Part shown: positions 1-64,000 of the stretch, piece after piece
Layout: each line of letters starts with the position of its first letter
How positions within the stretch are numbered: position 1 is the stretch's first letter
From: a virus
Virus record (IMG/VR): IMGVR_UViG_3300045988_088194
Length of the DNA: 64,000 bases
Direction: 5' to 3' (one strand)
Notes under the pieces: model-generated
Seen by the model: only the letters and a program-made list of their open reading frames with translations
The model's database searches: none
What the model was told of the DNA's origin: nothing
Position numbers and translations under genes: made by a program

Positions 1-1590
1 GAGTACTCCTATCATTATCTTCAGACAGAAGGTATTCCAGAAGATGACCTTAATAAGATGAGGTCTAAAATGGAAGGGGAGAGAGCACCAGAGGCTGATA
101 TAAAAGGAGAAAAGAGAGGCTATTATGAAGCATATAAAGTTCCTATAGGAGTTAAGGTTCCTGAAGATTTTGTCATTGATGACCCTCAAGGAGACCTATT
201 CTCTGGTTGGGACAATGCTGTTCAGTGTAATATAAACTGGAACAGTCCTATGCAGGTGATAAGACTTTTCAAGTTCCTTGGATTCAATCTGTTGGTTCAA
301 GACCCTGAGACTGGTGAAATGAAGGATAGTATTGAGTCAAAAGTGATAGAGCCTCAGAAAGAGAGGTCTACTTTGGCTTATCTATATCTTCAGTATAAGG
401 CTGCCACAAAGGTTACTTCTACCTATGGAGAGAATGTACTCAGGCAGATTAATGAGACCAGTGGAAGGCTTCATACCAACTTCAATCAGTTAGGAACTGA
501 TACAGGAAGATTGAGTTCTGGAGGAAAGGATAAGAAGGCAGGACTTGAGTACCTGAACTTTCAGAACTTTCCTGCTGACCCTGAGACCAGAGCCTGTTTT
601 ATATCTGGTCCTGGAATGAAGTGGATTAGCTGTGACTACAGTGGACAGGAGTCAAGGATTATAGCAGACATAACCAATGATGCTGCTATGCTTGACCTGT
701 TCAACAATGGTTGTGGAGACATTCATTCTCTGGTAGCAAAGATGGCATATCCAGAAATTATTGGAGATTGCCCTATTGAGGAAATCAAACACAAGTTCAA
801 GCATTGGAGAAGTGAGGCAAAGGGTGTTGAGTTTGCCATAAATTATGGTGGAGATGCCAACACTATCAAGTCAAATAAAGGTCTGCCTATACAAGAGGCT
901 CAGAAGATATATGACAGTTATATGAAAGGTTTCAAGGGTATGAAGGCATATCAGGACAGACAGAGAAAGTTTGTCATGGAAAATGGCTTTATCATCCTTA
1001 ACCCAATAAGCCAACATAAGGCATATATCTATGACTATGACCTTCTGATGAAACTTAAGTCCAAGTTTACATCAGACTTTTGGTCTGATTATAGACTGTG
1101 TAAGGGTAAAGAGACCAAGAATCTGCCAAAAGTAGTGAAGCAGGAGCTCTATAAGAGGTTTGCTGAATGTACTGATATAAGGCAGGTTACAGGGCAATAT
1201 CCTTATACAAAGAAGGTAGGACAGAAGGAAGAACATTGTACAGCAGTAGTTACTCTGGAAGATGCCTATGTACATCCTGTCAAGCATTTCTTCAAAAGAA
1301 AGGCTGCTTCTGAAAAGCAGGCAATCAACTATCCTTGTCAGGGTACAGGAGCTGTCATGTTCAAGACAGCCTCATGTTTCTTGTGGGATTATCTTGTTAA
1401 ACATGACTTAGTATTCAAAGTCAAACTCTGTATTCCAGCACATGATGAATGGAATATAGAGGTTCCAGAGGAACTTGCTGATGAAATGACCAAAGTATTG
1501 CAGGACTGTATGGCTAAAGCAGGAGGATATTTCTGTAGAAAGCTTGAACTTCCAGCAGATGCGGAGGTAAACACATATTGGATACATTAA
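1..1590 (+). CDS. DNA polymerase, family A (Pol I-like) polymerase domain; 5' end lies outside the window
   Basis: Frame 1 is open from nt 1 (EYSYHYLQTEGIPEDDLNK precedes the first Met at 58). Pol I motifs occur in canonical order: TDTGRLSS...NFQNFP, DYSGQESRI (motif A), RSEAKGVEFAINYGG (motif B), PAHDEW (motif C). Confidence 0.9.
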   Translation, partial: EYSYHYLQTEGIPEDDLNKMRSKMEGERAPEADIKGEKRGYYEAYKVPIGVKVPEDFVIDDPQGDLFSGWDNAVQCNINWNSPMQVIRLFKFLGFNLLVQDPETGEMKDSIESKVIEPQKERSTLAYLYLQYKAATKVTSTYGENVLRQINETSGRLHTNFNQLGTDTGRLSSGGKDKKAGLEYLNFQNFPADPETRACFISGPGMKWISCDYSGQESRIIADITNDAAMLDLFNNGCGDIHSLVAKMAYPEIIGDCPIEEIKHKFKHWRSEAKGVEFAINYGGDANTIKSNKGLPIQEAQKIYDSYMKGFKGMKAYQDRQRKFVMENGFIILNPISQHKAYIYDYDLLMKLKSKFTSDFWSDYRLCKGKETKNLPKVVKQELYKRFAECTDIRQVTGQYPYTKKVGQKEEHCTAVVTLEDAYVHPVKHFFKRKAASEKQAINYPCQGTGAVMFKTASCFLWDYLVKHDLVFKVKLCIPAHDEWNIEVPEELADEMTKVLQDCMAKAGGYFCRKLELPADAEVNTYWIH

Positions 1591-1605
1591 AATGTTTGGG
1601 AAAAA

Positions 1606-1702
1606 GGGGCTGTAGTACCTTAAGCCTTACCTGAGCCCCTGAACCTTTCAGGTGACAGACCATTGGGTAATTCCATAGGAGTGCAGTAGTAAGGCTTTTT
1701 AT
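1606..1702 (+). promoter_or_regulatory. structured intergenic element (competing stems ending in a T-run); possible terminator/attenuator or processing site
   Basis: Stems read by eye: AGGGGCT 1605-1611 / AGCCCCT 1634-1640; ACCTGA 1629-1634 / TCAGGT 1648-1653; AAGCCTTAC 1622-1630 / GTAAGGCTT 1689-1697 followed by TTTTTAT. The first and third stems cannot both form without a pseudoknot. Confidence 0.25.
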
Positions 1703-1714
1703 AAAGAAAAAAAA

Positions 1715-2017
1715 ATGAATGAAACGAGCAATGCTATAATTGATAATATACTCAGCCAGTATACAAAGCCAATAGAAGAAGTTCTCCATGGTTGGATTAT
1801 TCTTATAGATGGTCAGGTATGGAAATCTCCTGCAAGAGGTTTTATATTTAACTCAAGGAAACAGGCAGTTGCTGCTTTTTATAATGGGATGAGGTGGAGA
1901 GTAACAAGCTCTATGGGAAGAGCTGAAGGCAATGACCACTATTGGAGTGACACTTCAATGTATTGGGCAAGGTTTAAGGAAGCCTTGAAAGATAGAATGG
2001 AAATAAGACAGATTTAA
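1715..2017 (+). CDS. hypothetical protein (100 aa)
   Basis: ORF behind an A-rich leader and first gene of a tightly packed same-strand operon. No motif recognised. Confidence 0.5.
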   Translation: MNETSNAIIDNILSQYTKPIEEVLHGWIILIDGQVWKSPARGFIFNSRKQAVAAFYNGMRWRVTSSMGRAEGNDHYWSDTSMYWARFKEALKDRMEIRQI

Positions 2018-2018
2018 C

Positions 2019-2300
2019 ATGGAAACAAGAGAATATCTATTGAATCGGGGAGAAAAGGCAGAGAAAGATATGGTTAATCATCCAGACCATTATAATATCA
2101 ATGGCATGGAATGTATTGATGTTATGGAAAAACTGTTTGGTATAGATTGGACATATCATTTCTGTGTACTTAATGCTTTCAAATATCAGTTTAGGTTTAA
2201 TAATAAAGGCAAGGCTCAGGAAGATTTGAGAAAGGCTGCATGGTATAATACTAAGGCAGCAGAACTTCTTGAGAAGATGGAGGGAGAAGACAATGGCTGA
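2019..2300 (+). CDS. DUF3310-like small protein
   Basis: NHPDHYNINGMECIDVMEKLF...LNAFKYQFRFNNKGKAQEDLRKAAWY fits my memory of the DUF3310 pattern (HY..g.E.IDvi...N.iKY..R...KG..EDL.KA..Y). It starts 1 nt after the upstream stop. Confidence 0.6.
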   Translation: METREYLLNRGEKAEKDMVNHPDHYNINGMECIDVMEKLFGIDWTYHFCVLNAFKYQFRFNNKGKAQEDLRKAAWYNTKAAELLEKMEGEDNG

Positions 2301-2982
2301 ATACCAGAAAATACAGACACTATTTCTCAGGGATGATAAGAACATTATCATTCCTGACCAGTTCACTTATCCAGAGTTTGAGTATCTTAAAGATAATAAA
2401 TGGGAGTGTACTGAGAAGATTGATGGAACCAACATTAGAATAGAACTTGACTTCTATGTCCATGATGATGGAGTAAAAGAGGTAAATGTCAATTTCAGAG
2501 GAAGAACTGATAAGGCTAATATACCTGAACATTTGTACAGAAAGCTTAAAGAACTGTTTGACAATGTTGATTGGTTTAAGATATTTGATATCACAGGTAC
2601 CACATCCATTACCCTCTATGGTGAAGGCTATGGAGCCAAGATTCAGAAAGGAGGTAACTACATAAGTTCTGATGTAGATTTTATCCTCTTTGATGTTAAA
2701 GTTGGTAAATGGTGGCTGCAAAGGGATGCTGTTGAAGATATTGCAGATGAACTCAACATCAAAGTAGTCCCTCTTATAGGATATATGACTATCCCTGAGG
2801 CAATTGAGTATGTCAAGAAAGGCTTTAAGTCTACTATTGCAGAGAATGAGGATTATGATGCTGAAGGTCTTGTTCTTAAGACTCCTACAGGACTCCTGAG
2901 AAGGAATGGAGAAAGGCTTGTAACCAAAATCAAGACAGTTGACTTCAGAAAATACAGAGATAGTCAAGTGATGAAATCATGA
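2293..2982 (+). CDS. ATP-dependent RNA ligase-like nucleotidyltransferase (stand-alone adenylyltransferase domain)
   Basis: Covalent nucleotidyltransferase motifs: KIDGTN (motif I, KxDG), ILFDV (III), TLYGEGYG (IIIa), EGLVLK (IV), LVTKIKTVDF (V). There is no OB domain. I moved the start to ATG 2293 (MAEYQK), which overlaps the upstream stop as ATGGCTGA; the track start 2269 would overlap by 32 nt. Confidence 0.75.
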   Translation: MAEYQKIQTLFLRDDKNIIIPDQFTYPEFEYLKDNKWECTEKIDGTNIRIELDFYVHDDGVKEVNVNFRGRTDKANIPEHLYRKLKELFDNVDWFKIFDITGTTSITLYGEGYGAKIQKGGNYISSDVDFILFDVKVGKWWLQRDAVEDIADELNIKVVPLIGYMTIPEAIEYVKKGFKSTIAENEDYDAEGLVLKTPTGLLRRNGERLVTKIKTVDFRKYRDSQVMKS

Positions 2983-3167
2983 AGCAGTGGACATCAAGAG
3001 AGTTTCTAAGGATGCTTAGAAAGAATGGATATACTTACAGCAGACATAATGGGGACCATCATATCTATGTAAGTGAGGGAGGAAGGCATATATCTGTACC
3101 TCAGAAACTTGAGTGTGTCATTGCAAGAAGACTAATTAAAGAATATAATTTGAATATTGAACTATGA
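2979..3167 (+). CDS. HicA-like (YcfA family) small RNA-binding/mRNA interferase-fold protein
   Basis: 62 aa. REFLRMLRKNGYTYSRHNGDHHIYVSEGGRHISVPQ matches the HicA pattern (..l.k.Gf...r..GsHh.y....g....vP.h). The start overlaps the ligase stop as ATGA (2979-2982). Confidence 0.65.
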   Translation: MKQWTSREFLRMLRKNGYTYSRHNGDHHIYVSEGGRHISVPQKLECVIARRLIKEYNLNIEL

Positions 3168-3406
3168 GTTTAGGAGGATACCCATTGGGAGCTGACCAGG
3201 ACCCAAGAGCTCCCTGGAAAGAAAAAGATGTCTTTGTAGATGCTACAGTAAGTATCACATATCATAAGACTATAAGGGTCAAACTTAATGAGCATTATGA
3301 TACTCCTGACCTCTACAATGCTGCACAGGATGAGGTCTATGATGATGTAAAAGCACTTTCTGACAATGGCTGGTATGAGGATGAATTTGAAGTGGTAGAA
3401 GAGTAA
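3164..3406 (+). CDS. small acidic protein (80 aa), unknown; positional candidate partner of the HicA-like gene
   Basis: ATGA overlap with the HicA-like stop (3164-3167). Strongly acidic C-terminal half (DEVYDDVKALSDNGWYEDEFEVVEE). No HicB, HTH or RHH motif recognised. Confidence 0.5.
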   Translation: MSLGGYPLGADQDPRAPWKEKDVFVDATVSITYHKTIRVKLNEHYDTPDLYNAAQDEVYDDVKALSDNGWYEDEFEVVEE

Positions 3407-3987
3407 TGGCAACAGTTTATTTCATATCAGATGCTCACTTTGGACATAAGAACTTGAGTGAGAGATTTAGAGGAATGTCTGTTGAAGAGTCAGATGAATT
3501 GTTAATCAGGAATTGGAATAACAAGGTAAAGAAGAAAGATGATATTGTCTATTATCTTGGTGACTTTTCAATGGATGCTCCTGAACTTCTTGAGAAGTAT
3601 CTTGACAAATTGAATGGAAAGATATACATCATAGGAGGAAACCATGATACAAGAAGAGTGTGTACCAAATTCAAAGAGTTAGGCATTACTGTACTTGGAT
3701 GTATGGAATATAAGGGCTATATGCTCACTCATATGCCTGTAGATAGAAGGATGATTAAGGAAGGTCCATTCAGAAGATATAGAGGAAACATACATGGGCA
3801 TATCCATGCTTATGAACTTGTTTCCCCAGACTATATTTCTGTGGCTGCTGACCTCAATAATCTTACTCCTATGACTTTTGAGGAGATTATTGAGAAGCAG
3901 AAGAAGAAACATCAATTGAAAGTCAAACTCAAGAACTTCCTTATGTATGTTACCTTTTTGTTTAACAAAACTTTTAAGAAGAAATGA
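3406..3987 (+). CDS. calcineurin-like metallophosphoesterase
   Basis: Ordered metallophosphoesterase motifs: SDAHFGH (DxH), LGDF (GDxx), GGNHD (GNHD/E), HGHIH (GHxH). TAATG overlap with the upstream gene. Confidence 0.8.
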   Translation: MATVYFISDAHFGHKNLSERFRGMSVEESDELLIRNWNNKVKKKDDIVYYLGDFSMDAPELLEKYLDKLNGKIYIIGGNHDTRRVCTKFKELGITVLGCMEYKGYMLTHMPVDRRMIKEGPFRRYRGNIHGHIHAYELVSPDYISVAADLNNLTPMTFEEIIEKQKKKHQLKVKLKNFLMYVTFLFNKTFKKK

Positions 3988-4670
3988 GAATATTGGTTAT
4001 AGGTGACATACATGGTCACAATGGCTGGGATAAAATAGTCTTCAAGGAGGATTGGGATAAAGTAGTCTTCCTTGGAGATTATTTTGACAATTATAAGAAT
4101 ACTCCTGGAAAAGAGCAAGTTACTAACTTCAAGGAGATACTTGCAATGAAGGCTACTCACCCTGATAAGGTAGAACTTCTTTATGGAAATCATGACCATT
4201 CCTATCTTAACAAGGAGATGTGCAGTGGTTATAAATGGCAAAATCAACTTATTTATGAAGAAGTACTTAAGGGAGCTAAGGATAAAGGTTGGCTTAAACC
4301 TGTGTATATTCATGATGACATTATCTTCTCTCATGCAGGAGTGTCTTCATATTGGCTCAAAGAGGTAGCCCAATTAGCACATCCTCAGGATATTACTTGG
4401 GAGAATGTTCCTCTTGATAAGTTCAACTTCAATGGACTTACTGGATACAATTCATTTGGAGATACACCTTCACAGAGTCCTATCTGGATTAGACCTACAT
4501 CTCTTCTGCAATACCCTATTGATGGATACAGGCAGGTAGTAGGACATACTCATATGGGGGCTCCTGTGAATAGAGATGGAGTATGGTTCAATGATATGAT
4601 GCCTAAGTATTATATCATTATTGAAGATGGCAACATAGAATTTAAGGAGAATAAATATGAGATTAATTAA
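3984..4670 (+). CDS. metallophosphoesterase, lambda-phosphatase/ApaH-like layout
   Basis: GDIHGH, FLGDYFD, GNHDHSY, SHAG, VGHTH occur in the canonical order. ATGA overlap with the upstream gene (3984-3987). Confidence 0.8.
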   Translation: MRILVIGDIHGHNGWDKIVFKEDWDKVVFLGDYFDNYKNTPGKEQVTNFKEILAMKATHPDKVELLYGNHDHSYLNKEMCSGYKWQNQLIYEEVLKGAKDKGWLKPVYIHDDIIFSHAGVSSYWLKEVAQLAHPQDITWENVPLDKFNFNGLTGYNSFGDTPSQSPIWIRPTSLLQYPIDGYRQVVGHTHMGAPVNRDGVWFNDMMPKYYIIIEDGNIEFKENKYEIN

Positions 4671-5499
4671 ACCTTCTTATGAAATATGGGAGCAGGAGTC
4701 TGGTCTTGAAGGTGTCTATAAGATGATAGAGAAGGTAGGTAGAGTCTGTTATAAATCAGAAGATAAGATAGCAGAAGGAACTGCAAAGTCTTTTGTAGAC
4801 AGACTTATGAAATCAGGACATGGTGCTATGTTGGAACATGGTACTATATATCTGATGATTCCAAATGACCACCAAGCATATAATTTCTTCGGAGATAATT
4901 GGGTAAGAGACACCTATGGTGCATCTCCTTATTCTTCAGTAGTTTGGGATAGTGATAAAATTTACATTACAACTAACTTAAGAGTGCTGGTGGAGAATGG
5001 TTGGCTTGATGACTTGAAGTATCTTTGTGAACCTACTGAGTATCATGTTAAGAGAGTTACTGTACACTTTGTATGTGATAGAGGAGTATCCCATGAATTT
5101 GTAAGACATAGAGTGTTTAGCTTTGCTCAGGAGAGTACAAGATATTGCAATTATTCTAAGGATAAGTTTGGTAATGAAGTTACTTTCATTGAACCTTGCT
5201 GGTACAATACCTCTAAATCAAATGACCTTGCTGATGAGTATTTTATTAATAGTTTAAAAGATGCTGAACGGTTATATTTTAATCTATTAGACAATGGGTG
5301 GAAACCTCAGGAAGCAAGAGCAGTATTACCTAATGCTTTGAAGACAGAACTTGTAATGACAGGTTTTGTGGATGAATCTGGATGGATAAACTTCTTTAAT
5401 CTTAGAGCATTGGGGACTACAGGTGCACCACATCCTCAGGCTAAAGAACTTGCTGAACCACTCTTTGAAGAGTTTAAAGCCAAAGGGCTTATTAAATAA
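4657..5499 (+). CDS. thyX: FAD-dependent thymidylate synthase ThyX
   Basis: ThyX signature RHRVFSFAQESTRY (RHRxxSxxxxSxRY) and appropriate size. 14-nt overlap with the upstream gene. Confidence 0.9.
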   Translation: MRLIKPSYEIWEQESGLEGVYKMIEKVGRVCYKSEDKIAEGTAKSFVDRLMKSGHGAMLEHGTIYLMIPNDHQAYNFFGDNWVRDTYGASPYSSVVWDSDKIYITTNLRVLVENGWLDDLKYLCEPTEYHVKRVTVHFVCDRGVSHEFVRHRVFSFAQESTRYCNYSKDKFGNEVTFIEPCWYNTSKSNDLADEYFINSLKDAERLYFNLLDNGWKPQEARAVLPNALKTELVMTGFVDESGWINFFNLRALGTTGAPHPQAKELAEPLFEEFKAKGLIK

Positions 5500-5516
5500 T
5501 CACTAAAAAAAAAACA

Positions 5517-6149
5517 ATGACAACATTTATGAATAGGGATAAATTAAAAGTTGGTAATATACTTTCTGAGACAACTCACTACAAGGTAGTAGCAAAGTTT
5601 GGAGACCATATTGACTGTATTCTTCAGGAAAGTGGAGATAAAGTAAGTCTTGGAAATGACTATGCCTTGAAGTATTGTTCTTCAGGAGATGTCTATGAAG
5701 AAATCAAGGAGGTAACCAAGGAGGATAAGGCTGATGGAACTCCAGGTATAAGGTCTATCTTTGAGAACATCCATTCTTCTGAGGTATTTACAGTGGTATT
5801 CAAAAAGCAGGATAAAAAGAAGACCAGAAAGCAGATAGCAGAGGAGAAGAACTCTCAGATAAATGAGGCTATTGCTATGATTAACAGAGCCAAAGAGCAG
5901 AAGAAGTCTATGGCTGTAGCCTATACTGAAGCTCTTCAGTTCATTCAGAACAATCCTGTTCAGGATTATATTGAAGGAGAGAGTAGAACTCTCAGAGGAT
6001 ACAAGATTCAGTTCCAATCAAGAGATGGAAGATATGACTGTGTGGATATGGACATTGAAAGAACTGATACTGAGAGTGGTATAAGACCAGTTAATATCAA
6101 CACCATCAGCTCTTTAATCTATAAAGGTGTAAAATATGTAGTGAAATAA
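5517..6149 (+). CDS. hypothetical protein (210 aa), central K/E-rich helix
   Basis: Last ORF of the operon, followed by a clear terminator. No motif recognised. Confidence 0.55.
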   Translation: MTTFMNRDKLKVGNILSETTHYKVVAKFGDHIDCILQESGDKVSLGNDYALKYCSSGDVYEEIKEVTKEDKADGTPGIRSIFENIHSSEVFTVVFKKQDKKKTRKQIAEEKNSQINEAIAMINRAKEQKKSMAVAYTEALQFIQNNPVQDYIEGESRTLRGYKIQFQSRDGRYDCVDMDIERTDTESGIRPVNINTISSLIYKGVKYVVK

Positions 6150-6192
6150 AAATATACATAGAAATTCACTTACGGAATAATTAGATTTATTG

Positions 6193-6222
6193 GGGAGACT
6201 AATAAAGTCTCCCTTATTTTTT
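6193..6222 (+). terminator. rho-independent terminator after the replication/nucleotide operon
   Basis: GGGAGAC (6193-6199) / GTCTCCC (6207-6213) stem with a 7-nt loop, followed by TTATTTTTT. Confidence 0.7.
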
Positions 6223-6274
6223 CTTTATAAAATTAGTAATCAAATTAGAGAGTATGTAGATTAATACTTAATAA

Positions 6275-6306
6275 CTTGGTTAATTAAAATTAAATACTTA
6301 TCTTTG
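6275..6306 (+). promoter_or_regulatory. Bacteroidota-type promoter candidate for the giant ORF
   Basis: CTTG (6275-6278), then 20 nt, then TATCTTTG (6299-6306, fits TAnnTTTG), 26 nt upstream of ATG 6333. It lies in a 183-nt AT-rich intergenic region. Confidence 0.55.
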
Positions 6307-6332
6307 TCCTAAATCTAAATTATTATAATAAT

Positions 6333-9300
6333 ATGGCTTGTGTAAACACAAAGGAAAAAAGTTTTAAAGAGCTAGTTTCTAAATATGGTGCTTCATCAGG
6401 AACTGTAGAAAATGCCATTAAAATTTATATGGATAAAAATAATCTTGAGACCTATGATACTAATTCTCAAGATTTCATAGACCATATGGATTCTTATTTT
6501 CAGCTTAAAAGCAGTAATTTCTACTCTTCTAAAGGTAAGTACAATAGAGCTCATGCTCTTTGGGAAAAAATAAATCCTACACAAAATGTAGCAGATATAA
6601 AGACTGCTACTAAAGAGTATAATGCTCTTGTTGAAATATTTGGAGAAAATAATGTTACTGTTTTTGAAACTTCAGATGGAGGATTTAGAGTTAGGGCAGC
6701 TGAGCCTATATTTGGTGACGGTATTACTTCAGATAAGAAATTATTGAAGGAAATGTCTGACATTCTTTCTAAAGCTCCTAGAGATAAAAATGGTAATCTA
6801 TTAGCTCCTAATGGTAAAAAGTCTAATTTAACTGAAAGACAATATGCTCAAGTAAGAACTAAAGCTTTTAAAGAGTGGTTTGGTGATTGGGAAACATTAG
6901 CAGAAGGACATAATAAAAAACTTAATTTACCTGATAAACCATCTGGTCTTACTGATACTTGGATAAAAGATAATATAGTAGAATTTAAAGGTTTATCTAC
7001 GGGAACTAAATATAATATAGGCTATTCTGGTGGAAGATATTTTATCGTTATAAATATTAATGGAATTAATGTTCCATTCTATAAATCCTCAGGTTTAGGT
7101 GGAAAAAAGAATGTTGAAGCAGGTAAATGGTATCCATTTTTTGGGATATCTAAAAAAGGATGGTTAAATAAGACTACTGAGGAGGAAATAAACAACTACT
7201 ATAATAGTCAAGTACTTGAATTAATTTCTAATAAACTAGATTCATTATTTAATAATGAAGACTATGGTATAGAAATAGTAAATGGTATTCCAGTAAAGAA
7301 GGGTAAACAAGCTAATAACGCTATAGATTTAAACTTTACAGACGGAGAAAAAGTCATAAATAAAGACCTTAATCCTACTGAAAATCATAAAGATAATACT
7401 GTAAATATAGTAAATAGTAATATTGAAAAAGTTAAAAGGAGTATATCTTATACTACTTTAAATAATAAAGTCTCAAAAGTAGTAGATGAAAATGGTGAAC
7501 CTTTGGTTGTTTATCATTATACAGATAATGAAAGTCTGACTAAATTTAGTACAGAGTTTGATAATTATTTCTCAAAGGAAGGTGGTACTAAGAAAGCTAT
7601 ATTCTTTACAACAGATAATGTTGTACCTGGTAGTGAAGATAACTTCTTAACTAATAGAAAAGCTAAGCTGGCATTATTCTTAAATATAAAAAACTTAGAA
7701 GAGTTTCATGGTACTAAAGAAGATTTGCATAAACAAGGAACTTCTTATAGAGAAATAGTAAATAAATCTTCTGAAAGAGCAGGTCTTGAAAATGGTATAG
7801 TATTTACTGGTTTTGATGATAACAAGAAGGAGAATCAAACTATATATGTTGTTCATAATCCAAATCAAATTAAATCAGCTACTAGTAATACAGGAGCTTT
7901 TTCTAAAATTAATGATAGAATAGACGATTTTGAAAGTAATGTAAAAGTTACTGTTGAATATACTCCTATAGGAAAAAGTAGACAAACTTATACTATTAGA
8001 GGGAACAAAATCTTTAATAAAGAAGGTAAAGAAGTCTTTAAGACAGACAGTGTAGATAGAAACAAGATTTTTGCCAATCTTGCAGTACAGCAAGGTAGAG
8101 CAGTAGTAGTAAATCATAAGAATAAAGAGTATGTTGTAAACAACAGAAATCAGATTATCTCTGTTACTACTGGTAAAATGATGCAGTGGGATGAAAAGAA
8201 TGGAGATAGAAATGCAATCATTAAAGCTGCTCAGGAAAAGTTTAGTAAAAACAAACCCTCTGAAAGTATTCAAAAATCTGCGTCTTTTAATTGGGGAAGA
8301 ACTTCAGATAATAATTATGAAGTATCTTCAAAAGGAGATAAAAGATTTTCTGCTCTTAATGCTACCTTTAAGAAAGGTACTGTTATAGATGGAGTAGATG
8401 TAGGAGGAATGACCATTGAAGATGTATATCAGAAGGTCATTAAAAAGAGTGGTAAAGGTAAAGCTCCTGCTGTAGATAGTAAGTTAAATATTTCTTACAG
8501 AGTAAGTACCGAAGGAATTACTAAGCAATATGGAGTAGTAATAGATAAAAATTTAAAAAGAAATTATAGTGAATGGCAAAATGCTAATCCAAATGGTATA
8601 GTTGCGTATAGAGTTAATTATAGTAAATACAATACCCCTGAAGAAGCACAAGCTGGTAGAATAGGTAATCCATTTTCTGAAGGTATAGGACAAGCTAATA
8701 AAGGGGAAGATACTGTACAAAAGTTCTTTATTTGGCTTACTACTGGAAATAACTTTGGTAATCCAAAAGCTACTGAAGAATATAGACAAGCCATTCTTCA
8801 TAAACTAATTAGTACTCCAAAAGGAACTAATATATTATATTATACTGAACTCAATAGACCATCTCATGCAACTGTATTAGGTTATTTAATTAATCATAAG
8901 GAATTTATAACAAACTATAAAGATAGTGCAGAAGATTTCTCTTATACTGAAGGTTATTTACCATTGTGGCAAGAATGGGCTAAACAAAACCCTGAATTAA
9001 TAGAGGAACTAAGAACTAAAGCAGCAGGTAAAACTCTTACTGACCAGTTTGCTAATACAAGAGTAAGTCAGGCAAGAGCTTTGGCTGATATTCTTAATTC
9101 TACTAATACTAAGTCAGAAACTATAGAAGAAGCTCCTATATTTGAAGAAGAAAATAATAATATGCAATCTGCTAAAGAACTTGTAGATAGGATGATAGCA
9201 GATTCAAGAGAGCATATTAAATTTAACAAAGAGGACCATTCCTATATAGTAGATGGAAAAAAGGCTGATACCAGTGTTACTCAGTTTATACATGGTAAGA

Positions 9301-12300
9301 AAGACCTTGGTCAATGGGGAACAGCAGCCTCTGCCATAGGTACAACAGCAGACAGTGTCACAAGAGACTTCTTCAAAGGTGAGCTGAAAGATGAATATCC
9401 AAACTTGTCAGATAAGGACCTTTCCTTTCTCAAGCATGACTTGAAGAGCCTTAGGAACTTCTTTGACAAGAAGTTTGGAAAGGACAAATATACAGTAGTG
9501 ACTGAAGAGTTCCCAATAGCCTCAAAGTATACATACACTGACAAGGATGGAAAACTTAAGGGAGGTGTAATGGCAGGAACTATGGATATGCTTATCTATG
9601 ATAATGAAGGTAACTTCTATATCTATGATATGAAGACTTCAAGAAGTGGTCTCAATGAGAACAAGGTTGCTGGATATGCAAAGCAGCTGACACTCTATAA
9701 GGCTATTCTTGAGGCCAATTATCCAGAGCTGAGAGGCAAGATAAAGGAGCTTAAACTTATTCAGTTTAGGGTAGGTTATCCACAACCTGGAGCTGACTTC
9801 ATCTATTCAGCAACTGATGGTCAGTTATATCTTAATAATGTTCCTATTCAGGAGACTGAAGACTACTATGCACCTCACTTGGATTTTACTGGAAACAGTC
9901 TTGACAATCAGGTGCTTGTTCCAGTAGAACCTGTAAGTATGGATATTCACTTTGAAGGTATGACTGAAGATGAGGTAGAATCAATGAGGGAGGAAACAAG
10001 AGAGCCAGAGAGTACTGAGTTCTCACAGAATGAAGTAGATAGCCAGAGAGATAACCTCTATGGAAACCCTCTGCTTTCAGCTACAGAGAGAACATTCCTT
10101 GCTAACAATGTAATGAGTCTTACTTCCTTTATTGTTACTCACTTACAGACAAATCCTGAGGCTAATCAGTTCTATTTTGGAGACCAATTCAGTAGGCTCA
10201 ACTTTACTAAGATGTCAAGAGAAGACATCATAAGTACTGTTGGGGTAACAAAGATATTTGAGTATATAAAGGAAAGATGGTATAATCCTGATAACAGGAC
10301 TGACATTGATGATTTTGATACTCTTGACAAGTTACAGATAGCCTATGACAACTGGGCAGCCCTTGTGAAGTCTGCCTATGCAAAACTTATAACTCTTGAA
10401 GGTGTTACAGTAGTTGCTGCAAGACCTGATGAAATAAGTAGAGAGGATATTGAGACCTCTTTTCAAGAACAGATAGATGCTGGTGAACTTGAAGAGAAAG
10501 AAAGGGAGTATTGGCAGCTTGGTATAAGAAACATATCAGCAAGGTCAAGTCTTAGTGGTGATATAAGAAGGTCATTTGAAAGGCTCTTTGCCATAGACTC
10601 CAATGGAAATCCTATAAAGGACAAGTTTGGTTTCAATTTTGATACTTTTGTAGATTCTGGTGTTGCTGTAAATAGTATCCTTGAATGGACCAGAACTGCT
10701 ACAACTGTAGAAGAGATGGAGGAGATACTTGATGGAATGAAGGACTCTTATCCTTGGCTTAACTCTATCCTCAATAAGATAAAGGAAGAACCTTTCAGGT
10801 CTCAATTCTTTCAGAATTTCAGAAAGGACTTTACACAGTATAGTATTGTAACTGTGGAAAGGGATGAGAAAGGAAATAAGGTATATCAGACTCAAATAAT
10901 TAACACTAAGGGAGCATCACAGTCTGTACTTGATGAGATTACTACCTATTATAATTCAGGACTTATGCAGAACATCATAATCACTGCTGATGGTATTGAA
11001 GGTAAGGGTAGGGTTAATGTCAAGAATGTTGAGGCTCTTAAGGCTGAGAAGGACAAAATAGTATCTGACCTTAAGGGTGCATTCACTGCTGTGAGAAAGG
11101 AAGTATATAATAACACTCTCAAGAACTCTGTACCTAAGATTACAAAACTCCTAAATGAGTTAGGAATAAGAGTAGATGCCAAGACAGTCTCTAATACCAT
11201 AGTTGGTAAAGAAAGACCTAAGGACATTAATAACTCCCCAGTAATGAAACTTCTGAGTGAAATGTCCTATATGTTTGATGCCTTGCTATCAAAGAAGGAC
11301 TCTACCTCATATAATCCTCTTCTTAAAGGGGAGGAGAAGAACATCTATGGAAATTATAAATCTATAGTTGGACTTATGAGCAAGTATATTCAGGACAGTA
11401 TTGAGTCATCATCCTATGAGAATGGCAAGATGCACTACTCTTTTGTAACTCCTTCTTATATGGGAAAACTTATTCTCAATCTGAAAGATGCCATTGGCAA
11501 TCCAAGCAAGTTCAATTCATTTATGGAAGAGAATTATGGGTCATATAGATGGTTCAGGGAAGAGGATGGAACTTGGAATAATGCATGGCTTGAGTTGATT
11601 TCTGAAAGTAAGGATGCAAGACAAGGCTTGGAACATAAAGTTCAGTTGTCATTTGATGGAACTCCTTACACTGATTTGAGTGAGTTGGGATATACTCTAT
11701 CTCTTATGAGTGAGTACTTCTATGATAAGGGAAGTAGAGGAAAAGGTCCTCAGTGGGCATGGTACAGAGTTCCTATGCTTTCAAATAAACCTTCTTCCGA
11801 ATTTATAAGGTTCAAGAGATACTCAGGTTCTGAATATAAGAGAAGAATCAAGAGGGGACTCAAAATGGTTCTCAATCAGGAAGTTCTTAGGTTCAGAGCT
11901 GTACTTGAAAGAAGTGTGAATGCAAACATTGAACCTATCTCAAACTTTGATATAAGTTCTAAAGTCCTGAAGAAGAATCCTCAGATTGAGGCTAAGATGA
12001 GAGCTGGAGAACCTCTTACTCATGATGACCTTGTGAAGAATGGAAAACTTATAACTGCTGCAAGTGGAGCTTCCTTTAAGTTCCTTGAAGCTTTCAATCA
12101 AAATATAGTTGAAGGTGATGAGCTTGGAATGATGCTTATAGACAAGATAAATGGTGTCAGTGTAAATGAGGATTCTTTTGACAAGTTAGTCAATCAGAAC
12201 CTTGATTCTTACATGGACATTATAGTAAGCAAGGAGATTTCACAGTGGGAGAAGATTGGTCTATTTGATACAGAGGAAGTCAGAAGGGGCGAAGATGTTG

Positions 12301-15300
12301 AAACAAGATATAAGTACATATCTAATCTTACAAGGTCATACTCAACTATAAAGAAAGAACTGTTTGGAAAGGAGAGAAGACTCTCCAAGGAACAGAAGTC
12401 TGAGATAATGCAGGTTATGGAGTCTGAGGCTAAGGCTAATCTTGAAGAGTATGTATGGAATGATATGTTTGCAACTATAAACATAATCCAACTTACTGCT
12501 ACAGACCTTGCCTATTACAAGAATGTAGAGGACTTCCAGAAGAGGTATGCTCAAGTCCATTCTCCTGCAATGAGATTGAATATAACTGCAAGGGATTCAA
12601 AGGGTAGACTCTATTCTGCTGATGGAATGGAAAGAACCATGTACATTACAGATTATGAGGTAGAGTCTGACATAATTCCTAATGTTGAAGAGATATTTGA
12701 CCAGAGGATTTCTTCAATCTCTGACCCTTCTGAAAAGGCTAACATGAAAATGATGAAGGACCTCATAGTTGATTCTTTCAGGAAGATTAATGTAGCAGAT
12801 GCTCAGGGGTATTCATCACCTACTTCATACAGAAAGAAGATGGGTATGATGGGTAAGTGGTCTGATGAAATGGAAGAGGCTTATAATAGAATCAAGAGAG
12901 GAGACTTCAATGTCAATGACCTTGGTGTTGTCTGGCAGCCCTTAAAACCTTTTGTCTATTCCCAGATTAGGAAACCAGGAGGTTCAGATGCTCTTTCTGA
13001 ACTTAAGGTTCCTGTTCAGAACAAGAACTCTGAATATCTTCTCCTCCTTGCAGATGCACTTATGAGAGGGGGAAAGAAGCAGAGCAAACTTGCTGCTATC
13101 TTTGATTTCATGGAGGAATCTGCCTATGATGGCAGAGAGACCCAATTCAATCCAAAGACCAACACTTATGAGGTTGTAAAGGAAGGTACATACAATGGAA
13201 AGGGTATTGATACTGTCCAGTTTGAATCATCTGTGAAGTCAGGAAAGTCTGGAGTTGTGAACATAAATAAGGTAGAATCATATGAGGAAATTAAGAATAT
13301 CCTTAATGAGGCTACATATATCAATTCTGACAGAACTGCTTCTTCTGATAATAATAATGACAGATATAATGTCAATTACATCCATACAATCCCTTTTGAA
13401 GATTATGGCATTCAGCAGGAAGTTCCTGCCCACTTGGTAGACCATGAGCAGCTCATGGGTTCTCAGATGAGAATACTTAGTATAAGTGACATTACCCCAG
13501 GTACTGAGTTCCAGATAGGAGATGAACATCTTAAGAGTGATGAACTTATCAGTGAGTATCAGAATCTTATAAAAGAAAACATTGAGCAGAGTTTTGAAAG
13601 ACTGTGTAAAGATTTCAAGGTCAGAGGAACAAGGCTTGAAAGGAATAAGGCACTTGAGAAAATACTTCAGGAAGCTATTGAAAAGGACCAGAGGTATGGT
13701 GCTGATATACAGAGAGCTTGTTCTCTTGATAAGAATGGAGAATTTATAATCCCACTTAGTGACCCTATACAGTCTATCAGAATACAGCAACTTCTCAATT
13801 CTATTATAAAGAGCAGGATAAACAAGCAGAAGGTAACTGGTGGTCCAGTAGTTCAGGCTTCAGTATTTGGTATGTCAGATGACCTTTCAATAAGATTCAA
13901 GGACAAAGATGGAAATCTCATTGAAACTTATAGTGAGTTTGTAGAGAAGAGGGGTTTCTCAAAGGATAAATCTTCAGCAGCTAAATATAAGAAGTTCATT
14001 AATGACAAACAGGCTTCTGTGGCATACTTTGAGTGCTATATGCCTATTCCTTCTTCTGAACTTGAAGAAGCTCTTACAAGATATGATAAGGATGGACATG
14101 CATACATAATATCAATGGAAGAAGCAGTTAAGGAAGGTATAATTCCTGAAGAAATGAGAAAGGCTATTGGATATAGAATTCCTACAGAGGATAAGTATTC
14201 TATGGCTCCTCTCTATATAAAAGGATTTCTTCCTAAAGCAGCTGGAGAGGCAGTGATGCTCCCTAAAGAGATTACTCTTCTTTCAGGTTCTGACTTTGAT
14301 ATTGACAAGCTGTATGTGATGCTTAAGACTTTCACTCTCAAGAGGAGAACTGATTGGGGTAAACTTGAAAAAGATATTCTCAAATCAAGCAAGGCTAAAG
14401 GAGAAGAGAGAAAGAAGAGAAAGGAAGCCTTGAGGATAGTCATTGAGCAGATTAAGGCTGGAATGGAGTTTAGTGAAGGCACCTTTGAAATGGCTGTGCA
14501 TGACTATTATTATGACCATAGAGACAGGTATGATAGAGCTTCTTTTGAACTGTCTGATGGTGGTACTGATAGAAGGAACAACAGGATATTTGACCTTCAG
14601 TGGGCTGTTCTCACTAACCCTGACACAATGAGCAAGATGTTTAATCCTGGTTCATTTGATGTACAGAAGAAGACTGCAAGAATTGTAAGGATACTTCAGG
14701 AGACAAAGGGTCATACCTATCAGGAGTTGAGCAAGCTTAATCTTGACCAGCTTGATGAAATACTTGACTCTTCAACTGACAGGAATATCATCTACTCAAC
14801 TTCTCAGGTGTACTTCCATAAGCAGAATATGACTGCTGGCAAGTTGATTGGTATATTTGCTAATAATAACACCAGTCACGCATTTATTTCTATGCAGGGA
14901 ATAGACTTAAAGTTAGGAGATGACCTTAAGTTTACATTTGATGGAGTCACAGTAGATGAGAATCAAAATAATAGATTGGACCCACTGAAAGGAAAAAATG
15001 GTAGTTTAATTAGTAAAACTATTGCAGGTTTTCTTGCAGCCTCTGTGGATGCTGTGAAGGACCCAGTACTTAACTTTATGAATCTTAATACATTTACTTC
15101 TGGACCAGCAATGGTTCTGGCAAGACTTGGTTTTGATTCTGACAGTATAGGTCTGCTTCTCTCTCAGCCTATTATAAGAAGGGTGACTGATGAATACTTC
15201 AGGAGGAACAATGAGGGTTACATCTCAGCTGAGGACCTAATTGATGAGTTTCTTGAACAGGACAAGAATGCAAAGGGTTATGAAAAGACTCTTACTCTAA

Positions 15301-16856
15301 CTAACTTCTCTAAAGAAGAACTTGCTCAGGGTATATCACTTAATAGTGATAAAGGAGACTTTCAGACAAGAGCACTTATTTTGTTCAAGAGGTTGTCAAA
15401 AATATCACAGGACTTTGGCACACTTACATTCCTTACTAAGTTCAACTCAGTAACCAATGCTGTTGGTCCAACCATTGCAGATACCCTTGTAATGAAGCAG
15501 AGATATAAGAAGTTCCTTGACAAGTTTGAGGATGGCAATGCAATCTTCTCAGATAATGCAAAGAATGTCATTCAGAACTCTCCTATTCTTGATGCCTTCT
15601 ATACAACCACAGTATCTGATACTGGGGCTTCTCAGTTGATATTCCAGGGATATTTCCCTCAGTACTCTGATAAATTCAATCAGGTTCTTGGAAAGTTCAG
15701 AGAAACCACAAAGGCAAATGTAGATAGCAAGACTATCAATTCCCTTGTCAGTGACTTTGTTCTTTACAAACTTACTGGAGGACCAAACCCAGTTCTTAAT
15801 TCAGATGGAAAGGTAAGAGAAGAGTTCATCCATGACTTTATAGTAGAGTTTAAGGAGAAGGCTGCTGGAATAGTAGATAATGAACTTATCAAGATTATAA
15901 CTGTTAAACCTTCTACTGGAAAATGTCCTGTTCCAACTTTGGAAGCAAAGACTGGTGGATATACTCAGGATGTTCAAGAGAGAGTAAGAGATGCTTGGAC
16001 AAATCTTATAACAAATGAAAGTACAAGAGACCTTGGAGTCAAACTATTCTTCTACAATATGTACAGAACAGGACTTTCATTCAGTCCTAAGACTTTCCTT
16101 CACCTTGCTTCAACTGATGTGAAACTTGCAATTCCAGGATATGTTGAAAGTATTAGGGATATCAATTATAATGACTCCTTTGATGTGAATGACTTCCTTC
16201 TTCAGTATAGAAGGAATCATACAGACAACTTCAGGGTTGTTCCTCATATAACACAGAGAAAGGGAATTGCATCTTCTATCACTGAAGATAGAGCTGGTAA
16301 CAGGAAGATAACCTTCACATTTGCTTCAGACAGTGCTTCTTCACAGTTCATTGTCAAGAAGGTAAAAAGGGGAAGTGGAAAAGTATCTACTAAAGAGACA
16401 ATAGCTGCTCCTGTTATCCTCTATAATGATAAGGTGTATTTCAATCCTGAAATCAACTCAGATGGTTCTATTACTTATACTGAAACAACAACTCTTGGTA
16501 ATACCAACAACTTCCTTGAATATGATATGAATGAATCTGGAAGTGAGATAAGAACTTCTATTCAGAGAACTTCTGAAGAAGATGTACATGAGAAGGAGGT
16601 TCAGGAGTCTCCAGCAAGAGAAGTTCCTGAGGATGATGGAGAGACTGAAGCAGTAGAGCTCTCAGAGACTGATATTGAGAATATACTCAGTGAGATATTT
16701 GATGAGGGTGAACTGGACAGTCTTATGACATCTCTTGTCAAAGGACAATCAAAGAAGGTAGACAAGTATAAGAGTATGATTGAAGAGCACACAGACTCTG
16801 AGACTGCTTCTAAGGTTATGAAGAAAATGATAGATATTGTAAAGGGAATTTGCTAA
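6333..16856 (+). CDS. giant multidomain protein (3,507 aa): polyvalent-protein-like N-terminal modules + PD-(D/E)xK nuclease signature + crAss-type two-barrel RNA polymerase
   Basis: Single uninterrupted ORF. Motifs are listed in the sub-features below. The key RNAP evidence is a beta-prime-like DPBB loop YRIPTEDKYSMAP...LLSGSDFDIDKLYVML. Confidence 0.8.
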   Translation: MACVNTKEKSFKELVSKYGASSGTVENAIKIYMDKNNLETYDTNSQDFIDHMDSYFQLKSSNFYSSKGKYNRAHALWEKINPTQNVADIKTATKEYNALVEIFGENNVTVFETSDGGFRVRAAEPIFGDGITSDKKLLKEMSDILSKAPRDKNGNLLAPNGKKSNLTERQYAQVRTKAFKEWFGDWETLAEGHNKKLNLPDKPSGLTDTWIKDNIVEFKGLSTGTKYNIGYSGGRYFIVININGINVPFYKSSGLGGKKNVEAGKWYPFFGISKKGWLNKTTEEEINNYYNSQVLELISNKLDSLFNNEDYGIEIVNGIPVKKGKQANNAIDLNFTDGEKVINKDLNPTENHKDNTVNIVNSNIEKVKRSISYTTLNNKVSKVVDENGEPLVVYHYTDNESLTKFSTEFDNYFSKEGGTKKAIFFTTDNVVPGSEDNFLTNRKAKLALFLNIKNLEEFHGTKEDLHKQGTSYREIVNKSSERAGLENGIVFTGFDDNKKENQTIYVVHNPNQIKSATSNTGAFSKINDRIDDFESNVKVTVEYTPIGKSRQTYTIRGNKIFNKEGKEVFKTDSVDRNKIFANLAVQQGRAVVVNHKNKEYVVNNRNQIISVTTGKMMQWDEKNGDRNAIIKAAQEKFSKNKPSESIQKSASFNWGRTSDNNYEVSSKGDKRFSALNATFKKGTVIDGVDVGGMTIEDVYQKVIKKSGKGKAPAVDSKLNISYRVSTEGITKQYGVVIDKNLKRNYSEWQNANPNGIVAYRVNYSKYNTPEEAQAGRIGNPFSEGIGQANKGEDTVQKFFIWLTTGNNFGNPKATEEYRQAILHKLISTPKGTNILYYTELNRPSHATVLGYLINHKEFITNYKDSAEDFSYTEGYLPLWQEWAKQNPELIEELRTKAAGKTLTDQFANTRVSQARALADILNSTNTKSETIEEAPIFEEENNNMQSAKELVDRMIADSREHIKFNKEDHSYIVDGKKADTSVTQFIHGKKDLGQWGTAASAIGTTADSVTRDFFKGELKDEYPNLSDKDLSFLKHDLKSLRNFFDKKFGKDKYTVVTEEFPIASKYTYTDKDGKLKGGVMAGTMDMLIYDNEGNFYIYDMKTSRSGLNENKVAGYAKQLTLYKAILEANYPELRGKIKELKLIQFRVGYPQPGADFIYSATDGQLYLNNVPIQETEDYYAPHLDFTGNSLDNQVLVPVEPVSMDIHFEGMTEDEVESMREETREPESTEFSQNEVDSQRDNLYGNPLLSATERTFLANNVMSLTSFIVTHLQTNPEANQFYFGDQFSRLNFTKMSREDIISTVGVTKIFEYIKERWYNPDNRTDIDDFDTLDKLQIAYDNWAALVKSAYAKLITLEGVTVVAARPDEISREDIETSFQEQIDAGELEEKEREYWQLGIRNISARSSLSGDIRRSFERLFAIDSNGNPIKDKFGFNFDTFVDSGVAVNSILEWTRTATTVEEMEEILDGMKDSYPWLNSILNKIKEEPFRSQFFQNFRKDFTQYSIVTVERDEKGNKVYQTQIINTKGASQSVLDEITTYYNSGLMQNIIITADGIEGKGRVNVKNVEALKAEKDKIVSDLKGAFTAVRKEVYNNTLKNSVPKITKLLNELGIRVDAKTVSNTIVGKERPKDINNSPVMKLLSEMSYMFDALLSKKDSTSYNPLLKGEEKNIYGNYKSIVGLMSKYIQDSIESSSYENGKMHYSFVTPSYMGKLILNLKDAIGNPSKFNSFMEENYGSYRWFREEDGTWNNAWLELISESKDARQGLEHKVQLSFDGTPYTDLSELGYTLSLMSEYFYDKGSRGKGPQWAWYRVPMLSNKPSSEFIRFKRYSGSEYKRRIKRGLKMVLNQEVLRFRAVLERSVNANIEPISNFDISSKVLKKNPQIEAKMRAGEPLTHDDLVKNGKLITAASGASFKFLEAFNQNIVEGDELGMMLIDKINGVSVNEDSFDKLVNQNLDSYMDIIVSKEISQWEKIGLFDTEEVRRGEDVETRYKYISNLTRSYSTIKKELFGKERRLSKEQKSEIMQVMESEAKANLEEYVWNDMFATINIIQLTATDLAYYKNVEDFQKRYAQVHSPAMRLNITARDSKGRLYSADGMERTMYITDYEVESDIIPNVEEIFDQRISSISDPSEKANMKMMKDLIVDSFRKINVADAQGYSSPTSYRKKMGMMGKWSDEMEEAYNRIKRGDFNVNDLGVVWQPLKPFVYSQIRKPGGSDALSELKVPVQNKNSEYLLLLADALMRGGKKQSKLAAIFDFMEESAYDGRETQFNPKTNTYEVVKEGTYNGKGIDTVQFESSVKSGKSGVVNINKVESYEEIKNILNEATYINSDRTASSDNNNDRYNVNYIHTIPFEDYGIQQEVPAHLVDHEQLMGSQMRILSISDITPGTEFQIGDEHLKSDELISEYQNLIKENIEQSFERLCKDFKVRGTRLERNKALEKILQEAIEKDQRYGADIQRACSLDKNGEFIIPLSDPIQSIRIQQLLNSIIKSRINKQKVTGGPVVQASVFGMSDDLSIRFKDKDGNLIETYSEFVEKRGFSKDKSSAAKYKKFINDKQASVAYFECYMPIPSSELEEALTRYDKDGHAYIISMEEAVKEGIIPEEMRKAIGYRIPTEDKYSMAPLYIKGFLPKAAGEAVMLPKEITLLSGSDFDIDKLYVMLKTFTLKRRTDWGKLEKDILKSSKAKGEERKKRKEALRIVIEQIKAGMEFSEGTFEMAVHDYYYDHRDRYDRASFELSDGGTDRRNNRIFDLQWAVLTNPDTMSKMFNPGSFDVQKKTARIVRILQETKGHTYQELSKLNLDQLDEILDSSTDRNIIYSTSQVYFHKQNMTAGKLIGIFANNNTSHAFISMQGIDLKLGDDLKFTFDGVTVDENQNNRLDPLKGKNGSLISKTIAGFLAASVDAVKDPVLNFMNLNTFTSGPAMVLARLGFDSDSIGLLLSQPIIRRVTDEYFRRNNEGYISAEDLIDEFLEQDKNAKGYEKTLTLTNFSKEELAQGISLNSDKGDFQTRALILFKRLSKISQDFGTLTFLTKFNSVTNAVGPTIADTLVMKQRYKKFLDKFEDGNAIFSDNAKNVIQNSPILDAFYTTTVSDTGASQLIFQGYFPQYSDKFNQVLGKFRETTKANVDSKTINSLVSDFVLYKLTGGPNPVLNSDGKVREEFIHDFIVEFKEKAAGIVDNELIKIITVKPSTGKCPVPTLEAKTGGYTQDVQERVRDAWTNLITNESTRDLGVKLFFYNMYRTGLSFSPKTFLHLASTDVKLAIPGYVESIRDINYNDSFDVNDFLLQYRRNHTDNFRVVPHITQRKGIASSITEDRAGNRKITFTFASDSASSQFIVKKVKRGSGKVSTKETIAAPVILYNDKVYFNPEINSDGSITYTETTTLGNTNNFLEYDMNESGSEIRTSIQRTSEEDVHEKEVQESPAREVPEDDGETEAVELSETDIENILSEIFDEGELDSLMTSLVKGQSKKVDKYKSMIEEHTDSETASKVMKKMIDIVKGIC
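6781..6895 (+). other. domain: FGDWE-motif module typical of large polyvalent proteins
   Basis: DKNGNLLAPNGKKSNLTERQYAQVRTKAFKEWFGDWE. I recall this P-N-G-K-x-S-N-L...F-K-x-W-F-G-D-W-E string as recurrent in giant proteins of conjugative elements and phages. Recognised from memory only. Confidence 0.4.
7480..7910 (+). other. domain: ART-like module of polyvalent proteins (putative ADP-ribosyltransferase fold)
   Basis: VVDENGEPLVVYHYTDNESLTKFSTEFD...KKAIFFTTDN...LFLNIKNL...IYVVHNPNQIKSATSNTGAFS resembles the pattern (vvYHGT..f..Fd...g.YFt...l.ikNp...v....nQIKSA..N.G.F) that I associate with ART-PolyVal domains. Confidence 0.45.
8655..8900 (+). other. domain: DUF4326-like module
   Basis: GRIGNPFSEG...DTVQKFFIWLTTG...YRQAILHKLISTPKGTNILYYTELNRPSHATVLGYLINH follows the DUF4326 layout (GNPF...wl...L.gk.L.C.C....CHa.vL..l) but lacks the Cys residues. 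A YEVSSKGDKRFSALNA module precedes it (8285-8470). Confidence 0.4.
9235..9780 (+). other. domain: PD-(D/E)xK (RecB/Cas4/YqaJ-like) nuclease signature
   Basis: Ordered motifs: HSYIVDGKKADTSVTQF, GTTADSVTRDFF, MAGTMDML (GxxD), FYIYDMKTS (DxK), YAKQLTLYKAIL (QxxxY). Confidence 0.6.
14165..14330 (+). other. domain: beta-prime-like double-psi beta-barrel catalytic loop (DxDxD = DFDID, nt 14292-14306, aa 2654-2658)
   Basis: IGYRIPTEDKYSMAPLYIKGFLPKAAGEAVMLPKEITLLSGSDFDIDKLYVML parallels bacterial beta-prime NRAPTLHRLGIQAF...AFNADFDGDQMAVH (RxPT ... [AS]DFDxD). Confidence 0.65.
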
Positions 16857-16857
16857 T

Positions 16858-19800
16858 ATGGTTAAATCTTGTGTTTATGTTCCTACAGTGAAAGTAGGAA
16901 ACCAGGAAGTGGATAGCCAGCTCTTTAGGGAGCTGGTTACCTACACTGGTAATAGAGAATCAGCAAAGTACATTTGGGGACTTACTCAGGTTCCTGAGTT
17001 CATGAGTTCTCTTAAGGGTATTGAGAAGGATAAGAATGGAGAACCTACTCTTTCTTCTCTCACTAAGGCTATTGATATAGACAGTCTATTAGATGAAGGT
17101 ATATCAATAGAAGGTGCTAAGAAAGAACTTGGTGCTATAAATAGTAAAGGGGAACCTGTTATACATTCTTCTACTGATGAGATTATCAACTCAGTAGTTA
17201 AATTCAATAAGAACCATCCAAAGATGGTTGCTGATATTGGAAGTAAAGATGGAGGATATGTAATAAATGTTGAGCCTAAGACTCCTCAGAATGCAACCTC
17301 TCCTGAAAAGCTTGTATTCAACAGTTCTCTTAACAATCAGTTGAGGGGTATCCTTAGAAGGCTTGGGTTTGATGTTGAGGTACTCAGTACTCCAAGATTC
17401 AATGCTATGTTCAGTCCTGAGAATGCAAGAACAAATGCAGAAGGATTAAAGACAGTCATACAGATAGCCAAAGGTCAGAGAGGGGAAGATGCCTTTCCCG
17501 AAGAGTTCAGCCATCTTATGATAGAAGGACTTATCAACCAGCCTTTAGTTCAGAGGCTTGTAAATTCTGTAGGTTCTTATGAAGTCCTAAAGGAAATTCT
17601 TGGTGAAAACTTTGATACCTATGTAAGGCTTTATAAAGGAGATATGGAATCTCTCCAGAAGGAAGCTGCTGGACAACTGCTTCAGAAGTATATCACTGGT
17701 GAGAGTCTTCCTGTAAGTAGGCCTTCTCTGCTTGAAAGACTTTGGAATTGGATTAAGTCCAAGTTTGGCAGTATGTCTGAAGATGATGTTGATAATATCA
17801 TACTACAGGCCAATAGAGACGCTTCTCAGGTAGCAAGTTCTATCCTTGATGAGTCTATACTTCCATTAGTAGATAAAGACCTTATAGTTAATGCAAAGAC
17901 CTTGTACAATGTAGAGAGGTCTGTATCTGGAATGGAGGAACTGGCTCAGAAGGCTCTTGAGGTTGCAAGTAAGAGACTTGAGATTTTAAGATTAAGAAGT
18001 AGAAGTGGTAGATATAGTGAAGATGACCTTAAGTCAATAAAGAATCTTCAGGACCTTATTGAAAAGAAGAAATACTCCAAGAGCTGTCTTGCTTTTCTTT
18101 CAGATAGCCTTCAACAGTTAGAACAACTGAATACCAACTTAAGTAAACTTGATGCTAACAACCTTAGTGAAGAGTCAGACTTGAACAGAATCAGAAAGAT
18201 TAGTTCTACTCTAAGGAAAATTAAGGAGTTCTCAGATGCATATGAGCCTATCATCAAACAGATGATGAGTATAGATGCTATGAAGGAGAGAGGAGAGGTT
18301 GAACTGTCTGCTGAAGATGCTGCTACTATTGCAGACAAGGCTTCCTCTGTATTCAGAATAATCACCAAGATTAACTCTGGGTATAAGAGCATGAGGTTCA
18401 ATACTCTTTACAGCTTCCTTAAGATGTACTGGGGGGAGGATAAGATTATTGATTCTGGAAAAGATAAGGGCAAGAGAATTACTCTTGAAATGATAATGAA
18501 GATGGCTGATAAGGATATTAACTTCCTTGACAGATATATCAGTTCAATGAGTGATGCATCAGACCCAATGCTGTCTCTTGTAGATAAGGTAGTCAAATCT
18601 ACACAGTCTAAGAGGGATTCAGTGCTTGAGGAGGTTCTTGCAGGAGTGAGAAGTGCCCATACTAAACTTTCACAGGCTGGATATACTACAGACTTTATGT
18701 ATGAGAGAGACAAGAATGGAAAGCTTACTGGAAGAATAATAAGTGATATTGACTTTGTTAAGTTTAAGGAGGAGTATGATGCTGAGAAGAAGAGACTTAT
18801 GGATGAAAAACTTCCTTACTATACAGTCAAGTCAAAACTTGATGCATGGGAAAGAAGACATACTGAAACTGTTCTTATAGATGCAGACTCAGGTAGAAAG
18901 GAAGAACTTCCTAAGAAGAGTCTTTATGGTGTTGACAGAATAAGTAAACTTGCACCTGCACAGAGAGAGTATTACAACACTATGATTAACCTTAAGGCTA
19001 CTCTTGACTCTCTAATACCAGCAAGGTTTGCAAATACTTTCAATGCAGTCCAGATAAGGAATGATGTTACTGAAGCCATCATGGATAATGTGACCAATCC
19101 TAAGAAGTCTGGGAAGATGGTTATAGAGAACCTCAAGGACAGTTTCCTCAGAAGAAGTGATGACACTGACTGGGGAGATACAACAGTTCTTGGTGATGGA
19201 GAATCCCCTATTCTTACTAAGGCAAAGAAGATAGGTCTGGATTTCTCAGGTAATCCTATACAGAAACTGCCAGTGTACTATACAACTCCTCTTGAAGATA
19301 TGGAGAGGCTGAGTACAGATTTCACCTCATCTATTATGGCATACGCATCTATGGCAATAAACTATAATGAGATGAGTAAAGTGATTGATGTACTTGAACT
19401 TACAAGAGACCTTATCAAAGAGAGGGAAGTTCAGCAGATGTCTGGAGACTCAAAACTGATAGATGCTTTCAAGGTTGTCCATAAGAAGTTCAGTAAGAAC
19501 TATACCAAGTCTGGAGAAAGAACTAACATTGGAGAGAGAATAGATGATTATTATGCTTCTGTTCTGTATGGTCAGCATAAGAAAGATGAAGGAGCTTGGA
19601 ATGTTTTTGGTAAGGAGATAGATAAAGCCAAGACTATGGATGCTTTGAAGAGTTATACAGGAGCACTTGGACTTGGTCTTAACCTGTTCTCTGCTATAAG
19701 CAATGTCACTATGGGTAAGATGCAGTTGTTCATAGAGGCTATGTCTGGAGAATACTTCAATATGAAAGACTCAGCCATAGGTAAGAAGAACTACTATGCA

Positions 19801-20937
19801 CTTCTTCCACAGTATATGGCAGAACTTAACTCTACAAAGAAAACAAGTAAGCTTGGTCTCCTTATAGACAAGTTTGATGCTCTTGAAGAGTTCTATGGAA
19901 ACCTTAAATCACAAGGGTATTACAAAGGACCTTTGTCAAGAATTATAGGTTCTGCAAATATATTCTTCCTTAACAACATGGGAGAGCACTATCTTCACAG
20001 TAGGAATATGCTGGCTATGCTCAATAATGTCAAAGTAAAGGACAGAAGTGGAAAAGAGATGAGCCTGTTTGATGCTTTTGAAGTAAAGACAGACCCTGAA
20101 GGGGCATCAAAGATAGTCCTTAAGGAGGGAACAAAAGACCTTGATGGTAATCTTCTTTCTACAGAAGGGCTTGACAGGAACTCTGAATTGTATGAAGAAG
20201 TGGAGAAGAGATATGATGACTTCATTACAAACCAGAAACTAAGGATTGGAAAGGTCAATCAATCTCTTAATGGTGCATTCAATGAGACTGACAAAGGAGC
20301 TATCCATAGATATTCTCTTGGAAGACTTGCTATGCAGTTTAGACAGTGGATGCCTGCCCATTACTCAAGAAGGTTCTCAAGTGCAAGTTATGATGCCAAA
20401 CTTGACCATTGGAGAGAAGGTTATTACAGAACTATAGCAAGATTTGCTATAAACCTTATGAAAGATATAGGCAGAGCAAAGTTTGACCTTGCAACCAACT
20501 GGAACAGTCTTAGCACCCATGAGAAGGCAAACATAAGAAGGGCTTTAACAGAACTTGGAATGTTTGCTACACTTTCAGCACTTATTGCCATGATAGGACC
20601 TGAGAAGGATAAGAAAGGCAGATGGGGCGAGAGAATGATTGTATATCAGCTTAAGAGAATGCAACTTGAGACTGGTGCCTCTATACCTTGGTTCTCAGCC
20701 ATTGAGAATGCATGGACCATATTACAAAGTCCAGCAGCAGCCATAAACAGTTTCAATGGACTGCTTGATTTGGTTAAGTTCTGGAACATGTTTAATGAAC
20801 TTGAATCTGGAAGATACAAGGGGTGGAGTGAGTGGGAGAGAGATGCTTCACAGGCAATTCCTCTTTATGGTCAGCTTAGGAAGATAGCAGACCTCTCTGA
20901 GGAAGATTATATGTACACTATATTTGCTGATAGATAA
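16858..20937 (+). CDS. large protein (1,359 aa), partner of the giant ORF; virion/ejection-associated candidate
   Basis: The ATG sits 1 nt after the giant ORF stop (TAATATG). Coiled-coil rich, with C-terminal hydrophobic helices (ALGLGLNLFSAISNVTMG, LGMFATLSALIAMIG). No catalytic motif recognised. Confidence 0.8.
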   Translation: MVKSCVYVPTVKVGNQEVDSQLFRELVTYTGNRESAKYIWGLTQVPEFMSSLKGIEKDKNGEPTLSSLTKAIDIDSLLDEGISIEGAKKELGAINSKGEPVIHSSTDEIINSVVKFNKNHPKMVADIGSKDGGYVINVEPKTPQNATSPEKLVFNSSLNNQLRGILRRLGFDVEVLSTPRFNAMFSPENARTNAEGLKTVIQIAKGQRGEDAFPEEFSHLMIEGLINQPLVQRLVNSVGSYEVLKEILGENFDTYVRLYKGDMESLQKEAAGQLLQKYITGESLPVSRPSLLERLWNWIKSKFGSMSEDDVDNIILQANRDASQVASSILDESILPLVDKDLIVNAKTLYNVERSVSGMEELAQKALEVASKRLEILRLRSRSGRYSEDDLKSIKNLQDLIEKKKYSKSCLAFLSDSLQQLEQLNTNLSKLDANNLSEESDLNRIRKISSTLRKIKEFSDAYEPIIKQMMSIDAMKERGEVELSAEDAATIADKASSVFRIITKINSGYKSMRFNTLYSFLKMYWGEDKIIDSGKDKGKRITLEMIMKMADKDINFLDRYISSMSDASDPMLSLVDKVVKSTQSKRDSVLEEVLAGVRSAHTKLSQAGYTTDFMYERDKNGKLTGRIISDIDFVKFKEEYDAEKKRLMDEKLPYYTVKSKLDAWERRHTETVLIDADSGRKEELPKKSLYGVDRISKLAPAQREYYNTMINLKATLDSLIPARFANTFNAVQIRNDVTEAIMDNVTNPKKSGKMVIENLKDSFLRRSDDTDWGDTTVLGDGESPILTKAKKIGLDFSGNPIQKLPVYYTTPLEDMERLSTDFTSSIMAYASMAINYNEMSKVIDVLELTRDLIKEREVQQMSGDSKLIDAFKVVHKKFSKNYTKSGERTNIGERIDDYYASVLYGQHKKDEGAWNVFGKEIDKAKTMDALKSYTGALGLGLNLFSAISNVTMGKMQLFIEAMSGEYFNMKDSAIGKKNYYALLPQYMAELNSTKKTSKLGLLIDKFDALEEFYGNLKSQGYYKGPLSRIIGSANIFFLNNMGEHYLHSRNMLAMLNNVKVKDRSGKEMSLFDAFEVKTDPEGASKIVLKEGTKDLDGNLLSTEGLDRNSELYEEVEKRYDDFITNQKLRIGKVNQSLNGAFNETDKGAIHRYSLGRLAMQFRQWMPAHYSRRFSSASYDAKLDHWREGYYRTIARFAINLMKDIGRAKFDLATNWNSLSTHEKANIRRALTELGMFATLSALIAMIGPEKDKKGRWGERMIVYQLKRMQLETGASIPWFSAIENAWTILQSPAAAINSFNGLLDLVKFWNMFNELESGRYKGWSEWERDASQAIPLYGQLRKIADLSEEDYMYTIFADR

Positions 20938-20943
20938 AAAAAA

Positions 20944-20968
20944 GAGGAAGTAGTTATTCTACTTCCTC
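20944..20968. terminator. bidirectional rho-independent terminator at the convergence of the two blocks
   Basis: GAGGAAGTAG / CTACTTCCTC 10-bp stem with loop TTATT, flanked by an A-run (20935-20943) and a T-run (20969-20977). Confidence 0.75.
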
Positions 20969-20992
20969 TTTTTTTTTCTTTTTGTAGTATCT

Positions 20993-23900
20993 CTATCTAC
21001 AATTCTTTATAGTGTCAATAAGACTGTTGAATGCTTCTGCTGAGGTTATAGTCTCAGGACTTGGAAGATTATTCTCTGGATTTCTTATGAAGTCCATAAA
21101 CTCTTCAACATTCTTAAATCCAAGCTCTCTGAGAACTCCCCTATTTCCTCTTATATAAGATGAAATCTGTAGTTTGGTTTCATCAGATATTGGAGTGAAG
21201 GATTCAGTAAGAGTAAATGTAGGTTTTGACACTTTGGTTTCTGGTGCTTTCTTTACTGGCTTTGAAGCTTCTTCTCCTCCAAGGATAGCCATAGCAAGTT
21301 CATCAGATATAGTCTCCATTGAGATTCCATCTTCAGAGTCTGCTGGTTCTTCCTTTGCTATTTCCTGCTTTGGAACTTTGTCAGAAACTCCATACTGAGA
21401 TTCAAGATATGAAAGATTAGCACCTTCAGCAGCTTCCATTGCAAGTGCAGTTTCCCCTACTTTCCTGTTCTGAAGTTCTTTCTTATGAAGCTTCTCTGCC
21501 TTACTCTTAAGTTCCTTCAGAGAGTTTCCTGTCTTGACAACTCCATTGACTATACCAAACTCTGTACTATCATTGGTATAAACTCCTAAGTAAAGTCTCT
21601 TACTACCTGAAACTGGATTTATCAAGCCTTGGTTTATCTTGGAAAGTAAGGTGAGTTCATCTATACTATTCTGATTTGAAACTACCTCTCCCTTATCATC
21701 ATAGATATTACCTTCTGAATCTATACTATAACTCTTGCTGTTAAGAGTCAATGTAGTCCTATTGAGAACATTCTGTATTCCCCTCTTTCCAGTATGACCT
21801 TTAAGAGCAATCTCACCTCCTTTAACAGATGGCTTACCTTCTGAATCAACTGGTGCAATATCAAAACTTGCATTAACATTACCAGGCTGATATAAATCAG
21901 TGGTAAGTATGCCAGACTTGAGTATATCCTCTTGATACTGAGGGTCAGTAAGTTCTGAAGTAACTACATTGAATCTTAATCCAAGTTCATCACTTTGGAG
22001 TGCCTGAACCAGAAGTGCTGTTGCTTCATCCAAAGAGGTTGCTCCCCCAGTTATATTCTCTATAATTCCTGGTATAGATACAATATTTCCCTTCTTTGAG
22101 AAGGCTATATCAATCCCTTCTGGAAAATGCAGAACTTCCTTAAGGTCATACTTGGCAAGAGACTTCTGATATTGAGTGCTTTCTGGATTTACAAGAACTT
22201 CAGCATCCCTTCCTATCCTTTCAACTATTGGGGAGTCTCCCCATACATCAAGTGGATATTCAGTTTCTGTGAACCTCTTTGCCCTTAGATGTTTAGGATA
22301 CCACCTTCCATCAGCCTCCTTGGTCATGAGCCATATAGAACCAGCCCTTGGATTCTGATTATTAGTATTAAGTGGAACTATTTCAACATTATCAAGACCT
22401 GGAGTTTCAAATCTTGTATTATTGTAATAGATACCAATCCTAAGAGGTCTTCCTCTAAGAAACTCCTTTGTGAGGTCTTTATTCTCAACTGGTGAGTCTT
22501 CTGTAGACTTGACCATTCTTCCACTGTATATGTGGGTTACCTTAGTATAATAGGATGAAACAAATGCACTTCCTTCATTACTTTCAGAAGCAGAATACTC
22601 ATCATTTACTGCATCCACTATATCATTGTAGTTCTTTATGGACTCCTTATTATTCTTATTGAAACCAAGGACTCCTACTACCTGATACCTCTTTCCATCA
22701 CTTCCCTCTATTGGATTCAGAGATTTGTCTTTTTCTCCTATTTCTACAGCAAGCAGTATATGACTGTTAAGTCTGCTATCTGAAGATATGATAAGATGTA
22801 TTGGCAAATCTTCATTTGCATCAACTCTATCTGCAAGATAGCCTTCATCCACATACTGAAAAGCTCCTAATTCCTGTAAGGCATTCACTATTGGATTGTT
22901 CCTTAATACAGCCTTTCTCTCTCTTCTATTCTTAAGAGGATTAAATTCATACTCAGTCTCAACCCAGCTTCTAAGTCCCTGTGTAATACCACTATCTTCA
23001 GGAGATGCATTATCCTCAACTTCCACATTACTCTCCTCACCAGCAGCAGGAAGAAGTCTGTTGTCATGTATCTTTGCAGCAAGTCTTCTTAGAGCAGTAT
23101 TATCTTCCTTTGGAAGGGAAGCATCACCCTTCTTGGCTATATCTACAAGCTCATCCTGACTCTTTTCTTCAAGTCTTCCCTCAAGACTTTCTGGTTCTTC
23201 CTTAGAAGGTTTTTCTTTACCTTCCTTCTCACCTTCAGCTTCTTCCTCAGATAGAGCATCCTTAACATCTGGAGAATCAGACAACATATCAAAGAACCCT
23301 TTCTTTCCAGCTTTCTTAGGCTTGTTCTTTGATTTCTTTGTATCCTTTCTTGAAGTTTTCCCTGACTTCTTCTGCTCTATGAACTTATCAACTATCTCTT
23401 GAAGAGTAGCCTTTACTTCTTCTGGTATAGAAGAGTCCTGTGCTTGGTCAAGAGTGGTAAGTATATCATCAAGTGATTCAGCATTCTCAAGAGCATCCTG
23501 TATGATGTTCTTAGCTGATATTACTTCGGGAGAAGGCTCTGTAGCAGACAGAATATCTGTGAATATAGCAGAAGACTCATCAAGGTCTTCATAAGTCTCT
23601 GCCAACTTCTTGAGAGTGTCATTACCACCATTCTTCAATGATTCTATTATATCCTTCTTTTGTTCAGGATAATTAGAGAATATTTCCCTAAGGTCATTAA
23701 CTGAAGTTGCTGAGTCTGCTTTAAGTTTTGCTTCATCAAGAATCCTCTTCACATTATCTTCCTTGACAGCTTTTATAGAATCCTGTACCTGCTGTGAGAA
23801 GAGCTCTGGATTCTTTGAAAGTGCAGTGTACTTATCAATGAACTCATTTCTTGCTTCATATATTTTAAGCATATCAGATAAGTCCATGAAAAGTTTCATG

Positions 23901-26299
23901 TTCCTTAATGATTTATCCTTATCTTTATCAGCAAGAACTTTCTCATCAGATAGAGCATCCCTGACTGCCTTTCTATTGAGAGTATTCAGCAAAGATTCAG
24001 CTGTAATATCAGTCAGTTCTCCTATCTTCTGGTTTGCATTTGCTCCAAAGAACCTTTTATCCCTATCCCCAATAACCTGAGAAGCTCCCTTCTTCACTTC
24101 TTCAAAGAGGGACTTGAATCTTGACTCCCAATCATCAATTTGAGTCATCATCCAAGTCATCTCCTCAAGATAGTCATCAGCCATATCTTCTCCATAGAGT
24201 GTCTTGAGGTTAGTAGAGATTTCAGAATACTTCTGAAGTTTGGTCTTTGCATCCCTGACCTGCTTATTAACATGGTCAATTACTTCCTGGTCTGACTTAC
24301 CTTCAAAGATTGACTTCCCTGTATTCTTATCAACTGCAAGATTTCTTATATCATCTACATCATCCTGAGTTACATTTCCTGCCTCCTCTATAATGTCATA
24401 TAAGTCCTGCAATCTTCCAGCCTTTTCAAACATTATAGCATCTGAAATAAACTGGGAATGCTCTGCATTCTTATAATCAAAGTTACTTCCATTTGCAAGG
24501 GCAGCCTCCATATCATTCTGATATTTCTGATGCCTTATGAAGCCTTGATAATAGTTTAGGAACTCTGGACTTTGTACTCTCTGATTAAGGGCATCTACAA
24601 GGGATTGTGCCTGCTTCTTCTCTTCTCTGACATCAGAGATTCCTTCCCACAGTTCACCTTCCAGAGATAGTTTTACTTTCTTCTTACCATTTTCTCCCTT
24701 CACTCTTGAGAGTTTAGGTATTCCAAGAAGTCCTGTAAGACCTCCTATGAAACCTTCCTCCCAGTTATCAGCATCTCCATATATATTAGAGAACCCCTTG
24801 ACCATTGAGTTGAGGAATGTTGAAGTCTCTTCCTCAGCTTCAGGATTAACCTTTGCTCCATAGAAACTGTTGAGTTTTGAAGATTGCTGTAATCCTGTTC
24901 CCTCTGAGAACCAAGACTGCATCATCTCCTCATTCATCTCAGCCAGTGGGTTTGAAAGGGCTCTTGCCCATTTCTTTGCTATATTACCCTTTGATATAGA
25001 GAAACCATCCTTTGCACTTCCTTTTATAATACCATTGGCAAGCTTTCCTGTGTTATAACCTCCAGATAGGAACCTTCCAAACTGCCATATGTTTGAGGCA
25101 GAAAGCATTACAGTATTAAGTCCAAAGTCAGCATTAGCCATAGCAGCTCTATACTCAGCAAGCTTGGCTATTGAGTCATTGTATCTTGTATCAATCTGGT
25201 TCTTTATATTAGCCCACTCAGCTTGTCCTTCAGGAGATACAAGTCTTCTTTCATACCTTATACCTGTCTCAGGTGAACCAGTCTGAACAAAAGAGAACCA
25301 CTCTGGGTGTTCCTCAAACAAGGCATTCTCAATATTTGAAATATCCTTTTGATATTGGTCATTAAGGAGTTGCCTATGATATGTTTCCCATTCCTTACTA
25401 TTTCCAATGGCCTCAATTCTTCCCTCACCCATAGCTGCATTTACTGCACCTACAGTCTTAAGAGTCCATTCAGCATTCCTCAACTGCTTGGCAGCCTTTC
25501 CTAAGTCTTCAGTGAGCTTTATTCCATCCATGAAGGCATCTCCAGACTTATAGGCCTTTGCTATCTCTGAAGCTGTATTCAGGGTTCTTCCTGATGCTGT
25601 AGTAACAGCTCCCTTGAAGGCATCCCTCACACCTTTCAGTCCCATAGCCTTTGACACTGCACCTGCTGTGAGTTTACCTGAATATGCAGCACCTACGGTA
25701 AATCCAAGGTTCTTGAGGAACTTGTCTCCTATGAAGTTTGCTGAGAATATATGTTCCCACCATGGGTCTTCTTGTTCTGCTTTTGTATAGTAGTTTGGAA
25801 GGGCTGACTCAACCTTCTCATTGATGTCCTGCATAAGTACACTGAATGGGTTACTTATGAACAAGTTACCAATCTCCCTCATAGGACTGTCACTTTCAGA
25901 AATCTTGTCTGTGTTCCCAAGAATGTTCAATGCTCCAGCTATAGTTCCAAGGACTCCATCAGCAAAGGTAGTGGCAGCAAGGACAGAGCCTTTAAGTATG
26001 CCTGCACCTATCTGGTCATACCAAGGCTGTATGTTGGCTCTTGATTCATTCAGGTCTGCAAGCTCCCCAAGCTGGGTCATCCTCTTATCATACCTACTTT
26101 CTCCAAAATCCTCAACTCCAACATTTTCAACTGGACCTCTTTGAATGAGGTCCAGTTTCCTTGCTGTATTATCTCTCCAGTCTGGTCTGAAGTTCTGGAA
26201 CATTGACACATAATCTGTACCATCTGCTGACTTGGTATTCAAGCCTTTAAGTCCAGATACACCCATCTTTCTTGGGTCCTTTATTTCATTTTCTCCCAT
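20993..26299 (-). CDS. large internal virion (cargo/ejection) protein candidate (1,768 aa)
   Basis: Last gene of the virion block. Gly/Ala-rich hydrophobic segments in the N-terminal third (GAGILKGSVLAATTFADGVLGTIAGALNILG) and a K/E-rich low-complexity linker (about nt 23150-23400). No enzyme motif recognised. Confidence 0.75.
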   Translation of the reverse strand: MGENEIKDPRKMGVSGLKGLNTKSADGTDYVSMFQNFRPDWRDNTARKLDLIQRGPVENVGVEDFGESRYDKRMTQLGELADLNESRANIQPWYDQIGAGILKGSVLAATTFADGVLGTIAGALNILGNTDKISESDSPMREIGNLFISNPFSVLMQDINEKVESALPNYYTKAEQEDPWWEHIFSANFIGDKFLKNLGFTVGAAYSGKLTAGAVSKAMGLKGVRDAFKGAVTTASGRTLNTASEIAKAYKSGDAFMDGIKLTEDLGKAAKQLRNAEWTLKTVGAVNAAMGEGRIEAIGNSKEWETYHRQLLNDQYQKDISNIENALFEEHPEWFSFVQTGSPETGIRYERRLVSPEGQAEWANIKNQIDTRYNDSIAKLAEYRAAMANADFGLNTVMLSASNIWQFGRFLSGGYNTGKLANGIIKGSAKDGFSISKGNIAKKWARALSNPLAEMNEEMMQSWFSEGTGLQQSSKLNSFYGAKVNPEAEEETSTFLNSMVKGFSNIYGDADNWEEGFIGGLTGLLGIPKLSRVKGENGKKKVKLSLEGELWEGISDVREEKKQAQSLVDALNQRVQSPEFLNYYQGFIRHQKYQNDMEAALANGSNFDYKNAEHSQFISDAIMFEKAGRLQDLYDIIEEAGNVTQDDVDDIRNLAVDKNTGKSIFEGKSDQEVIDHVNKQVRDAKTKLQKYSEISTNLKTLYGEDMADDYLEEMTWMMTQIDDWESRFKSLFEEVKKGASQVIGDRDKRFFGANANQKIGELTDITAESLLNTLNRKAVRDALSDEKVLADKDKDKSLRNMKLFMDLSDMLKIYEARNEFIDKYTALSKNPELFSQQVQDSIKAVKEDNVKRILDEAKLKADSATSVNDLREIFSNYPEQKKDIIESLKNGGNDTLKKLAETYEDLDESSAIFTDILSATEPSPEVISAKNIIQDALENAESLDDILTTLDQAQDSSIPEEVKATLQEIVDKFIEQKKSGKTSRKDTKKSKNKPKKAGKKGFFDMLSDSPDVKDALSEEEAEGEKEGKEKPSKEEPESLEGRLEEKSQDELVDIAKKGDASLPKEDNTALRRLAAKIHDNRLLPAAGEESNVEVEDNASPEDSGITQGLRSWVETEYEFNPLKNRRERKAVLRNNPIVNALQELGAFQYVDEGYLADRVDANEDLPIHLIISSDSRLNSHILLAVEIGEKDKSLNPIEGSDGKRYQVVGVLGFNKNNKESIKNYNDIVDAVNDEYSASESNEGSAFVSSYYTKVTHIYSGRMVKSTEDSPVENKDLTKEFLRGRPLRIGIYYNNTRFETPGLDNVEIVPLNTNNQNPRAGSIWLMTKEADGRWYPKHLRAKRFTETEYPLDVWGDSPIVERIGRDAEVLVNPESTQYQKSLAKYDLKEVLHFPEGIDIAFSKKGNIVSIPGIIENITGGATSLDEATALLVQALQSDELGLRFNVVTSELTDPQYQEDILKSGILTTDLYQPGNVNASFDIAPVDSEGKPSVKGGEIALKGHTGKRGIQNVLNRTTLTLNSKSYSIDSEGNIYDDKGEVVSNQNSIDELTLLSKINQGLINPVSGSKRLYLGVYTNDSTEFGIVNGVVKTGNSLKELKSKAEKLHKKELQNRKVGETALAMEAAEGANLSYLESQYGVSDKVPKQEIAKEEPADSEDGISMETISDELAMAILGGEEASKPVKKAPETKVSKPTFTLTESFTPISDETKLQISSYIRGNRGVLRELGFKNVEEFMDFIRNPENNLPSPETITSAEAFNSLIDTIKNCR

Positions 26300-26311
26300 A
26301 AAATTTCATCT

Positions 26312-28120
26312 TTATAAAGGAAATGTTGAAACCTTTGAACTTGTCTTTGATGCTTCTGGTGCTGCACCATTGTATGAATTATACAATGCCCCATAGAAGG
26401 TATTCAACATATTGTCCATAGCCATCTTTGCCTCATTGCTGTTGGTGTCATATTGAGAAGACTGTGCAAAGTTTGTAATCATCTCCAGGAACTCATCTCC
26501 AGGAATTACCCCAACAGGTGTTGGAACTCCTATGTTATGGAATGCTGCTGAGTTATCTATTTCATAACTTCCATAGGAACCTTCTATAATGGACTTTCCA
26601 GTGACAGGATTAAACTGTATTGTTGCAGCACTGTCATTGAATATCTTGGACAGGGTTTCTTCATCAGGAGCAGCCTTACTGTCTCCTAACTTATGAATCC
26701 TCTTTCTGACTTCCTTCTTATCTGACCTATCCTCTATTCCAGACAGAATAGCTGCTCTCAGTTCCCTCATTGCAAGGTCAGATTGAGTAGTCTTGAACTT
26801 TGCATACTTATTTACAGCTACAGCCTTCTTCAATGATAATTCCTGTTCTTTTATAAGAGAGTCAATATCATCTGTTCCATACTGTTTAGAGAGGTTAGTA
26901 TAAGAGTTATATACAGGGTTTTCAGTCCTATACTCCTTATCCATCTTTGGAGTACTCCCTCCAACCATAGCGTATGAATCAAGGCTCCTCTTTAAGTCAG
27001 CTTGTAGATTCTTAAGTCCTATATCAGTATCAGGATTCCATTCTGGATTTTCATTCTGCCTTTTTGCTATATAGCTCTCAATTCTCTTTGCCTTGTCATC
27101 CAATACCCTGTTGGCATAGCCCATCCTTGATGTATAAGGAGATACAGTCTCTCCTCTATCTATTGAGTCTTTATATGCCCTAAGATTCTTAAGGTCCTCA
27201 TTCAGTTGTTTAGCATTGGCATCCCTGTCAATATTAAGCTCAGTTCCTACATAATCATAGAAGATAGGCTGCTGAGAATCTTTTTCTCTCATCTTCCACC
27301 TTTCATAAGGTGAAAGGAAGTTTCTATCCTGTAGGGTATCATACTTAGTAGTACCAATAGCATTATAGAGACCACTTGTTATATAGTCTATTGCTCTCTT
27401 CTTTGTACTATTATCAGCCCAAGAATCAATTCCTGAAGACTCATAAACCTGCTTTATTATATTTCTGAGTTCCTCCGGAGCATCCTTGTTAAATTGAGAA
27501 GCAAGGACTATCTCTTCAGGAGTATATCCTGATTTTTCCATAGTCTGCCAGTATTGTCCACCAAGTATGTGTTCCCACTTCCTTGGGTCTGACCTCATAG
27601 ATTTAGCAAGATTAGAAGCCATATCTCCAGCCTGCTTAGCAAGTACTGCTCCTGAATAGGATGCTCCATAATCAATCTCTGGATTTGCAATGAAGTCATC
27701 AAGACTCATAGTAGAAGCATCCCTCTGATACATGAGGGTAGGATTCTCAGCAAGTGCCTTTCTTTGCTCATCAGCAAGCTGTCTCCTTCTTGTATAAGCC
27801 TGCTCTATTGGAGTTATCTCCTGAGAATATCTGCCCTTCATTTTCAGAAGGTTCTGTCTGCTTACCTGAGTAAGTCCTTGACTGGCAAGAGCATCAGCCT
27901 GACTCTTAAGGTCTTCAGAGTATCTCTTGTACATCTGATAGGCTTTAGGGTCAGTCTGCTCATTTGCTATATTCTCCCATACACTTGCTTTAGTATCAAG
28001 GTCTGCATATTCAGTCTCAAGAGCCTGATGTGCTACTGTAGCTTCCTGCAAGGGTCTTACCAACTCATCATAAGAGAATGGTCTGAACTTACTTCCTATA
28101 GTTACATATGATGTTGCCAT
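26312..28120 (-). CDS. virion-associated protein candidate (602 aa)
   Basis: The start ATG overlaps the upstream stop (TAATG at 28118-22). Lies between two large ejection-like genes. No motif recognised. Confidence 0.7.
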   Translation of the reverse strand: MATSYVTIGSKFRPFSYDELVRPLQEATVAHQALETEYADLDTKASVWENIANEQTDPKAYQMYKRYSEDLKSQADALASQGLTQVSRQNLLKMKGRYSQEITPIEQAYTRRRQLADEQRKALAENPTLMYQRDASTMSLDDFIANPEIDYGASYSGAVLAKQAGDMASNLAKSMRSDPRKWEHILGGQYWQTMEKSGYTPEEIVLASQFNKDAPEELRNIIKQVYESSGIDSWADNSTKKRAIDYITSGLYNAIGTTKYDTLQDRNFLSPYERWKMREKDSQQPIFYDYVGTELNIDRDANAKQLNEDLKNLRAYKDSIDRGETVSPYTSRMGYANRVLDDKAKRIESYIAKRQNENPEWNPDTDIGLKNLQADLKRSLDSYAMVGGSTPKMDKEYRTENPVYNSYTNLSKQYGTDDIDSLIKEQELSLKKAVAVNKYAKFKTTQSDLAMRELRAAILSGIEDRSDKKEVRKRIHKLGDSKAAPDEETLSKIFNDSAATIQFNPVTGKSIIEGSYGSYEIDNSAAFHNIGVPTPVGVIPGDEFLEMITNFAQSSQYDTNSNEAKMAMDNMLNTFYGALYNSYNGAAPEASKTSSKVSTFPL

Positions 28121-30393
28121 TATCTTCTCCTCCTGTTCCTCTTAGTAAGCATTCCACCTCTCTTATTCTTATATCCTACTGTTCCCCTACCATTGGTATA
28201 ATAGTAGAGCAGACTTGGGTTAGAGGCTATCTGATTCATTATGAAGTTCTCTTGTCCAACAGCACCAAGGTTGTCAAAGAAATTAGTAAGGTTCATACTC
28301 TTTGAATTGGCAAGAGCTGTATCTGTTGCCTCCCTCATTCCAGCAGCAGAAGTTATACCTGCAAGTCTCATCCTGTCTCTCATAGATGCTAATTGTGCAT
28401 TTTGTGCAGCAGCCTTCATGGCAGCCTGTGAGTTATACTGGTTAGTTCCTCTATTGAACTGTTCCACTGCCTGTCTCTGCTGCTCATTATACATATCCAT
28501 CTTCATAAGAGTGTCTCCTACAGCATTCTGAGCATTATAGTCTGCTGCAAGAAGTCCAGCCATAACTTGTCCAGGATTACTTCCTGAATTTCTCAGTGCT
28601 GCTCTTGTTGCACCAGCCTGTCCTTGAAGTTTGCTAAGGTAATAATTCCTGTCAAGAGGTTTATAAGTGAGGTAGTTGTTTATAGGTCTGCTACTTACCC
28701 TATCTCTTGAAAGGTTATTTACTACATTAAGTATGAGGTCAGAGTTAGTATAATCTGGTTTCTCAAATACACTTGAGAGTGCTCCAATTGCTGAACCAAC
28801 TATAGGAGCATATCTTGCAAAAGTAGATAATGGTTTTTGTTTTGGGTCTGTATCTGTAGAAGATTTAATAGATTTATGAGGAGTAGGAACTTGTAAGGTT
28901 CCAGCTCTTTCAGCCTCTATTATATCTGGGTTAATTCCAGTTTTAGCATCATCTATTAACTGTTGTTCATGCAGCATTTCATCCACTACATCTGGATTCC
29001 ATCCTTTATACTCAGGGGGATTATTTAAGCCTTCTATATCCCAAGGACCTGCATACTTCCTACCACCAAATGCCATCATCTGTTGGGTTCCTTTCTTTCC
29101 TTTCTTCATTCTCTGCTGTTCCTGTAGAAGTGCAAGCTTCCCAAGTGAATCCTGTAGCCCCCTTTGACTTATAGGGTCATTAGGTCTTTCTGAGGACTCC
29201 TTGCTCATATCTTCTGCTATGAGTGCAAAAGTATATCCCCTATATTTGTTAGGAAGTCTTGACTCCTTAAGTTGCTTATCTGAAGGGTGAAGCCTATTTG
29301 AAAATACATAATCATTGAAAATTACTTCTCCCTCTTCTACAAGATTTGGTTGTCCATCTGGAGCAATCCCCATAGGAACTCCTTCATGTGGATTATCTTC
29401 ATGTGTTCCACCAGCTCCTACCATAGTTACTCCATTGAGAAAGTCTCCTCCATGAGTCTGATAGGCAGGAATGTCTGAATATAGATTACCTCCATCTTCA
29501 AACATATATCCCCCTAATGAGTGCTTCCATTTGCTTGCATTCCTTGCAAAGTTTGCTCTCTTTACCAAGGTAGAACTGTAGTCATCCTTATTGGCTAACA
29601 CATGTCTTGCAAACTCCTGTACTCCCATTCCAGCTCTCTTTGCTGAGGCAGTAAACTTCCCTCTATTACTCTTCTTTATATGAATGGCTCCTCCATCTTT
29701 TGCATAGGCAGCCATCATTGCATTTCTTGCATTATCTTTCATAACACTATCTGCTTGATAATCAAAGGCATCAATAGCTCTATTATTAGCATCTTTTGCT
29801 GCTAAATTGAGCATTTTTGCTTTCTTTCTTGCCTTACTGTTACCTGTGAATATCCCAGCAAGAGCACCGCCAAGACCTACAGCAGCACCTGCTACAGCAC
29901 CCCAAGGACCTCCAACAGAAGCACCAGCAGAAGCACCTGAGCCAATTGCTGATAGAGTGTTCATAGCCATTTCCCCTCCAGATACTCCTCTAATATCCTT
30001 CATAGAGTAGTTATCCTTCTGGAAGTTTATACTATTGTAAGCATCAAGAAGTGAATCACTGTCTGTGGCTTCAGAGAAAGTCTCATCCTTAAGTTCCTGT
30101 ATATTACTTTCTATTCCAGTGGTATCAGCAGTCTGAGCATTTTTCATGGCAGAGTCTACTATGGAAGTAACTCCTCCAACTACAGACCCAACACTATTAA
30201 TAGCACTTCCTACATTAGAGAAGGAACTTTTCAAAGCATCTCCAGATGCCTTATTCCAGCCTAATCCCTTCTCCTTGCCATTATAGTCTAATATACCACC
30301 AAAATCTAATCTTCTTGATAATGGTCTATACCTTATTCCTGTAGAAAGGTCAAGTGTTTTACTATGCCTTCTTTTAATATTATACTTAGCCAT
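28120..30393 (-). CDS. glycine-zipper membrane-active virion protein candidate (757 aa)
   Basis: SGASAGASVGGPWGAVAGAAVGLGGALAGIF glycine-zipper stretch and a basic C-terminus (KRNRRRR). I moved the start from the track's TTG 30441 to ATG 30393 (MAKYNIKRR), 17 nt downstream of a TACATTTG box. Confidence 0.7.
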   Translation of the reverse strand: MAKYNIKRRHSKTLDLSTGIRYRPLSRRLDFGGILDYNGKEKGLGWNKASGDALKSSFSNVGSAINSVGSVVGGVTSIVDSAMKNAQTADTTGIESNIQELKDETFSEATDSDSLLDAYNSINFQKDNYSMKDIRGVSGGEMAMNTLSAIGSGASAGASVGGPWGAVAGAAVGLGGALAGIFTGNSKARKKAKMLNLAAKDANNRAIDAFDYQADSVMKDNARNAMMAAYAKDGGAIHIKKSNRGKFTASAKRAGMGVQEFARHVLANKDDYSSTLVKRANFARNASKWKHSLGGYMFEDGGNLYSDIPAYQTHGGDFLNGVTMVGAGGTHEDNPHEGVPMGIAPDGQPNLVEEGEVIFNDYVFSNRLHPSDKQLKESRLPNKYRGYTFALIAEDMSKESSERPNDPISQRGLQDSLGKLALLQEQQRMKKGKKGTQQMMAFGGRKYAGPWDIEGLNNPPEYKGWNPDVVDEMLHEQQLIDDAKTGINPDIIEAERAGTLQVPTPHKSIKSSTDTDPKQKPLSTFARYAPIVGSAIGALSSVFEKPDYTNSDLILNVVNNLSRDRVSSRPINNYLTYKPLDRNYYLSKLQGQAGATRAALRNSGSNPGQVMAGLLAADYNAQNAVGDTLMKMDMYNEQQRQAVEQFNRGTNQYNSQAAMKAAAQNAQLASMRDRMRLAGITSAAGMREATDTALANSKSMNLTNFFDNLGAVGQENFIMNQIASNPSLLYYYTNGRGTVGYKNKRGGMLTKRNRRRR

Positions 30394-30410
30394 TATATAA
30401 TCATTTGCTG

Positions 30411-30442
30411 CAAATGTAAGAAAAATAATTGACTTAAACAAT
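30411..30442 (-). promoter_or_regulatory. Bacteroidota-type promoter candidate
   Basis: Minus strand reads ATTG-tttaagtcaattatttttct-TACATTTG (20-nt spacer), immediately after a terminator hairpin. Confidence 0.55.
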
Positions 30443-30449
30443 AAGGTAT

Positions 30450-30491
30450 ATAAAATGATAAAAGAGTAGTAAGTAAATTACTTACTACTCT
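30450..30491 (-). terminator. rho-independent terminator after the 1,885-aa tail gene
   Basis: Near-perfect palindrome AGAGTAGTAAGTA..TACTTACTACTCT (30463-30491), followed on the minus strand by TTTTATCATTTTAT. Confidence 0.65.
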
Positions 30492-30496
30492 CTTAA

Positions 30497-33400
30497 CTAT
30501 TCAAAATATCTTACTGCCAAATCATGGAACTCCATTCTTTCATTAGAAAGAGTTGGAGTCTTGGACAGTTTAAGATATATCCAAGGGTTTCTTATTCTGT
30601 TCAATCCATAAGGATTGTCAGGACCTTTCTTATCTCTTGGAATATCCATTCTCCATATTCTGAACTTCCTTCTTACATCAGGATATTTATCCCTTACATT
30701 AAAAGAATATAGAGGAGAAGTAGAGTCACCTATAGAAATCTTGTTTCCCTGATATTCATTCCATACTTCAAGAGTATCAAAGGTATCTCCTGTAAGTTTT
30801 CCCTCACCAGGCATATAAGGATTATAATCTGGGTCACTCATATCAAACATGTCAGCCCTATATTCAAGACAACTGAATGTTTTGTCTCCATAAGGGTCAG
30901 GAGTAATTCTGTATAACATATGATAGCCTTGCAGGTTTCCAAACAGATTATTAAACTCTCCTTCACCCTGTATCCACAATTTATTTACTCCCTTGTTATC
31001 CTCTTTGAATGCTACAAATTTATCCTGAATATTAACCATCATTGGGACTTTTCCATAACTGAAGAATGATGTAAATTGTCCAAGCATTTCATTATAGCAC
31101 AGCACATCCTGTTGTTCCTCTTCATTCCCTCTAAGGAAGTAGACATCATCATTCACCCTATCCCAGTAAGCAACAAAGTTATTGAAGTCCGCAGGATTCC
31201 ATAAATCAGTAGAATTGTTTCTTCCTATCCAATCCTTGAACCCCTTCTCATCAGAGAGAGATTTCACAGTTCCTGTAAACAGACTAAGTGAACTATTGAT
31301 ATTATCTATGAAGTAGATACCATTCTTGGTTTCAACTATAGACCACTTGTTGATACATCCAGCCTTGTCAGTAATATACCTCTTTCCATCAACCTTACCT
31401 GAGTTGGCAATCTCAATAGGTACTCCTTGCTGGGTTCCAATCTGAGTTCTTGAATTAAAGAGTATCTCAGCAATACCCTTATCCTGGAATGCTATAAGTG
31501 AGTTCTGGAACCTTCTTATGGCTCTAAGTGGTCCCTTATCACCATCAAGAGACTCTATTGATGCTAAAGTCAGATTAGTCCAAGTATCAATCTGCTCCCC
31601 TAAAGTCTTAGTTTTGGTCCAAGTGAACTGAGTAGGATACAGAGAATCAGTGCTACTACTATCAATTACAGCAGAAGTATTGAATGAATCTTGTCTGGTG
31701 TATAACTCATTTATACTGTTAAAGGTTTTAGTATTTATAAGAGTATAGTCAGAAGTAAACATATTCTTGTCTGTTTTACCATTCAGATTTATTCTACTTT
31801 CAACCATTCCAGAGAATATTTCAATAATACTGTTCTCCTTATTTTCTGCATAAGGCATAGTCTTCAAGACATCATACCTTTGATAATATGAATCTCCTTC
31901 AACTCCATAGAGAAGGTTAGTCTGTGTAATGTCTGTAACAACTCCACAGTCTACAAAGATATTCTTCTTGAGAGCATCTTCTTCTATACCTCCATATCTG
32001 AAGTCAGAAGTTGAGTAGTCCTGTATATCTCTATACAGTTCTCCAACAAAGATTATTGAAGTATCAAAAGAAGAGATATCTACCTTGCCATCATTCCCAT
32101 AGGTATCAAGAGGTATAGACAAGTTATCTGGAGATACTACTATCTTGTTGAGAAGCACTTCATCAAGAACCATAGCAGGTCTTGAGTAAGTGTATGAAAC
32201 TCCAAGATAGTTCTTCATATATACTACCTCTCCAAGTCCTGTTCTAAGCTTGGTATCAGTCTTAATACTTACTCCCTTGTTTATGTCAGAGACAGTTAAG
32301 GTAGTGGTATTACTCAACTTGAACAAACTTGACTGATTTTCCCTTGAAGGAGAATATCCAGCAAACAGAGGGGAGTAGGTAGATTTAACTCTGAATGAAT
32401 ATGTATCTGCATCTTCCTTAGTTACAGTTATAGACCCTATTATCTGGTCACTCTTTACTTCAGTTCCTCCAGAATCTACATAGGAAAGGTTATAAGTTCC
32501 AGTTTCACTTCCTGGAGTAACAGATACAGTATATCCAGTTATAGCCCCTTCCTCTAGGACTGGGGCAACTGTTATGTTAAATCCTGGAGCTACATTCTTT
32601 TTGTACTCTACTTTCTCCCCTAAATGATATACTGAACTTCCTGATGCTTCTTCTACAAAGCAGATAGCCTTTGTATTTGGGTATTTGTTAGAGTTGTCAT
32701 AATCATTCTTGAAAGACTCATAGGCATTACTACCAGACTTACTGTTCAAATCTATTATATAGATAGTACCAGATTTTATGAGATTATCTGGAGTGTAGTA
32801 TGGATAAGTGTTCATAATAAGAACATCATCCATTTGAAAATCTTCAATATACTCCTTCCAAGGAAGATAGTAATTTGTGAGTTCCAGACTATTTGTTTCT
32901 CCATTTACTGATGGGAGAACTACTATTTCATCTCCAATGTTCTTGAAGGATATGACACAGTTCTTCTTACTCTTTGCAGAAAGGTTTACAGGTGAAGTTG
33001 AGACTCCAATCTTTGCCCAATTGACTGGGTCAGATATGAAGTCAAGACTATGGGTATATCCATTAAGACCTGTGGTATATACAGGATAGTTCTCCTCACT
33101 TGATGAGGACAAGACAAAATCATAGTTATTGTAATATAGTTTTTCTCCTCCTATATTTATAGACACATTATTGGTCAGCTCATCAGCAATGCCTATACTT
33201 TCTATACCATTTTTAGGTTCCCAAGACATCTTCATATAATAATTATACTCATCTGTCTTGTTCAAGTCCAACTCTTTTTTAAATTTGTTTACCCAGCAGA
33301 AGTTAGTATACAGACTATATCTTAGATTTGCAAGTATTTTGTTCTTTAATATATACTTCTCAGTATCTCCTGACTTATACAGTGCCCCTGACTTATGCCA

Positions 33401-36154
33401 AGGATATATTATATATGGGCTTGTTATATCTCTATCTTCAGTTGGATGTTTAGCATCTCCACTGAAGAAAGGAAGAGTAGGTGGCTGTTCTGGATAAGGA
33501 GTAGTGTTCTCCTTACTGAGATTATATGGAATGAAACTACTTTTAGAATCATCCTTGTCAGGGTTCATATAGAAGTTAGTTGTTCCAGCAGTAAGAGGAG
33601 AGTAACCTATAATTCTGAACTTGAAATCCTTAGAAAGAGAATTATAACTTCCAAATTCTATATCAGGGGAGTGGAATGTAATCAATGACTCATCAATGTA
33701 GAATCTATTTCCAAGACTTTGTCCATAGATAAGACCATTGTTTGACAGTATACCGTCAATCTGTACCTTTCCTCTCTGAAGTGGTCCAGTAGTTCTTTTA
33801 TCACAGGCATTTCCCCAAAAGCTATGAGATGCTTCCCAATCTGCTTTAAGGGCCCTCTTCATTTCTTCAGTTGGTGATTGAGGAACATACTGTGCATACT
33901 TAGAATAACCTGCCCAGAGTGTTGGAATAAGGTCTTTAGTATAAGACCTACTAAATTCTTGCCATACTTTAGGAAACCCTGAGGTTGCATAAGCTTCTCT
34001 CCAAGATGAACCAACTTCAAATGTAGCCTCTGGTATCATATGCTCATCATCATTGACATCTGGACTTCCCTCAGAGTTAAAAAATTCAAATCTGACTTTA
34101 GCCTCAGCTCCAGTAACACCAAATAGACCAGCACAGTTGTCCTTGTAAAATGTAAATATGGACCATCTGACCCATACTGGTATAGTACTGGTGTCTATAT
34201 CTTTCTTAGAGAAGTATGGAGGTTTTATATCTTCAGTATCACTCCCCTTGACATTCTGTAACTCTGCCAAAGTGCTCTTGTTTCCAGGTATCTGTGAGAA
34301 GTTAGTATTTGTAATATTATCACTATTCTTAGGTCTAAAGAACCATGATGACATTGCATAAGGGGAGTTGAGAGCTCTCTGTGTTACATTGAACACAGTT
34401 GGGCTTACAAATCCCTGTGCTATAATTGACCTGTCAGATTCTGACATTACAGCCCTCACAAGGATAGCCCTCTTATAAGGAGTGTGTTCAACTATAAAGG
34501 AAGATATTTCAGGAGGTAAAGTACATTTGGCAATAGCCTTATAAGTCCTCACAGAACCTGTTTTAGGATACAAGGTATTTACCTTGTCCCCAATCCAATA
34601 TACTGAACTTCTCCTTCCTGTATTGGTAAGGAACACCAGACCAAATCTGTACTTTTCTCCTCCCTTGAAGAACAGGAACTTATCTGAGCTTAAGTCTAAC
34701 TGTTGGTCCTTATAATAGATTGACCCAAGACTGTTATTCTGAAATACATAATCATCAGATTCTGGATAGACAAATTCTATCATAGAACTCTCACCTGTTG
34801 ATTCCCCTTCTGAATCTTTCTTTATAGTAGCATCTATGAGGTTCTTCAAATCCTCATTGATAGAGTCTGTCTGAAGTTCTATGTTCCCTATGAACAGTGT
34901 ATTGTCCTTTTGGGCAATGGTTCCAGCATGAATCTCAGTACCTCCAATATACAGAAGGGTTGTTGGGTCTATCTGAACATTATATGCTCCAGTGTCTGTA
35001 TATGTAACTTCAGTAGATATTGGCAATGTAGCTACCTTGTTACAAGTTATGGTACTTGAAGTAACAAGTGAATAGATATTTATGTTATTAAATCTACTGT
35101 CCAGGTTCTTCAGGCTAATTTTGAAAGCACATGAAGAAGTTGAATCAGCAGGTGTAGCACTATCCTGACTACTAAGATTGTAGATGAAACTTTTCCCTAT
35201 AATGTTAGTCTCTTGCCCAAAATCATTTGAGTAGGTAAAGTAATACTGTATGGTGCCACTCCCAAATAAGGCAGTGCCAAGGAAAACTTTATCTACCTGT
35301 ATTTCAAGGTCTGAACTAAACTCTGTAACAAAATCAAACTGACTTGGATTATCACTGCTATAGTCAAGTTTCTTTATATTGATAAATCTTGGCTGGTTAA
35401 TTCCATCTACCCAATATACTTTTTGAATAGCTTCTGTTTCATAATTGGCAAGAGTTTCTATTGGATGTTTAGAATCAAATCCCAAGTTTCCATCAAACAA
35501 TGATAAACCTCTCCAATTCTCTTCATCACTATGCTCTATTCTATAAATATGGTCTATTTTTGTATCCTCTTCATGAGTAAATAGAACCATATAATTATTT
35601 AGTACACTATGCCCTATTAAAGTTCCCTTTAAAGTTATTGGAGTTTCAGTTGGAAAATCTTTGCTCTCATATAAAAGGTCATCATCATTATTATCATGAT
35701 AAATAATATTTATAGGATGATAGGTATAATTTTCCAATATATATCCAAAGTCTGCTTTTAAATACTCTACCTCTGAAATAGGATTAATTAAAGGATTCCC
35801 ATCTTTAAATCTCCATTTTCCTGAACTGTAAGTATAAGTCATACTTCCAGTTTCACCTGACTTAAGTTTCCAAAGAAAAGTTAAAGAATGAGTATAATTT
35901 TCAATTTTAGAATCTACCTCTAAATCTCCATCAGCATAATAATCTATTGTATAAGCAGTACTTTTAATAAAAGGTTGCCCCTTAAGCTTTATTTCTTTAT
36001 TACCTCTTTCATTTGTAACAGAAAGAAGGGTATCATGGTCTCTGGCTATTATTCTGACATTAAAGTTCTCATAAGCAAACTCATTATTTGCTTTGCTTAT
36101 TGAGAGGTCCCTTGTCATTCCTTTATTTTGAAATGATGCAATCTTCTGTTCCAT
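30497..36154 (-). CDS. large tail structural protein (1,885 aa; tail hub/muzzle-type candidate)
   Basis: Size and position downstream of adaptor-sized genes. Beta-rich, Asn/Ser/Thr/Tyr-rich composition. The start is coupled to the upstream stop (TAATATG). Confidence 0.7.
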   Translation of the reverse strand: MEQKIASFQNKGMTRDLSISKANNEFAYENFNVRIIARDHDTLLSVTNERGNKEIKLKGQPFIKSTAYTIDYYADGDLEVDSKIENYTHSLTFLWKLKSGETGSMTYTYSSGKWRFKDGNPLINPISEVEYLKADFGYILENYTYHPINIIYHDNNDDDLLYESKDFPTETPITLKGTLIGHSVLNNYMVLFTHEEDTKIDHIYRIEHSDEENWRGLSLFDGNLGFDSKHPIETLANYETEAIQKVYWVDGINQPRFINIKKLDYSSDNPSQFDFVTEFSSDLEIQVDKVFLGTALFGSGTIQYYFTYSNDFGQETNIIGKSFIYNLSSQDSATPADSTSSCAFKISLKNLDSRFNNINIYSLVTSSTITCNKVATLPISTEVTYTDTGAYNVQIDPTTLLYIGGTEIHAGTIAQKDNTLFIGNIELQTDSINEDLKNLIDATIKKDSEGESTGESSMIEFVYPESDDYVFQNNSLGSIYYKDQQLDLSSDKFLFFKGGEKYRFGLVFLTNTGRRSSVYWIGDKVNTLYPKTGSVRTYKAIAKCTLPPEISSFIVEHTPYKRAILVRAVMSESDRSIIAQGFVSPTVFNVTQRALNSPYAMSSWFFRPKNSDNITNTNFSQIPGNKSTLAELQNVKGSDTEDIKPPYFSKKDIDTSTIPVWVRWSIFTFYKDNCAGLFGVTGAEAKVRFEFFNSEGSPDVNDDEHMIPEATFEVGSSWREAYATSGFPKVWQEFSRSYTKDLIPTLWAGYSKYAQYVPQSPTEEMKRALKADWEASHSFWGNACDKRTTGPLQRGKVQIDGILSNNGLIYGQSLGNRFYIDESLITFHSPDIEFGSYNSLSKDFKFRIIGYSPLTAGTTNFYMNPDKDDSKSSFIPYNLSKENTTPYPEQPPTLPFFSGDAKHPTEDRDITSPYIIYPWHKSGALYKSGDTEKYILKNKILANLRYSLYTNFCWVNKFKKELDLNKTDEYNYYMKMSWEPKNGIESIGIADELTNNVSINIGGEKLYYNNYDFVLSSSSEENYPVYTTGLNGYTHSLDFISDPVNWAKIGVSTSPVNLSAKSKKNCVISFKNIGDEIVVLPSVNGETNSLELTNYYLPWKEYIEDFQMDDVLIMNTYPYYTPDNLIKSGTIYIIDLNSKSGSNAYESFKNDYDNSNKYPNTKAICFVEEASGSSVYHLGEKVEYKKNVAPGFNITVAPVLEEGAITGYTVSVTPGSETGTYNLSYVDSGGTEVKSDQIIGSITVTKEDADTYSFRVKSTYSPLFAGYSPSRENQSSLFKLSNTTTLTVSDINKGVSIKTDTKLRTGLGEVVYMKNYLGVSYTYSRPAMVLDEVLLNKIVVSPDNLSIPLDTYGNDGKVDISSFDTSIIFVGELYRDIQDYSTSDFRYGGIEEDALKKNIFVDCGVVTDITQTNLLYGVEGDSYYQRYDVLKTMPYAENKENSIIEIFSGMVESRINLNGKTDKNMFTSDYTLINTKTFNSINELYTRQDSFNTSAVIDSSSTDSLYPTQFTWTKTKTLGEQIDTWTNLTLASIESLDGDKGPLRAIRRFQNSLIAFQDKGIAEILFNSRTQIGTQQGVPIEIANSGKVDGKRYITDKAGCINKWSIVETKNGIYFIDNINSSLSLFTGTVKSLSDEKGFKDWIGRNNSTDLWNPADFNNFVAYWDRVNDDVYFLRGNEEEQQDVLCYNEMLGQFTSFFSYGKVPMMVNIQDKFVAFKEDNKGVNKLWIQGEGEFNNLFGNLQGYHMLYRITPDPYGDKTFSCLEYRADMFDMSDPDYNPYMPGEGKLTGDTFDTLEVWNEYQGNKISIGDSTSPLYSFNVRDKYPDVRRKFRIWRMDIPRDKKGPDNPYGLNRIRNPWIYLKLSKTPTLSNERMEFHDLAVRYFE

Positions 36155-36155
36155 A

Positions 36156-36881
36156 TTATGGCTGTATAGTTAGATACTCCTTTGCTCCATTATTAACAAA
36201 GCCATGCCTATGCTCACTATCTCTTATAAGAAGAGTTCTCCAAGAGTTGAACAGAGACTCAGCCTTATCAAGAGTAAGCCTGTTAAATTCAGTTTCACAG
36301 TCTCCGACTGCCCACGCATATTCCTGCTGGGCATTCTGTAGAATGGCAGGCTGTAGTTTCCCTAAATCAAACAGTATAGTAAACTGCTGTTTCTTGATAT
36401 AGGCTTCAAGGGCTCTAAGGAAGGAAGGATTATCAGGTAATAAAGGATAACCTTCACCATCAGTTGCTATGGCATTATAGGCTATTTCTATATCTGTATC
36501 CTTGGTTGAGGTATATATGACACTTCCTTGAATCTTGTATGTAAGGTCAGTCCCATATCTTCCTACATCAGGTTTCTCCTTGCTCATATGAAATGAGTCA
36601 GTAGAATATCTGTAGGATATATGAGACCTGTGGTTAGGTTCTATGCCATCAACTTTCTTGGCTGTCCTTACCTGTATCATGGATACATAATCACAAGGCA
36701 GCATACATCTGTAATTCTCTACATGAAGTAAAGCAGTCTTCTCTTCAAAGAGAGAAGGAACTCCTACTATTTGAATGAAGTCCAAGGTGTATTCAAGTAT
36801 AGTCTCAAATGGAACATCCCTTAATAAGGGATGCCTCATGACCCTTGAGGCTAAATTTTTAATTGACGTTGTCTTTTCCAT
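36156..36881 (-). CDS. tail/adaptor-associated protein candidate (241 aa)
   Basis: Directly upstream of and coupled to the large tail gene. Start set at MEKTTSIK (36881); it still overlaps the homing-endonuclease ORF end by 23 nt. Confidence 0.6.
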   Translation of the reverse strand: MEKTTSIKNLASRVMRHPLLRDVPFETILEYTLDFIQIVGVPSLFEEKTALLHVENYRCMLPCDYVSMIQVRTAKKVDGIEPNHRSHISYRYSTDSFHMSKEKPDVGRYGTDLTYKIQGSVIYTSTKDTDIEIAYNAIATDGEGYPLLPDNPSFLRALEAYIKKQQFTILFDLGKLQPAILQNAQQEYAWAVGDCETEFNRLTLDKAESLFNSWRTLLIRDSEHRHGFVNNGAKEYLTIQP

Positions 36882-37647
36882 CTTTATATTTCCATATAAA
36901 ACCAAGAGTTTTATTTCTTTTGCCTTTACAGCATTCAGTTATATGAGAGGCAGCACTTTTTCCTTTTCCAAAGTAGTCAGCTGCCTTCATAGCAGAAGGG
37001 AATTCCTGTATAAATTCTCCGTTTAATGTATATTGTTCTACTGCAATCTCATGTGATAATATTGCCTTCTTTACACTCTCTTTAGACCAGGGGGCTGACT
37101 TCCCAAGCTTAGACTCCCTCATCTTTTCAATGGATTCTGGCTTATGCTTTTTACCGTAAAAAGGGTGATTTTCTCCAGCTATTTTATGATTTCCATAGTT
37201 GGGATTACTCTTTCCTTTATATTTTTCTCTAAAGCATTCAGCTAATTTTCTTTTTGTCTCTTCTGACAGGTGTTTCCCCTTATTTGGAGAAGGCTTCCCT
37301 TTTAGAGAGTTGCTCAACTTCTTTCTTGTCTCCTCTGAAGCTTTATATCCGAGCATTCCATCTCCACCATCAGTGATATTATAAGAAATACCTAAACCTT
37401 TATAGTGCCTTATAAGGTCTATCTCCAGAGATTTAGCTACAAGTTCATCTAATTCAGTAAATAGAACTTCATGCTTTATATTATCCCATCCATACTTTAG
37501 TATGGCATTAAAGAAGGCTTTGCATAGTTTATAATTCCTTCCCTTATTCCATCTACATTTTGGACTCTTGGAGGTGATTCCTATGTATACTTTACCTGAA
37601 GGGGATGTATGTCTATATAAACTCCAGCAGTTAGTTGTCTCCTCCAT
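36859..37647 (-). CDS. free-standing GIY-YIG homing endonuclease (I-TevI/Seg-like) with NUMOD-type repeats
   Basis: SGKVYIGITSKSPKCRWNKGRNY (GIY...YIG...R). Repeated G-K-x-x-S-x-E-x-[KR]-x-K-[LM]-S units (EETRKKLSNSLKGK, EETKRKLAECFREK, ESIEKMRESKLGK). Overlaps both neighbouring genes. Confidence 0.85.
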   Translation of the reverse strand: MEETTNCWSLYRHTSPSGKVYIGITSKSPKCRWNKGRNYKLCKAFFNAILKYGWDNIKHEVLFTELDELVAKSLEIDLIRHYKGLGISYNITDGGDGMLGYKASEETRKKLSNSLKGKPSPNKGKHLSEETKRKLAECFREKYKGKSNPNYGNHKIAGENHPFYGKKHKPESIEKMRESKLGKSAPWSKESVKKAILSHEIAVEQYTLNGEFIQEFPSAMKAADYFGKGKSAASHITECCKGKRNKTLGFIWKYKDGKDNVN

Positions 37648-38188
37648 GCCTAATTCTATATAACATAAGGGAATCTATTTCCCCATTCTTTATTTTATGC
37701 TTAAGTCCTTTCTTGATTTCCCTGTTAATATGAAATTGATAGAAAGATTTATTTGGATAGTCCGCCCTATACTTATTATAGAAGACTTTGAATACTTCTT
37801 TAGTTTCCTGTCTTACAAGCCTCTTATCCTTATAAGACTGTTCATCCTCATACCACAGTTTTAGAGTAGCGTCCCAATCTACTGGAAGATTGGTCCTAAG
37901 TTTACCTTCCTTAAACTCTACTGTAGTCTGTCTCTTCCTAAGTTCCAACTTTCCCATCTTCTCAGGCAATACAATCTCTTCTCCTTGTATAATAAGCTGC
38001 CTTAGAATATCATTGGTCTTTCTTATGATACTCAGAAACTTACATTCAGTGAGTACATATTCAGACTCCTTTGGTCTTGTCTTTCTATAGTAGTGGAAGG
38101 CATCTTTCACTCCCCAGGAATTTCTTACTTTATGAACTCTCTTTCCTTTAGCCTTCTTAGCAGAAGACATAAACTCCCTTATATCCAT
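37631..38188 (-). CDS. basic protein (185 aa), possible HU/IHF-like DNA-binding fold
   Basis: LRQLIIQGEEIVLPEKMGKLELRKRQ resembles the HU/IHF arm region (l..G..v.lpg.G.f.v..r). crAss-like virion blocks are reported to include an IHF-like gene (from memory). The fold call is weak. Confidence 0.4.
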   Translation of the reverse strand: MDIREFMSSAKKAKGKRVHKVRNSWGVKDAFHYYRKTRPKESEYVLTECKFLSIIRKTNDILRQLIIQGEEIVLPEKMGKLELRKRQTTVEFKEGKLRTNLPVDWDATLKLWYEDEQSYKDKRLVRQETKEVFKVFYNKYRADYPNKSFYQFHINREIKKGLKHKIKNGEIDSLMLYRIRHGGDN

Positions 38189-38889
38189 TACTTAGATTCT
38201 TTAGTAGTTCCCATTCCAGACATATTATCCTTACTGTCATTAGCTTGGTCAGTAGGAGCATATCTTGCTCCACTTAACTCCTGTACCATCATCTGTATAA
38301 GAGGTGATATGAGAGTATCCTCAAGAGGAAACTCAGAATCAAGTATGTCACAATTACCTTCAGACTGAGCAGAACATGCAAGTGCTGCTACCTCCTGTGC
38401 ATTCTGAAAGACTGCATCTACTCTAAGTTTCTTCAGGTAAAGGAACTGGGGGTTAGAAGACTTTAGATAAAGATAGTCATCTGGTCCTTTAGTAGCATAT
38501 ATAATGTTTGACAGCCATTTGTTATTTCCCACATAAGGCATTCTTTCAAGAGGTATATAGGATATATGTTCTGAGGTGAAGTAATCTACTGGATATATAT
38601 GCCTTATTCCTATATTCATTACTGATGGCATCTTTTTGGTACTCCTAAGATACACACCAGCACATGATGTCCCTGGTATGGCAGGTACCTCTATAAGGTC
38701 AAAACATATCTCCTGATAATTACTTCTGGTAACTTCCCCTTTTCTTGCATCCCTATACCTCCTATCAAGAAGGAGTGCCCTATAGTTATTTGCAAGAAAG
38801 ATGAGATGTTCTGGTGTATAAGTGGCATCATTTGAGATAAGTTTTAACTCATCTAAAGCCATATATACTACTTCTCTATATGTTGCCAT
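38188..38889 (-). CDS. head-tail connector/adaptor-sized protein (233 aa), unknown
   Basis: ORF behind its own promoter-like site; its stop overlaps the next start (TAATG). No motif recognised. Confidence 0.65.
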   Translation of the reverse strand: MATYREVVYMALDELKLISNDATYTPEHLIFLANNYRALLLDRRYRDARKGEVTRSNYQEICFDLIEVPAIPGTSCAGVYLRSTKKMPSVMNIGIRHIYPVDYFTSEHISYIPLERMPYVGNNKWLSNIIYATKGPDDYLYLKSSNPQFLYLKKLRVDAVFQNAQEVAALACSAQSEGNCDILDSEFPLEDTLISPLIQMMVQELSGARYAPTDQANDSKDNMSGMGTTKESK

Positions 38890-38924
38890 AATTCTACTTA
38901 TATTAACTAAATTAGACTATTGCA

Positions 38925-38956
38925 CAAATGTAAGGAAAAATAGTCATTTATACAAT
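38925..38956 (-). promoter_or_regulatory. Bacteroidota-type promoter candidate bracketed by an 11-bp inverted repeat
   Basis: Minus strand reads ATTG-tataaatgactatttttcct-TACATTTG, 35 nt upstream of ATG 38889. Inverted-repeat arms are TTAGACTATTG 38912-38922 and CAATAGTCTAA 38953-38963. Confidence 0.5.
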
Positions 38957-38988
38957 AGTCTAATCAAATTTGTTTATGTCCTGTAAAC

Positions 38989-39378
38989 TTAATTATCCCA
39001 ATAGTCTGTCTTATATTCAGTGGTTCTTATGTTGTCACCTGCCTCAACAAACCTAAGTAAGTCATTCTCTGTTGCCCTATATGGCTGCATTCCTCCAGGA
39101 CCAGGAAGGATAGTGCCAAACTGTGGTATCTCCTCACAGAACTGTGGATAGGGAATAAGACAGTTACTGCCATATAGACAGTATAGGAAACTTGCCATTA
39201 CACTGTAGTCTTCTTCAGTAACAAAAATATTGAAGTCTGTGTTAAGAAAAGTATCTACAAGAAGTAATCCAAGTATCCCAGCAACTGTATCATACCTCAT
39301 GTATCCAGTCTGTTCTAAATGAACAAAGTACTCCATAAGGGCATCAAGAGCCTGCTGAGTTGTCTTTGCTGCATACAT
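38989..39378 (-). CDS. hypothetical virion-module protein (129 aa)
   Basis: I moved the start to MYAAKTTQQ (39378), 1 nt after the upstream stop (TAATATG). The track start 39486 would overlap the upstream gene by 107 nt. Confidence 0.55.
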   Translation of the reverse strand: MYAAKTTQQALDALMEYFVHLEQTGYMRYDTVAGILGLLLVDTFLNTDFNIFVTEEDYSVMASFLYCLYGSNCLIPYPQFCEEIPQFGTILPGPGGMQPYRATENDLLRFVEAGDNIRTTEYKTDYWDN

Positions 39379-39379
39379 A

Positions 39380-39937
39380 TTAATTACATCCACAAGGAGG
39401 GTTAAACTTTGCCCCATCTTCAGCAAACCACTTCTTGAATCTATCATTGGCAAGCTGATATTGAGCAGTTCTAAGTGCAAGTTCAAATGCCTTGAACCTC
39501 AGTATATAGTCTATAAAATCCTTAGGCATCCCACAGCATCCATTTACTACCTTTCTCATATGGTCCATACCCTGCTGATATATGGACTGCCAGTTAAGAG
39601 CAACCCCTAATGTATATTCAGTATCCATAGTACATGGAGTATCTGCTGAAGGAGTTCCTGCTACAGTAACATATACATAGAATATATGTCCATTTAATGA
39701 GGCAAACTTAAATCTGTCTGGTGTAATATTTATACTATGTTCCTTGACTGTTGTATCTTGATTTTCATAAACTACAACTGCATTAGAACTTGGTTTTCCT
39801 GTAGAGAAGGTATCTTCAGTATCAATGCTTATTGAGGATATATACATATCCTTGAAGTATCCATAAGGGGCTACCATAGCATCTATAAGAAGATTCTCTC
39901 CATCAGGAGTAATTCTTAAATCATTAAAGACTATCAT
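39380..39937 (-). CDS. hypothetical virion-module protein (185 aa)
   Basis: ORF in the structural block directly after a strong terminator. No motif recognised. Confidence 0.65.
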   Translation of the reverse strand: MIVFNDLRITPDGENLLIDAMVAPYGYFKDMYISSISIDTEDTFSTGKPSSNAVVVYENQDTTVKEHSINITPDRFKFASLNGHIFYVYVTVAGTPSADTPCTMDTEYTLGVALNWQSIYQQGMDHMRKVVNGCCGMPKDFIDYILRFKAFELALRTAQYQLANDRFKKWFAEDGAKFNPPCGCN

Positions 39938-39957
39938 ACTAATTCAGTTGAAAGTAA

Positions 39958-39988
39958 ATAAAAAAAAGGGACCTAAACAGGTCCCTTT
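39958..39988 (-). terminator. rho-independent terminator after the 337-aa gene
   Basis: AAGGGACC / GGTCCCTT stem (39966-39973 / 39980-39987) with a 6-nt loop, followed on the minus strand by an 8-T run (A-run 39960-39967 on plus). Confidence 0.75.
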
Positions 39989-39991
39989 AGC

Positions 39992-41005
39992 TTATGAAAG
40001 TTCCTGGAGGAACATACTTGGCTCACCAGGGACAAGAGTCTTAATTGCTGCAATAACAGCATTAATGTTTGAGTAGTCCTTCTCTCCTGGTCTTGGAACT
40101 ACAATCTGGATGTCCTTCTCAGACTTCTGTACTGAAATTCCATCACCCTGATAGAAGTAATGGATGTTGATAATATCATACATCTTAGATGGGTCAACCA
40201 GATACTTGGTTGGAATAACATTAGGCCATCCCATATTTCTGTACTGGTCTCCTCTCTCACCCATGCAGAAGTACTCAAGGTCTGCAATGAGCTGTCCTTC
40301 AGGAAGAACTGCCTTAGTGTCATAGGATTCAACCTCTCCCCAGATTCTCTGGTCTCCATCTACAAGAACAGTAGTTGGCTGAACTGAGAAAGGAATTACT
40401 GCCTGAGGCATTGTACCAAGATGCCAAGGCTGAACTGCTTCAGCAATCCTGAGTGCTGTATAGGTTCCTGTAAGACTCTTTGGGTCTACACCCTCTTCTA
40501 CCTTAGTCTCTGTAGCACCATCATAGAGATAGATGTTTACAAGAGCTGTAACATCCTTAGAGATGTTAGCTGCAAGAGAAAGAGCCATCTCTTTATAGAA
40601 GTCTGAAGCCTTAAGTCCAGGGAATACATGAACCATACCATACTTGAAGTACTGGTCTGCTTCTGACATACCAATATACTCTCTGAATGCAAGTCTAAGC
40701 AGATAATCCTGCCCAGCTACTGGCTGACCACCATTTATATTAGGGTCAAGAGTAAGAGTATATCCCTTGAGCTTAGTAGCCATATCTTCAGCTCTGGTTG
40801 CTCTAAGATTGGTGATATTCTCAATCTTGATAAGGTCACTTCTCATCTTATCAAGAAGTGCTCCCATATACTGGAAATATATAGCATCACCTTCATTTGT
40901 CTTTGCTACAGTGATATCTCCAGCATCCTTAAGAGCTGCAAGGTTCTCTTTATAGGCATTAGCAACATAAAGCTGCCTTACCTGATGCACTGAAAAAGCT
41001 GCCAT
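39992..41005 (-). CDS. abundant virion protein candidate (337 aa; auxiliary capsid/head-fibre type or alternative capsid protein)
   Basis: Has a dedicated strong terminator directly downstream, and its codon usage appears richer in C-ending codons than its neighbours (by eye). No motif recognised. Confidence 0.6.
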   Translation of the reverse strand: MAAFSVHQVRQLYVANAYKENLAALKDAGDITVAKTNEGDAIYFQYMGALLDKMRSDLIKIENITNLRATRAEDMATKLKGYTLTLDPNINGGQPVAGQDYLLRLAFREYIGMSEADQYFKYGMVHVFPGLKASDFYKEMALSLAANISKDVTALVNIYLYDGATETKVEEGVDPKSLTGTYTALRIAEAVQPWHLGTMPQAVIPFSVQPTTVLVDGDQRIWGEVESYDTKAVLPEGQLIADLEYFCMGERGDQYRNMGWPNVIPTKYLVDPSKMYDIINIHYFYQGDGISVQKSEKDIQIVVPRPGEKDYSNINAVIAAIKTLVPGEPSMFLQELS

Positions 41006-41035
41006 AAATTATTGTTTGTTAAAAATATTTGTAAA

Positions 41036-41710
41036 CTATTGTTGTGAGCCCCAGACAGACTTTGCAATACTTACTGCCCTGCTGAGGATTGCTCTATGAA
41101 TTGCTGAACTTAATTTACAAGTTTGAGCTGTACTTATATCATTAATAGTCAGACCTTCTGATAAATTTTCAAGTATTATAGGTTCTGGTTTTGAAAGATA
41201 TCTTATTGTATAAGATATAATAGGATATTTACTTATTAATTCAACTTTATTGGTTCCACAGTCCAATCTTAATATCCTTCTTTCATTAGGTCCTCTAAAT
41301 GGGCTATTCTTAGTTCTATATAAAGTGTCTTGTGTTACTGGAACTACATCCACTTCTCTTTCTGTAGAACTTCCACATTTAAGGGAATTATCCTTTATTA
41401 TTGCCTTTTCTCCTGTCTTAAACCAAATGTCTGCATCTATATTAAAGAATACTGACCTTGAATCCAATCCATTACCTTCTACTTTAGTTGTATAAGTAAC
41501 TTGCTTAACCAAAGGACTTAAATAATCAGTGACTTCTTCAGTACTTTCAAAAGGACTTCCAAGTTTTCCTGAATAAATATCAAGAACCAGAGCTTCTTGT
41601 GCTTGGGTTAAGAACAAGCTTTTCTCATATTCTGACAGTCCTGGGGCTTGGTTTGACATTATGTTGTTGTACATAAGGTCAAATTCCAGTGAAAACTCTT
41701 GTGTTGTCAT
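41036..41710 (-). CDS. hypothetical virion-module protein (224 aa)
   Basis: ORF packed 1 nt from the upstream stop. No motif recognised. Confidence 0.65.
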   Translation of the reverse strand: MTTQEFSLEFDLMYNNIMSNQAPGLSEYEKSLFLTQAQEALVLDIYSGKLGSPFESTEEVTDYLSPLVKQVTYTTKVEGNGLDSRSVFFNIDADIWFKTGEKAIIKDNSLKCGSSTEREVDVVPVTQDTLYRTKNSPFRGPNERRILRLDCGTNKVELISKYPIISYTIRYLSKPEPIILENLSEGLTINDISTAQTCKLSSAIHRAILSRAVSIAKSVWGSQQ

Positions 41711-41711
41711 A

Positions 41712-42701
41712 TTATTTTACCTTTGCTTCAATTGAAAGTTTAAGCTCCTGATTCTTAGGAAGATTAAGATATCTTGCAGCTACATTCAGAGTAGGGTCCT
41801 CATTATGGTCACACAGTGGTGAGTTGTCACTTCTGAGGTATAATTGGTCACCTCTCTTTGATATTACTCCTGCTTCAATAGCCTTACTGATAAGCACCTT
41901 AGTACTAAGGAGTGGGTCAGTGATTATCTTGAGGAACAACTTAGAATCAGCCTGAATAAGGTTATTAATCTTGCCCTGAAGGAACTCAAGTTTTGAATTA
42001 GAGGCTACAGGTCTACCATCTATAAGTTCAATAATACACTTAAGAGTGTCTCTGTCATCTTTAATTCTACCATATTCCATGTAGCACTTCATGGTAGCTG
42101 ACATCCTTTCACTCTCCTGACTTTCCTGCTCACCCTCCTTAATCATTACAAACTGGTATGTAGCCTTTGGCTTGTCCTGTAATGTCTCAAGAGAGTCTGC
42201 AATAAAGTTAGAGTTAGCCTTAAGAACTTTGTACTTGATATAATCATCTGGTACTGAAAGGTCAAGATAATTGTCTTGCTTTGTCAGTCTGACCTGATAG
42301 TTATCCCAGTAATTATTCTCCTTCTTATAGATAGAGAGAGCATTATATTCAAGCCCCATAACCTCCTCAAGGAATGCCTTCTCATCATCTGTAAGTACAT
42401 TCTTATATGCACCAGAAGACTCAAGGATAGGAACTGTAAAGTATCTTACTGCACTTTCAGCCATACCTCCATAGAGGATGTGCTTAGGGTTAGTAACAAG
42501 ACCTCCCTCCTTAGGGACATGCCTGATAATTATTCTCTCATTTCTTAGGCAAGATTCAACCACTCTACTTGATTTTGGCTTCTTCTCACCCTCTATTCTT
42601 GCAGGTGGTTCATTACCTTCCATAGAACTAACTTCATGTACTGAAATTGGGCTATCATCTATAGCTCCAAAATCAATAGACTCTTCCATTTTCTTTGCCA
42701 T
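41712..42701 (-). CDS. hypothetical virion-module protein (329 aa)
   Basis: ORF downstream of the capsid candidate and its hairpins. No motif recognised. Confidence 0.65.
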   Translation of the reverse strand: MAKKMEESIDFGAIDDSPISVHEVSSMEGNEPPARIEGEKKPKSSRVVESCLRNERIIIRHVPKEGGLVTNPKHILYGGMAESAVRYFTVPILESSGAYKNVLTDDEKAFLEEVMGLEYNALSIYKKENNYWDNYQVRLTKQDNYLDLSVPDDYIKYKVLKANSNFIADSLETLQDKPKATYQFVMIKEGEQESQESERMSATMKCYMEYGRIKDDRDTLKCIIELIDGRPVASNSKLEFLQGKINNLIQADSKLFLKIITDPLLSTKVLISKAIEAGVISKRGDQLYLRSDNSPLCDHNEDPTLNVAARYLNLPKNQELKLSIEAKVK

Positions 42702-42710
42702 TATTTATCT

Positions 42711-42748
42711 CCCTTTAAAAATAAAGGGATAGGGTACTACCCTACCCC
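42711..42748 (-). terminator. double hairpin (partial terminator/attenuator) after the capsid candidate
   Basis: TAGGGTA/TACCCTA (42730-42744) and CCCTTTA/TAAAGGG (42711-42728). The minus strand reads hairpin then TCCCTTTATTTTT. Confidence 0.5.
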
Positions 42749-42755
42749 TTATGAT

Positions 42756-44270
42756 TTATGCCTGAAGTATTGCAGGTATAATTGACATTGTTCTTGTAGG
42801 GTCAAGAACACAGATTCCAAGAGTTGCCATTCTGTGGAATGTTGCTGAATCCTCATCATGGCTCATGTATGGATTACCCATCTGACCAGTAAATGGATTT
42901 CTAAGACCCCACTCATAGCCCCTGAACTCTGTCTGACCCTTGATAGCACACTTGAAGATATTAGGCTGGTCCATTGTACCAATGTACATAATGTCATACC
43001 TATATGAGTATGCTACACCACCCTCTGGGTGAAGAATCTTGTTTCTTACTGGGTCATCATAGAATGGGTCTACATCAATCTTAACCCTTACTCCATTAGG
43101 AGCCTTATACTCTACAAACTGGAAACCAGCTGAGAGAGCATTCTCATGAAGCTTGCTCTGAGTCTTCTGAACTACTCCAATAGAGTTATTGTCAAGTACA
43201 AACTGTGTCCAACCTGAAACTGTCTTGAGGACTTCCTTGTGGAACTGAATTGCTCCTCTTTCACCAGTCTTGATAACAAAGTATCTGTCATTGAAATCAA
43301 GCTTAGATGCTGAAAGTTCATAAAGAGCATCCTCAATAAGTTTAAGTGAGAAGTGGTTGTAGTACATTGTATTGGCTACTTCCATCTGCTCAAACAGACC
43401 TGCACCAGTTTTAATAGCCTCACCTGACTTACCAAAGTTAAGGTACTCACCATTACTGTTCCTGTTGGAAACACCCCAAGCAAGTACATTATTCTTTGCT
43501 TCTGAGAACTGAAGTTCAAGTTCATAGTCTACATAGTGCATCCACATATTAGTGGTATCCTTAACAAGCTTTCCACCTTCAGTTTCCTTAGTAATAGGAA
43601 TACCTACTGCAAGCTTCTTATTAAGCATTGAACCACCAACCTTGTGATGAATCCTGATAGTAGACCACTCATTTCTCATAGAAACTGGTGAGCTGAATCT
43701 GATGTCACCAACCTTTCTTGAGAAACTTCTTTCTACTGGAGCATAACCAATAGAGAACCTTTCTCCTGCAAGAAGTCTTTCTGCTGGTACACCCTTAGAG
43801 TTAGTACCAAAGACCTCTACCTTATAAACCGCATTAGTTCCCTCAAACCTTGCTTCACCAAGCACCCTAAGTGGATATGCCTCATTGAGATTACCCCAAA
43901 GGATTTCTCCATCAGCAAACCAATCTTCTGGGAACACAAGATAGAATGGAGCATAACCAGCACCTACATTTGCATGTCCATCAGTTACAACCTGTCCATT
44001 CTCATCCCTTGCTTCAACAAGTGGAATGTTTCTCCTTGAAGAACCAATCACATCCCAGTAATATTCATTGTCATCATCAAACTCCCTTGTTGGGAACTGA
44101 TTGAGGAATGTGTCAAGGGTCTTACCTCTGTAGTAGGCAAGCAGCTGCACCATAAGGTTTGTAGCCTTCTGAGGTGCCAACTGGAAGATTTGTCCAAGGT
44201 GGTTTTCCTTGGTTGTACCCTTCCAGTGCTGGAAGCCTAACATCTGAAATTTACCAAGCTTTCCTGCCAT
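42756..44270 (-). CDS. major capsid protein candidate (504 aa)
   Basis: About 500 aa, as I recall for crAss-like MCPs. Immediately follows an acidic coiled-coil scaffold-like gene and is followed by hairpins. No independent motif; the call rests on position and size. Confidence 0.6.
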   Translation of the reverse strand: MAGKLGKFQMLGFQHWKGTTKENHLGQIFQLAPQKATNLMVQLLAYYRGKTLDTFLNQFPTREFDDDNEYYWDVIGSSRRNIPLVEARDENGQVVTDGHANVGAGYAPFYLVFPEDWFADGEILWGNLNEAYPLRVLGEARFEGTNAVYKVEVFGTNSKGVPAERLLAGERFSIGYAPVERSFSRKVGDIRFSSPVSMRNEWSTIRIHHKVGGSMLNKKLAVGIPITKETEGGKLVKDTTNMWMHYVDYELELQFSEAKNNVLAWGVSNRNSNGEYLNFGKSGEAIKTGAGLFEQMEVANTMYYNHFSLKLIEDALYELSASKLDFNDRYFVIKTGERGAIQFHKEVLKTVSGWTQFVLDNNSIGVVQKTQSKLHENALSAGFQFVEYKAPNGVRVKIDVDPFYDDPVRNKILHPEGGVAYSYRYDIMYIGTMDQPNIFKCAIKGQTEFRGYEWGLRNPFTGQMGNPYMSHDEDSATFHRMATLGICVLDPTRTMSIIPAILQA

Positions 44271-44308
44271 AAATTTTTATGTTATTGTTGTTTATTCAGA
44301 ATAGGAGG

Positions 44309-45454
44309 TTAGACATCAAGATGCCAGCCCTTACCCACATAAGACTCAGGGTCTTCATCAACTCCAGTTGCAAATTTCAGATTACCATCTGAGGTTCTTG
44401 CAGTATTGTTGATAGTGGTTTCAAGCTCTCTCAATCCCTTCCTCACTTCCTTCTTTACTTTTCCTTTAATAAGCCCATCAAGGTTCTTGAAGCCATCAGT
44501 AAGAGTGTATATGAGACCTACATTCTTAAGAAAATCAAGTCTATTATCCATCTCATACTTTTGTAATGCTGTGAAGAGTTCTCCTGTTTCAGGGTCCTTA
44601 TAGACAGGCTTACTTATATTATCAAAGACCTTCTGTCTTGTAGCCTTGTCAATCTGGAGCTCTCCAAATACCTTCTCCTCTTCAAGTATGTTCTTCTTGA
44701 GAGTTTCAGCATCCTTCTTTCTCTCCTCAACCTCTTTTTCTTCTGCTTTCTTAGCCTCCTCTACTATAGAGTCATAAGAGTTCTTGAAGAACTCCTTATT
44801 GCTCTTTAGAGACTCTTTGGCATCTTCTATATCAGTGCCTGCATCAAAAGACTTCTTTACTTCCCTTTGAGCTCTTTCCTTAGAGTAACCTCTATTGATA
44901 AAGTCATTATAGATGAGTTGTCTTCTTAACTGTTCACCCTGTTCTGACTCATCTGAGATATTCTCATCCTTGATTGAATCAAGATAGTTGAGTGTTCTCT
45001 CATACTTTTGGACTTCAGAAGGTTCAATTCCAGCATTCAATGCTTCATCAATCCTCTTCTGTCTTTCATCAAACTGGGCAGAAACTTCATCTCTTATAGC
45101 CTGGGCAAAGGACTCTGCATCCTTTATCTCCTTGGCTTTATCATCATCAAGGTTCTGGAAGATACCATCTTCTTTCAAGGCACTGGCAATGGAAGAGTAG
45201 AAGTTGGTTTTGGGAGAAGTACCAGACCTATCTGGTATGGTATCTTCCTTTCCTTGCTTATCTTCTTTTCCACTACCTACGCTCTCTGATTCAAATAAAT
45301 CTTCTGCATCTACTTGAACCTCAGTAGTTTCTTTATTTTTATTATCATCCTCCTTTGGGTCAGGTGGAGTTTCCTGTGTCTCACTTCCTTCCTCATCAAA
45401 GAGATTATCCATCTCTTCTGGGCTGAGGATGTTGCTTAAATCAAGTTCTTCCAT
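44309..45454 (-). CDS. scaffolding-protein candidate (381 aa, acidic, coiled-coil)
   Basis: Highly charged D/E/K-rich helical sequence directly upstream of the capsid candidate and behind its own promoter-like site. Confidence 0.5.
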   Translation of the reverse strand: MEELDLSNILSPEEMDNLFDEEGSETQETPPDPKEDDNKNKETTEVQVDAEDLFESESVGSGKEDKQGKEDTIPDRSGTSPKTNFYSSIASALKEDGIFQNLDDDKAKEIKDAESFAQAIRDEVSAQFDERQKRIDEALNAGIEPSEVQKYERTLNYLDSIKDENISDESEQGEQLRRQLIYNDFINRGYSKERAQREVKKSFDAGTDIEDAKESLKSNKEFFKNSYDSIVEEAKKAEEKEVEERKKDAETLKKNILEEEKVFGELQIDKATRQKVFDNISKPVYKDPETGELFTALQKYEMDNRLDFLKNVGLIYTLTDGFKNLDGLIKGKVKKEVRKGLRELETTINNTARTSDGNLKFATGVDEDPESYVGKGWHLDV

Positions 45455-45478
45455 ATATTCTTCTCCTTAAACTTCATG

Positions 45479-45510
45479 CAAAGATATATACAAAAAATAT
45501 AAAAGACAAT
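45479..45510 (-). promoter_or_regulatory. Bacteroidota-type promoter candidate for the scaffold/capsid genes
   Basis: Minus strand reads ATTG-tcttttatattttttgtata-TATCTTTG, 24 nt upstream of ATG 45454. The ATTG lies in the stem of the preceding terminator. Confidence 0.55.
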
Positions 45511-45534
45511 AAGGAAAATGTTTTCCTTATTGTC
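45492..45534 (-). terminator. rho-independent terminator after the lysis/small-ORF cluster
   Basis: Perfect 14-bp stem GACAATAAGGAAAA / TTTTCCTTATTGTC (45505-45534), followed on the minus strand by TTTTATATTTTTT. Confidence 0.7.
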
Positions 45535-45560
45535 TATAAACTTTTTCACTTAGAGTAATA

Positions 45561-45605
45561 CTACTTACCCTTCTTTCCCTTACCTTTACTTTTCTTACAA
45601 GCCAT
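45561..45605 (-). CDS. micro-ORF, 14 aa, lysine-rich (MACKKSKGKGKKGK)
   Basis: ATG preceded by GGAGGATTAAATT and ending just before the terminator. Too short to judge. Confidence 0.15.
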   Translation of the reverse strand: MACKKSKGKGKKGK

Positions 45606-45619
45606 AATTTAATCCTCCA

Positions 45620-45772
45620 TTATTTAGTAAGTACAGAAGTCCACTCACCATTAATGAACTCCTTTATATCCTCAATCTTGTTATCATCTGTCTTAGTAAC
45701 CCAGTATACATTAGTATTATCTGGAGCATACTCAGATTCTACAAATCTCTTTCTGTTTGAAATTATCTCCAT
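45620..45772 (-). CDS. small ORF (50 aa), below the track threshold
   Basis: Hand translation: MEIISNRKRFVESEYAPDNTNVYWVTKTDDNKIEDIKEFINGEWTSVLTK. The ATG lies 2 nt after the upstream stop (TAGTTATG). Confidence 0.35.
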   Translation of the reverse strand: MEIISNRKRFVESEYAPDNTNVYWVTKTDDNKIEDIKEFINGEWTSVLTK

Positions 45773-45774
45773 AA

Positions 45775-46242
45775 CTACACTATTTCAAGTTCTATATTAT
45801 TGCCCTTCAGCTTATTGTAGAGTTCAGCAAACACTTTCTTACCATTCATAAGATATTCTTCTGATGAAAGGTTGCCTATTCCTATACATCCCTGTAACAA
45901 AGAATCTCTCTTTGGACCATCTGCAACATGAATAAGAACACCCTCATAACCCTTGACATCAATTAGTCTTGGAAGTTTACCTTTACATGTTTCCATATAG
46001 AAGGGATACTTTGAAAACTTAGGGCTTATTACATCCAGGGTGACTTTATATATCCCTTTTGGTATGGCAGTCTCACCATTTATCTTCAATAACTGTATCT
46101 GACCAATGTTCATATCCTGTGTTAGACCCCTATCCTTATCCTCTAAAGTATCACAGAAATAGACCCCATCTACATACAGCTTACCTAAAGTGTAGCTATT
46201 CCTTGTTATAGTTCTCTTTATAGTCAGTTTCATCAGTATCAA
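45775..46242 (-). CDS. DUF5675-like protein with YkuD-like H...GC motif; candidate cell-wall enzyme of the lysis cassette
   Basis: TLGKLYVDGVYFCDTLEDKDRG...ETAIPKGIYKV...GYEGVLIHVADGPKRDSLLQGCIGIG matches my memory of DUF5675 (tiG.L.idG.f.C.TLED...tAIP.G.Y.v...gf.GI.iH.GN....T.GCIlvG). Confidence 0.6.
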   Translation of the reverse strand: MILMKLTIKRTITRNSYTLGKLYVDGVYFCDTLEDKDRGLTQDMNIGQIQLLKINGETAIPKGIYKVTLDVISPKFSKYPFYMETCKGKLPRLIDVKGYEGVLIHVADGPKRDSLLQGCIGIGNLSSEEYLMNGKKVFAELYNKLKGNNIELEIV

Positions 46243-46588
46243 AATCTAATAGTTTGAACAAATCATCAAGCTCTGAGTCACTATAGGGGCATCTATTCTT
46301 ACAGGATTCAATTGTACAGATTTTACCAATCATCTTGATGACTACACTCTTAAGTCTTATAACTTCAGACTTATTCTTGTCTACAATCTTTGAATACAAA
46401 TCAAGTTTTCTGCCAAGGTCTTTAACCATGTCCTGATATATATCTAAAGAAGCCTTCATATTAGCTATCTGTGTACTATCTACTTCTGCATTATACTTCT
46501 TCTTTGAGAATAGAAAAGTGAAAAATGCAGAGCAGAATGTAGTTACAATACCTATGCCTGCTGTAATTAATACCCCTAAATCCATCAC
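46196..46588 (-). CDS. membrane-anchored coiled-coil protein (130 aa); holin/spanin-type candidate
   Basis: N-terminal TM helix LGVLITAGIGIVTTFCSAFFTFLF followed by helical charged sequence. Overlaps both neighbours. Confidence 0.55.
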   Translation of the reverse strand: MMDLGVLITAGIGIVTTFCSAFFTFLFSKKKYNAEVDSTQIANMKASLDIYQDMVKDLGRKLDLYSKIVDKNKSEVIRLKSVVIKMIGKICTIESCKNRCPYSDSELDDLFKLLDFDTDETDYKENYNKE

Positions 46589-47205
46589 TCGATAATCTTT
46601 ATATATTTTTCCTGTTTATTTATTATATAAGGACTCTTCTCAATTACTACTGTCTCAATTATCTTATGTTTCTTTTGAAACAGTCTCCCCAGCCAGCACT
46701 TCTTAGGAGGTTTAATAGTCTCTTTCCTTAAACTCTGTACTACATACCTCTCTGATATGAACTTAGGAGAGGCAATTACAGTAGAAGGATATTCAAGTTT
46801 TAGATTAAGAGAATACCATTTATCTCTTAAAGTAGTATCTATCTTAACTTCTGGATTTCTAAAAAGAGTATCTCTGAATATCAAGGTATCAGTCTTTTTG
46901 GCTTCAGATAACTGATATTCAAGTTCCTTTATGTTCTTGTTCTTAATTTTAAGTTCCTTTCTGACTTCATTCATCTTTATAATGATGGAGTCATTAATAT
47001 AGTTTAACTGTTCTACTGTAAGCTGCAATACTCTTCCCCTATTACTAAGGGAATCATTGTCAGCAAACAAAGCCTTCTCATTGGCTATACTTATTGACAA
47101 ATCTTCCTTCAAACCATCTATTCTTGAAGACTGTAGTGATATAACACTAATCATACCAAGTATAAGAACAGCCACTCCTATGTATATCCAACTCTTAAGT
47201 TTCAT
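46585..47205 (-). CDS. N-terminally anchored coiled-coil protein (206 aa); spanin/holin-type candidate
   Basis: TM helix WIYIGVAVLILGMISVISL followed by a long coiled coil. I moved the start from the track's TTG 47220 to ATG 47205 (MKLKSW), 19 nt downstream of a TACCTTTG box. Confidence 0.55.
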   Translation of the reverse strand: MKLKSWIYIGVAVLILGMISVISLQSSRIDGLKEDLSISIANEKALFADNDSLSNRGRVLQLTVEQLNYINDSIIIKMNEVRKELKIKNKNIKELEYQLSEAKKTDTLIFRDTLFRNPEVKIDTTLRDKWYSLNLKLEYPSTVIASPKFISERYVVQSLRKETIKPPKKCWLGRLFQKKHKIIETVVIEKSPYIINKQEKYIKIIE

Positions 47206-47224
47206 ATCTTTTTCCTCCAATAGG

Positions 47225-47256
47225 CAAAGGTAAGAAGTATAAATAAAAAAAGCAAG
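47225..47256 (-). promoter_or_regulatory. Bacteroidota-type promoter candidate for the lysis cassette
   Basis: Minus strand reads CTTG-ctttttttatttatacttct-TACCTTTG. The CTTG is the last part of the preceding terminator stem. Confidence 0.55.
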
Positions 47257-47283
47257 AGGTTAAGTAGAACACTTAACCTCTTG
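47244..47283 (-). terminator. rho-independent terminator after the 559-aa BACON protein gene
   Basis: 13-bp stem CAAGAGGTTAAGT / ACTTAACCTCTTG (47253-47283) with a 5-nt loop, followed on the minus strand by CTTTTTTTATTT. Confidence 0.8.
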
Positions 47284-47305
47284 TTAATTTTATTCTAATC
47301 TATGA

Positions 47306-48985
47306 TTAGGACAATGTCCAAGAATCATTAGATGTGATAGTTAATGTCTTAGTCTCACCAGCTGCAATGAATGACATTGTATCAGGAGAGAGGTCAAGAG
47401 TTGAGCTTGAACCCTGCTGGTTGAATGTAATATCCTTAGTAGCAGTCTTACCACCTTCACCCTCAGCTGAGATTGTAACAACAAAGCCACCTCTTTCATG
47501 TGTTGTAGGGTTAAGACCAACAGTAACCTTACCAGTATTAGTCTCAAGTGAGAAGCCTTCCTTAGCAGTCTTAACTGTATAATCAGCAGAGAGCTGTACC
47601 TTATTGTCTGCTGGAGTAGCCTCAGTCCTTGTAGCACCAGAAGTGTAAGTAACTGTCTGCTTCATAGCAGGAACAATCTGGTAAGTCTCACCAGGGGCAT
47701 TCAAGGATACTGGAGTAGCCTGACCAATAGTTACCTCACCATAAGTTGCAGAGTTAGCTGCCTGGTATACAGTAACTGACTTAGTAGCAGTCTTATCACC
47801 TGCACCTGTTGCAGTGATTGTGATAACACCTGCTTCAGTCCTTGCAGAAACTGCTGTACCCTTAGAAGCTGCTGTAATAGCATCACTGTAGGTAACTGCA
47901 ATAGCGTCAAATACAGGACTTGTAGAACCAGTGTCATTAGAAATGTTAACTGTGGCACCTGAAGTGTAGCTAATTGTCTGAGTAGCAATAGCTCCCTCAC
48001 CAGACCATGTGATGTTAGATGAACCAATGGAACCGCCTGATGCTGGAATATCACTAACTGAAGGAACTCTACTTGAGAACTCAACATCACCGTAATTAAT
48101 TATGTTAGCATCCTGCTCTACAGTAGCTGTTACAGGGTCTGCGGCTACTCCATTTATTGTAAGATTAAGCCTAACCGTTGCAACGGTAGTTTTATCTGAA
48201 ACAACGGTACCTTTTGAAGGAACTGTTACTACTCCATTATCCTTGTTCACAGATACTCCGTCTGCTCCAGAAACTTTGACATACCCCAATGTTATAGGAT
48301 ATGTATCAGAAAATATTGGGCTTACAATAGTTCCTCCGTTTGTCTTTGATTCATTCCAACCCCATTGCTGAGTGATTTGTAATCTACTATCAGGCATCAC
48401 ATCTCTTCCAGATGCTTCTACTAATGGATATTCAAAGCCTGAAACTACTGGTTTACTGTAATTCTTAACACCTGCTGCTTGAGTAATTGTAACTTCTTCT
48501 GAATATACATTACCTGCTGCGTTCATAACTACAGATTTAAACTCTCTAGTAGATTCTGATTTATTCTCTGGAATAGTTACAGTAATAGTGAAGTCATATA
48601 TTGCAGATGCACCTGGGTCTCCATCTACAGCAGTGTCTTTAAAACCGTCCCAAGATTCATCAGTTACTCCTGCTACAGCAAGTTTAACTGGAAGGGAGCC
48701 ATCTGCTGTATCGAATCTACATACAAGATTAGCAGAGTTAGACCTACCTTGAATAGTTACATTCTGTCCAATAGCAACTGCTGAATAGGATACTGTTTCA
48801 ATAGTAATAACCTCAGCAGCACCTACCTGAGATACAGCTGTGGTATCAGTAGCTCCACCTGCTGTTGTACCAGTAATAGTACCCTCTCTGGCAACTCTAC
48901 CAGTGTAGGCAGCAGCAGTAATTTCACTTGAGCCATTCATGGAACCTTCTGTGGTTCCAATAGTAATCCATTTTGGTTTAGCCAT
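47306..48985 (-). CDS. Ig-like/BACON-domain repeat protein (559 aa); surface (head or tail) decoration candidate
   Basis: Thr/Ala/Gly/Val-rich beta repeats. Recurrent units ITATGAGDKTATKSVTVYQ / VTISAEGEGGKTATKDITFNQ. BACON-like ends: N-terminal KWITIGTTEGSMNGSSEIT...R..G.IT and C-terminal LDLSPDTMSFIAAGETKTLTITSNDSWTLS. Confidence 0.7.
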   Translation of the reverse strand: MAKPKWITIGTTEGSMNGSSEITAAAYTGRVAREGTITGTTAGGATDTTAVSQVGAAEVITIETVSYSAVAIGQNVTIQGRSNSANLVCRFDTADGSLPVKLAVAGVTDESWDGFKDTAVDGDPGASAIYDFTITVTIPENKSESTREFKSVVMNAAGNVYSEEVTITQAAGVKNYSKPVVSGFEYPLVEASGRDVMPDSRLQITQQWGWNESKTNGGTIVSPIFSDTYPITLGYVKVSGADGVSVNKDNGVVTVPSKGTVVSDKTTVATVRLNLTINGVAADPVTATVEQDANIINYGDVEFSSRVPSVSDIPASGGSIGSSNITWSGEGAIATQTISYTSGATVNISNDTGSTSPVFDAIAVTYSDAITAASKGTAVSARTEAGVITITATGAGDKTATKSVTVYQAANSATYGEVTIGQATPVSLNAPGETYQIVPAMKQTVTYTSGATRTEATPADNKVQLSADYTVKTAKEGFSLETNTGKVTVGLNPTTHERGGFVVTISAEGEGGKTATKDITFNQQGSSSTLDLSPDTMSFIAAGETKTLTITSNDSWTLS

Positions 48986-49011
48986 AAATTAAATTTAATT
49001 TAATGTTTTTT

Positions 49012-49033
49012 AAAAAGGGGAGTAACACTCCCC
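49012..49033 (-). terminator. rho-independent terminator after the 532-aa gene
   Basis: GGGGAGT / ACTCCCC stem (49017-49033) with a 3-nt loop, followed on the minus strand by TTTTT. Confidence 0.6.
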
Positions 49034-49051
49034 ATAAATTATTAACAATTA

Positions 49052-50650
49052 TTATTGAATACTCCAAGAAGTATTAGAAGTAATTTGCACTGTTTCCTTT
49101 CCTCCCTCTGCACTAAATTCTAATGAAGATGGAACAATTTCTAATTGTTCAGGCTGTTTTTCTTGCTGTATAGTAGGAATATCAGAGTCTGCCTTAAGAG
49201 TTGTAGGAGCAGCTGAATTACTTGCATTACATCTGATAGTAGCAGTTCTCTGGGCTAAGTTTGTATTTTCAGACCAAGTGAATATTCCATTACCTTTAGA
49301 GGTAATGCCTTCTCCCTGTACTACCATCCATAGTGTACCAGTACTGTCAGAAGTTACATCCCTTATTTCTGTAGAGTTATCACTGTATCTAACAGAAACC
49401 ATTGCCTTTAAAGCTATGTCTCCTCCTTTAAAAGAAACATTGTTTATTGGATTAGGAGAAGAATCTGCTTGGGTAATTGTAAGATTATCCCAAACAATCT
49501 CTGAGACTACTTCAATGTTCTTAGTTTCAGTTTCAGTAACTGTATAATCCTCTTCATAAGTCTTACTTACTGCACTTGATATCTTAATGTGAACCTTTGT
49601 ATTATAATCTACTGTGATTGAATCCCTAACAACACCATTTAATTCTACAGTTGGTTTAAGGCTGGCAGCCATAGGCATTGGAACTACAGCTACAGTAAGA
49701 GTAACCTGTTCAGCAACTAAAGTTATATCTTTAACAGTGTCTTCTGTGATTGTTTGAGTACCACTCTGTGGCTCATAATGAGGAGCTTCTACAGACCAAG
49801 TAACTTCAGTACCATTTTTAACAATTACTGAATTTGTTACTTTACCATTTATAGTCACTACTGCATCTAAAGGCTTCAGGACATTTATGGTAAAATTAGA
49901 TTCATCACTTCCTATAACATCAAGAGCAACTTTGAAAGTGGTTGAATTTTGAACAACTTCACTACCACTCTTTGTTATATATCCACTTTTAGATACTTCC
50001 CAAGTTACTGTTGAGCCTTTATCTATTGTAATGGATTTTCCAGTAACTCCATTAAGTCTAACTGTACAATCATCTGGAATTGGGCTTACAGTAAATGTTA
50101 CTTGTTCTTTACTAAGTTCAGGTCTAAGAGTTATATCTTTATCTACCAAAACAAACTCTTCATAAGTTACATATCCTTCAGCCTGTACTTTAACATTGAC
50201 TGTAGAACCATTAACAACCTGCAAAGAACTTTGCTCTATGCCATTTATAAATACAGTTGCATTAGGAGTAACTGGTTCTACAGTGAGTGTATATTTAGTA
50301 GTTAATGTACTTAGTACCCTGTTGATATCCTCTAAACTTTTATCAATATTACCAAAGTGTATATCAGCTTCCTTTATAAATGTATTCAATGAAGTATTGA
50401 TTTTAAGCACCTTCTCTTCAAGAATTCCTATTCTCTGAAGTGCATCTCCAATATCACTATTTATATTTTGTCTTACAAAAGTATAGAGTTGGTCTAAGGT
50501 CATTGACCTGTTTTTCCCATCCTTTACAAAGGCTATAAAATCTTTCTTACTAATAGATGTCCAATCATCCAGAGGTTTAAAATCTGAATCTTTTTTACAC
50601 ATTGCAGAAAGCTTTTTTGATATTTCTTGTATTTGTTGTAATGTAAACAT
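49052..50650 (-). CDS. fibre-like protein (532 aa): N-terminal coiled coil, four PEGA-like beta-sandwich repeats, C-terminal BACON-like domain
   Basis: Four units of about 70 aa (TLTVEPVTPNATVFINGIEQ..GYVTY.., VTFTVSPIPDDCTVRLNGVTG..GYITK.., FTINVLKPLDAVVTINGKVT..HYEPQ.., VTLTVAVVP..PTVELNGVVRD..). The C-terminus reads LEIVPSSLEFSAEGGKETVQITSNTSWSIQ. Confidence 0.7.
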   Translation of the reverse strand: MFTLQQIQEISKKLSAMCKKDSDFKPLDDWTSISKKDFIAFVKDGKNRSMTLDQLYTFVRQNINSDIGDALQRIGILEEKVLKINTSLNTFIKEADIHFGNIDKSLEDINRVLSTLTTKYTLTVEPVTPNATVFINGIEQSSLQVVNGSTVNVKVQAEGYVTYEEFVLVDKDITLRPELSKEQVTFTVSPIPDDCTVRLNGVTGKSITIDKGSTVTWEVSKSGYITKSGSEVVQNSTTFKVALDVIGSDESNFTINVLKPLDAVVTINGKVTNSVIVKNGTEVTWSVEAPHYEPQSGTQTITEDTVKDITLVAEQVTLTVAVVPMPMAASLKPTVELNGVVRDSITVDYNTKVHIKISSAVSKTYEEDYTVTETETKNIEVVSEIVWDNLTITQADSSPNPINNVSFKGGDIALKAMVSVRYSDNSTEIRDVTSDSTGTLWMVVQGEGITSKGNGIFTWSENTNLAQRTATIRCNASNSAAPTTLKADSDIPTIQQEKQPEQLEIVPSSLEFSAEGGKETVQITSNTSWSIQ

Positions 50651-50652
50651 TT

Positions 50653-50805
50653 CTATCTTTGTTTATAAGTTACTTGCAATGTCCAACTGTCATTAGATTC
50701 AACAAGGAGAGTTTTAGATTCATCTCCTTGTGTGTTGTAATTTAAAGATTCTGGAAGAAGCCTAATATAAGAAGTGGAATTATTCTTTAATAGGTTTCTA
50801 AACAT
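50653..50805 (-). CDS. mini-ORF (50 aa) encoding a lone BACON-like C-terminal segment
   Basis: Hand translation: MFRNLLKNNSTSYIRLLPESLNYNTQGDESKTLLVESNDSWTLQVTYKQR. The ATG lies 2 nt after the upstream stop and the stop lies 2 nt before the next ATG. ESNDSWTLQ parallels TSNDSWTLS and TSNTSWSIQ of the two downstream proteins. Confidence 0.4.
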   Translation of the reverse strand: MFRNLLKNNSTSYIRLLPESLNYNTQGDESKTLLVESNDSWTLQVTYKQR

Positions 50806-50807
50806 GC

Positions 50808-51254
50808 TCATTTAAAAATCCCCCAAACAGCTAAATTATTCAAAACACTTACAACTATTACAGAATTTGCTTCTGAAACTGGACTCTTGCCATCCTGCCA
50901 CTTAATAGTGGAATCTCCAATTACTTTATGTACTGTCTCTCCTATTGTAATATAATAAATCACTTCATTAGTAAGAGAAGGATTAGAAGTTATCATATAA
51001 TCTTCTGTAAGAGCAGGAATTTCATGGTAAGTAACTCCTCCACCAAATAATCTCCACTTTCCAGTAGTAGCATCTACAGAGTTATTAGGGTCATATTTAT
51101 ATGTATTCCTGTCTTCTTCACAGAATGAAATATGCCCAGGGTCAAGAAAATTCTCTCTATATTCCTTCATTTCTGCAAGAGTCTTAAAGGAGTCTCTTGT
51201 GAAATTAGGTTGAATACCTTTGAATGCTATATTAGAACTAAATGCTAATGCCAT
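50808..51254 (-). CDS. hypothetical virion-module protein (148 aa)
   Basis: ORF tightly packed between fibre-like genes. No motif recognised. Confidence 0.6.
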   Translation of the reverse strand: MALAFSSNIAFKGIQPNFTRDSFKTLAEMKEYRENFLDPGHISFCEEDRNTYKYDPNNSVDATTGKWRLFGGGVTYHEIPALTEDYMITSNPSLTNEVIYYITIGETVHKVIGDSTIKWQDGKSPVSEANSVIVVSVLNNLAVWGIFK

Positions 51255-51262
51255 AGTGCGTA

Positions 51263-52507
51263 TTACTTAAAGTTGAATTTAAATGTATCCTCATAATTAG
51301 GCTGAGTACTTCTATATATATAACATTCCTCTCCACCTATAACTTTTGTAGCAACAGGCTCTGGAGTTGTACTTGGTGTACTAATAACCCAGTTATCAGC
51401 TGCTGCACCTCCAGCATTAACATCTTGAACTTGTGTAAGAGTTCCAAATCTCTTAGGATAAATGTATGTGCAAATACCTTCTACAGGAATTGTAATAGCA
51501 ACATTATATGCTTCTTTACTTGTAGCTACTTCCTTAGTAAAACCATTTACTACCTCATCTGAGAGATTATTGAAATCTGTGTCTAAAGGAGCCGCTCCAT
51601 AATACCTATAATATGTTTTCTTGAAAGTGACTGTAGTGCTTCCATTATAGGTTTTACCCTTGTAAACTACTACCACTCTATAAGTTGTAGTTGTAGTTAC
51701 ATCAGTGAATACCTTGTAGTTCACTGATGGGTCTACTGTTTCTCCATTTACAGTTACAGAGTCTGGAGTAAGAGTCTGACCATTCTTCTGAAGTTTCCAT
51801 GTTACAGTGATTACTTGAGTAGTACCTTCATCATATGTTCCTCCTCCAGATACAGAAAGGGTAGTAGGAAATACTTTTTCATCAAGTTGGGCAAGCAATT
51901 CATTCATTGCATTGATTTGCAATGTGATTACCTTATTCTGAACTGGATTTACAGAAGTTTCACTAAGAGCATCATCTACAGTTACAGGACTTCCTCCTTG
52001 GATTTCTATATTCCCTTCACCAGTTATTTCCTGACCATTGATAGTCTTAAACTTCTGGTTAGAAATAGCTTCACTTAACTCATCCTTAGAAGCTAAACCA
52101 GAAGTGTCAGGGATATCACTTTTAAGAGCATAGTTTCCTTTTGGCTGATAAAGTTCCTGTGCTTTTACTTCAGACAACAGTCCTTCTATTGAAGGTATAT
52201 CAGACTTTTGAGCATATTCAAGAAGTGCTGTATTTAAGGCATCTTCTGTAACATAGTTTTTAAGGTCTGGAATTATAATCCCCAATTCTTCAAGAGAGAG
52301 GTTCCCTTCAAGAACTACATTATTAATCTTAGGTTTATTCTCTAAGTCATTGTAGTTTGAAGTTCCTTCTCCAGAACTGGTACCTATTTTTCTCCATCCT
52401 CCATCATACACATGAAGAGTGTTGATATTGTTATCACCTGCCTTTATCCAAAGGACATTATGTAATGCAGGAGGAGTAGTAGAAAATACAATATCTCTGA
52501 TTATCAT
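51263..52507 (-). CDS. tail-fibre/receptor-binding type protein (414 aa)
   Basis: NYNDLENKPKINNVVLEGNLSLEELGI matches the Y-x-D-L-x-N-K-P-x-I-N-x-x-x-L-x-G-N repeat that I know from phage fibre proteins. Lies directly downstream of the portal candidate. Confidence 0.6.
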   Translation of the reverse strand: MIIRDIVFSTTPPALHNVLWIKAGDNNINTLHVYDGGWRKIGTSSGEGTSNYNDLENKPKINNVVLEGNLSLEELGIIIPDLKNYVTEDALNTALLEYAQKSDIPSIEGLLSEVKAQELYQPKGNYALKSDIPDTSGLASKDELSEAISNQKFKTINGQEITGEGNIEIQGGSPVTVDDALSETSVNPVQNKVITLQINAMNELLAQLDEKVFPTTLSVSGGGTYDEGTTQVITVTWKLQKNGQTLTPDSVTVNGETVDPSVNYKVFTDVTTTTTYRVVVVYKGKTYNGSTTVTFKKTYYRYYGAAPLDTDFNNLSDEVVNGFTKEVATSKEAYNVAITIPVEGICTYIYPKRFGTLTQVQDVNAGGAAADNWVISTPSTTPEPVATKVIGGEECYIYRSTQPNYEDTFKFNFK

Positions 52508-52515
52508 AGCTAAAA

Positions 52516-54939
52516 TTATTTACTACTTACTGGTTTCTTGTTTATTTGTTTCTCCTTTAATCTGGCATCCTCTTCCTGCTTATCTCTCTGTACCTTGAGT
52601 TTCTCCCTTTCAAAGGCCATTTTAGTATCAAACTCTCTTATCTGCTCCCTAAGTTTTGCAGCTGCTTCTTCAGACATAGGCTCCTGAATACCATCATTAA
52701 TGTCTACTTCTGAGTCCTGAAGTTTAGATTGAGCATTAATCTGGGCAACAAGAATCTTGGTCTCATTATCTCTCTGATTAAGCATATCTTCCTGCTGCAT
52801 CTTCTGCATTTCAGTCTGCTGTTGCATCTGAGCTTGTTGCTGCTGAGCCTGAAGCTGCTGCTGTTGCTGCTGTTGAGCCATTTCCCTTATCTTCCTTTCA
52901 TCATTCTCAACCATTCTTTGCTTTTCAGCAAGGGACGAAGCACCATATATCTTCATTATAGTTGAGAATGAAAGGGTCTGATTCTGTAGGGCTGCCTGAG
53001 CAAGTGTCTCAAGTTGAGACTGTAACTTTTGAAGTCCTTCAGAGTTGTCTACTACAAGACCATAGTCAGCTTCTGCAAATTCATCTCCATCTATATTTAC
53101 TATCTGCATTGAATTGTCAGACAGTATATACTGGAACTTCTTGCTTCTTCCTTTAAGGGCTACTTTTGCAGTTTCAAGGAAGCACTCAAGGGCTCTCCTC
53201 TTCACATCATCATGTATAGTAAAGAGCCATTCTGTTATATGTGATGACTGGAGAGTTGCTCTCTCAACACCACCTACAGTCTCTCTATTGCTTATCTGAC
53301 CTTCTCTCTGTCTTGTGATACCTGCAACTTCAGACATCTCAAGCTTGATAAACTCAAGAAGGTTTATATATTGCTGTATGTTATTACCCCAGTCAGCATC
53401 AATCACACCTGTAGAGGCATTATTAAGTGCTCCTGCAAGCTTTCCTGTTGCAGCACCTATATTTCCCTCTTTGAAGGAATCTACTACAGCAATTCCATTA
53501 ACCTTGGCATAGTACAACCATTTCTCTATTTCCCATCCTTTTGGAACCTTAGCAAGGTCAAGCTGTATAATCTTACCCCAGTTCTTAGCAATCATCTTGT
53601 TAAGTCTATCATGAACAGCATCATACAAATAGTTATACTGCTTCATCATATCAACAAGAGAGAAAGGTCTTGATTCATTAAGGTTATATATAGAACCTAC
53701 TATACCAAAATGACATCTTGATGGATTTGAAAGCCTGTTGTACTGTACAACTCTTGGTCTCATATTGACATATATATCCTGACCAATCTTTGTTCCTTCC
53801 CAAGCTTCATTAATCCAGAATGTCTGCTCTTCTTCTCCTAAGTCAGGATTACAGATATAAGTCTCTGGGTAGAAGTTGAAAGTCTCTTCACCTGTTTCAG
53901 GGTCATAGGACTTTACCTTCTTTATCTTCCTTCTTGATTTCCAGTACATTCTTAGAACTCTAAGATTACCTGCAAGGTCATAAGGAAGCAGGGAGTTTAC
54001 CACTGCATCTGAGAACAGGTTAAGTGGGTCAAAGTAGAAACCATCAGTAACTACTTCATCCCCTACCATATTATTATTTACAAATCCATACCTCTCATCT
54101 ATATTATCCATAGAGTCTGAATAGGCTTGACCTATATGGTCAGGCAGCTTTTCAATATACTCCATATCCTTTTTAGAGAGAACATCATAGAAAGTATCTA
54201 TAACCCTTCCTGGGCTCCAGTAATCTTCTATGATTATAACATCTGCATCTTCTATCCTATTGGAATAGCCAGACTTGAACACTCTTATCTTAAGAGGATT
54301 TACCCTTTCAATGACTGGTTCCCCTCCTACTATATCACACTGATAAATCTCTTCACCCACAGTCATGGCATCCATGAAACCATTGTTGAAGAGAAGTGGC
54401 ATATTATATTCCTTTATATAATGATTGAGAAGAGCATTTGCTCTTATCTCTCTCATATCCTGCCATTGGTATGTATAGTAGTCATTAAGCTTCTCTAACT
54501 CCTGATTGAAATCTTCCTCAGAGAGTGAGTTGTCAGCAATCAACTGTTGAAGTGAAGCAAGAAGCTGCTCCTTCTTATGGTCTTCAACCTCTGTTACAGC
54601 ATTAGGATTAGTCACTACCACCTTAAAGTCAAATACCCTCTTTGACTCCTCACCTCTAAGAACATTCAGTTTGGAGTTCATAATAGGATAGTGCTGTATT
54701 CTGTCAGGTATGTAGCCTACCTTTATGCTTTCTGGGTTTATGATTGCTTCCATGTCCTCCATGTGGAGCTTTCCATTAAGGAGGTCATAGTTTATCTTCT
54801 TATGTATTGTGCTTTTCCTTACAGGAGAATAGTTGAAGAATGTCTTGGAATCTGCCCAATCCATACATTGCTTCCTCCACTTCTTTGTCTTCTGTGAGAA
54901 GGGCAGTTGTTGCCTTGGAAAATTAATAAATTCTGACAT
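52516..54939 (-). CDS. portal protein candidate (807 aa) with a Gln-rich C-terminal tract
   Basis: Large ORF immediately downstream of the large terminase, with size in the range I recall for crAss-like portals. C-terminal AQQQQQQQLQAQQQQAQMQQQ coil. The call is positional. Confidence 0.6.
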   Translation of the reverse strand: MSEFINFPRQQLPFSQKTKKWRKQCMDWADSKTFFNYSPVRKSTIHKKINYDLLNGKLHMEDMEAIINPESIKVGYIPDRIQHYPIMNSKLNVLRGEESKRVFDFKVVVTNPNAVTEVEDHKKEQLLASLQQLIADNSLSEEDFNQELEKLNDYYTYQWQDMREIRANALLNHYIKEYNMPLLFNNGFMDAMTVGEEIYQCDIVGGEPVIERVNPLKIRVFKSGYSNRIEDADVIIIEDYWSPGRVIDTFYDVLSKKDMEYIEKLPDHIGQAYSDSMDNIDERYGFVNNNMVGDEVVTDGFYFDPLNLFSDAVVNSLLPYDLAGNLRVLRMYWKSRRKIKKVKSYDPETGEETFNFYPETYICNPDLGEEEQTFWINEAWEGTKIGQDIYVNMRPRVVQYNRLSNPSRCHFGIVGSIYNLNESRPFSLVDMMKQYNYLYDAVHDRLNKMIAKNWGKIIQLDLAKVPKGWEIEKWLYYAKVNGIAVVDSFKEGNIGAATGKLAGALNNASTGVIDADWGNNIQQYINLLEFIKLEMSEVAGITRQREGQISNRETVGGVERATLQSSHITEWLFTIHDDVKRRALECFLETAKVALKGRSKKFQYILSDNSMQIVNIDGDEFAEADYGLVVDNSEGLQKLQSQLETLAQAALQNQTLSFSTIMKIYGASSLAEKQRMVENDERKIREMAQQQQQQQLQAQQQQAQMQQQTEMQKMQQEDMLNQRDNETKILVAQINAQSKLQDSEVDINDGIQEPMSEEAAAKLREQIREFDTKMAFEREKLKVQRDKQEEDARLKEKQINKKPVSSK

Positions 54940-54960
54940 TCTTAGTTCTTTTTAACTGTG

Positions 54961-54992
54961 CAAAAGTAATAAAACTTATCCTATTAAACAAT
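54961..54992 (-). promoter_or_regulatory. Bacteroidota-type promoter candidate for the portal gene
   Basis: Minus strand reads ATTG-tttaataggataagttttat-TACTTTTG, 21 nt upstream of ATG 54939. The ATTG lies in the terminator hairpin. Confidence 0.55.
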
Positions 54993-55000
54993 AGGATAAG
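54969..55000 (-). terminator. rho-independent terminator after the terminase gene
   Basis: CTTATCCTATT / AATAGGATAAG 11-bp stem (54975-55000), followed on the minus strand by TTTTATT. Confidence 0.7.
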
Positions 55001-55019
55001 TAAATTATTAAGGGTAGTA

Positions 55020-57275
55020 TTACTTTTTGCTAAATTTCATCAATCTATCATCATAATTAATCCTGAAGAAAGGGTCATTACCTAAATAATCAGCTGATAC
55101 CTTATCATCATCCCTCTTTATATCTCCCTGATACAGAATTACTTTCTCCTCTCTATACAGCATTACCATACCTAATGCCCTTACCCTATCCACATTTACA
55201 TCTGGATTAAACAGAATAAGCTCCTTAAGGAGAGCCCTATTTCTTATTCTATAGAGATTGAATATGGTAGTCTCAACTTGCTCACCATCTACTTCCTGTA
55301 CAACTGTTATTGGCTTAAGCAACCAATCCCTTATAAGAGTGTTAGCATAGTTGTTAATAGGAGCTGTTGCATTCACTCCTTTTGATTTATTACCCACTCC
55401 TATGACTTTTATAAGGTCCTTATCCTTAAGATATTCAGGAGTATCTGCAAGAAGATATGTGCAGTTCATTCTTGAGAAGTATGCAAATATACCTTTCTTA
55501 TTGTTCTCATAGAGGCACTTTGCATTATAGAACAGACAAAGTTTCCTAACCATCTCAAAGTTCTCATCAGCATGTGTTTTCCTTCCAGTATACTCTGCTA
55601 CTATCTGGTCTGTCCATAGGTCAAGAACAAAGGTTGAAGTGAGAGAAAGTGTAGCTGACTCATCATCATCAACAGGGTCATGACCTATAATATACCTGTC
55701 AGGAAATACCCTACCCTCTCTGTTCTTCTCTGGAAGATTGAATATCTCAAGTGCACCTTCTACCTTATTATCTTTTAGAGGGAAATCTCTGATTGGCAAA
55801 TCAGTAGTAGGACAGAACTCTACTTCTCCCTTGGCATTCTGTATCAGAGTACCTGTGTAGACATCATCAAACTCTCTTGGATTATTATCCAACTGATTAA
55901 GTCTTTCGTTCAGGTCTGTAACTGGAAACAGATTACCCTTTGTCTTAAGGATAGCTTCCTGTGGAGTTATAGGGATTTCAGCAATTCTCTTGGTTATTGA
56001 GTTGATGTCAGTAGAGTTATACTTTACAAGATACCTATCCCTAAGTATCTCAAGAAGAGCCTTTGTTACATCTGAATTTCCATCCTTATCATAACATTCT
56101 GCCCTATTCATATAACCAGGGAAGAAGAAAGTAAATAACTTTCTACCCTGACCCTCCTTATCATAGACATTTGGAAGGTCCTGCATATTATATCCAACAG
56201 GGTTATACATAATCTCCTGAGCTGAAGCAAAGTCAGACTCCTTATCTCCAGCAGTACCATACATGAAGATAAGACCATATATATTCTCTCCATCCTCCAC
56301 TGATGGTCTAAGAGTATTGTAAAGACCAAGAAGTCTTGGAAATGTACCAAACTCCTCTATAAGATAGAGTACACCTCTTGAACCTCTCAACTTAGACTCA
56401 TCATCCTTGGATGTGATGCCTATTACTGAGTTAAGAGTTCCCTTCTTAGTACCACTATCAAGGTCCTGGTAGCCCATAGTCCACTGAAGATTCTGCATGG
56501 TATTGACCAGTCTCTTTGAAGGGAACTGGGTATTCTGAGCACAGAAGTCTATATATCCAGAAAACATGTCAAGTATCTGGTTAGCACCTGACAGATACTT
56601 CTTTTCAGAGGCAGTTACAACACACTGTACTTTCTTGTTTACTTTAATAGATTCACCAAGTATGAACCTTTTTGCAAGAAGTGATGCACCAAAATAACTT
56701 TTTCCTTTGCCTCTTGAAGCTAGTTCAGCAGCATGATGCCCATTTTTTCTGGCTATATTAAGATAATGTGATAAATAATAATGACCCTCCCAGAATTTAG
56801 GAAAGTCTATAACCCTATTAGCTCTTCTTCCTCCTTTTTCATCCTTTCTATCCTGAAGAATAGGACAATAATTGAGGAAAAAATATAGGTCACCAGTTAT
56901 CCATTCACCATCAGAAGGTCTGACATAACCTTCATAGCATCTTCTTATTTCCTCTCTAATCCACTTACCAAACTCAGAATTTGGGTTTGGATTAGGCCTC
57001 AGGTCTGTAAATCTTCCAGTCTCCTTATAATGTATTGCTGTTGGTCTGAAGTAATCACTATCCTCTATTATATGGGGCTTTGTTATATCAATTATAATCT
57101 TGCCTTCTTCATCCCTTGGAAGGTCACAAGCCCTTGGTCTGTTTTCTGAAATCAGACTCCTTATGTATGGGGTGTTATTCACGAAGTCCCAAAATTGGTC
57201 CTGTATCTCTTGGGGTTCATTTTCCAGGTTGAGGAGTTCATAAGGAGTCTGGTATCTATTCCATCTTATATCCAT
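55020..57275 (-). CDS. terL: terminase large subunit
   Basis: Walker A ASRGKGKSYF, Walker B GVLYLIEEFG, coupling motif MYGTAGD, and a C-terminal RNase H-like nuclease Asp cluster IIGHDPVDDD. Size 751 aa. Confidence 0.85.
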   Translation of the reverse strand: MDIRWNRYQTPYELLNLENEPQEIQDQFWDFVNNTPYIRSLISENRPRACDLPRDEEGKIIIDITKPHIIEDSDYFRPTAIHYKETGRFTDLRPNPNPNSEFGKWIREEIRRCYEGYVRPSDGEWITGDLYFFLNYCPILQDRKDEKGGRRANRVIDFPKFWEGHYYLSHYLNIARKNGHHAAELASRGKGKSYFGASLLAKRFILGESIKVNKKVQCVVTASEKKYLSGANQILDMFSGYIDFCAQNTQFPSKRLVNTMQNLQWTMGYQDLDSGTKKGTLNSVIGITSKDDESKLRGSRGVLYLIEEFGTFPRLLGLYNTLRPSVEDGENIYGLIFMYGTAGDKESDFASAQEIMYNPVGYNMQDLPNVYDKEGQGRKLFTFFFPGYMNRAECYDKDGNSDVTKALLEILRDRYLVKYNSTDINSITKRIAEIPITPQEAILKTKGNLFPVTDLNERLNQLDNNPREFDDVYTGTLIQNAKGEVEFCPTTDLPIRDFPLKDNKVEGALEIFNLPEKNREGRVFPDRYIIGHDPVDDDESATLSLTSTFVLDLWTDQIVAEYTGRKTHADENFEMVRKLCLFYNAKCLYENNKKGIFAYFSRMNCTYLLADTPEYLKDKDLIKVIGVGNKSKGVNATAPINNYANTLIRDWLLKPITVVQEVDGEQVETTIFNLYRIRNRALLKELILFNPDVNVDRVRALGMVMLYREEKVILYQGDIKRDDDKVSADYLGNDPFFRINYDDRLMKFSKK

Positions 57276-57567
57276 CTATCACCTCCTTTCCTTCCTCTGA
57301 CATTACCCACTTGAGCACCTCATATGTAAAGAAAGGTTCCATAAGGTCCCATACCTTGGAGTCATCAGTTCCTGATGTATTTATAGACTGTTTTACCTTC
57401 AATACTGAAGTACTCTTTCCTGCAAAATGAAGAAACAGTTCCAATGTAAGTTCCTTATATGCCTTTATCTTCAGTGGTTTGCTGGTCTTTCTTACAATGA
57501 ACCTTATAAATGGATTCTTTGTTCTTTCTATTACCAACCTTGTAAGTGCCCTTATTATCTCTTCCAT
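57256..57567 (-). CDS. hypothetical protein (103 aa)
   Basis: ORF overlapping the terminase start by 20 nt. No motif recognised. Confidence 0.5.
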   Translation of the reverse strand: MEEIIRALTRLVIERTKNPFIRFIVRKTSKPLKIKAYKELTLELFLHFAGKSTSVLKVKQSINTSGTDDSKVWDLMEPFFTYEVLKWVMSEEGKEVIDGYKME

Positions 57568-57582
57568 ATTTAACTTACTAAT

Positions 57583-58149
57583 TTATAAGATTATACCATC
57601 ATCAAAAAGAGTCTTGTTATTACCACCTCTTGCTCTTCCAGCCTCTTCAAGTTCCTTTTGAACCGCCCTTTCAGCTTCGGAAAGAGACTTAGCAAGTTCT
57701 GGAATCTGTTTTATAGCAGAGGTTATGGTATTCACAGGATATACAGGCTTACCCTTATCATCCCTTTCATTAAGGTCTATGTTCCTAAGAAACTCCCTTA
57801 ACTTGTCTATGGCAACTCTTGTATCCTGAAGAAGCAGAGTAGAGGAGGTATTGCATAACTTTGCATAGATGTCCATGGCTTCTTCAAGTTCCTTTGAAGG
57901 TTTGAAGTCTTCTGGAAGACCTTCCTGTATTTTTATCTCCTTTGCCCTTTCCTCTGGGTCAGTTATATACATATATGAACTGATTGGGTCAGTCATAAAA
58001 TAAAGATAACTTATCTGCTGCCAGAACTTCTCCTTAGAAGAAGACCTATCCTGATTGAAAAGTTTCCTTATAGGTCTCACAAGATAGGCTTCATCTGACA
58101 ACTTTAACTGGTAATTGTCATATTCTATTAACTTCATATCTATAACCAA
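57583..58149 (-). CDS. hypothetical protein (188 aa); small-terminase position
   Basis: Helical ORF two genes upstream of terL. No motif recognised, so the TerS idea is positional only. Confidence 0.5.
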   Translation of the reverse strand: MVIDMKLIEYDNYQLKLSDEAYLVRPIRKLFNQDRSSSKEKFWQQISYLYFMTDPISSYMYITDPEERAKEIKIQEGLPEDFKPSKELEEAMDIYAKLCNTSSTLLLQDTRVAIDKLREFLRNIDLNERDDKGKPVYPVNTITSAIKQIPELAKSLSEAERAVQKELEEAGRARGGNNKTLFDDGIIL

Positions 58150-58172
58150 TAAAAGCCAGTCTATGACTGGCT
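58147..58172 (-). terminator. short hairpin + T-run (attenuator/terminator candidate)
   Basis: AGCCAGT / ACTGGCT stem (58154-58172) with a 5-nt loop, followed on the minus strand by TTTTATTGG. Confidence 0.4.
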
Positions 58173-58178
58173 ATATAA

Positions 58179-58625
58179 CTAAGATACTATCTTGCTTGTT
58201 CCTGGGGCATAGATTCCAGCCTTGGCTGCTCTTGATTCTACTGTTTCCTCAGGGGTATCATCTTCATATTCCTCTATGACAAAATCCACATCCTGTGTTT
58301 CAAGGAGCAAATGAGGGACTCCATCAAGTTCTATGATTGGAAGGTTATAGCCAATCACTGGATTGTCCTCAATAACTCCATCCTTTAGAGAGCCTTGTTT
58401 ATGTTTCATCACTGCATATCTTGCAGGATTAATCATAACTATATCTCCTACCTTAAGTCCAGCAGGATTAGAACCTACTGCTACAATCCTTTGATATTCC
58501 TTGACAGAACCTGCCTGCTTCTGTGCTACTACAAGACCACTTTCAGTAGTCTGGTCTTCCTCATATCTATCAAGTGTTGTCACTATTTTAGTAAATAGTG
58601 GTCTAATTTTCTTTATATTAAGCAT
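58179..58625 (-). CDS. GroES/gp31-like co-chaperonin fold candidate (148 aa)
   Basis: IRPLFTKIVTTLDRYEEDQTTESGLVVAQKQ...EYQRIVAVGSNPAGLKVGDIVMIN follows the Cpn10 pattern (i.PL.drvlv...e.e..T.sGi.l......g.VvAvG....vkvGD.V.f). Confidence 0.45.
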   Translation of the reverse strand: MLNIKKIRPLFTKIVTTLDRYEEDQTTESGLVVAQKQAGSVKEYQRIVAVGSNPAGLKVGDIVMINPARYAVMKHKQGSLKDGVIEDNPVIGYNLPIIELDGVPHLLLETQDVDFVIEEYEDDTPEETVESRAAKAGIYAPGTSKIVS

Positions 58626-58893
58626 TACTTCTACTCTTTAAACTATTGAGATACTTAAATCTCCTCTTCATTCCCAAATACCTGTCATAGGTACATATAA
58701 GTTTGCCCAATGATGGAACATTGAAACATGTCCTGAGCTCATTAAATTCCTCTTCAGTAAGGTTTTCCTTTAAAGGTAGTTCTGTGATTGTCTCTCTAAT
58801 GAACTTCCAGAATGTCCTATAGGCTAAAGATACAACCTCTTCAGGTATTCCTGTTTCCTGAGAGACTCTCTCAAATATTGGCTTATAGTTCAT
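58618..58893 (-). CDS. small protein (91 aa), possible HU/IHF-like or DNA-binding
   Basis: MNYKPIFERVSQETGIPEEVVSLAYRTFWKFIRETI resembles the HU N-terminal helices. Weak. Confidence 0.4.
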   Translation of the reverse strand: MNYKPIFERVSQETGIPEEVVSLAYRTFWKFIRETITELPLKENLTEEEFNELRTCFNVPSLGKLICTYDRYLGMKRRFKYLNSLKSRSNA

Positions 58894-59270
58894 TACTTCA
58901 ATGTAAAGTATAACAGCAACTTAAATGAACCAGATTCTTCATCTATATTAGGTATGAATCTTGGATTTATCTTTCCATCCACAATTATCTGATTCTTTCT
59001 AAGTTTACCCATTATCACTTGAAAGTGAGGAAGGGTTATATTGCATTCCTCCCTCACTATTCTTTTGGTATCTTCACTCATCAATACCTTATCAAGTATA
59101 TCTGGGTCTTTAACTACCTTACTTAGTTTATATCTCTGCTTGACAAATGCAGTAGCCACATCCATTTCTCTTGCTGTAAGTCTATGGAATGGCTCAAGAA
59201 ATTCAAACCATTTTCTAAAGAAGGAATCAATATTGCCTGGAACCATTACTACACTGTCAGGCTTCTTCAT
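58893..59270 (-). CDS. hypothetical protein (125 aa)
   Basis: ORF whose stop overlaps the next start. No motif recognised. Confidence 0.5.
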   Translation of the reverse strand: MKKPDSVVMVPGNIDSFFRKWFEFLEPFHRLTAREMDVATAFVKQRYKLSKVVKDPDILDKVLMSEDTKRIVREECNITLPHFQVIMGKLRKNQIIVDGKINPRFIPNIDEESGSFKLLLYFTLK

Positions 59271-59272
59271 AA

Positions 59273-59569
59273 TTATTCCTTTGCTTTAGGCTCAGTAGTA
59301 TCCTCTTCTGGTGTATCTTCAGAAAGAGTCATAAGTGACTCAATCTCTGTTACACACTTACCTACAAATTCATCACTGAACATATGTGAGAACTCCATAA
59401 CCTTGAACAGATAGTTGAGTCTCTCAAACATATTCTTATAGTTGAGGTCATTAAGAGCTCTTCTCAACTGCATATTCTGCTGTTGAAGCTGTCCAGCTAT
59501 GTTCCTAAGTTCCTCATAACTGAGCTGCTTTGGCTGCTCAGGTGTCTGTGTTTTTACTTTCTCTTCCAT
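59273..59569 (-). CDS. hypothetical coiled-coil protein (98 aa)
   Basis: Packed ORF with helical heptad-like sequence. Confidence 0.5.
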   Translation of the reverse strand: MEEKVKTQTPEQPKQLSYEELRNIAGQLQQQNMQLRRALNDLNYKNMFERLNYLFKVMEFSHMFSDEFVGKCVTEIESLMTLSEDTPEEDTTEPKAKE

Positions 59570-59784
59570 TATACTTCTTCTCCTGTTAAAAAATTCCTAC
59601 CATACTTCTGTTCATACATCTTCTCCCAAGTATGTATGTCAGTCTTACCAACTTCAGTACTACCGCATTCATCACAGAAATCAAGATAATCAGCATCTAT
59701 AGAATCATCTACTGACTTAATGTTAAGTGATAGGCAATGCTTGCAGTAAAATACTGGTTCACTATTGAAATCTTGCTCTATCAT
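59569..59784 (-). CDS. zinc-ribbon protein (71 aa)
   Basis: Two CxxC pairs: CKHC...CDEC. Confidence 0.55.
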   Translation of the reverse strand: MIEQDFNSEPVFYCKHCLSLNIKSVDDSIDADYLDFCDECGSTEVGKTDIHTWEKMYEQKYGRNFLTGEEV

Positions 59785-60047
59785 ATTACTCTTTTACCTG
59801 TGATTCTTTCCCAAATTCTCTTCTTCTCAATATTAGCCTCTCTACCCTTAGTATGCTTCTTGTTGTTAAAAGGTCTTTTTGGGAGAATATAACCAAAGCT
59901 GGTTATGTGTCCCTTCTTAAAGGCTCTCTTTACTGACTTAAATCTTTTGACACACTCAAAGTATTGAAGATTAAGTGTGTTTCTAAGCAAGTCCTGAAAC
60001 TTTTCCTCTGAAATAGGAGCAACCTCCTTTACATTCTTCTCTTCCAT
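59781..60047 (-). CDS. small basic protein (88 aa)
   Basis: Packed ORF (ATGA-type overlap). Lys/Arg-rich. Confidence 0.5.
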   Translation of the reverse strand: MEEKNVKEVAPISEEKFQDLLRNTLNLQYFECVKRFKSVKRAFKKGHITSFGYILPKRPFNNKKHTKGREANIEKKRIWERITGKRVI

Positions 60048-60058
60048 TGCCTTGAAAT

Positions 60059-60214
60059 TTAAGCATAATAGGTCAAGATAAACTGACCTCCTTCCTTAAG
60101 GAGAGATACAATAGCATCTCTCTGTATGCCCAGTTCATTAGACTGTTTTACTATCTCCCTGATAGTATCACCATAGATGGCATACATTATTTTAACATTC
60201 TTATCTTCTCCCAT
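60059..60214 (-). CDS. small ORF (51 aa), below the track threshold
   Basis: Hand translation: MGEDKNVKIMYAIYGDTIREIVKQSNELGIQRDAIVSLLKEGGQFILTYYA. Fills the gap between the tRNA array and the next gene. Confidence 0.3.
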   Translation of the reverse strand: MGEDKNVKIMYAIYGDTIREIVKQSNELGIQRDAIVSLLKEGGQFILTYYA

Positions 60215-60233
60215 AGTATTGAATATTAATCAG

Positions 60234-60316
60234 TTGCGGGAGGGGGACTTGAACCCCCGAGGCTAAAGAGCAGGAGCTTATGAGACTCCCCAGATACCAA
60301 CTTCTGACATCCCGCA
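60234..60316 (-). tRNA. class II-like (long variable arm) tRNA with anticodon CAT
   Basis: Hand fold: acceptor TGCGGGA/TCCCGCA, D stem CAG/CTG, anticodon stem GGAGT/GCTCC, loop CTCATAA, 14-nt variable region with GCT/AGC stem, T arm GGGGG-TTCAAGT-CCCCC, discriminator A. Confidence 0.7.
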
Positions 60317-60326
60317 ATATTTATTG

Positions 60327-60398
60327 AGCCTTCTATTGGAATTGAACCAATATCTACTGATTACAAGTCAGTTATAATAACCTTTATACTAAGAAGGC
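60327..60398 (-). tRNA. tRNA-Thr (anticodon TGT)
   Basis: Acceptor GCCTTCT/AGAAGGC, anticodon stem ACTGA/TCAGT, loop CTTGTAA, T arm ATTGG-TTCAATT-CCAAT. Confidence 0.85.
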
Positions 60399-60442
60399 AA
60401 CAACACTCTTATAGTATGCTTATAAGCCTTAAGAGTTTATTG

Positions 60443-60525
60443 TGGGGATAGAGGGACTTGAACCCTCAAGAGACATGCTCATGGGTGTTTAAGACCCACA
60501 TGTTTACCAGTTTCATCATATCCCC
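60443..60525 (-). tRNA. tRNA-Leu (anticodon TAA), class II
   Basis: Acceptor GGGGATA/TATCCCC, anticodon stem TGGGT/ACCCA, loop CTTAAAC, long variable arm, T arm GAGGG-TTCAAGT-CCCTC, discriminator A. Confidence 0.9.
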
Positions 60526-60532
60526 AATCCTT

Positions 60533-60991
60533 TTAATAGCTTCTTGTTGAATCACAAAGTTCAAACAAGTACTTGTACTTCCATATGTTGTGAATGAAAG
60601 TCTCACACTCTGACCTCACTCCTGCATATTCCACTGAATCTGGAATTGATGAGTAGAATTTAAGGGTCAAGTTTTTTACCTCAAGAATGAACTCCATTGC
60701 ATTAAGAGTGTCACTCTCAGTTCCAACTATCTTGTTTGGAGCTATATGACCAAGTATTCCTTGCATCTCTTCTGCAAGAGAATCTTGATAGTCACTTAAA
60801 ATCTCAAGAAACTCATCCAGATATACATGAATATTCCTCTTTGGAGCTGCCCAGTGAAGATTCTTACATTTAGTCTTCCATCCTTCAAGTCTATTTATAA
60901 AACTTATAAAGAATGAGAAGGTATCTGGAGTCACATCTTTTGGTGCCTGACCAGGAGCTGGTATAGGGTCTAAAAGTAAATCTCCTATCAT
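60533..60991 (-). CDS. Dps/ferritin-like four-helix-bundle protein candidate (152 aa)
   Basis: KNLHWAAPKRNIHVYLDEFLEILSDYQDSLAEEMQGILG fits the Dps ferroxidase-region pattern (HW.v.G..F..lH..ldE.y.......D.iAER...lG). Confidence 0.5.
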   Translation of the reverse strand: MIGDLLLDPIPAPGQAPKDVTPDTFSFFISFINRLEGWKTKCKNLHWAAPKRNIHVYLDEFLEILSDYQDSLAEEMQGILGHIAPNKIVGTESDTLNAMEFILEVKNLTLKFYSSIPDSVEYAGVRSECETFIHNIWKYKYLFELCDSTRSY

Positions 60992-60999
60992 TTTCTTTG

Positions 61000-61031
61000 C
61001 AAATATAAGTATTTTATTTTAAACTTCCAAA
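61000..61031 (-). promoter_or_regulatory. Bacteroidota-type promoter candidate inside the tRNA array
   Basis: Minus strand reads TTTG-gaagtttaaaataaaatact-TATATTTG (full consensus). It ends only 8 nt before ATG 60991, implying a very short leader. Confidence 0.6.
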
Positions 61032-61051
61032 TAAAATTGTAAATTTTTTAG

Positions 61052-61125
61052 TGGAGACTGTGGGAGTTGAACCACACTTTTCTGGATTTTCAGTCCAGCA
61101 CATTTACCACTAATGTTAAATCTCC
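61052..61125 (-). tRNA. tRNA-Phe (anticodon GAA)
   Basis: Acceptor GGAGATT/AGTCTCC, D stem ACAT/ATGT, anticodon stem CTGGA/TCCAG, loop CTGAAAA, T arm TGTGG-TTCAACT-CCCAC. Confidence 0.9.
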
Positions 61126-61129
61126 AAAG

Positions 61130-61212
61130 TGGGAGTAAAAGGATTTGAACCTATTCAGTCTGAGACACCAGATTTACAGTCTGGCACACATCACCATCTG
61201 TGCAGTACTCCC
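61130..61212 (-). tRNA. tRNA-Tyr (anticodon GTA), class II
   Basis: Acceptor GGGAGTA/TACTCCC, anticodon stem CCAGA/TCTGG, loop CTGTAAA, 13-nt variable region, T loop TTCAAAT (one T-stem mismatch). Confidence 0.85.
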
Positions 61213-61286
61213 AGTATATATAGTGTTCAAGAAAGTTCTTTTAGAGTAAAAAGGGTTTATCTCTTAAATCAGCTATGGAAGCATAG

Positions 61287-61359
61287 ACTCCAGGGTAAGA
61301 ATTGAACTTACACAAAGTAGTTTTGCGGACTACTGCATTAACCTTTCTGCCACCTGGAG
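61287..61359 (-). tRNA. tRNA-Cys (anticodon GCA) with C at position 33
   Basis: Acceptor CTCCAGG/CCTGGAG, anticodon stem GTAGT/ACTAC, loop CCGCAAA, T arm GTAAG-TTCAATT-CTTAC, discriminator T (Cys-like). Confidence 0.7.
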
Positions 61360-61365
61360 AATCAG

Positions 61366-61438
61366 GGTGTCTTATTGGAGTTGAACCAACATCATCTTGA
61401 GCCACAATCAAGTGCTCTACCATTAAGCTAAAGACACC
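61366..61438 (-). tRNA. tRNA-His (anticodon GTG) with encoded G-1
   Basis: G-1 pairs with C73. Acceptor GTGTCTT/AAGACAC, anticodon stem CTTGA/TCAAG, loop TTGTGGC, T arm GTTGG-TTCAACT-CCAAT. Confidence 0.9.
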
Positions 61439-61440
61439 AG

Positions 61441-61513
61441 TGGGCAAGTAAGGACTTGAACCTTCATTTCCTGGGTATCAGCCAGGTTTCCTAACCAATT
61501 AGAAGACATGCCC
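61441..61513 (-). tRNA. tRNA-Ile (anticodon GAT)
   Basis: Acceptor GGGCATG/CTTGCCC (one mismatch), anticodon stem CCTGG/CCAGG, loop CTGATAC, T loop TTCAAGT. Confidence 0.75.
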
Positions 61514-61519
61514 ATTATG

Positions 61520-61592
61520 CAGATTCTTAAGGACTCAAACCCTAATCAAGGGTTTTGGAGACCCCTATGCTAACTAATTGCACCAAGAACCC
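61520..61592 (-). tRNA. tRNA-Trp (anticodon CCA)
   Basis: Acceptor GGGTTCT/AGAATCT (two G-T pairs), D stem GTGC/GCAT, anticodon stem GGGGT/ACCCT, loop CTCCAAA, T loop TTTGAGT (unusual), discriminator G. Confidence 0.75.
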
Positions 61593-61598
61593 AAGTGG

Positions 61599-61669
61599 CT
61601 GGGGTAGAAGGAATTGAACCTTCATCCACAGATTAACAGTCTGTTGCTTGACCTTCCAGCTATACCCCA
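61599..61669 (-). tRNA. tRNA-Asn (anticodon GTT)
   Basis: Acceptor TGGGGTA/TACCCCA (T1-A72 as in E. coli Asn), anticodon stem ACAGA/TCTGT, loop CTGTTAA, T arm GAAGG-TTCAATT-CCTTC, discriminator G. Confidence 0.85.
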
Positions 61670-61700
61670 GTTTCAACTAAAAAAAAACAAATGAGAAATG

Positions 61701-61772
61701 TGGACTCTTGGGGAATTGAACCCCAACTCTCTGCTTGCAAAGCAGAAGTGCTACCATTATCACTAAGAGCCC
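61701..61772 (-). tRNA. tRNA-Ala (anticodon TGC)
   Basis: Acceptor GGGCTCT/AGAGTCC with the G3-T70 wobble (Ala identity pair), anticodon stem TCTGC/GCAGA, loop TTTGCAA, T arm TGGGG-TTCAATT-CCCCA. Confidence 0.9.
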
Positions 61773-61776
61773 AAAG

Positions 61777-61850
61777 TAGGGAAGAAAGGACTCGAACCTT
61801 CATCTTCTACATCCCAAATGTAGCCAATTAACCAATTATTGTACTTCCCT
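61777..61850 (-). tRNA. tRNA-Pro (anticodon TGG)
   Basis: Acceptor AGGGAAG/CTTCCCT, D stem CAAT/ATTG, anticodon stem CTACA/TGTAG, loop TTTGGGA, T arm GAAGG-TTCGAGT-CCTTT. Confidence 0.85.
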
Positions 61851-61865
61851 ATAACAATCATATTG

Positions 61866-61951
61866 CGGAGAGCAATGTACTTGAAACATATCCCCCTAAG
61901 AGAACCTCATGTTTAGCAGACAGAGCCAGCAACCTTACTGGTTTACTCTCC
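61866..61951 (-). tRNA. tRNA-Ser (anticodon GCT), class II, imperfect
   Basis: Acceptor GGAGAGT/GCTCTCC, discriminator G, loop CTGCTAA, 17-nt variable region, T loop TTCAAGT. It has an anticodon-stem mismatch and an extra nucleotide before the D stem. Confidence 0.65.
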
Positions 61952-61968
61952 TTTATATCTCTATTATG

Positions 61969-62053
61969 CGGAAGAGTGAGGTCCTGCCCCCCATACCCCT
62001 CAGAGTACCCTTTGTTTTCAAGACAAGGCTGAGTCTCACTCAGTTACCCTTCC
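61969..62053 (-). tRNA. tRNA-Ser-like (anticodon TGA), class II, non-canonical D and T loops
   Basis: Acceptor GGAAGGG/CTCTTCC, discriminator G, loop CTTGAAA, variable-arm stem TACTC/GGGTA. However, the T loop reads GGCAGGA (no TTC) and the D loop lacks GG. Confidence 0.5.
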
Positions 62054-62059
62054 AATATG

Positions 62060-62133
62060 CAGGCTATATGGGATTTGAACCCATCTTCTCCACTGTGACA
62101 GAGTGGCATCTTCACCAAGCAGACCCATAGCCT
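62060..62133 (-). tRNA. tRNA-Asp (anticodon GTC)
   Basis: Acceptor AGGCTAT/ATAGCCT, anticodon stem CCACT/AGTGG, loop CTGTCAC, T arm ATGGG-TTCAAAT-CCCAT, discriminator G. Position 8 is G. Confidence 0.8.
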
Positions 62134-62137
62134 ATGA

Positions 62138-62210
62138 TACTCTCAATAGGACTTGAACCTAACATTTCTGCCTTGAAAGGGCAGCATCCTAACCTTTAGA
62201 TGATGAGAGT
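62138..62210 (-). tRNA. tRNA-Glu (anticodon TTC)
   Basis: Acceptor ACTCTCA/TGAGAGT, D stem ATCT/GGAT, anticodon stem CTGCC/GGCAG, loop CTTTCAA, T loop TTCAAGT. Confidence 0.8.
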
Positions 62211-62248
62211 ATAATAGTTGGTATTTCACAACTACCTTAATTAGTTTG

Positions 62249-62321
62249 TTGAAGGGGAAAGATTTGAACTTTCATCTACCTGTTTCAAAGACAGGAATGT
62301 TCACCGTTACACCACCCTTCA
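62249..62321 (-). tRNA. tRNA-Gln (anticodon TTG)
   Basis: Acceptor TGAAGGG/CCCTTCA, D stem GTGT/ACAT, anticodon stem CCTGT/ACAGG, loop CTTTGAA, T arm GAAAG-TTCAAAT-CTTTC. Confidence 0.85.
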
Positions 62322-62333
62322 ATATAAGAAGGA

Positions 62334-62570
62334 CTAAGCCTTCTTAACAGTTTTCTTTGTTGCCTTTACAGGCGCTTCCTTTACTACCTCAACCACCTTT
62401 TCTACCTCTTTGATAATATCTCTCTTAAAGAGATAACCTGCTGCAAATCCAGCAATCACTGAAACAAGGCAGGCAAGTGTAGCCCAGAATGGGAACAGCT
62501 TAATAAGTCCAAGTGACCCAACTACTACCACTGCTACAATAGCAAGTGCAATCCATCTTTTTGTATTCAT
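62334..62570 (-). CDS. small two-TM membrane protein (78 aa)
   Basis: Two hydrophobic helices (WIALAIVAVVVVGSLGLIKLF, WATLACLVSVIAGFAAGYLF) and a Lys/Val/Glu-rich tail. First gene behind a full-consensus promoter, leading the tRNA array. Confidence 0.65.
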   Translation of the reverse strand: MNTKRWIALAIVAVVVVGSLGLIKLFPFWATLACLVSVIAGFAAGYLFKRDIIKEVEKVVEVVKEAPVKATKKTVKKA

Positions 62571-62594
62571 CTTCTCTTTATTTGAATTGTTCTA

Positions 62595-62626
62595 CAAAGG
62601 TAAGTAAAAAATTTGATATATGCAAA
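62595..62626 (-). promoter_or_regulatory. Bacteroidota-type promoter candidate for the membrane-protein/tRNA operon
   Basis: Minus strand reads TTTG-catatatcaaattttttact-TACCTTTG, 24 nt upstream of ATG 62570. Confidence 0.6.
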
Positions 62627-62627
62627 T

Positions 62628-62771
62628 TTATTTATACTTTTTTCTATTATTTTTCAATAATCCTCCTTCATCATATATCTTCTTCATATCAGACAAAGAG
62701 CCTACTCCTGCTTTCAGGAATAGGCTCATCAAGTCTGACCTTTCCTTCATTGTAAGGTCATTCCATTTCAT
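62628..62771 (-). CDS. small ORF (47 aa), below the track threshold
   Basis: Hand translation: MKWNDLTMKERSDLMSLFLKAGVGSLSDMKKIYDEGGLLKNNRKKYK. The ATG lies 1 nt after the upstream stop (TAATATG), and the ORF's stop abuts the -33 element of the next promoter. Confidence 0.35.
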   Translation of the reverse strand: MKWNDLTMKERSDLMSLFLKAGVGSLSDMKKIYDEGGLLKNNRKKYK

Positions 62772-62772
62772 A

Positions 62773-63384
62773 TTATCTATCAGCAAAGGATATCTTATAT
62801 AAATCTACATAAATAGTTTCTTCTGTATTGACAACTGAAACTGCAATCCCAGTTTCATTTTGATAATCTATATATAGGTCAGAAGCAGGAAAGTCACTTG
62901 GGAAAAAGTCTATTCTTCCTGTTTCTGGAATAGAGCCAGAATATGAAGAAGTAGACTGCCCCAGAGGATTAGTCCATCTTATGACCAGAGATGGTGCATT
63001 CTTATCCCATCCATCATTAGGGTAAGTATCTGCAAGGTAGTTTACTACATCATGTATGTACTTTGCATCTATATTAAATTCTGCTGCGAATTCAAGAGTA
63101 GCACTGCCCTCCGTATGATATATTATCTCTGGATAAGATATCCCATAGTTCTGGCTAAAGGTAACATCATTTATAACTGAACTTACATCCTGAGATATCC
63201 TTACTGCCCCTACTATAGGGACACCTGCCTGTGCTATATTCAATGTGGCTTGTACTCCATTAGCAGTCCTTGCAACCATCTGAGATTTCCTCTCCCCTCC
63301 CATGTTTCCCATGGCTGAAATATTAACTGTTTCTACCCCTTCCGTGCCAGAGGTCTTGTCAAGTGTAATCCAATTAGGTTTCAT
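62773..63384 (-). CDS. BACON-like N-terminal domain protein (203 aa)
   Basis: MKPNWITLDKTSGTEGVETVNISAMGNMGGERKSQMVARTANGVQATLNIAQAG follows the BACON pattern (W.t....sG..g...v.i....N.g.eR.a.i.v......a.l.i.Q.g). Confidence 0.65.
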   Translation of the reverse strand: MKPNWITLDKTSGTEGVETVNISAMGNMGGERKSQMVARTANGVQATLNIAQAGVPIVGAVRISQDVSSVINDVTFSQNYGISYPEIIYHTEGSATLEFAAEFNIDAKYIHDVVNYLADTYPNDGWDKNAPSLVIRWTNPLGQSTSSYSGSIPETGRIDFFPSDFPASDLYIDYQNETGIAVSVVNTEETIYVDLYKISFADR

Positions 63385-63746
63385 TTTAACTTTCTTCTTA
63401 ATTTCTTATTAAATACAAATTTAATCCAACTGTATCTTTTCCTACTCTTTAAGTAGTTAAGATTATTCTCATTGTTGAATGCTTCCTCTTCAAAAGATAT
63501 ATCACTGTAAGCCTTATCATAAGGTGGCAACAGCACCTCTAAAAGCCACTCTATAAAATACCATATATAGAAGAAGATATATCCAAGTTCCTTCATCTGT
63601 TCTGTATGAATAGACTCATGATTAATGGTTCTTGGAGATACATAAGGCTCAGGTTTTCCCTTCTCCTGTCTTACAAAGAGAGTTCCAAACAAATTAATTG
63701 CAAAGAACCCCTTGAAAGGAATAAATCTATTGTAAATTATCTTCAT
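63381..63746 (-). CDS. small HExxH zinc-metallopeptidase-like protein (121 aa)
   Basis: INHESIHTEQ (HExxHxxQ) followed by a hydrophobic segment FFYIWYFIEWLLEVLL. ATGA-type overlap with the downstream gene. Confidence 0.6.
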   Translation of the reverse strand: MKIIYNRFIPFKGFFAINLFGTLFVRQEKGKPEPYVSPRTINHESIHTEQMKELGYIFFYIWYFIEWLLEVLLPPYDKAYSDISFEEEAFNNENNLNYLKSRKRYSWIKFVFNKKLRRKLK

Positions 63747-63775
63747 GGTATGTTAATCTATGCCCTGCGGGCAGC

Positions 63776-64000
63776 TTAGATGACATGTTGATTAAGGAGA
63801 GAGTTTATACATTTGGCACTCCATTCTACTATAGGCTCATCATTATATTCATTGAGGTACTGTCCTTCCAAGAATATGGCATGGAACAGTTCATGCAATA
63901 CAGTAACCCTGATATTATTCTCCTTATAAGGATTACCGTTTATATCTCTCAATGATATTCTTATAGTCCTTGTATTTGGGTCTGTCTCCCCCAATAGGGT
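63776..64000 (-). CDS. HExxH metallopeptidase-like protein, C-terminal part (5' end outside the window)
   Basis: VTVLHELFHAIF (HExxH). The frame is open to the window edge; the track 'M' at 63994 is a TTG. Confidence 0.55.
   Translation of the reverse strand, partial: TLLGETDPNTRTIRISLRDINGNPYKENNIRVTVLHELFHAIFLEGQYLNEYNDEPIVEWSAKCINSLLNQHVI

Follow-up and report, generated by a model that had tools for sequence, protein, structure and literature searches.

Does a phage gene cluster that combines an RNA ligase with two metallophosphoesterases serve to mend broken RNA? The question is raised by seven plus-strand genes (positions 2019-5499) in the 64-kb stretch of DNA analysed here, called the window below, which a preliminary description read as a candidate RNA/tRNA repair module. 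The class of the ligase and the gene context of the metallophosphoesterases (MPE1 and MPE2) partly uphold that proposal, but we found neither a kinase nor an accessory ligase domain, and the link to tRNA proved unspecific. The source is a crAss-like gut phage of the Steigviridae type, and the cluster lies downstream of its family-A DNA polymerase gene, PolA.

Gene order and packing behind PolA

From the sequence and the ORF list, the gene order is DUF3310, RNA ligase, HicA-like, g80, MPE1, MPE2 and ThyX. The overlaps that chain these genes had been described exactly: the DUF3310 and ligase genes share 8 nt (ATGGCTGA, 2293-2300), ATGA is found at 2979-2982, 3164-3167 and 3984-3987, TAATG at 3404-3408, and a 14-nt overlap at 4657-4670. 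Both phosphoesterases do share a chain with the ligase but are not adjacent to it, as the HicA-like gene and the 80-aa gene g80 intervene, and four of the seven products (DUF3310, HicA-like, g80 and ThyX) had gone unrecognised.

The chain extends upstream, where g100 (1715-2017, plus strand), a conserved hypothetical gene kept in close relatives, stops 1 nt short of 2019. Before it, in the same transcription direction, lies the C-terminal part of PolA (58-1590, plus strand), whose translation matches PolA of crAss-like relatives; DNA_pol_A Pfam matches were found on its orthologues. On the other side, the conserved hypothetical g210 (5517-6149, plus strand), also kept in relatives, is the last gene before a terminator-like hairpin (6192-6224, plus strand; 9-bp stem with five G-C pairs, then a T-run). 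This hairpin heads the list of the terminator scan, with the most G-C pairs of the sites listed, and the transcription unit likely ends there. Family searches with g100 and g210 gave no match. The cluster would form the tail of a DNA-polymerase transcription unit.

Within the window 19 of 47 same-strand junctions overlap, so that overlapping genes are the norm in this genome. The run of six is the longest in the window, about 0.2 such runs being expected by our own estimate (0.4^6 x ~42 starting positions). What the overlaps show is that the genes are closely packed and tightly co-transcribed; a shared pathway does not necessarily follow.

The DUF3310 protein (93 aa; 2019-2300, plus strand) matches PF11753 (E 9e-16) and PHROG families labelled 'nucleotide kinase' (E 5e-24). 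By BLASTP it is a homologue of gp1.7, the nucleotide kinase of T7, over the C-terminal half of that protein (residues 95-189; 28% identity, E 1e-7), the N-terminal half being absent. The gp1.7 protein is not known to contain a P-loop. It phosphorylates dTMP and dGMP (PMC11897194, PMC9339283), and its known substrates are mononucleotides. DUF3310 still follows PolA in relatives without the ligase. The flavin-dependent thymidylate synthase ThyX (4657-5499, plus strand; PF02511 E 7e-33; TIGR02170 91.9 for a cutoff of 87.9) belongs to nucleotide metabolism, not to RNA repair. Both proteins would be co-transcribed with the cluster while standing outside the repair chemistry, in dTMP/dTDP supply.

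The HicA-like protein (62 aa; 2979-3167, plus strand), a small RNase or dsRBD-fold protein, reaches 35.6 bits with PF07927 (cutoff 27) and matches PHROG_353 'toxin'; the His of its G-x-H motif aligns with T. thermophilus HicA (1whz). The gene is kept in all Steigviridae examined, and g80 (80 aa; 3164-3406, plus strand) always lies 3' of it in relatives. Family searches with g80 gave no match, and our homologue search found it in Crassvirales only; in Kehishuvirus, HicA and g80 are joined in frame into a single 146-aa ORF. This separate conserved pair would also stand outside the repair chemistry.

A minimal RNA ligase without a kinase

The ligase (229 aa, catalytic Lys42; 2293-2982, plus strand) is an ATP-dependent enzyme consisting of the nucleotidyltransferase domain alone. 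It matches PF09414 (Pfam, E 1.6e-18), and its family profile matches the NTase domain of T4 Rnl2 with E 7.6e-16 and Rnl3 with 1e-5. When its AF2 model (pLDDT 95.7) was submitted to Foldseek, Rnl2, REL1 and Rnl5 led (T4 Rnl2, REL1 and NgrRnl at ~1e-9), far ahead of DNA ligases (1e-4 or worse) and capping enzymes (1e-2 or worse), both of which are ruled out as identities. All nucleotidyltransferase motifs attributed to it earlier were located: I (E41-K42-x-D-G-T-N), III (YGEGYG, E111), IIIa (FILFD), IV (E191-G192-LVLK) and V (K212-x-K214); the catalytic motifs are invariant in a 43-sequence family alignment. The ligase sits in the nick-sealing clade of RNA ligases (Rnl2/Rnl5) and not in the Rnl1 clade, whose members mend the anticodon loops of tRNA; this weakens the idea of a tRNA repairer.

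We found no accessory domain in this protein: there is no N-terminal OB domain, and only 15 residues follow motif V. T4 Rnl2 (1S68) and DraRnl require their extra domains to seal 5'-PO4 nicks (PMC1807946). As had been stated, a polynucleotide kinase P-loop is also lacking, with no Walker-A kinase in the cluster. Throughout the 64-kb window the single convincing Walker A lies in a 751-aa protein, a putative terminase by size and position, and a search with a PNK-kinase profile gave no match. Therefore 5'-OH ends, as made by metal-independent RNases, would not be sealable by this set alone.

The link to tRNA fared no better. Instead of the 17 tRNAs counted before, ARAGORN detected 15 and Rfam 14, in an array of 15 genes (60233-62321, minus strand) at about 55 kb from the cluster. 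A two-pronged strategy of tRNA replacement and repair had been proposed on this ground, but the association is unspecific, since comparable arrays occur across the family with or without the ligase or the MPEs: IAS virus, which has the ligase and no MPEs, carries 22 tRNAs, and more than 20 are present in Kehishuvirus 'tikkala', which lacks the ligase but has a PNK and a HAD phosphatase.

The family of minimal ligases is large (645 clusters at 50% identity with E<1e-30, nearly all of 205-245 aa) and normally stands alone. Around the ligase in 77 independent loci, MPE2 was near in none, MPE1 in three and a PNK-like kinase in one, and there was no recurrent partner family among 150 immediate neighbours. 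An MPE1-type gene abuts a minimal ligase through a stop/start overlap in the contig L052 and lies near one in L094 and L074; none of these has a kinase, and their ligases are 45-50% identical.

In relatives, the block from DUF3310 to MPE2 (with ligase, HicA, g80 and MPE1 in between) is kept where MPE2 is just 68-74% identical, which supports the proposed module. In sister lineages, however, the ligase and the MPEs are distributed independently of each other: IAS virus and cr116_1 have the ligase without MPEs, and four loci (L192, L111, L112 and L115) have MPE2 without the ligase. MPE1 is absent from two of five near-identical relatives. HNH, GIY-YIG and LAGLIDADG ORFs occur in or between the cluster genes of relatives, making the slot a homing-endonuclease hot spot, and in Kehishuvirus the same slot holds a PNK, a HAD phosphatase, a phosphoribosyltransferase and an HxsC-like gene instead. 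Together with the genome-wide frequency of overlaps and the partnerless ligases of the 77 other loci, these observations favour a mosaic of unrelated accessory genes, packed and co-transcribed solely through insertion and exchange in a hypervariable slot behind PolA, in which the ligase would act alone on 3'-OH/5'-PO4 breaks and the MPEs would be unrelated to it. We grant this reading an appreciable but clearly minor probability; conservation of the whole block down to 68% identity argues against it, as do the kinase-less pairs in L052, L074 and L094.

Two metallophosphoesterases and their gene context

MPE1 (193 aa; 3406-3987, plus strand) is a metallophosphoesterase of the aq_1665 type. It matches PHROG_547 (E 4e-41), and its family profile matches aq_1665 (PDB 1xm7) over the full length (E 7e-27), with the motifs D9-x-H11, GD53, GNHD78-81, H109 and GHxH131-134 invariant. 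This sole close PDB match is an uncharacterised structural-genomics protein; the next PDB match of the profile is the glycerophosphodiesterase GpdQ, and 6nvo ('Nuclease MPE') comes at E 0.18. The best NCBIfam match, to the ligase-associated DNA-damage endonuclease PdeM (TIGR04123), is weak (E 2.8e-5, far below cutoff).

MPE2 (228 aa; 3984-4670, plus strand) belongs to the PPP/lambda-phosphatase/Pnkp type (PF00149, E 2.8e-11), with the conserved motifs DxHG, GDYxD, GNHD, HAG, PIWIRP and GHT. With its AF2 model (pLDDT 96), Foldseek retrieved a Shewanella phosphatase, PP5, lambda phosphatase (1g5b) and the CthPnkp phosphatase (4j6o), all with E between 1e-7 and 1e-6. The match to CthPnkp (E 9e-7) is consistent with the Pnkp-type healer suggested before, but lambda phosphatase, PP5 and calcineurin (~1e-7 to 1e-6) are equally close. 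The substrate of either phosphoesterase is not assignable from homology; it is the context with kinases and RNA ligases that supports their proposed role.

Indeed, we observed that both MPE families recur in unrelated phages in linkage with RNA ligases and PNK-like P-loop kinases. In L175/L195 the ligase, the MPE1-type gene and an AAA_33 kinase are contiguous, in that order. When 80 IMG/VR loci (L195-L274), each centred on an MPE1-type gene of this kind, were compared, a kinase was present in 61/80, an OB+NTase (Rnl5-type) RNA ligase in 45/80 and an MPE2-type gene in 14/80; these genes are often contiguous, and their order varies while the linkage is kept. The window MPE1 is only ~25% identical to the MPE1-type proteins of such kinase-ligase cassettes. 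MPE2-type genes directly follow a PNK-like kinase in three loci (L131, L134 and L135) and an Rnl5-type ligase in two (L118 and L119). The conclusion that this is the gene context expected of end-healing enzymes is supported, and so strong and order-independent a linkage speaks against a mosaic of unrelated genes. In the PDB, the cassette-kinase profile matched T4 polynucleotide kinase and Pnkp1, both weakly (E ~1e-3), after an unnamed Rhizopus kinase (9d8a, E 5.5e-4).

MPE2, MPE1 or both could instead be lambda/NinI-type protein phosphatases or hydrolases of (signalling) nucleotides such as Ap4A, cyclic nucleotides or dNMPs, which we consider improbable; a role in nucleotide-pool control with ThyX and the gp1.7-like DUF3310 protein, or in counter-defence, would follow with the same low probability. 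The top Foldseek and PDB-profile matches of MPE2 are protein phosphatases and ApaH, its viral structural neighbours are labelled Ser/Thr phosphatases, and it matches PHROG NinI-like (4.6e-9) and NCBIfam ApaH (4e-4). GpdQ comes next after aq_1665 for MPE1, ThyX and DUF3310 are nucleotide-metabolism neighbours, and dUTPase and NrdD lie upstream in relatives. However, MPE2 reads GDYFDN and lacks the Arg of the GDxVDRG motif, which binds phosphate in PPP and lambda phosphatases; its structural matches are all weak and equidistant, and by their gene neighbourhoods both families belong with polynucleotide kinases and ligases.

Weighing against the repair proposal, relatives of MPE2 also have ATP-dependent DNA ligases, DnaB, PolA, or SmpB with a sigma factor as neighbours, and residence in replication modules may explain part of the linkage. 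In another reading, quite improbable in our view, the ligase and the MPEs would work at the replication fork, processing and joining nicks that end in RNA, or damaged ends, in phage DNA or RNA:DNA hybrids and not in tRNA or mRNA. The cluster is directly 3' of PolA, within two deeply diverged groups MPE2 relatives have an ATP-dependent DNA ligase ~2 kb away, PdeM is the best, if weak, NCBIfam match of MPE1, and no annotated DNA ligase is present in IAS virus or Kehishuvirus. The Rnl2/Rnl5 clade seals duplex nicks with an RNA 3'-OH strand, and Deinococcus becomes more sensitive to ionising radiation when DraRnl is lost (PMC5397189, PMC4408790). Against this, the distribution is not complementary: neither kind of ligase is present in Kehishuvirus, for which the LigA of the host is evidently enough. 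The similarity to PdeM and 'Nuclease MPE' is marginal, and the partner kinases of the cassettes resemble RNA-repair polynucleotide kinases.

Proposed function and known systems

Since relatives of the MPEs in other phages have RNA-end kinases and RNA ligases as neighbours, the cluster is probably a cut-down RNA break-repair kit; that it works as a kinase-less module healing 3' ends and sealing breaks is a reading to which we give an even chance. In such a reduced set, MPE1 (a candidate 3'-end healing enzyme) and/or MPE2 (a candidate 2',3'-phosphoesterase) would use a binuclear metal centre to strip 2',3'-cyclic or 3'-phosphate from broken RNA, leaving a 3'-OH. In cooperation with them, the Rnl2-like ligase would react with ATP at Lys42, transfer AMP to the 5'-phosphate end and join this end to the 3'-OH. 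The target would be RNA cut during infection by RNases of the host defence or, possibly, by the HicA-like RNase of the phage itself.

The isolated NTase domain of T4 Rnl2 (1S68) is the best sequence-profile and structural match of the ligase, and the two share the motif set; EK(I)xGTN, one of its members, places the catalytic Lys at about residue 35-42. However, identity is 22-28%, the helical C-terminal domain is missing (229 vs 334 aa), and the window ligase, which belongs to a large family of its own, reaches 38 bits for an Rnl2 equivalog cutoff of 197.

In bacterial Pnkp (kinase, metallophosphoesterase and ligase; Pnkp-Hen1 of Clostridium thermocellum), a lambda-phosphatase-type binuclear metallophosphoesterase heals 2',3' ends together with an ATP-dependent ligase, and MPE2 matches this phosphatase domain (4j6o). 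Unlike Pnkp, the window has its parts in separate genes, with no kinase and no Hen1, its MPE2 lacks the motif Arg, and its ligase is Rnl2-like and not Rnl4 (CthPnkp ligase domain at E ~1e-2 by Foldseek).

T4 Pnkp and Rnl1, the answer to the anticodon nuclease PrrC, are another case of a phage healing and sealing broken RNA, as the preliminary description proposed here. In T4 a HAD-type phosphatase is fused to a P-loop kinase and the Rnl1-type ligase is specialised for anticodon loops; all three are absent from the window cluster, and the sister genus Kehishuvirus carries PNK and HAD-phosphatase genes in its slot. Bacterial PdeM or 'Nuclease MPE', from Lig-Lhr DNA-damage clusters, is likewise a small metallophosphoesterase coupled genetically to a polynucleotide ligase, but the similarity is marginal (TIGR04123 E 2.8e-5; 6nvo E 0.18) and the partner is a DNA ligase.

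Finally, the phage cassette found here (aq_1665-type MPE, PNK-like P-loop kinase and Rnl5-type ligase; L195-L274) differs from the window in its kinase (61/80), in a ligase with an N-terminal OB domain where the window has a bare NTase, and in MPEs ~25% identical to MPE1. It shares with the window the family of MPE1, an MPE2-type gene often near, and the combination of phosphoesterases with an RNA ligase of the nick-sealing clade.

Genome setting and gene chain

The window comes from a crAss-like phage. It carries a family-A DNA polymerase, a 3507-aa ORF and a tRNA array, and its closest annotated relatives belong to the Steigviridae/Asinivirinae, namely IAS virus, cr116_1 and Kehishuvirus. 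A nucleotide search of GenBank phages returned short ThyX fragments only, and the PADLOC defence models gave no useful match. The 3507-aa ORF (6333-16856) is taken to be the virion RNA polymerase, the ORF at the same position being annotated as RNA polymerase in relatives. It contains 'SDFDIDKLYV', read as the DxDxD-type motif of crAss virion RNA polymerases, and is followed after a 1-nt gap by a 1359-aa ORF (16858-20937). Near 21 kb, both the coding strand and the GC skew switch.

From the sequence and the ORF list we recovered exactly the seven plus-strand genes, and the junctions between them, that the preliminary description had placed at 2019-5499. Family searches identified a DUF3310 protein (2019-2300), an RNA ligase (2293-2982), a HicA-like protein (2979-3167), two metallophosphoesterases, MPE1 (3406-3987) and MPE2 (3984-4670), and the thymidylate synthase ThyX (4657-5499; TIGR02170 equivalog score 91.9 for a cutoff of 87.9, PF02511 E 7e-33); g80, an 80-aa orphan (3164-3406), has no family match. 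Upstream, the chain extends across a 1-nt gap to the conserved hypothetical gene g100, itself preceded by PolA, and downstream to another conserved hypothetical gene, g210, and then to a terminator-like hairpin with a T-run (6192-6214), which is listed first in the terminator scan of the region and has the most G-C pairs. Overlaps are common in the window, at 19 of 47 same-strand junctions, and the longest run, six, lies in the cluster; this run reflects tight packing and co-transcription and is no proof of a pathway.

The genome had also been credited with 17 tRNAs, a number that has to be lowered to 15 with ARAGORN or 14 with Rfam. The array lies on the opposite strand to the cluster, about 55 kb away. 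The two additional tRNAs of the earlier count may stem from gaps of the array (60526-61050 and 61851-62058) where neither program finds a tRNA. Small ORFs are present within the array on the minus strand, at 60533-60991 and 61241-61447.

The RNA ligase and its neighbours in the cluster

The ligase matches Pfam RNA_ligase (PF09414) with 67.8 bits for a cutoff of 27. We searched 1.8 billion proteins for homologues and aligned 43 representatives; residues K42, E111, D134, E191/G192 and K212/K214 were invariant, which provides the motif I lysine (KxDG) and motifs III, IIIa, IV and V of the ATP-dependent RNA ligase superfamily. The family is large, with 645 clusters at 50% identity (E<1e-30), and nearly all of its members have 205-245 aa; the longer ones contain inteins or unannotated extensions, and no fusion to a kinase or phosphatase domain was found in the family. 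The family profile matches best the nucleotidyltransferase (NTase) domain of T4 Rnl2 (1s68, E 7.6e-16), followed by Rnl3 (1e-5). With the AlphaFold model (pLDDT 95.7), Foldseek retrieved T4 Rnl2 (2hvr and 1s68 at the top), REL1 and NgrRnl, an Rnl5 enzyme, at E ~1e-9, then Rnl3 (~1e-6), DNA ligases (1e-4) and Trl1 (~1e-3), the weakest matches being the Pnkp ligase and capping enzymes (1e-2). This ranking, together with the profile, upholds the earlier assignment as an RNA ligase, as opposed to a DNA ligase or capping enzyme; in GenBank records of relatives the orthologues of the ligase and of the HicA-like protein are already labelled 'RNA ligase' and 'mRNAse (HicA)'.

By sequence and model, the enzyme falls with the nick-sealing RNA ligases and not with the Rnl1 type (an NTase with a C-terminal tRNA-specificity domain), to which no family match was obtained; among Rnl1-type ligases, Foldseek showed only fungal Trl1 ligase domains (E ~3e-4 to 1e-3). 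In T4, broken anticodon loops of tRNA are repaired by the Rnl1 type. The NTase domain is closest to that of Rnl2; however, the protein ends at residue 229, only 15 residues past motif V and with a single helix (215-228), and it scores 38 bits against the Rnl2 equivalog TIGR02307, whose cutoff is 197. An N-terminal OB-fold as in Rnl5 is also missing, with 41 residues before motif I and no match to PF21189. The ligase therefore consists of the NTase domain only and, since both accessory domains are absent, we filed it in neither the Rnl2 nor the Rnl5 family. Sealing of 5'-PO4 nicks depends on these extra domains in the model enzymes of both families. T4 Rnl2 needs its C-terminal domain to recognise nicks and to carry out step 2, and the isolated NTase domain of this enzyme is unable to seal nicks alone. 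We know of no means by which a bare NTase ligase recognises its substrate. A need for accessory modules in sealing 5'-PO4 nicks is in line with PMC1807946.

Both phosphoesterases have the motifs of the calcineurin-like superfamily (DxH, GD, GNH(D/E), H, GH) and match it in Pfam, with the metal-binding residues D9/H11, D53, N79/H80, H109 and H132/H134 in MPE1 and D8/H10, D32, N69/H70, H117 and H188 in MPE2. Single-sequence searches of the PDB were too weak for use, so that family profiles were required. The MPE1 profile aligns over positions 4-174 with residues 3-187 of Aquifex aq_1665 (PDB 1xm7, E 7.4e-27); GpdQ comes next, far behind, and similarity to PdeM and YfcE is marginal. MPE1 also matches PHROG_547 (E 4e-41), and this full-length similarity places it firmly in the aq_1665-type family, which takes its name from an uncharacterised structural-genomics entry. 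The C-terminal 30 residues of MPE1 (3880-3987) form a basic/hydrophobic tail, KQKKKHQLKVKLKNFLMYVTFLFNKTFKKK, that is present in this clade and absent from other family members.

By its profile and model (pLDDT 96), MPE2 belongs to the PPP/lambda-phosphatase branch. Foldseek gave Shewanella cold-active phosphatase, PP5, calcineurin, lambda phosphatase and the CthPnkp phosphatase domain (E 1e-7 to 1e-6, TM 0.5-0.66), and the profile search ApaH and PP1 as well. The match to the CthPnkp phosphatase (4j6o) has an E of 9e-7, and protein phosphatases match equally well. In a viral fold library we found only the name label 'Ser/Thr phosphatase' (TM 0.5-0.6), and the match to the NinI-like PHROG reached only E 4.6e-9. 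The conserved motifs of the MPE2 family are DxHG, GDYxD, GNHD, HAG, PIWIRP and GHT; in place of the PPP/lambda GDxVDRG with its phosphate-binding arginine, the family has GDYFD(N/S/T), with no arginine. Homology by itself cannot settle the substrate of either MPE1 or MPE2. The two could act on proteins or nucleotides, as the equal rank of the protein phosphatases would allow; with the PPP arginine replaced in MPE2 and the kinases and ligases in the gene context described below, we regard such an activity as unlikely.

The HicA-like protein scores 35.6 bits against PF07927 (cutoff 27), and the histidine of its 'NGDHH' aligns to 'KGGH' of 1whz. A HicA domain with the conserved histidine is thus present, without a neighbouring HicB-type antitoxin: g80 has no HicB or other match in Pfam, PHROG or NCBIfam, and a homologue search yielded only Crassvirales proteins, none of them named. 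The two genes overlap in the window (2979-3406) and in other genera, and in Kehishuvirus 'tikkala' (locus L003, 4403-4843) they form one 146-aa ORF by in-frame fusion, from which g80 looks like a partner domain and not a classical HicB antitoxin. No other element of the region is as conserved as this pair, itself a candidate RNase in its own right.

Gene neighbourhoods in relatives and in unrelated phages

Five close IMG/VR relatives share the block g100-DUF3310-ligase-HicA-g80-MPE2. MPE1 is missing from two of them, and in three a shorter, divergent Thy1 gene replaces the ThyX of the window. Where MPE2 is 74% or 68% identical, the full block is kept, MPE1 included. At 57% identity, MPE2 stands behind PolA-DUF3310 without ligase, HicA or MPE1, with a similar arrangement in three more crAss-like loci. 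IAS virus and cr116_1, with ligases 57-59% identical to that of the window, have ligase-HicA-g80 without either phosphoesterase, and in Kehishuvirus the same slot is occupied by genes for a HAD phosphatase and a P-loop polynucleotide kinase, with no ligase. The set stays together within the clade and is separable in sister genera. Arrays of at least 20 tRNA genes are found in both IAS virus and Kehishuvirus, regardless of their ligase and phosphoesterase content. Neither the tRNA substrate nor the tie to the tRNA array that had been proposed finds support.

Homing endonucleases are frequent in this slot among relatives. At L008:8910-9509, L005:11337-11960, L008:5702-6316 and L005:6471-7043 (two comparison loci) we observed an HNH/NUMOD ORF between HicA and g80, a GIY-YIG/NUMOD1 ORF after ThyX, and PolA split at two different sites, by a LAGLIDADG ORF and by a Zn-finger ORF. 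ThyX of Kehishuvirus 'tikkala' is split by an insert of about 400 nt (L003, ~5600-6000). PolA and ThyX of the window are uninterrupted.

We also considered that the RNA ligase stands in for an absent DNA ligase and found this idea unsupported, as IAS virus and Kehishuvirus show no complementary distribution: no annotated DNA ligase occurs in IAS virus (L187/L188, whole genome) or in Kehishuvirus 'tikkala' (L194, 54000-100841). Kehishuvirus has the PNK and HAD-phosphatase genes and no ligase of any kind; IAS virus has the RNA ligase and no PNK.

Among 80 loci carrying the minimal ligase, the 77 outside the close relatives were counted, and there the ligase mostly stands alone. Its 1207 neighbour proteins fell into 900 BLAST clusters with no conserved partner, and among 150 immediately flanking proteins surveyed with Pfam there was neither an enrichment of PNK, phosphatase or MPE nor a repair partner. 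An MPE1-type gene adjoins the ligase in L052, by a stop/start overlap, and lies nearby in L094 and L074; the kinase is absent in all three. The whole set could be a mosaic of functionally unrelated genes, as the solitary ligases and the separable sister-genus blocks suggest; given the conservation within the clade and the partners of the phosphoesterases elsewhere, we find this somewhat unlikely.

Both phosphoesterase families are strongly linked with polynucleotide kinases and RNA ligases in other phages. For MPE2, 75 of the 80 loci sampled lie outside the close relatives and were counted. MPE2 directly follows an Rnl5-type ligase (OB + NTase) in L118 and L119, and in L172 such a ligase precedes it by 1.5 kb (PF21189 is present in L118 and L172), a PNK-like kinase is immediately upstream in L131, L134 and L135, and in L175 a ligase, an MPE1-type gene and an AAA_33 kinase stand in a row. 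The most telling sample was that around the L175-type MPE1 gene, for which we examined the best 80 of 371 IMG/VR relatives (L195-L274). A small P-loop kinase is present in 61 of these 80 loci, mostly immediately downstream, and 45 have an RNA ligase of the Rnl5 type no more than 7 kb away; an MPE2-type gene occurs in 14 and a DNA ligase in 13. All these loci belong to a single broad phage group (MPE identity at least 57%), so the counts do not represent independent events. The three genes are often contiguous, and the permuted order seen in some loci argues for selection on linkage. A widespread phage cassette is thus apparent, made of an aq_1665-type metallophosphoesterase, a PNK-like P-loop kinase and an Rnl5-type (OB+NTase) ligase, for example at L230:7001-9166 and L195:5854-8037. 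Its kinase has about 130 aa ('LLRGLPGSGKST'); the best PDB match of the kinase profile is the Rhizopus kinase 9d8a (E 5.5e-4), followed by weak matches (E 1e-3 to 4e-2) to T4 polynucleotide kinase, Pnkp1 and the CthPnkp kinase.

Two groups that diverged deeply (L140, L150, L160, L167 and L141, L147, L154, L183) have an MPE2-type gene about 2 kb upstream of an ATP-dependent DNA ligase (PF01068 + OB). This linkage is old, because the ligases are only 25-29% identical between the groups. Replication-linked nick processing, with which such a linkage and the PolA gene upstream of the cluster would be consistent, is nevertheless unlikely in our opinion.

A gene run conserved in one phage group consists of a second metallophosphoesterase, a small ORF, the MPE2-type gene, a phage-encoded SmpB (PF01668, E 1e-51) and a sigma-70-like factor. 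Of these, the second phosphoesterase occurs in 12 loci, SmpB in 12 and the sigma factor in 11; phosphoesterase and SmpB are found together in ten (L126, L130, L133, L137, L146, L148, L155, L171, L177 and L180, at ~4700-8100 of each). In L136 and L138, SmpB and the sigma factor are present and the second phosphoesterase is absent.

Proposed function and comparison with known repair systems

Since both phosphoesterase families accompany kinases and RNA ligases, the proposal that MPE1 and MPE2 heal ends for the ligase is supported by gene context; homology leaves their substrates unsettled, and the kinase is missing. Of the possible functions of the ligase-MPE1-MPE2 trio, we rank end healing and sealing first, at about an even chance of being right. 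As the preliminary description had noted, no polynucleotide kinase P-loop is visible: the cluster has no Walker A motif, and neither A6, the family profile of the PNK-like kinase, nor the Kehishuvirus PNK matched anything in the window. The P-loop 5'-kinase of Pnkp-type systems is thus absent from the cluster and from the 64-kb window, and consequently the set would repair only breaks that already have a 5'-phosphate, or would rely on a host or unrecognised enzyme.

A long shot for this 5'-kinase is the DUF3310 (gp1.7-like) protein, whose gene overlaps the start of the ligase gene. The kinase activity of gp1.7 acts on dTMP and dGMP (PMC11897194, PMC9339283). The gene follows PolA even in relatives without the ligase, and it fits better with ThyX than with a role as 5'-end kinase. 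A single joint reading would have DUF3310 phosphorylate RNA 5' ends independently of a P-loop, MPE1 and MPE2 heal 3' ends, the bare NTase ligase seal, and the HicA-like/g80 pair make a programmed cut, so that the phage would cut and rejoin specific RNA, beyond mending damage inflicted by the host. We judge such a scheme highly improbable.

CrAss-like phages are among the most abundant human gut viruses, and to our knowledge little is known of how they face host RNA-targeting defences. End healing and sealing by the trio, if true, would give the aq_1665 metallophosphoesterase family its first function, RNA 3'-end healing, would define a very large and uncharacterised family of minimal RNA ligases made of a bare nucleotidyltransferase domain (the 645 clusters), and would represent a kinase-less heal-and-seal repair, raising the question of which type of RNA break it answers. 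Otherwise, the cluster would be just an ordinary accessory-gene mosaic. The proposal yields concrete biochemical predictions for two uncharacterised and very widespread protein families of abundant gut phages.

T4 Pnkp/Rnl1 and bacterial Pnkp-Hen1 are the known examples of heal-and-seal repair. In phages, such RNA repair has already been surveyed (PMC7824862), and the cluster is not surprising in concept. In comparison with these systems, the window lacks the kinase and has a minimal ligase without the defining domains of Rnl2 and Rnl5; it has a phosphoesterase of the aq_1665 type, a family without an assigned function, and it adds a second phosphoesterase, of the Pnkp/PPP type.

Follow-up and report, generated by a model that had tools for sequence, protein, structure and literature searches.

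A crassvirus virion RNA polymerase probably built as a polyvalent cargo protein with a modular N-terminal extension

Introduction

A single giant open reading frame (ORF) in a stretch of viral DNA most plausibly encodes a virion RNA polymerase built as a polyvalent cargo protein, which would deliver effectors alongside the polymerase, and the source phage is, on the same reading, an unclassified Steigviridae-like crassvirus. No phages of the human gut are more abundant than crassviruses. The stretch analysed, referred to throughout as the window, comprises 64,000 nucleotides (IMG/VR record IMGVR_UViG_3300045988_088194), and the ORF (6333..16856, on the plus strand like all features below unless stated otherwise) begins with ATG and specifies 3,507 aa. 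Sequence comparison supports its product as an ortholog of ΦcrAss001 gp50 and phi14:2 gp66 with a modular N-terminal region of ~1,230 aa, and with it the core reading of the initial annotation, that polyvalent-type modules and a nuclease are fused here to a crAss-type two-barrel virion RNA polymerase. From N- to C-terminus, the protein consists of a leader, a module named GDWE after its motif, a segment denoted mid, an ART-PolyVal domain, a module denoted m540, a domain X with a nested insert, a nuclease, an acidic linker, and the polymerase core.

The reading frame and its polymerase core

The ORF is uninterrupted, as first claimed, with 3,507 codons and zero internal stops, and every motif quoted from it earlier is present in its translation. 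An open frame of this length at 38% G+C is not explicable by chance, and the standard code holds, given that none of the 15 tRNA genes in the window (0/15) encodes a suppressor. The long ORF might nonetheless be an artefact, two genes merged by a sequencing error or an assembly chimera of two phages near 9.1 kb, because third-position G+C (GC3) jumps sharply at aa ~950 and a block is missing in the closest relative, L005. The identical 3,507-aa protein, however, occurs on six contigs of public collections, the longest of 98.5 kb, with a copy at 99.5% identity on a seventh, which makes a frameshift or chimera near 9.3 kb, where a stop or frameshift had been considered as grounds for two separate genes, very unlikely. 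Further against an artefact, independent lineages hold leader, ART, nuclease and polymerase in one frame, in-frame purifying selection operates on either side of the boundary, and the leader 5' of the block is homologous to that of L005, so that the flanks are native on both sides; we accordingly give this explanation almost no weight.

The two-barrel RNA polymerase core (aa ~1235-3507; 10035..16853) shows three collinear stretches of similarity to the phi14:2 gp66 structure (PDB 6VR4, E 3.6e-37), and its catalytic loop DFDID (aa 2654-2658; 14292..14306) aligns with DFDID 1361-1365 of gp66, SGSDFDIDKLYVML in the window protein pairing with TGSDFDIDKMYVML of gp66 at the metal-binding loop DFD[IV]D; the crAss-type assignment proposed from this loop thus stands. 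Each of the gp66 aspartates is needed for activity (published phi14:2 gp66 work). Phage records matching at <60% identity number 131, with 33-35% identity in the best 30 and coverage of at least 80% of the query in 43; crassvirus polymerases align at 33-35% identity across 84% of the query, and the core has 949 representative homologs. Similarity to Steigviridae polymerases begins at aa 1231-1238. Residue 315 of gp66 pairs with residue 1461 of the window protein, in agreement with the ~1,150 extra N-terminal residues reported at the outset, and residue ~223 of ΦcrAss001 gp50 pairs with residue 1335. The core is under strong constraint (dN/dS 0.07-0.11) and is preceded by the acidic linker (aa ~1166-1234; 9828..10034), recognised from sequence, which parts it from the nuclease. 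An empty intron site lies at 14180..14181, the exact position at which a group I intron bearing an HNH gene is present in relatives; an intron search of the window found none.

Modules of the N-terminal region

The N-leader (aa 1-127; 6333..6713) occupies the very start of related polymerases and of certain gp49-type cargo proteins. It is present in 95 of 150 representative polymerase relatives, beginning at residue 1-12 in 90 of them, and in P0007 at the gp49 position, and has no match in the PDB or Pfam. The GDWE adaptor motif module that follows (aa 128-195; 6714..6917; phrog_30335), earlier singled out as LLAPNGKKSNL (aa 156-166) with FKEWFGDWE (aa 179-187), is indeed a module, a recurrent unit of ~50 aa placed before effector domains of polyvalent proteins, in up to five copies per protein, with matches that include proteins annotated as DarB-like or as methyltransferases. 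Its APNG and F..WFGDW columns are invariant (pLDDT 83-88), and leader and GDWE together have a dN/dS of 0.63. The mid segment between GDWE and ART (aa 196-378; 6918..7466) is predicted at pLDDT <50 and has no Pfam match; a small beta-rich part is common to a 1,957-aa structural protein of Cellulophaga phage phi17:2, and the segment is missing in cluster P0239 and occurs in P0001 at 88% identity. Module m540 (aa 536-647; 7938..8273), likewise devoid of a Pfam match, occurs in 12 of the 150 representatives and has a dN/dS of 0.28. PADLOC and NCBIfam returned nothing for the N-terminal region.

The ART-PolyVal ADP-ribosyltransferase-like domain (aa 379-535; 7467..7937) was first suspected from VVYHYTD (aa 392-398), FFTTD (aa 424-428) and NQIKSATSNTGAF (aa 511-523), and Pfam PF18760 now identifies it (E 5e-13; 50.5 bits against a curated cut-off of 31.2 bits), with aa 385-523 spanning the full 140-position model. 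The active site described for ART-PolyVal domains comprises H in strand 1, Y in strand 2 and D in strand 5 (Iyer et al., 2017, PMC5512222), whereas the corresponding residues here are H395, F424 (Tyr in the family) and, in the fifth predicted strand, N487 (Asp in the family), the third being assigned from our own alignment and predicted strands and hence less certain than the first two. Across 208 homologous segments H395 and an NQIKS motif are nearly invariant, the third position is D in 37 and N in 78, and H-F-N is the commonest variant of the triad (69 segments). With this non-canonical triad, ADP-ribosyltransferase activity is not assured. The domain is predicted at pLDDT 81-93, its best relevant Foldseek match being a weak one to the PARP domain of tankyrase 2 (E 0.44). 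Both it (dN/dS 0.17) and the nuclease (dN/dS 0.09) are under purifying selection.

SSKGDKRFSA (aa 665-674) and GNPF (aa 778-781) with SHATVLGYLINH (aa 844-855) had been read as one DUF4326-like module, but they belong to two domains, and only the nested one is remotely DUF4326-like. Domain X is formed by aa 648-720 (8274..8492; SSKGDKRFSA; phrog_9995; pLDDT >90) and aa 863-940 (8919..9152; assigned by PHROG match, homolog contiguity and predicted structure), halves that are contiguous in most homologs and are split here by the nested domain (aa 721-862; 8493..8918); a 142-aa Delftia phage protein is the BFVD match of domain X (E 1.9e-5). The nested domain stands alone in P0123, P0135, P0151 and others. 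Compared with DUF4326 segments, it scored an hhalign P of 8.8e-5 (controls 0.3-0.6) at a probability of 60%, in a collinear alignment with GNPF common to both. Family members have the motifs GNPF ... C-x-C-x-P-x-x-C-H, and where they show LVCWCAPxxCHG the nested domain, which lacks cysteines, has LYYTELNRPSHA. The Pfam model of DUF4326 (PF14216), assigned to a rhodanese-phosphatase clade (PMC9503650), has no match in aa 641-940 even at E 10, nor does PF14216 figure among the precomputed annotations of the nested domain's homologs.

The last module before the linker is a RecB-family PD-(D/E)xK nuclease (aa ~941-1165; 9153..9827), whose signature, correctly recognised in the initial annotation, is D1085 ... 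D1099-M-K1101. It matches PDDEXK_1 (25.2 bits, cut-off 22) and phrog_298 (E 1.3e-7) and has intact catalytic motifs (D1085, D1099-x-K1101 and QxxxY). Orthologs with 35-37% identity lie near the C-terminus of gp47-type proteins of DAC15, cr106_1 and cr116_1, and one lies within ΦcrAss001 gp47; D1085, D1099-M-K1101 and KQLTLYK are invariant in comparison with the gp47-borne orthologs. The nuclease is borne by the gp47-type cargo protein in other crassviruses and by the polymerase here. Profile matches in the PDB are to the nuclease domains of AdnA/AdnB and EXO5 (E 0.002-0.05).

Genomic context

The upstream gene block ends in a terminator-like hairpin with a T-run (6192..6214). The -7 promoter element of Bacteroidota has the consensus TAnnTTTG. 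TATCTTTG, read from the sequence at 6299..6306, 27 nt 5' of the ATG, fits it and is a candidate promoter element of the ORF, weak on its own; a search with the full two-part promoter pattern gave no match at this site. Downstream lie a gp49-type cargo protein of 1,359 aa (16858..20937), 31% identical over its full length to ΦcrAss001 gp49, and, on the minus strand, a gp47-type cargo protein of 1,768 aa without the nuclease module of its homologs (20993..26299), cargo protein 2 (26312-28120; Pfam crAss_CARGO2, E 2.8e-117) and cargo protein 1 (28120-30441; Pfam crAss_CARG1, E 9.5e-50). Relatives of the gp49-type protein are annotated as "RNA-polymerase subunit". The gene order, Thy1, small gene, RNA polymerase, gp49, then convergent gp47, C2 and C1, is that of ΦcrAss001, whose virions were found by mass spectrometry to contain gp45, gp46, gp47, gp49 and gp50 (PMC10172136). 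Effector-type modules in the window occur on cargo-type proteins and on no other genes. The zincin motif HExxH is absent from all six large proteins of the block, and Pfam detects no peptidase family in the ORF or the neighbouring large proteins.

Exchange and distribution of the modules

By blastn, an in-frame block of the window (aa ~127-945; 6711..9167) is missing from L005, whose flanking DNA is 74-78% identical to the window. GC3 is 0.15-0.17 in aa 1-945 versus 0.34-0.38 downstream, and is uniformly 0.15-0.20 in a candidate donor lineage, L012; relative to a second lineage, dS is 0.22-0.37 in the cassette versus 1.5-2.4 downstream, 4-10 times lower than in the polymerase. Its absence from L005, foreign codon composition and low dS together indicate that the block was acquired by recombination, and, as part of the explanation that we favour overall, aa ~1-945 probably came from a crassvirus lineage of lower G+C. 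A GDWE+ART unit 81-88% identical to that of the window lies inside gp49-type proteins of distant crassviruses whose backbone is only 28% identical, and one gp49-type protein has the leader and this unit at its N-terminus. The cassette has been exchanged horizontally between crassviruses.

The fusion, of which no description was known at the outset, is not exceptional. The 150 representatives include 25 with ART and 49 with the nuclease fused to the polymerase, besides 14 with X and three with the DUF4326-like domain; one example is already in GenBank (cr116_1), and the published ART-PolyVal prototype has this design with a polymerase of the N4 type. N-terminal extensions in this set have a median of ~650 aa and a maximum of ~3,350 aa, and other lineages add DUF1848, a Zeta-toxin-like kinase or an SF1 helicase there, as in P0306, where an SF1 helicase and a nuclease precede the polymerase. 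Fusion in one frame is kept in cluster P0239 (56 members; the 15 listed are all of 3,299 aa), P0241, P0255, P0258 and others.

Proposed role and alternative explanations

Like ΦcrAss001 gp50 and phi14:2 gp66, both of them virion proteins and the latter a transcriber of early genes, the protein, from a gene transcribed late and from its own start, would be packaged in the cargo zone of the capsid, leave through the tail together with the DNA or before it, and then refold. Within this polymerase family, virion location and rifampicin-resistant early transcription are on record for phi14:2 and ΦcrAss001 only. Its core would transcribe early genes while the attached modules, co-injected and possibly counteracting host defences, would work at the same time and place: the ART-like module might modify a host (or nucleic-acid) target using NAD+, the X/DUF4326-like pair might act on ADP-ribose-derived nucleotides, and the nuclease on DNA ends. 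The leader would be followed by a slot for modules exchangeable in frame, namely GDWE, mid, ART-PolyVal, m540, and X with its nested domain. We regard delivery of effectors by the polymerase as the probable reading, although ~40% of the extension (leader, mid, m540 and X) lacks an assignable function and gp50 is free of effector modules in the cultured crassviruses examined, both of which count against it. A 390-kDa protein must also unfold to pass a tail channel under 50 Å (PMC10172136), which might favour cleavage before packaging, and the block, devoid of an HExxH protease, shows nothing that could carry out the processing proposed for polyvalent proteins.

The N-terminal modules might instead serve the polymerase, with the nuclease (and in some lineages the SF1 helicase) resecting or opening the entering DNA end to yield a single-stranded template and the ART-like and X modules regulating or anchoring the enzyme. 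This would suit the efficiency of gp66 on single-stranded or denatured DNA and its poor use of double-stranded DNA, the invariable location of the nuclease on a protein of the cargo/transcription block (gp47-type or gp50-type), its native codon composition and a constraint equal to that of the core, the helicase and nuclease ahead of the polymerase in P0306, and the end-resection function of its closest solved relatives, AdnAB and EXO5; a PDDEXK domain has also been reported in transcription-associated large proteins (PMC7886860). Yet it covers the nuclease only, ART, X and DUF4326-like domains being sporadic, exchanged and compositionally foreign, as accessory conflict genes are, and ΦcrAss001 gp50 functions without any such module, so that we consider service to the polymerase, in both its parts, rather unlikely. 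Were the product a polyprotein cut before or during packaging, the core alone would enter the capsid, leaving the modules to work at a late stage inside the cell that makes the virions, where abortive-infection systems or superinfecting phages might be among their targets. In the phi14:2 study the fused giant proteins of the block are suggested to be "likely cleaved into individual components", the acidic linker parts nuclease from core, and a terminator-bounded start of its own with a host-type promoter element fits late expression, at which time the cytoplasm would contain the modules already. The block nevertheless contains neither a protease domain nor HExxH, the modules are specific to proteins with virion-cargo orthologs in ΦcrAss001 (gp47, gp49, gp50), and the leader, 1,100 aa away from the core, is conserved at the very N-terminus, which would be odd if their fates were separate. 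We therefore hold cleavage to be improbable. Little probability also attaches to the modules being catalytically dead passengers, binding or structural domains or decaying remnants that add bulk without an enzymatic effector role, for which the H-F-N triad in place of H-Y-D, the cysteine-free DUF4326-like domain, the high dN/dS of leader and GDWE, and the very low confidence of prediction for mid could be adduced; selection on ART with its nearly invariant H395 and NQIKS, retention of H-F-N at 81-88% identity in carriers diverged to 28%, and the complete set of nuclease catalytic motifs all speak to the contrary.

With effector delivery by the polymerase as the preferred reading, a broader and only tentative idea, on balance doubtful, is that crassviruses possess a plug-in system in which leader and GDWE mark a slot in ejected cargo proteins (gp50 polymerase, gp49) for effector cassettes, these being swapped in frame by recombination among distant phages, with leader or adaptor as a handle for packaging and ejection or for recombination. 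If so, a first-minute arsenal could be re-armed with the polymerase untouched, the fused nuclease, accompanied in certain lineages by a helicase, might ready a single-stranded template, and the slot might carry engineered proteins into Bacteroides. More immediately, in-frame cassette exchange is documented between phages with carrier proteins at only 28% identity, the modular extension offers a reason for the range of crassvirus "polymerase" genes, from about 2,200 to 6,000 codons, and the ART-like domain with its unusual site, the putative NAD/ADP-ribose-linked pair and the RecB-type nuclease become candidate means by which Bacteroides phages take over the host early or counter its defences.

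Comparison with known systems

The window protein shares with phi14:2 gp66 (PDB 6VR4) and ΦcrAss001 gp50 the two-barrel core, the DFD[IV]D loop and the position in the transcription/cargo block, but these proteins (2,180 and 2,412 aa) lack the N-terminal modules, and it is ~1,100-1,150 aa longer. QOR59392.1 of cr116_1 (Pamirivirus faecium, MT774389) and clusters P0239, P0060 and P0054, annotated as hypothetical only, have leader, GDWE and the ART-like domain in frame with the polymerase but neither the mid segment nor the X/nested pair; in cr116_1 and P0060 the polymerase is interrupted by an intron-borne endonuclease gene, and in cr116_1 the nuclease stays on the gp47-type protein. T4 Alt, packaged in the head and injected with the DNA, is a like concept of a virion-delivered ART at the first moment of infection, but belongs to the R-S-E clade and is a stand-alone protein active on host RNA polymerase, whereas the ART-like domain of the window is a putative enzyme. 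In Thermus phage P23-45 (bioRxiv 10.1101/2022.12.01.518664), too, a virion polymerase of the two-barrel kind is joined to a large partner of other function, there a structural tape-measure protein and here enzyme modules, a likeness of design.

A further parallel is the polyvalent virion polymerase of N4-type phages, that of Roseovarius Plymouth podovirus 1 being the ART-PolyVal prototype; polyvalent proteins, including ART fused to such a polymerase, were proposed to enter the cell together with the DNA (Iyer et al., 2017, PMC5512222), in a study that makes no mention of crAss phages. The protein described here likewise combines disparate domains in one polypeptide (RNA polymerase, RecB-type nuclease, ART-like and DUF4326-like domains, besides at least four unassigned modules), although its block lacks the zincin peptidase that is frequent but not obligatory in polyvalent proteins (Iyer et al., 2017). 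Both are giant, mosaic and fast-changing proteins that join an early polymerase to ART-PolyVal and conflict-type modules, but the N4-type polymerase is a T7-like single-subunit enzyme and that of the window a two-barrel one of unrelated fold, so the fusion design arose independently. Equipping the polymerase and neighbouring cargo proteins with swappable enzyme modules like those of polyvalent proteins is thus a strategy that evolved twice.

The giant reading frame and its genome setting

The giant gene is a single ORF on the plus strand of the window (6333..16856, ATG start, 3,507 aa in the ORF listing) whose translation contains no internal stop codon. The fifteen tRNA genes of the window, clustered on the minus strand at 60233-62321 (Met, Thr, Leu, Phe, Tyr, Cys, His, Ile, Trp, Asn, Ala, Pro, Asp, Glu, Gln), include no suppressor, and the standard genetic code thus applies to the ORF. 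Public collections hold the identical 3,507-aa sequence on six contigs, the longest of 98,529 bp, under the label "hypothetical protein", and a further contig carries a copy of residues 1-2855 at 99.5% identity; the ORF is therefore genuine, one uninterrupted 10.5-kb frame as described in the initial annotation, with all the quoted motifs lying where they had been placed in the translation.

Genes upstream match the Pfam families of family A DNA polymerase, the metallophosphatases and Thy1. The order runs from Thy1 through a small gene to the giant ORF and a 1,359-aa gene (16858-20937), followed by a convergent 1,768-aa gene (20993-26299, minus strand) and the genes, also on the minus strand, for Crassvirus cargo protein 2 (26312-28120; Pfam, E 2.8e-117) and cargo protein 1 (28120-30441; Pfam, E 9.5e-50). 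This is the order of ΦcrAss001 gp54-gp51, gp50 (its virion RNA polymerase), gp49, gp47, gp46 and gp45. Along its whole length the 1,359-aa protein shares 31% identity with gp49; neither it nor the 1,768-aa protein matched a Pfam or PHROG family, though both are conserved cargo or "polymerase-associated" proteins. Among classified phages the Steigviridae/Asinivirinae come closest, with just 33-44% protein identity, and the source phage is an unclassified relative. The DNA polymerase A ORF has 510 aa, apparently less than a crassvirus PolA should have, and could be split; an ORF-poor stretch follows this fragment (1590-2269, in the region 1590-3406), and beyond it two long ORFs overlap on opposite strands (2269-2982, plus; 2320-2967, minus).

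The polymerase core

Searched against the PDB, aa 1151-3507 match only gp66 of Cellulophaga phage phi14:2 (6VR4; E 3.6e-37), in three collinear stretches, with SGSDFDIDKLYVML of the window aligned opposite gp66 TGSDFDIDKMYVML. This match and the aligned catalytic loop bear out the proposal that the C-terminal two thirds are a crAss-type two-barrel RNA polymerase. A tblastn search matched 131 phage records, 43 with at least 80% query coverage, and those annotated read "putative RNA polymerase". PHROGs and Pfam return no family for aa 1200-3507, and the core was identified through the PDB, tblastn and exhaustive phmmer searches. It begins at ~aa 1231-1238, immediately behind an acidic linker. 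The polymerase family and its packaging are published: gp66 is a virion protein that transcribes early genes and in which every DFDID aspartate is essential, and mass spectrometry of ΦcrAss001 virions found gp45, gp46, gp47, gp49 and gp50 (PMC10172136).

In several relatives an insert with an HNH endonuclease gene cuts the polymerase gene into two ORFs, precisely between window positions 14180 and 14181 (codons 2616/2617), 38 codons before DFDID. It occupies 7192-8087 in the closest relative, L005, 13361-14201 in L008 and 11522-12361 in L001 (cr116_1), and within that of L005 lies a group I intron (Rfam RF00028, 56.4 bits, E 2.5e-13). At this site the window lacks an intron.

Modules of the N-terminal region

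Module borders were drawn from Pfam, PHROGs, two homolog searches and local BLAST maps. The protein opens with a leader (aa 1-127), an N-terminus conserved among relatives, and a GDWE adaptor motif (aa 128-195; phrog_30335), which matches proteins annotated as DarB-like antirestriction or methyltransferase and of which other polyvalent proteins can have as many as five copies each. A mid segment (aa 196-378) has no family and a low-confidence structure prediction; a beta-rich piece of it also occurs in a structural protein of 1,957 aa from Cellulophaga phage phi17:2. Then come an ART-PolyVal domain (aa 379-535; PF18760, E 5e-13 over the whole model length, pLDDT 81-93), a segment without assigned family (m540, aa 536-647), a domain X (aa 648-720 and 863-940; phrog_9995, pLDDT >90, no PDB relative) split by a nested domain (aa 721-862) that carries GNPF...SHATVLGYLINH, and a RecB-type PD-(D/E)xK nuclease (aa 941-1165; PDDEXK_1 above cut-off, phrog_298 "exonuclease"). 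The ART and nuclease matches support the earlier reading of this region as polyvalent-type modules plus a nuclease. NCBIfam and PADLOC returned nothing for aa 1-1200, nor did phmmer against the PDB; Pfam, run at E 10 on the leader, GDWE, mid, m540 and X/nested segments one by one, yielded nothing above noise, Foldseek found no significant PDB match for either AlphaFold model, and a BFVD search with domain X found only uncharacterised phage proteins.

The leader might have been a displaced gp66 N-domain, an idea dropped because its profile matches nothing in the PDB, including the N-terminal and cleft-blocking region of gp66. Compared with the second lineage, P0239, leader plus GDWE (6333-6986, aa 1-218) has a dN/dS of 0.63, against 0.17 for the ART and 0.07-0.11 for the polymerase, which could reflect relaxed or diversifying selection.

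The active site of the ART-PolyVal family is described as H-Y-D (PMC5512222). The window has H395, F424 and N487, the last in the fifth predicted strand; among 208 homologous segments, H395 and an NQIKS motif are nearly invariant and H-F-N is the commonest triad, in a set biased to close relatives. A dN/dS of 0.17 indicates purifying selection, and the domain is kept for some function, but with H-F-N in place of H-Y-D its ADP-ribosyl transfer is putative and cannot be assumed. In the nuclease, D1085, D1099-M-K1101 and a QxxxY motif are all invariant against its orthologs, and among solved structures the nuclease domains of AdnAB and EXO5 are the closest.

The SSKGDKRFSA and GNPF motifs had been assigned to one DUF4326-like module. 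They belong to two domains: X is uninterrupted in most homologs, and the nested domain is found alone in other proteins. What stands of the assignment is a remote likeness of the GNPF-bearing nested domain to DUF4326, which the Pfam model does not recognise but which profile-profile comparison with DUF4326 segments finds collinear (P 8.8e-5; controls 0.3-0.6), with GNPF shared and the family cysteines replaced. A published proposal has DUF4326 processing phosphates on ADP-ribose derivatives. A stand-alone 341-aa protein (P0121) shows the same nested arrangement at 82% identity. Domain X itself is not DUF4326, whose Pfam match adjoins rather than covers it in three homologs (P0189, P0214, P0238); a cpYpsA/SLOG identity of aa 650-930 was likewise rejected, the cpYpsA match in P0082 lying downstream of the window-homologous region. 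The fusion partners of domain X in other proteins are DUF4326, SLOG-family (YAcAr, cpYpsA), Macro and Kinase-PolyVal domains and T7-type RNA polymerase fragments. In P0217-P0235 (e.g. P0218, a 114-member cluster) it forms the N-terminus of ~520-aa proteins matching PF00940, the T7-type RNA polymerase; one small domain thus accompanies two unrelated polymerase types, two-barrel and T7-type.

Exchange of modules among cargo proteins

L005, with 74-78% DNA identity in the flanks, lacks window 6711-9167, an in-frame cassette, and joins the leader straight to the nuclease. In the P0239 cluster (56 members; those listed are 3,299 aa long) leader, GDWE, ART and m540 stand before nuclease and polymerase, and the mid segment and the X/nested pair are missing. 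GC3 is 0.15-0.17 over aa 1-945 and 0.34-0.38 over the remainder of the gene (other window genes, 0.26-0.38); in the P0239-type gene it is 0.15-0.20 throughout. Between the two lineages dS is 0.22-0.37 for leader, ART and m540 and 1.5-2.4 for nuclease and polymerase, so the exchange of the 5' part came well after the backbones had diverged, with a low-G+C lineage of the P0239 kind as the most likely donor.

None of the modules occurs elsewhere in the window. A GDWE+ART unit with 81-88% identity to that of the window interrupts other gp49-type proteins (among P0009-P0055, P0008 and P0025) between residues ~208 and ~215, although their backbone shares only 28% identity with the gp49 homolog of the window; there are dozens of such clusters, of 1,527-1,531 aa, on ~100-kb contigs. 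In one further gp49-type protein (P0007, locus L013 2133-6440) a leader and this unit form the N-terminus. The RecB-type nuclease has also changed carrier: in DAC15, cr106_1 and cr116_1 it is found towards the C-terminal end of the gp47-type protein, in ΦcrAss001 inside gp47, and in the window and L005 on the polymerase. The nuclease-bearing gp47-type proteins measure 2,222-2,341 aa, the window and L005 homologs 1,767-1,768 aa, ~450-570 aa less. The module carriers are exactly the proteins found as virion cargo in ΦcrAss001.

Frequency of the architecture

An exhaustive phmmer search with aa 1151-2350 against 1.84 billion cluster representatives found 949 polymerase relatives, of which the best 150 were scanned with HMMs made from the window's own modules. 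In these 150, the sequence ahead of the aa-1151 equivalent has a median of ~650 aa and a maximum of ~3,350 aa; the leader occurs in 95 (first residue 1-12 in 90), the nuclease in 49, the ART in 25, the GDWE motif in 21, domain X in 14, m540 in 12 and the nested domain in three. By Pfam, one long representative (P0306) combines an SF1 helicase, the nuclease and a Zeta-toxin-like kinase, and another (P0383) ART-PolyVal and DUF1848. GenBank holds a precedent in cr116_1 (QOR59392.1), annotated hypothetical, with leader, GDWE and ART before the polymerase. A review notes that these polymerase genes can reach ~6,000 aa, so size alone does not make the window protein unusual. The initial annotation was therefore correct in essentials, and the fusion it reported is real, but it is not singular: it is one case of a common, unannotated architecture.

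Expression and proposed mechanism

A strong terminator-like hairpin with a T-run (6192-6214) follows the 210-aa gene, and TATCTTTG, a TAnnTTTG element (6299-6306), lies 27 nt ahead of the polymerase ATG; together they tentatively suggest that the giant gene opens its own transcription unit. The two-part Bacteroidota promoter pattern has no match upstream of the gene. In a Bacteroidota phage, a scan for sigma-70 promoters carries no information.

The best-supported reading is that the giant protein is a polyvalent cargo protein. It would be made late, as the hairpin and TAnnTTTG element may hint, would wait in the capsid and, once extruded together with the DNA, would refold, whereupon the core would begin early transcription and the attached modules could act at once; we infer its packaging, any cleavage, and all activities and targets. 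In the phi14:2 study, block proteins are fused into polyproteins and gp65 contains a zincin protease; HExxH occurs nowhere in the block of the window, the 1,885-aa protein (30497-36154) included, and no protease is visible. For the nuclease, an alternative of real weight is that it prepares a single-stranded template for the polymerase: gp66 favours single-stranded DNA, and the module is constrained as strongly as the core, has native codon composition and is paired with a helicase in some lineages.

Comparison with known systems

Earlier work describes giant multidomain proteins in the transcription block and, in some of them, a PDDEXK domain (PMC7886860). In the searchable literature, which does not extend to the founding crAss-family article of 2018 in Nature Microbiology, we found nothing that ties crAss-like phages to polyvalent proteins or ADP-ribosyltransferases, places a helicase, ART-PolyVal, DUF4326-like or domain X module on a crassvirus polymerase, or describes a leader-plus-slot organisation or the passage of cassettes between cargo proteins of the gp50 and gp49 types. 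The window protein differs from both characterised polymerases, ΦcrAss001 gp50 having none of its N-terminal modules and phi14:2 gp66 no match to its aa 1-1200. The polyvalent-protein concept was published with N4-type polymerases, the ART-PolyVal prototype being fused to an N4-type virion polymerase (PMC5512222); the delivery logic is the same, but the polymerase of the window is of an unrelated fold, and the design is thus convergent.

Follow-up and report, generated by a model that had tools for sequence, protein, structure and literature searches.

The AT-rich first 2.8 kb of the giant ORF in the window (the whole stretch of 64 kb of viral DNA analysed here, taken from IMG/VR) very probably represents a real array of effector modules, which was recently recombined into the gene by phage mosaicism and is missing from the nearest relatives. 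As the event may be reconstructed, the 5' end of a polymerase gene would have been replaced through homologous recombination with another crAss-like phage, over a stretch reaching from just after the ATG (~6337) to a linker before the nuclease-like domain (9084-9166), and a short native N-terminus of ~0.45 kb would have been exchanged for an allele of 2.8 kb. The long allele consists of a diverged copy of the N-terminal domain and ~800 aa of putative "polyvalent-protein" effector cassettes, in the order short conserved module, unannotated module, ART-PolyVal and two further unannotated modules. A step in base composition within the gene would follow, because the codon choice of the incoming DNA still appears to be that of crAss-like genomes rich in AT (GC3 of ~0.10-0.18), which differs from that of the resident genome (GC3 of ~0.35).

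The giant ORF (6333..16856; this and all other features described here lie on the plus strand) codes for 3507 aa and is, as judged from sequence relatedness, the virion RNA polymerase of a crAss-like gut phage, carrying a predicted N-terminal effector extension. Tblastn comparison with annotated crAss-like RNA polymerases, including those of crAss001, cr116_1, cr128_1, and others annotated as "putative RNA polymerase," yields E = 0 and 32-35% identity over ~2000 aa. The homology begins at ~aa 1238-1335, and the catalytic motif DFDID is found at aa 2664-2668 (nt 14322-14336), within the native two-barrel RNA polymerase core (10335..16856). The Crassvirales context is also apparent from other genes of the window, which code for a crAss muzzle protein (PF25731, 1.4e-76), tail ring protein 3/4 (PF25710), and a head fibre (PF25641). 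The 3507-aa protein was not on record in an exact look-up, and a megablast search of 5000-20000 against the INPHARED phages returned short patches and no close relative.

Composition Step inside the Giant ORF

The G+C content of the ORF amounts to ~0.30 (0.301) at 6333-9299 vs ~0.38 (0.381) at 9300-16856. The corresponding values are 0.41 vs 0.46 for GC1, 0.336 vs 0.337 for GC2, and ~0.15-0.156 vs ~0.348-0.35 for GC3, and because GC2 is equal and GC3 differs between the two parts, the step is almost purely synonymous, lying nearly all in the third codon positions. A maximum-likelihood change-point is placed at 9231-9263 for all bases and at codon 952 (nt 9189) for GC3, with a 2-lnL support interval of 9156-9303. 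The GC3 change-point reaches a 2dlnL of 142, whereas 500 codon shuffles averaged 5.6 and never exceeded 18.2, and the GC3 difference across the step is associated with a Fisher p of 1.6e-32. The codon preferences for Lys, Gln, and Glu are reversed across it, the share of AAG among Lys codons being 28% before and 71% after the step, that of CAG among Gln codons 28 and 84%, and that of GAG among Glu codons 17 and 48%. The initial annotation had proposed a sharp step at ~9.3 kb, crossed by a continuous reading frame, from G+C counts made by hand on eight lines of 60 nt. All eight counts proved exact (16, 20, 17, 19, and 21 upstream; 31, 26, and 25 downstream), the step is borne out by the profiles of GC, GC3, and codon usage, and the frame runs unbroken from 6333 to 16856 across all junctions.

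The AT-rich stretch contains the lowest G+C content of any 2.85-kb segment in the whole 64 kb (GC 0.29, z = -4), and the onset of the low-GC3 tract coincides with the start of the giant ORF, the upstream gene (5517-6149) showing a normal GC3 of 0.36. Expression-linked codon bias is rejected as a cause, because both codon regimes occur within the same ORF. Low GC3 values are also observed in other accessory or surface genes of the window, such as those for the head fibre and a BACON-like protein.

Close Relatives and Breakpoints

Three IMG/VR contigs (L002, L003, and L004) are 96-98% identical to the window at the nucleotide level on both flanks, and the AT-rich segment is absent from all of them. 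The identity of L002 and L004 amounts to ~98% over 5558-6336 and to 96.8% from 9166 on, that of L003 to 95.7% from 9084 on. On the left side, the ~98% identity of L002 and L004 extends to 6336 and drops at once to 63-90% per 60 nt just after the ATG (6337), while on the right side homology resumes at 9084 in L003 and at 9166 in L002 and L004, which is at or just before the support interval of the GC3 change-point. The breakpoints enclose ~0.45 kb in the three relatives vs 2.8 kb in the window, the distance between the aligned blocks being 205-215 bp vs 2.5-2.6 kb, and no counterpart to 6555-9083 is present in any of the three. Their short-form ORFs are intact (2721-2735 aa) with a flat GC3 of 0.35-0.37, and their short N-termini look native in composition. 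The next outgroup, L005 (61% aa identity in the polymerase), also shows the short form and a flat GC3.

The region following the right breakpoint (9166..10334) is 96-97% identical to L002-L004 at the nucleotide level, shows a GC3 of ~0.35-0.44 and contains the PD-(D/E)XK nuclease-like domain (PF12705, 29.2 bits at a cut-off of 22, aa 1053-1147, nt 9489-9773). The initial annotation had placed the step at the N-terminal edge of this module; the nuclease-like module belongs to the native part of the gene.

The first domain after the left breakpoint (aa 2-125, 6337..6707) is also present in the relatives, but shares only 61% aa and 77% nt identity with that of L002, with a dS of 1.2 vs 0.13 in the native part of the gene. 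Its GC3 amounts to 0.18 in the window vs 0.38 in L003 and L004 (the L002 match to the window is identical to that of L004), and it is 93% identical in nucleotide sequence to L261, all of which marks it as a foreign, AT-rich allele. The initial annotation had regarded the segment as a recent in-frame acquisition of a ~985-aa module from an AT-richer source. Recent acquisition from such a source agrees with the short form of the relatives, the fit of the breakpoint to the step, and the AT-richer matching contigs, and a foreign segment does sit in frame. However, the sequences point to a replacement of ~0.45 kb by ~2.8 kb starting after the ATG and including a diverged N-terminal domain allele, rather than to the pure insertion of a 985-aa module. 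An intein or other self-splicing insert is rejected, as Hint and homing-endonuclease families were not detected and the event swaps an N-terminus without interrupting any conserved site.

An independent metagenome contig, L100 (OLSD01000074.1), is 98.6-99% identical to the window and carries the same array up to 8257, followed by the linker and a different last cassette, for which only a weak DprA-like match was recorded (E 0.004, below cut-off). Between the window and L100, the dS is 0.024 in the array and 0.055 in the backbone. The deeper relatives cr116_1 and L116 (37-40% aa identity in the polymerase) contain long ART-bearing N-extensions as well, and gain and loss of cassettes therefore seem to be recurrent, the direction being secure only within the immediate clade.

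These distant extensions would also fit a scenario in which the long form is ancestral, L002-L005 have deleted the array jointly or independently, and the window has gained nothing recently; a loss between repeated linkers would be mechanistically easy. This scenario is nevertheless improbable, since after a deletion aa 1-125 should resemble the relatives about as closely as the backbone does, rather than showing a dS of 1.2 vs 0.13, and since codon usage is foreign in the long allele but in keeping with the respective genome in the short ones. Moreover, the four nearest relatives are short, including the outgroup with 61% identity, and a comparison of the window with L100 shows lower divergence in the array than in the backbone.

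Module Organization of the AT-Rich Segment

The presumed left anchor of the recombination consists of the conserved intergenic region and the first codons of the giant ORF (6150..6336), where nucleotide identity ends. Parts of it recur elsewhere, with 86% identity to L024 at 6193-6330 and 78% to L258 and L259 at 6209-6306. The N-terminal domain is followed by a short conserved module (aa 134-200, 6732..6932, ...LTERQYAQVRTKAFKEWFGDWE; phrog_30335), which is widespread in polyvalent-type phage proteins. It shows 83-91% nt identity to many crAss-like contigs, among them cr116_1, and its tblastn matches in other phages are annotated as DarB-like or methyltransferase. The adjoining unannotated module (aa 201-379, 6933..7469) has full-length homologues only in L100 and L260 and no Pfam match; compared to L260, its dS is only 0.12 and its dN/dS 0.14.

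The predicted ADP-ribosyltransferase module of the ART-PolyVal type (aa 380-530, 7470..7922) matches PF18760 with 57.8 bits (cut-off 31.2) at aa 385-523, covering positions 1-140 of the 140-position profile. The block SKVxDENGEPLVVYH containing His395 is kept in at least 90% of 29 representatives, which were selected from 107 homologues as one per percent-identity level, and DENGEPLVVYH with His395 corresponds to the N-terminal strand that bears the conserved His in ART folds. Phe425 represents the conserved second aromatic position, and the alignment allowed no invariant, catalytic acidic residue to be assigned. At the nucleotide level, the module is 85-89% identical to L020, L022, L060, and L260.

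Two further unannotated modules complete the array. The first (aa 531-642, 7923..8258, ...MMQWDEKNGDRNAIIKAAQEKF) is 94% identical in nucleotide sequence to L262 (7857-8244), 85% to L101, and 79% to L024, and directly precedes the linker in L100, L024, L113, and L114. The second (aa 643-917, 8259..9083) is 88% identical to L258 and L259, with a match of phrog_9995 to aa 873-924, and is missing from the 99%-identical sibling L100, which passes from 8257 straight to the linker. An AF2 model of aa 640-920 (pLDDT 83) gave no significant Foldseek match in the PDB or BFVD; DUF4326 proteins recur among the Foldseek hits at E values of 0.1-3 only, which may be taken as a lead rather than a result. Searches of the unannotated modules against Pfam and NCBIfam at permissive thresholds and against PDB sequences returned only the ART and PD-(D/E)XK domains. 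The dN/dS values of 0.14-0.23 in the cassettes show that these are under purifying selection.

The right breakpoint zone (9084..9165), where homology resumes, coincides with a linker, ADILNSTNTKSETIEEAPIFEEENNNMQSA, which recurs at cassette junctions. Its motif ..EEAP[IV]FE.. is flanked by differing modules in L003, L024, L100, L101, L113, L114, and the window. The conserved inter-cassette linkers of this type, together with the conserved upstream region and gene start, may have served as anchors of the recombination.

Origin of the Array

The array is a patchwork, the pieces of which are 85-94% identical in nucleotide sequence to parts of other crAss-like contigs with a G+C content of 0.26-0.34. 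Identity amounts to 93% with L261 over 6209-6892, to 88% with L260 (contig GC 0.26, genome-wide GC3 0.10-0.18) over 6759-7901, to 88% with L258 and L259 over 8289-9086, and to 93.5% with L101 over 8934-9148. Apart from the sibling L100, none of the sampled contigs contains the complete array at >95% identity, so that the donor is an inferred one. Among plasmids, a single marginal match was obtained and the cassettes are not plasmid-borne, and the relatives in bacterial genomes are distant (no more than 46% identity over long stretches), which does not support an ICE or prophage as donor. The probable donors are crAss-like phages. The AT-richer donor proposed in the initial annotation finds its equivalent in an AT-richer pool of crAss-like sequences, but not in any single sampled genome, and the data support, as the probable event, an allelic replacement drawing on an AT-rich pool of cassettes that crAss-like phages share.

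The cassettes are AT-richer than their own genomes almost everywhere: the GC3 of the N-extension is equal to or lower than that of the core in all 12 cassette-bearing polymerases, and in 81 of 86 loci (not mutually independent) the ART has a lower GC3 than the genome background. To some extent, the AT bias could therefore be a property of the cassette pool itself instead of reflecting a particular donor genome. These values, as well as the low GC3 of the head fibre and BACON-like genes, would also be expected if local selection or mutation bias kept the region AT-rich, e.g., if effector arrays were selected for translation rate or mRNA structure. As the sole cause this has little likelihood, since it accounts neither for presence and absence among 97%-identical genomes nor for the coincidence of the step with a homology breakpoint, and since the difference is nearly gone in AT-rich genomes (L019, L027, L028, L037), which a common AT-rich pool would predict but a fixed local bias would not; such a bias may still contribute as a secondary factor.

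An assembly chimera, in which an AT-rich block from a co-occurring phage was joined in silico at shared sequence, is the least credible explanation: the breakpoints do lie in sequence that several crAss-like lineages have in common, which is just the kind of sequence at which an assembly may jump from one genome to another, but the independent, non-identical contig L100 has the same left junction and backbone and the array contiguous to 8257, L101 covers 7950-8474 and 8934-9148, L003 covers the linker-to-nuclease junction, and in L262 the AT-rich allele likewise lies behind this upstream gene. The frame is open over all junctions, and each of them recurs in one or more independent assemblies (L100, L101, or L003). 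An exact search of IMG/VR with a 28-mer spanning the junction gave 0 matches.

Comparison with Known Systems

The product of the presumed replacement allele resembles the polyvalent proteins of phages and conjugative elements, for which head-packaged ARTs and N4 vRNAP-ART fusions have been described (Iyer et al., 2017, PMC5512222). As in these, a virion RNA polymerase, a polyvalent-type ART, a nuclease-like domain, and further modules (in the window, at least four unannotated ones) are joined in a single giant polypeptide, delivery with the DNA at infection is predicted, and the domain combinations vary among relatives, here among the window, L100, L003, L002, L024, and L101. Homologues of the cassettes adjoin Macro, NYN, SLOG/YAcAr, DprA-like, and T7-type RNAP domains according to Pfam. 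In contrast to the N4-like fusions, which contain a T7-like polymerase, the polymerase of the window is of the two-barrel crAss type (DFDxD), and the effector array differs from other polyvalent proteins in being N-terminal and polymorphic between ~97%-identical genomes. Also, no peptidase of the zincin/MPTase families, a frequent but not obligatory feature of polyvalent proteins, was detected in the 3507-aa ORF at E <= 0.01.

The polymerase of crAss-like phages is a virion component translocated into the host, as exemplified by gp66 of phi14:2 (PMC7886860; bioRxiv 10.1101/2020.03.07.982082), and is encoded in a "transcription gene block" (Yutin et al., 2021, PMC7886860). The window shares the DFDID motif, the core homology, a large transcription-block protein that includes a PD-(D/E)XK domain, and adjoining giant ORFs with these phages, and its polymerase is assumed by homology to be carried in the virion and to enter the host by ejection as well. 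It differs by the ~940-aa foreign N-terminal segment with other codon usage, which its nearest relatives lack. If ejected with the DNA, the polymerase would carry the cassettes along as early-acting effectors, and the putative ADP-ribosyltransferase could act like Alt of phage T4, a head-packaged ART that is injected together with the DNA as infection begins, an analogy also found in the literature (PMC5512222, PMC9503650). In both cases the ART would enter physically with the virion, alongside early transcription, but Alt is a separate protein from another ART clade, whereas the ART of the window is covalently integrated into the polymerase and its activity is putative. The literature search on ARTs fused to crAss polymerases yielded nothing specific.

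Like polymorphic toxins and classical modular mosaicism of phages, the locus shows alternative modules swapped at conserved junctions, whole-module differences between close genomes (the window, L100, L003, and L002), and acquired modules that are AT-richer than the core. Unlike in polymorphic toxins, the exchange apparently occurs between co-infecting phages and not from an internal cassette array, and no silent cassette store was seen downstream.

Biological Implications

Phage mosaicism, polyvalent proteins, and the AT-richness of acquired DNA are established principles, and the window is a case of ordinary phage mosaicism, although an unusually clean one. As a more far-reaching and rather doubtful proposal, the polymerase N-terminus might serve as a dedicated, exchangeable "payload rack" of linker-separated cassettes, swapped from an AT-rich pool between co-infecting crAss-like phages, with the ..EEAP[IV]FE.. 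linkers acting as recombination handles and possibly as processing sites. If this were true, anti-host effectors would be swapped on strain-level timescales, similarly to polymorphic toxins, but by phage-to-phage exchange and with delivery by an ejected polymerase.

Among the viruses of the human gut, the crAss-like phages rank with the most abundant, and their ways of coping with the diverse defences of the Bacteroidales are poorly understood. The locus described here shows gain and exchange, at the strain level, of effectors that are predicted to be injected, an ADP-ribosyltransferase among them, and that are fused to a presumably ejected polymerase; genomes of ~97-99% identity bear either no or differing cassettes. 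It supplies defined recombination junctions, and the window, L100, and L002/L003 form natural isogenic-like pairs, in which the roles of the cassettes may be tested. Finally, the GC3 step may provide a simple signature for spotting payload swaps in other metagenomic phage genomes.

Composition and coding content of the giant ORF

The sharp base-composition step near 9.3 kb described in the initial annotation, whose eight G+C counts on 60-nt lines were all exactly reproduced on recount, is borne out by a change-point in GC3 and a flip in codon usage within the giant ORF (6333-16856, + strand, 3507 aa). The segments 6333-9299 and 9300-16856 differ in G+C (0.301 vs. 0.381), GC1 (0.41 vs. 0.46) and most strongly in GC3 (0.156 vs. 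0.348), while GC2 is nearly equal (0.336 vs. 0.337), so the step reflects synonymous codon choice and not amino acid content. The likelihood change-point of GC3 lies at codon 952 (nt 9189; 2-lnL support 9156-9303), with a 2dlnL of 142 compared to at most 18 in 500 codon shuffles and a Fisher p of 1.6e-32, and across the step the shares of AAG for Lys, CAG for Gln and GAG for Glu rise from 28 to 71%, 28 to 84% and 17 to 48%, respectively. The low-GC3 tract begins with the ORF itself, the preceding gene showing a GC3 of 0.36, and represents the lowest-GC stretch of 2.85 kb within the 64-kb window (z = -4).

The ORF encodes a Crassvirales virion RNA polymerase, as judged from 32-35% identity over ~2000 aa to annotated crAss-like "putative RNA polymerase" genes, the catalytic motif DFDID at aa 2664, and the genes for a crAss muzzle, a tail ring and a head-fibre protein elsewhere in the window. 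Pfam matches were obtained for an ADP-ribosyltransferase module (ART-PolyVal, aa 385-523) and a PD-(D/E)XK domain (aa 1053-1147). The muzzle protein (ORF 30497-36154, - strand), another giant virion protein, shows a milder N-terminal dip, with a GC3 of 0.16-0.24 in its first ~300 codons (35250-36154) and ~0.30 in the remainder. Low GC3 values (0.18-0.23 vs. ~0.35 elsewhere) also occur in four genes on the - strand (47306-48985, 49052-50650, 51263-52507 and 41036-41710); they comprise a head-fibre gene (PF25641), one with a weak BACON-like match, one ORF without annotation and the gene for tail ring protein 3/4. These genes could represent additional exchanged modules of surface or accessory function, or reflect an expression-linked codon bias.

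Relatives lacking the AT-rich segment

Three close relatives from IMG/VR carry only ~0.45 kb between the conserved flanks, compared to ~2.8 kb in the window. L002 and L004 match the window with ~98% identity over 5558-6336 and 96.8% over 9166-21400, and L003 with 95.7% over 9084-21401. At the left breakpoint, matches to L002 drop from 54-60 to 26-55 per 60 nt directly past the ATG. The first 125 aa represent the same N-terminal domain as in the relatives, in a strongly diverged version (61% aa identity; dS 1.2 vs. 0.13 for the remaining gene), and thus represent a foreign allele. The short-form ORFs are intact (2721-2735 aa), lead from the N-terminal domain via a short linker directly into the nuclease-like region, and exhibit a flat GC3 at genome level; the next outgroup, L005 (polymerase 61% identical in aa), is also a short form with flat GC3. 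The right homology breakpoints at 9084 and 9166 lie at or slightly before the GC3 change-point interval. These comparisons argue for the short form as the resident state within the clade and for the 5' end of the window as a replacement. A local codon or mutation bias as main cause is very unlikely, because it leaves the presence/absence polymorphism unexplained. An ancestral long form that was deleted in the relatives appears just as improbable: gain and loss do recur, as deeper relatives with long forms show, but the foreign codon usage of the segment, an N-terminal domain whose divergence is saturated, and the short outgroup all contradict it. The acquisition from an AT-richer donor proposed initially therefore stands as a replacement shown by the relatives, but its boundaries should be placed at ~6337 and 9084-9166, including the allele of the N-terminal domain.

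An assembly chimera is scarcely credible, since it is contradicted by independent contigs. The sibling metagenome contig L100 (OLSD01000074.1), which is 98.6-99% identical to the window and thus not the same sequence, shares with it the left junction as well as the array up to 8257, followed by the linker and a different cassette of 580 nt with a weak DprA/SLOG-like match, replacing 8258-9083 of the window. The crAss-like contig L101 covers 7950-8474 and 8934-9148, L003 covers the linker-to-nuclease junction, and in L262 the upstream gene is the same (GC3 0.32) and leads into the AT-rich allele (GC3 0.14). Thus, each junction of the segment is found in at least one independent assembly, and on this evidence the segment is, as far as can be judged, not an artefact. 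Between the window and L100, dS is 0.024 in the acquired array (6333-8256) and 0.055 in the native part of the gene, a hint that the two backbones had already diverged when recombination spread the array.

Exchange points and origin of the cassettes

The linker core "..EEAP[IV]FE.." occurs between differing module pairs in the window, L003, L100, L101 and three further contigs (L024, L113, L114), and the upstream intergenic region plus the first 16 nt of the giant ORF are conserved across lineages. L024 (IMGVR_UViG_3300045988_093349) shows 95% nt identity to window 1-3173 and 3983-4655 and 86-88% to 5528-6330, while its AT-richer polymerase (GC falling from 0.37 to 0.32 at the gene start) is only 29% identical in aa; here, the whole transcription gene appears to have been swapped at the same 5' boundary. 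Together, these features mark gene start and linkers as recurrent exchange points, presumably serving as recombination anchors. In cr116_1, an inserted ORF (L001:14635-15282; MT774389.1 47634-48281), whose annotation notes similarity to a Salmonella phage gene product, divides the polymerase gene into two parts; the gene of the window is uninterrupted.

The array is a patchwork of matches to crAss-like contigs, and a single donor was not found among those compared. The best nt matches are L261 for 6209-6892 (93%), L260 for 6759-7901 (88%), L262 for 7857-8244 (94%), L101 for 7950-8474 (85%) and 8934-9148 (93.5%), and L258/L259 for 8289-9086 (88%). L260 is itself AT-rich (GC 0.26, GC3 0.10-0.18 in all genes), and its dS to the window is 0.12 for aa 201-379 compared to 0.5-0.8 for the neighbouring modules, indicating exchange at the level of modules. 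A crAss-type polymerase resides in the same ORF in 20 of 68 large cassette-bearing ORFs from metagenome contigs, and several IMG/VR contigs likewise carry cassettes on the polymerase ORF or in an adjoining giant ORF. A search for an ICE or plasmid donor gave no real match in plasmids and only distant ones in bacterial genomes. With the patchwork of crAss-like matches, this points to the gene pool of crAss-like phages, whose AT-rich members fit the composition of the insert, as the probable source; instead of one donor phage, an ICE or a plasmid, the AT-richer donor would thus be a pool of cassettes.

Two observations concern individual modules. The window (6769-6895) and cr116_1 (L001:7374-7500) share 127 nt with 91% identity, while their polymerases share only ~36% aa; this short "FKEWFGDWE" module reflects either very recent exchange or an unusual constraint at DNA level. 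In L258 (ENA ERZ28573975 scaffold_10616), a TAG stop at position 1888 follows the homologue of module aa 643-917, and a further 2.4 kb remain open in the same frame, which may indicate stop-codon read-through, recoding, or simply two genes.

AT-richness appears to be common among such cassettes. GC3 of the N-extension is equal to or below that of the core in all 12 cassette-bearing polymerases (12/12), with a large gap in GC-richer genomes and almost none in AT-rich ones, and 81 of the 86 loci examined, not all mutually independent, have an ART module with GC3 below the genomic background; cr116_1 (Pamirivirus) exhibits the same step in softer form. Such a pattern is consistent with a common AT-rich pool of cassettes whose turnover outpaces amelioration, and an intrinsic AT bias of such modules may be a secondary factor.

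Putative role of the cassettes

The dN/dS values of the cassettes (0.14-0.23) indicate purifying selection, so that functional protein is encoded. In the ART module, the match to PF18760 spans the whole domain and the conserved His-containing strand is retained; no residue could be singled out as the catalytic acidic one. No annotation was found for the other modules, and an AF2 model of aa 640-920 (pLDDT 83) gave no significant structural neighbour. By analogy to gp66 of phi14:2, an ejected polymerase (bioRxiv 10.1101/2020.03.07.982082, PMC7886860), and to polyvalent proteins and T4 Alt (PMC5512222, PMC9503650), the cassettes most likely represent early-acting host-modifying effectors, which would be carried into the host joined to the ejected polymerase. 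The phenomenon belongs to the already known kinds of phage mosaicism, polyvalent proteins and polymerase-ART fusions, of which the giant ORF provides a clean, strain-resolved example on a crAss-type polymerase.
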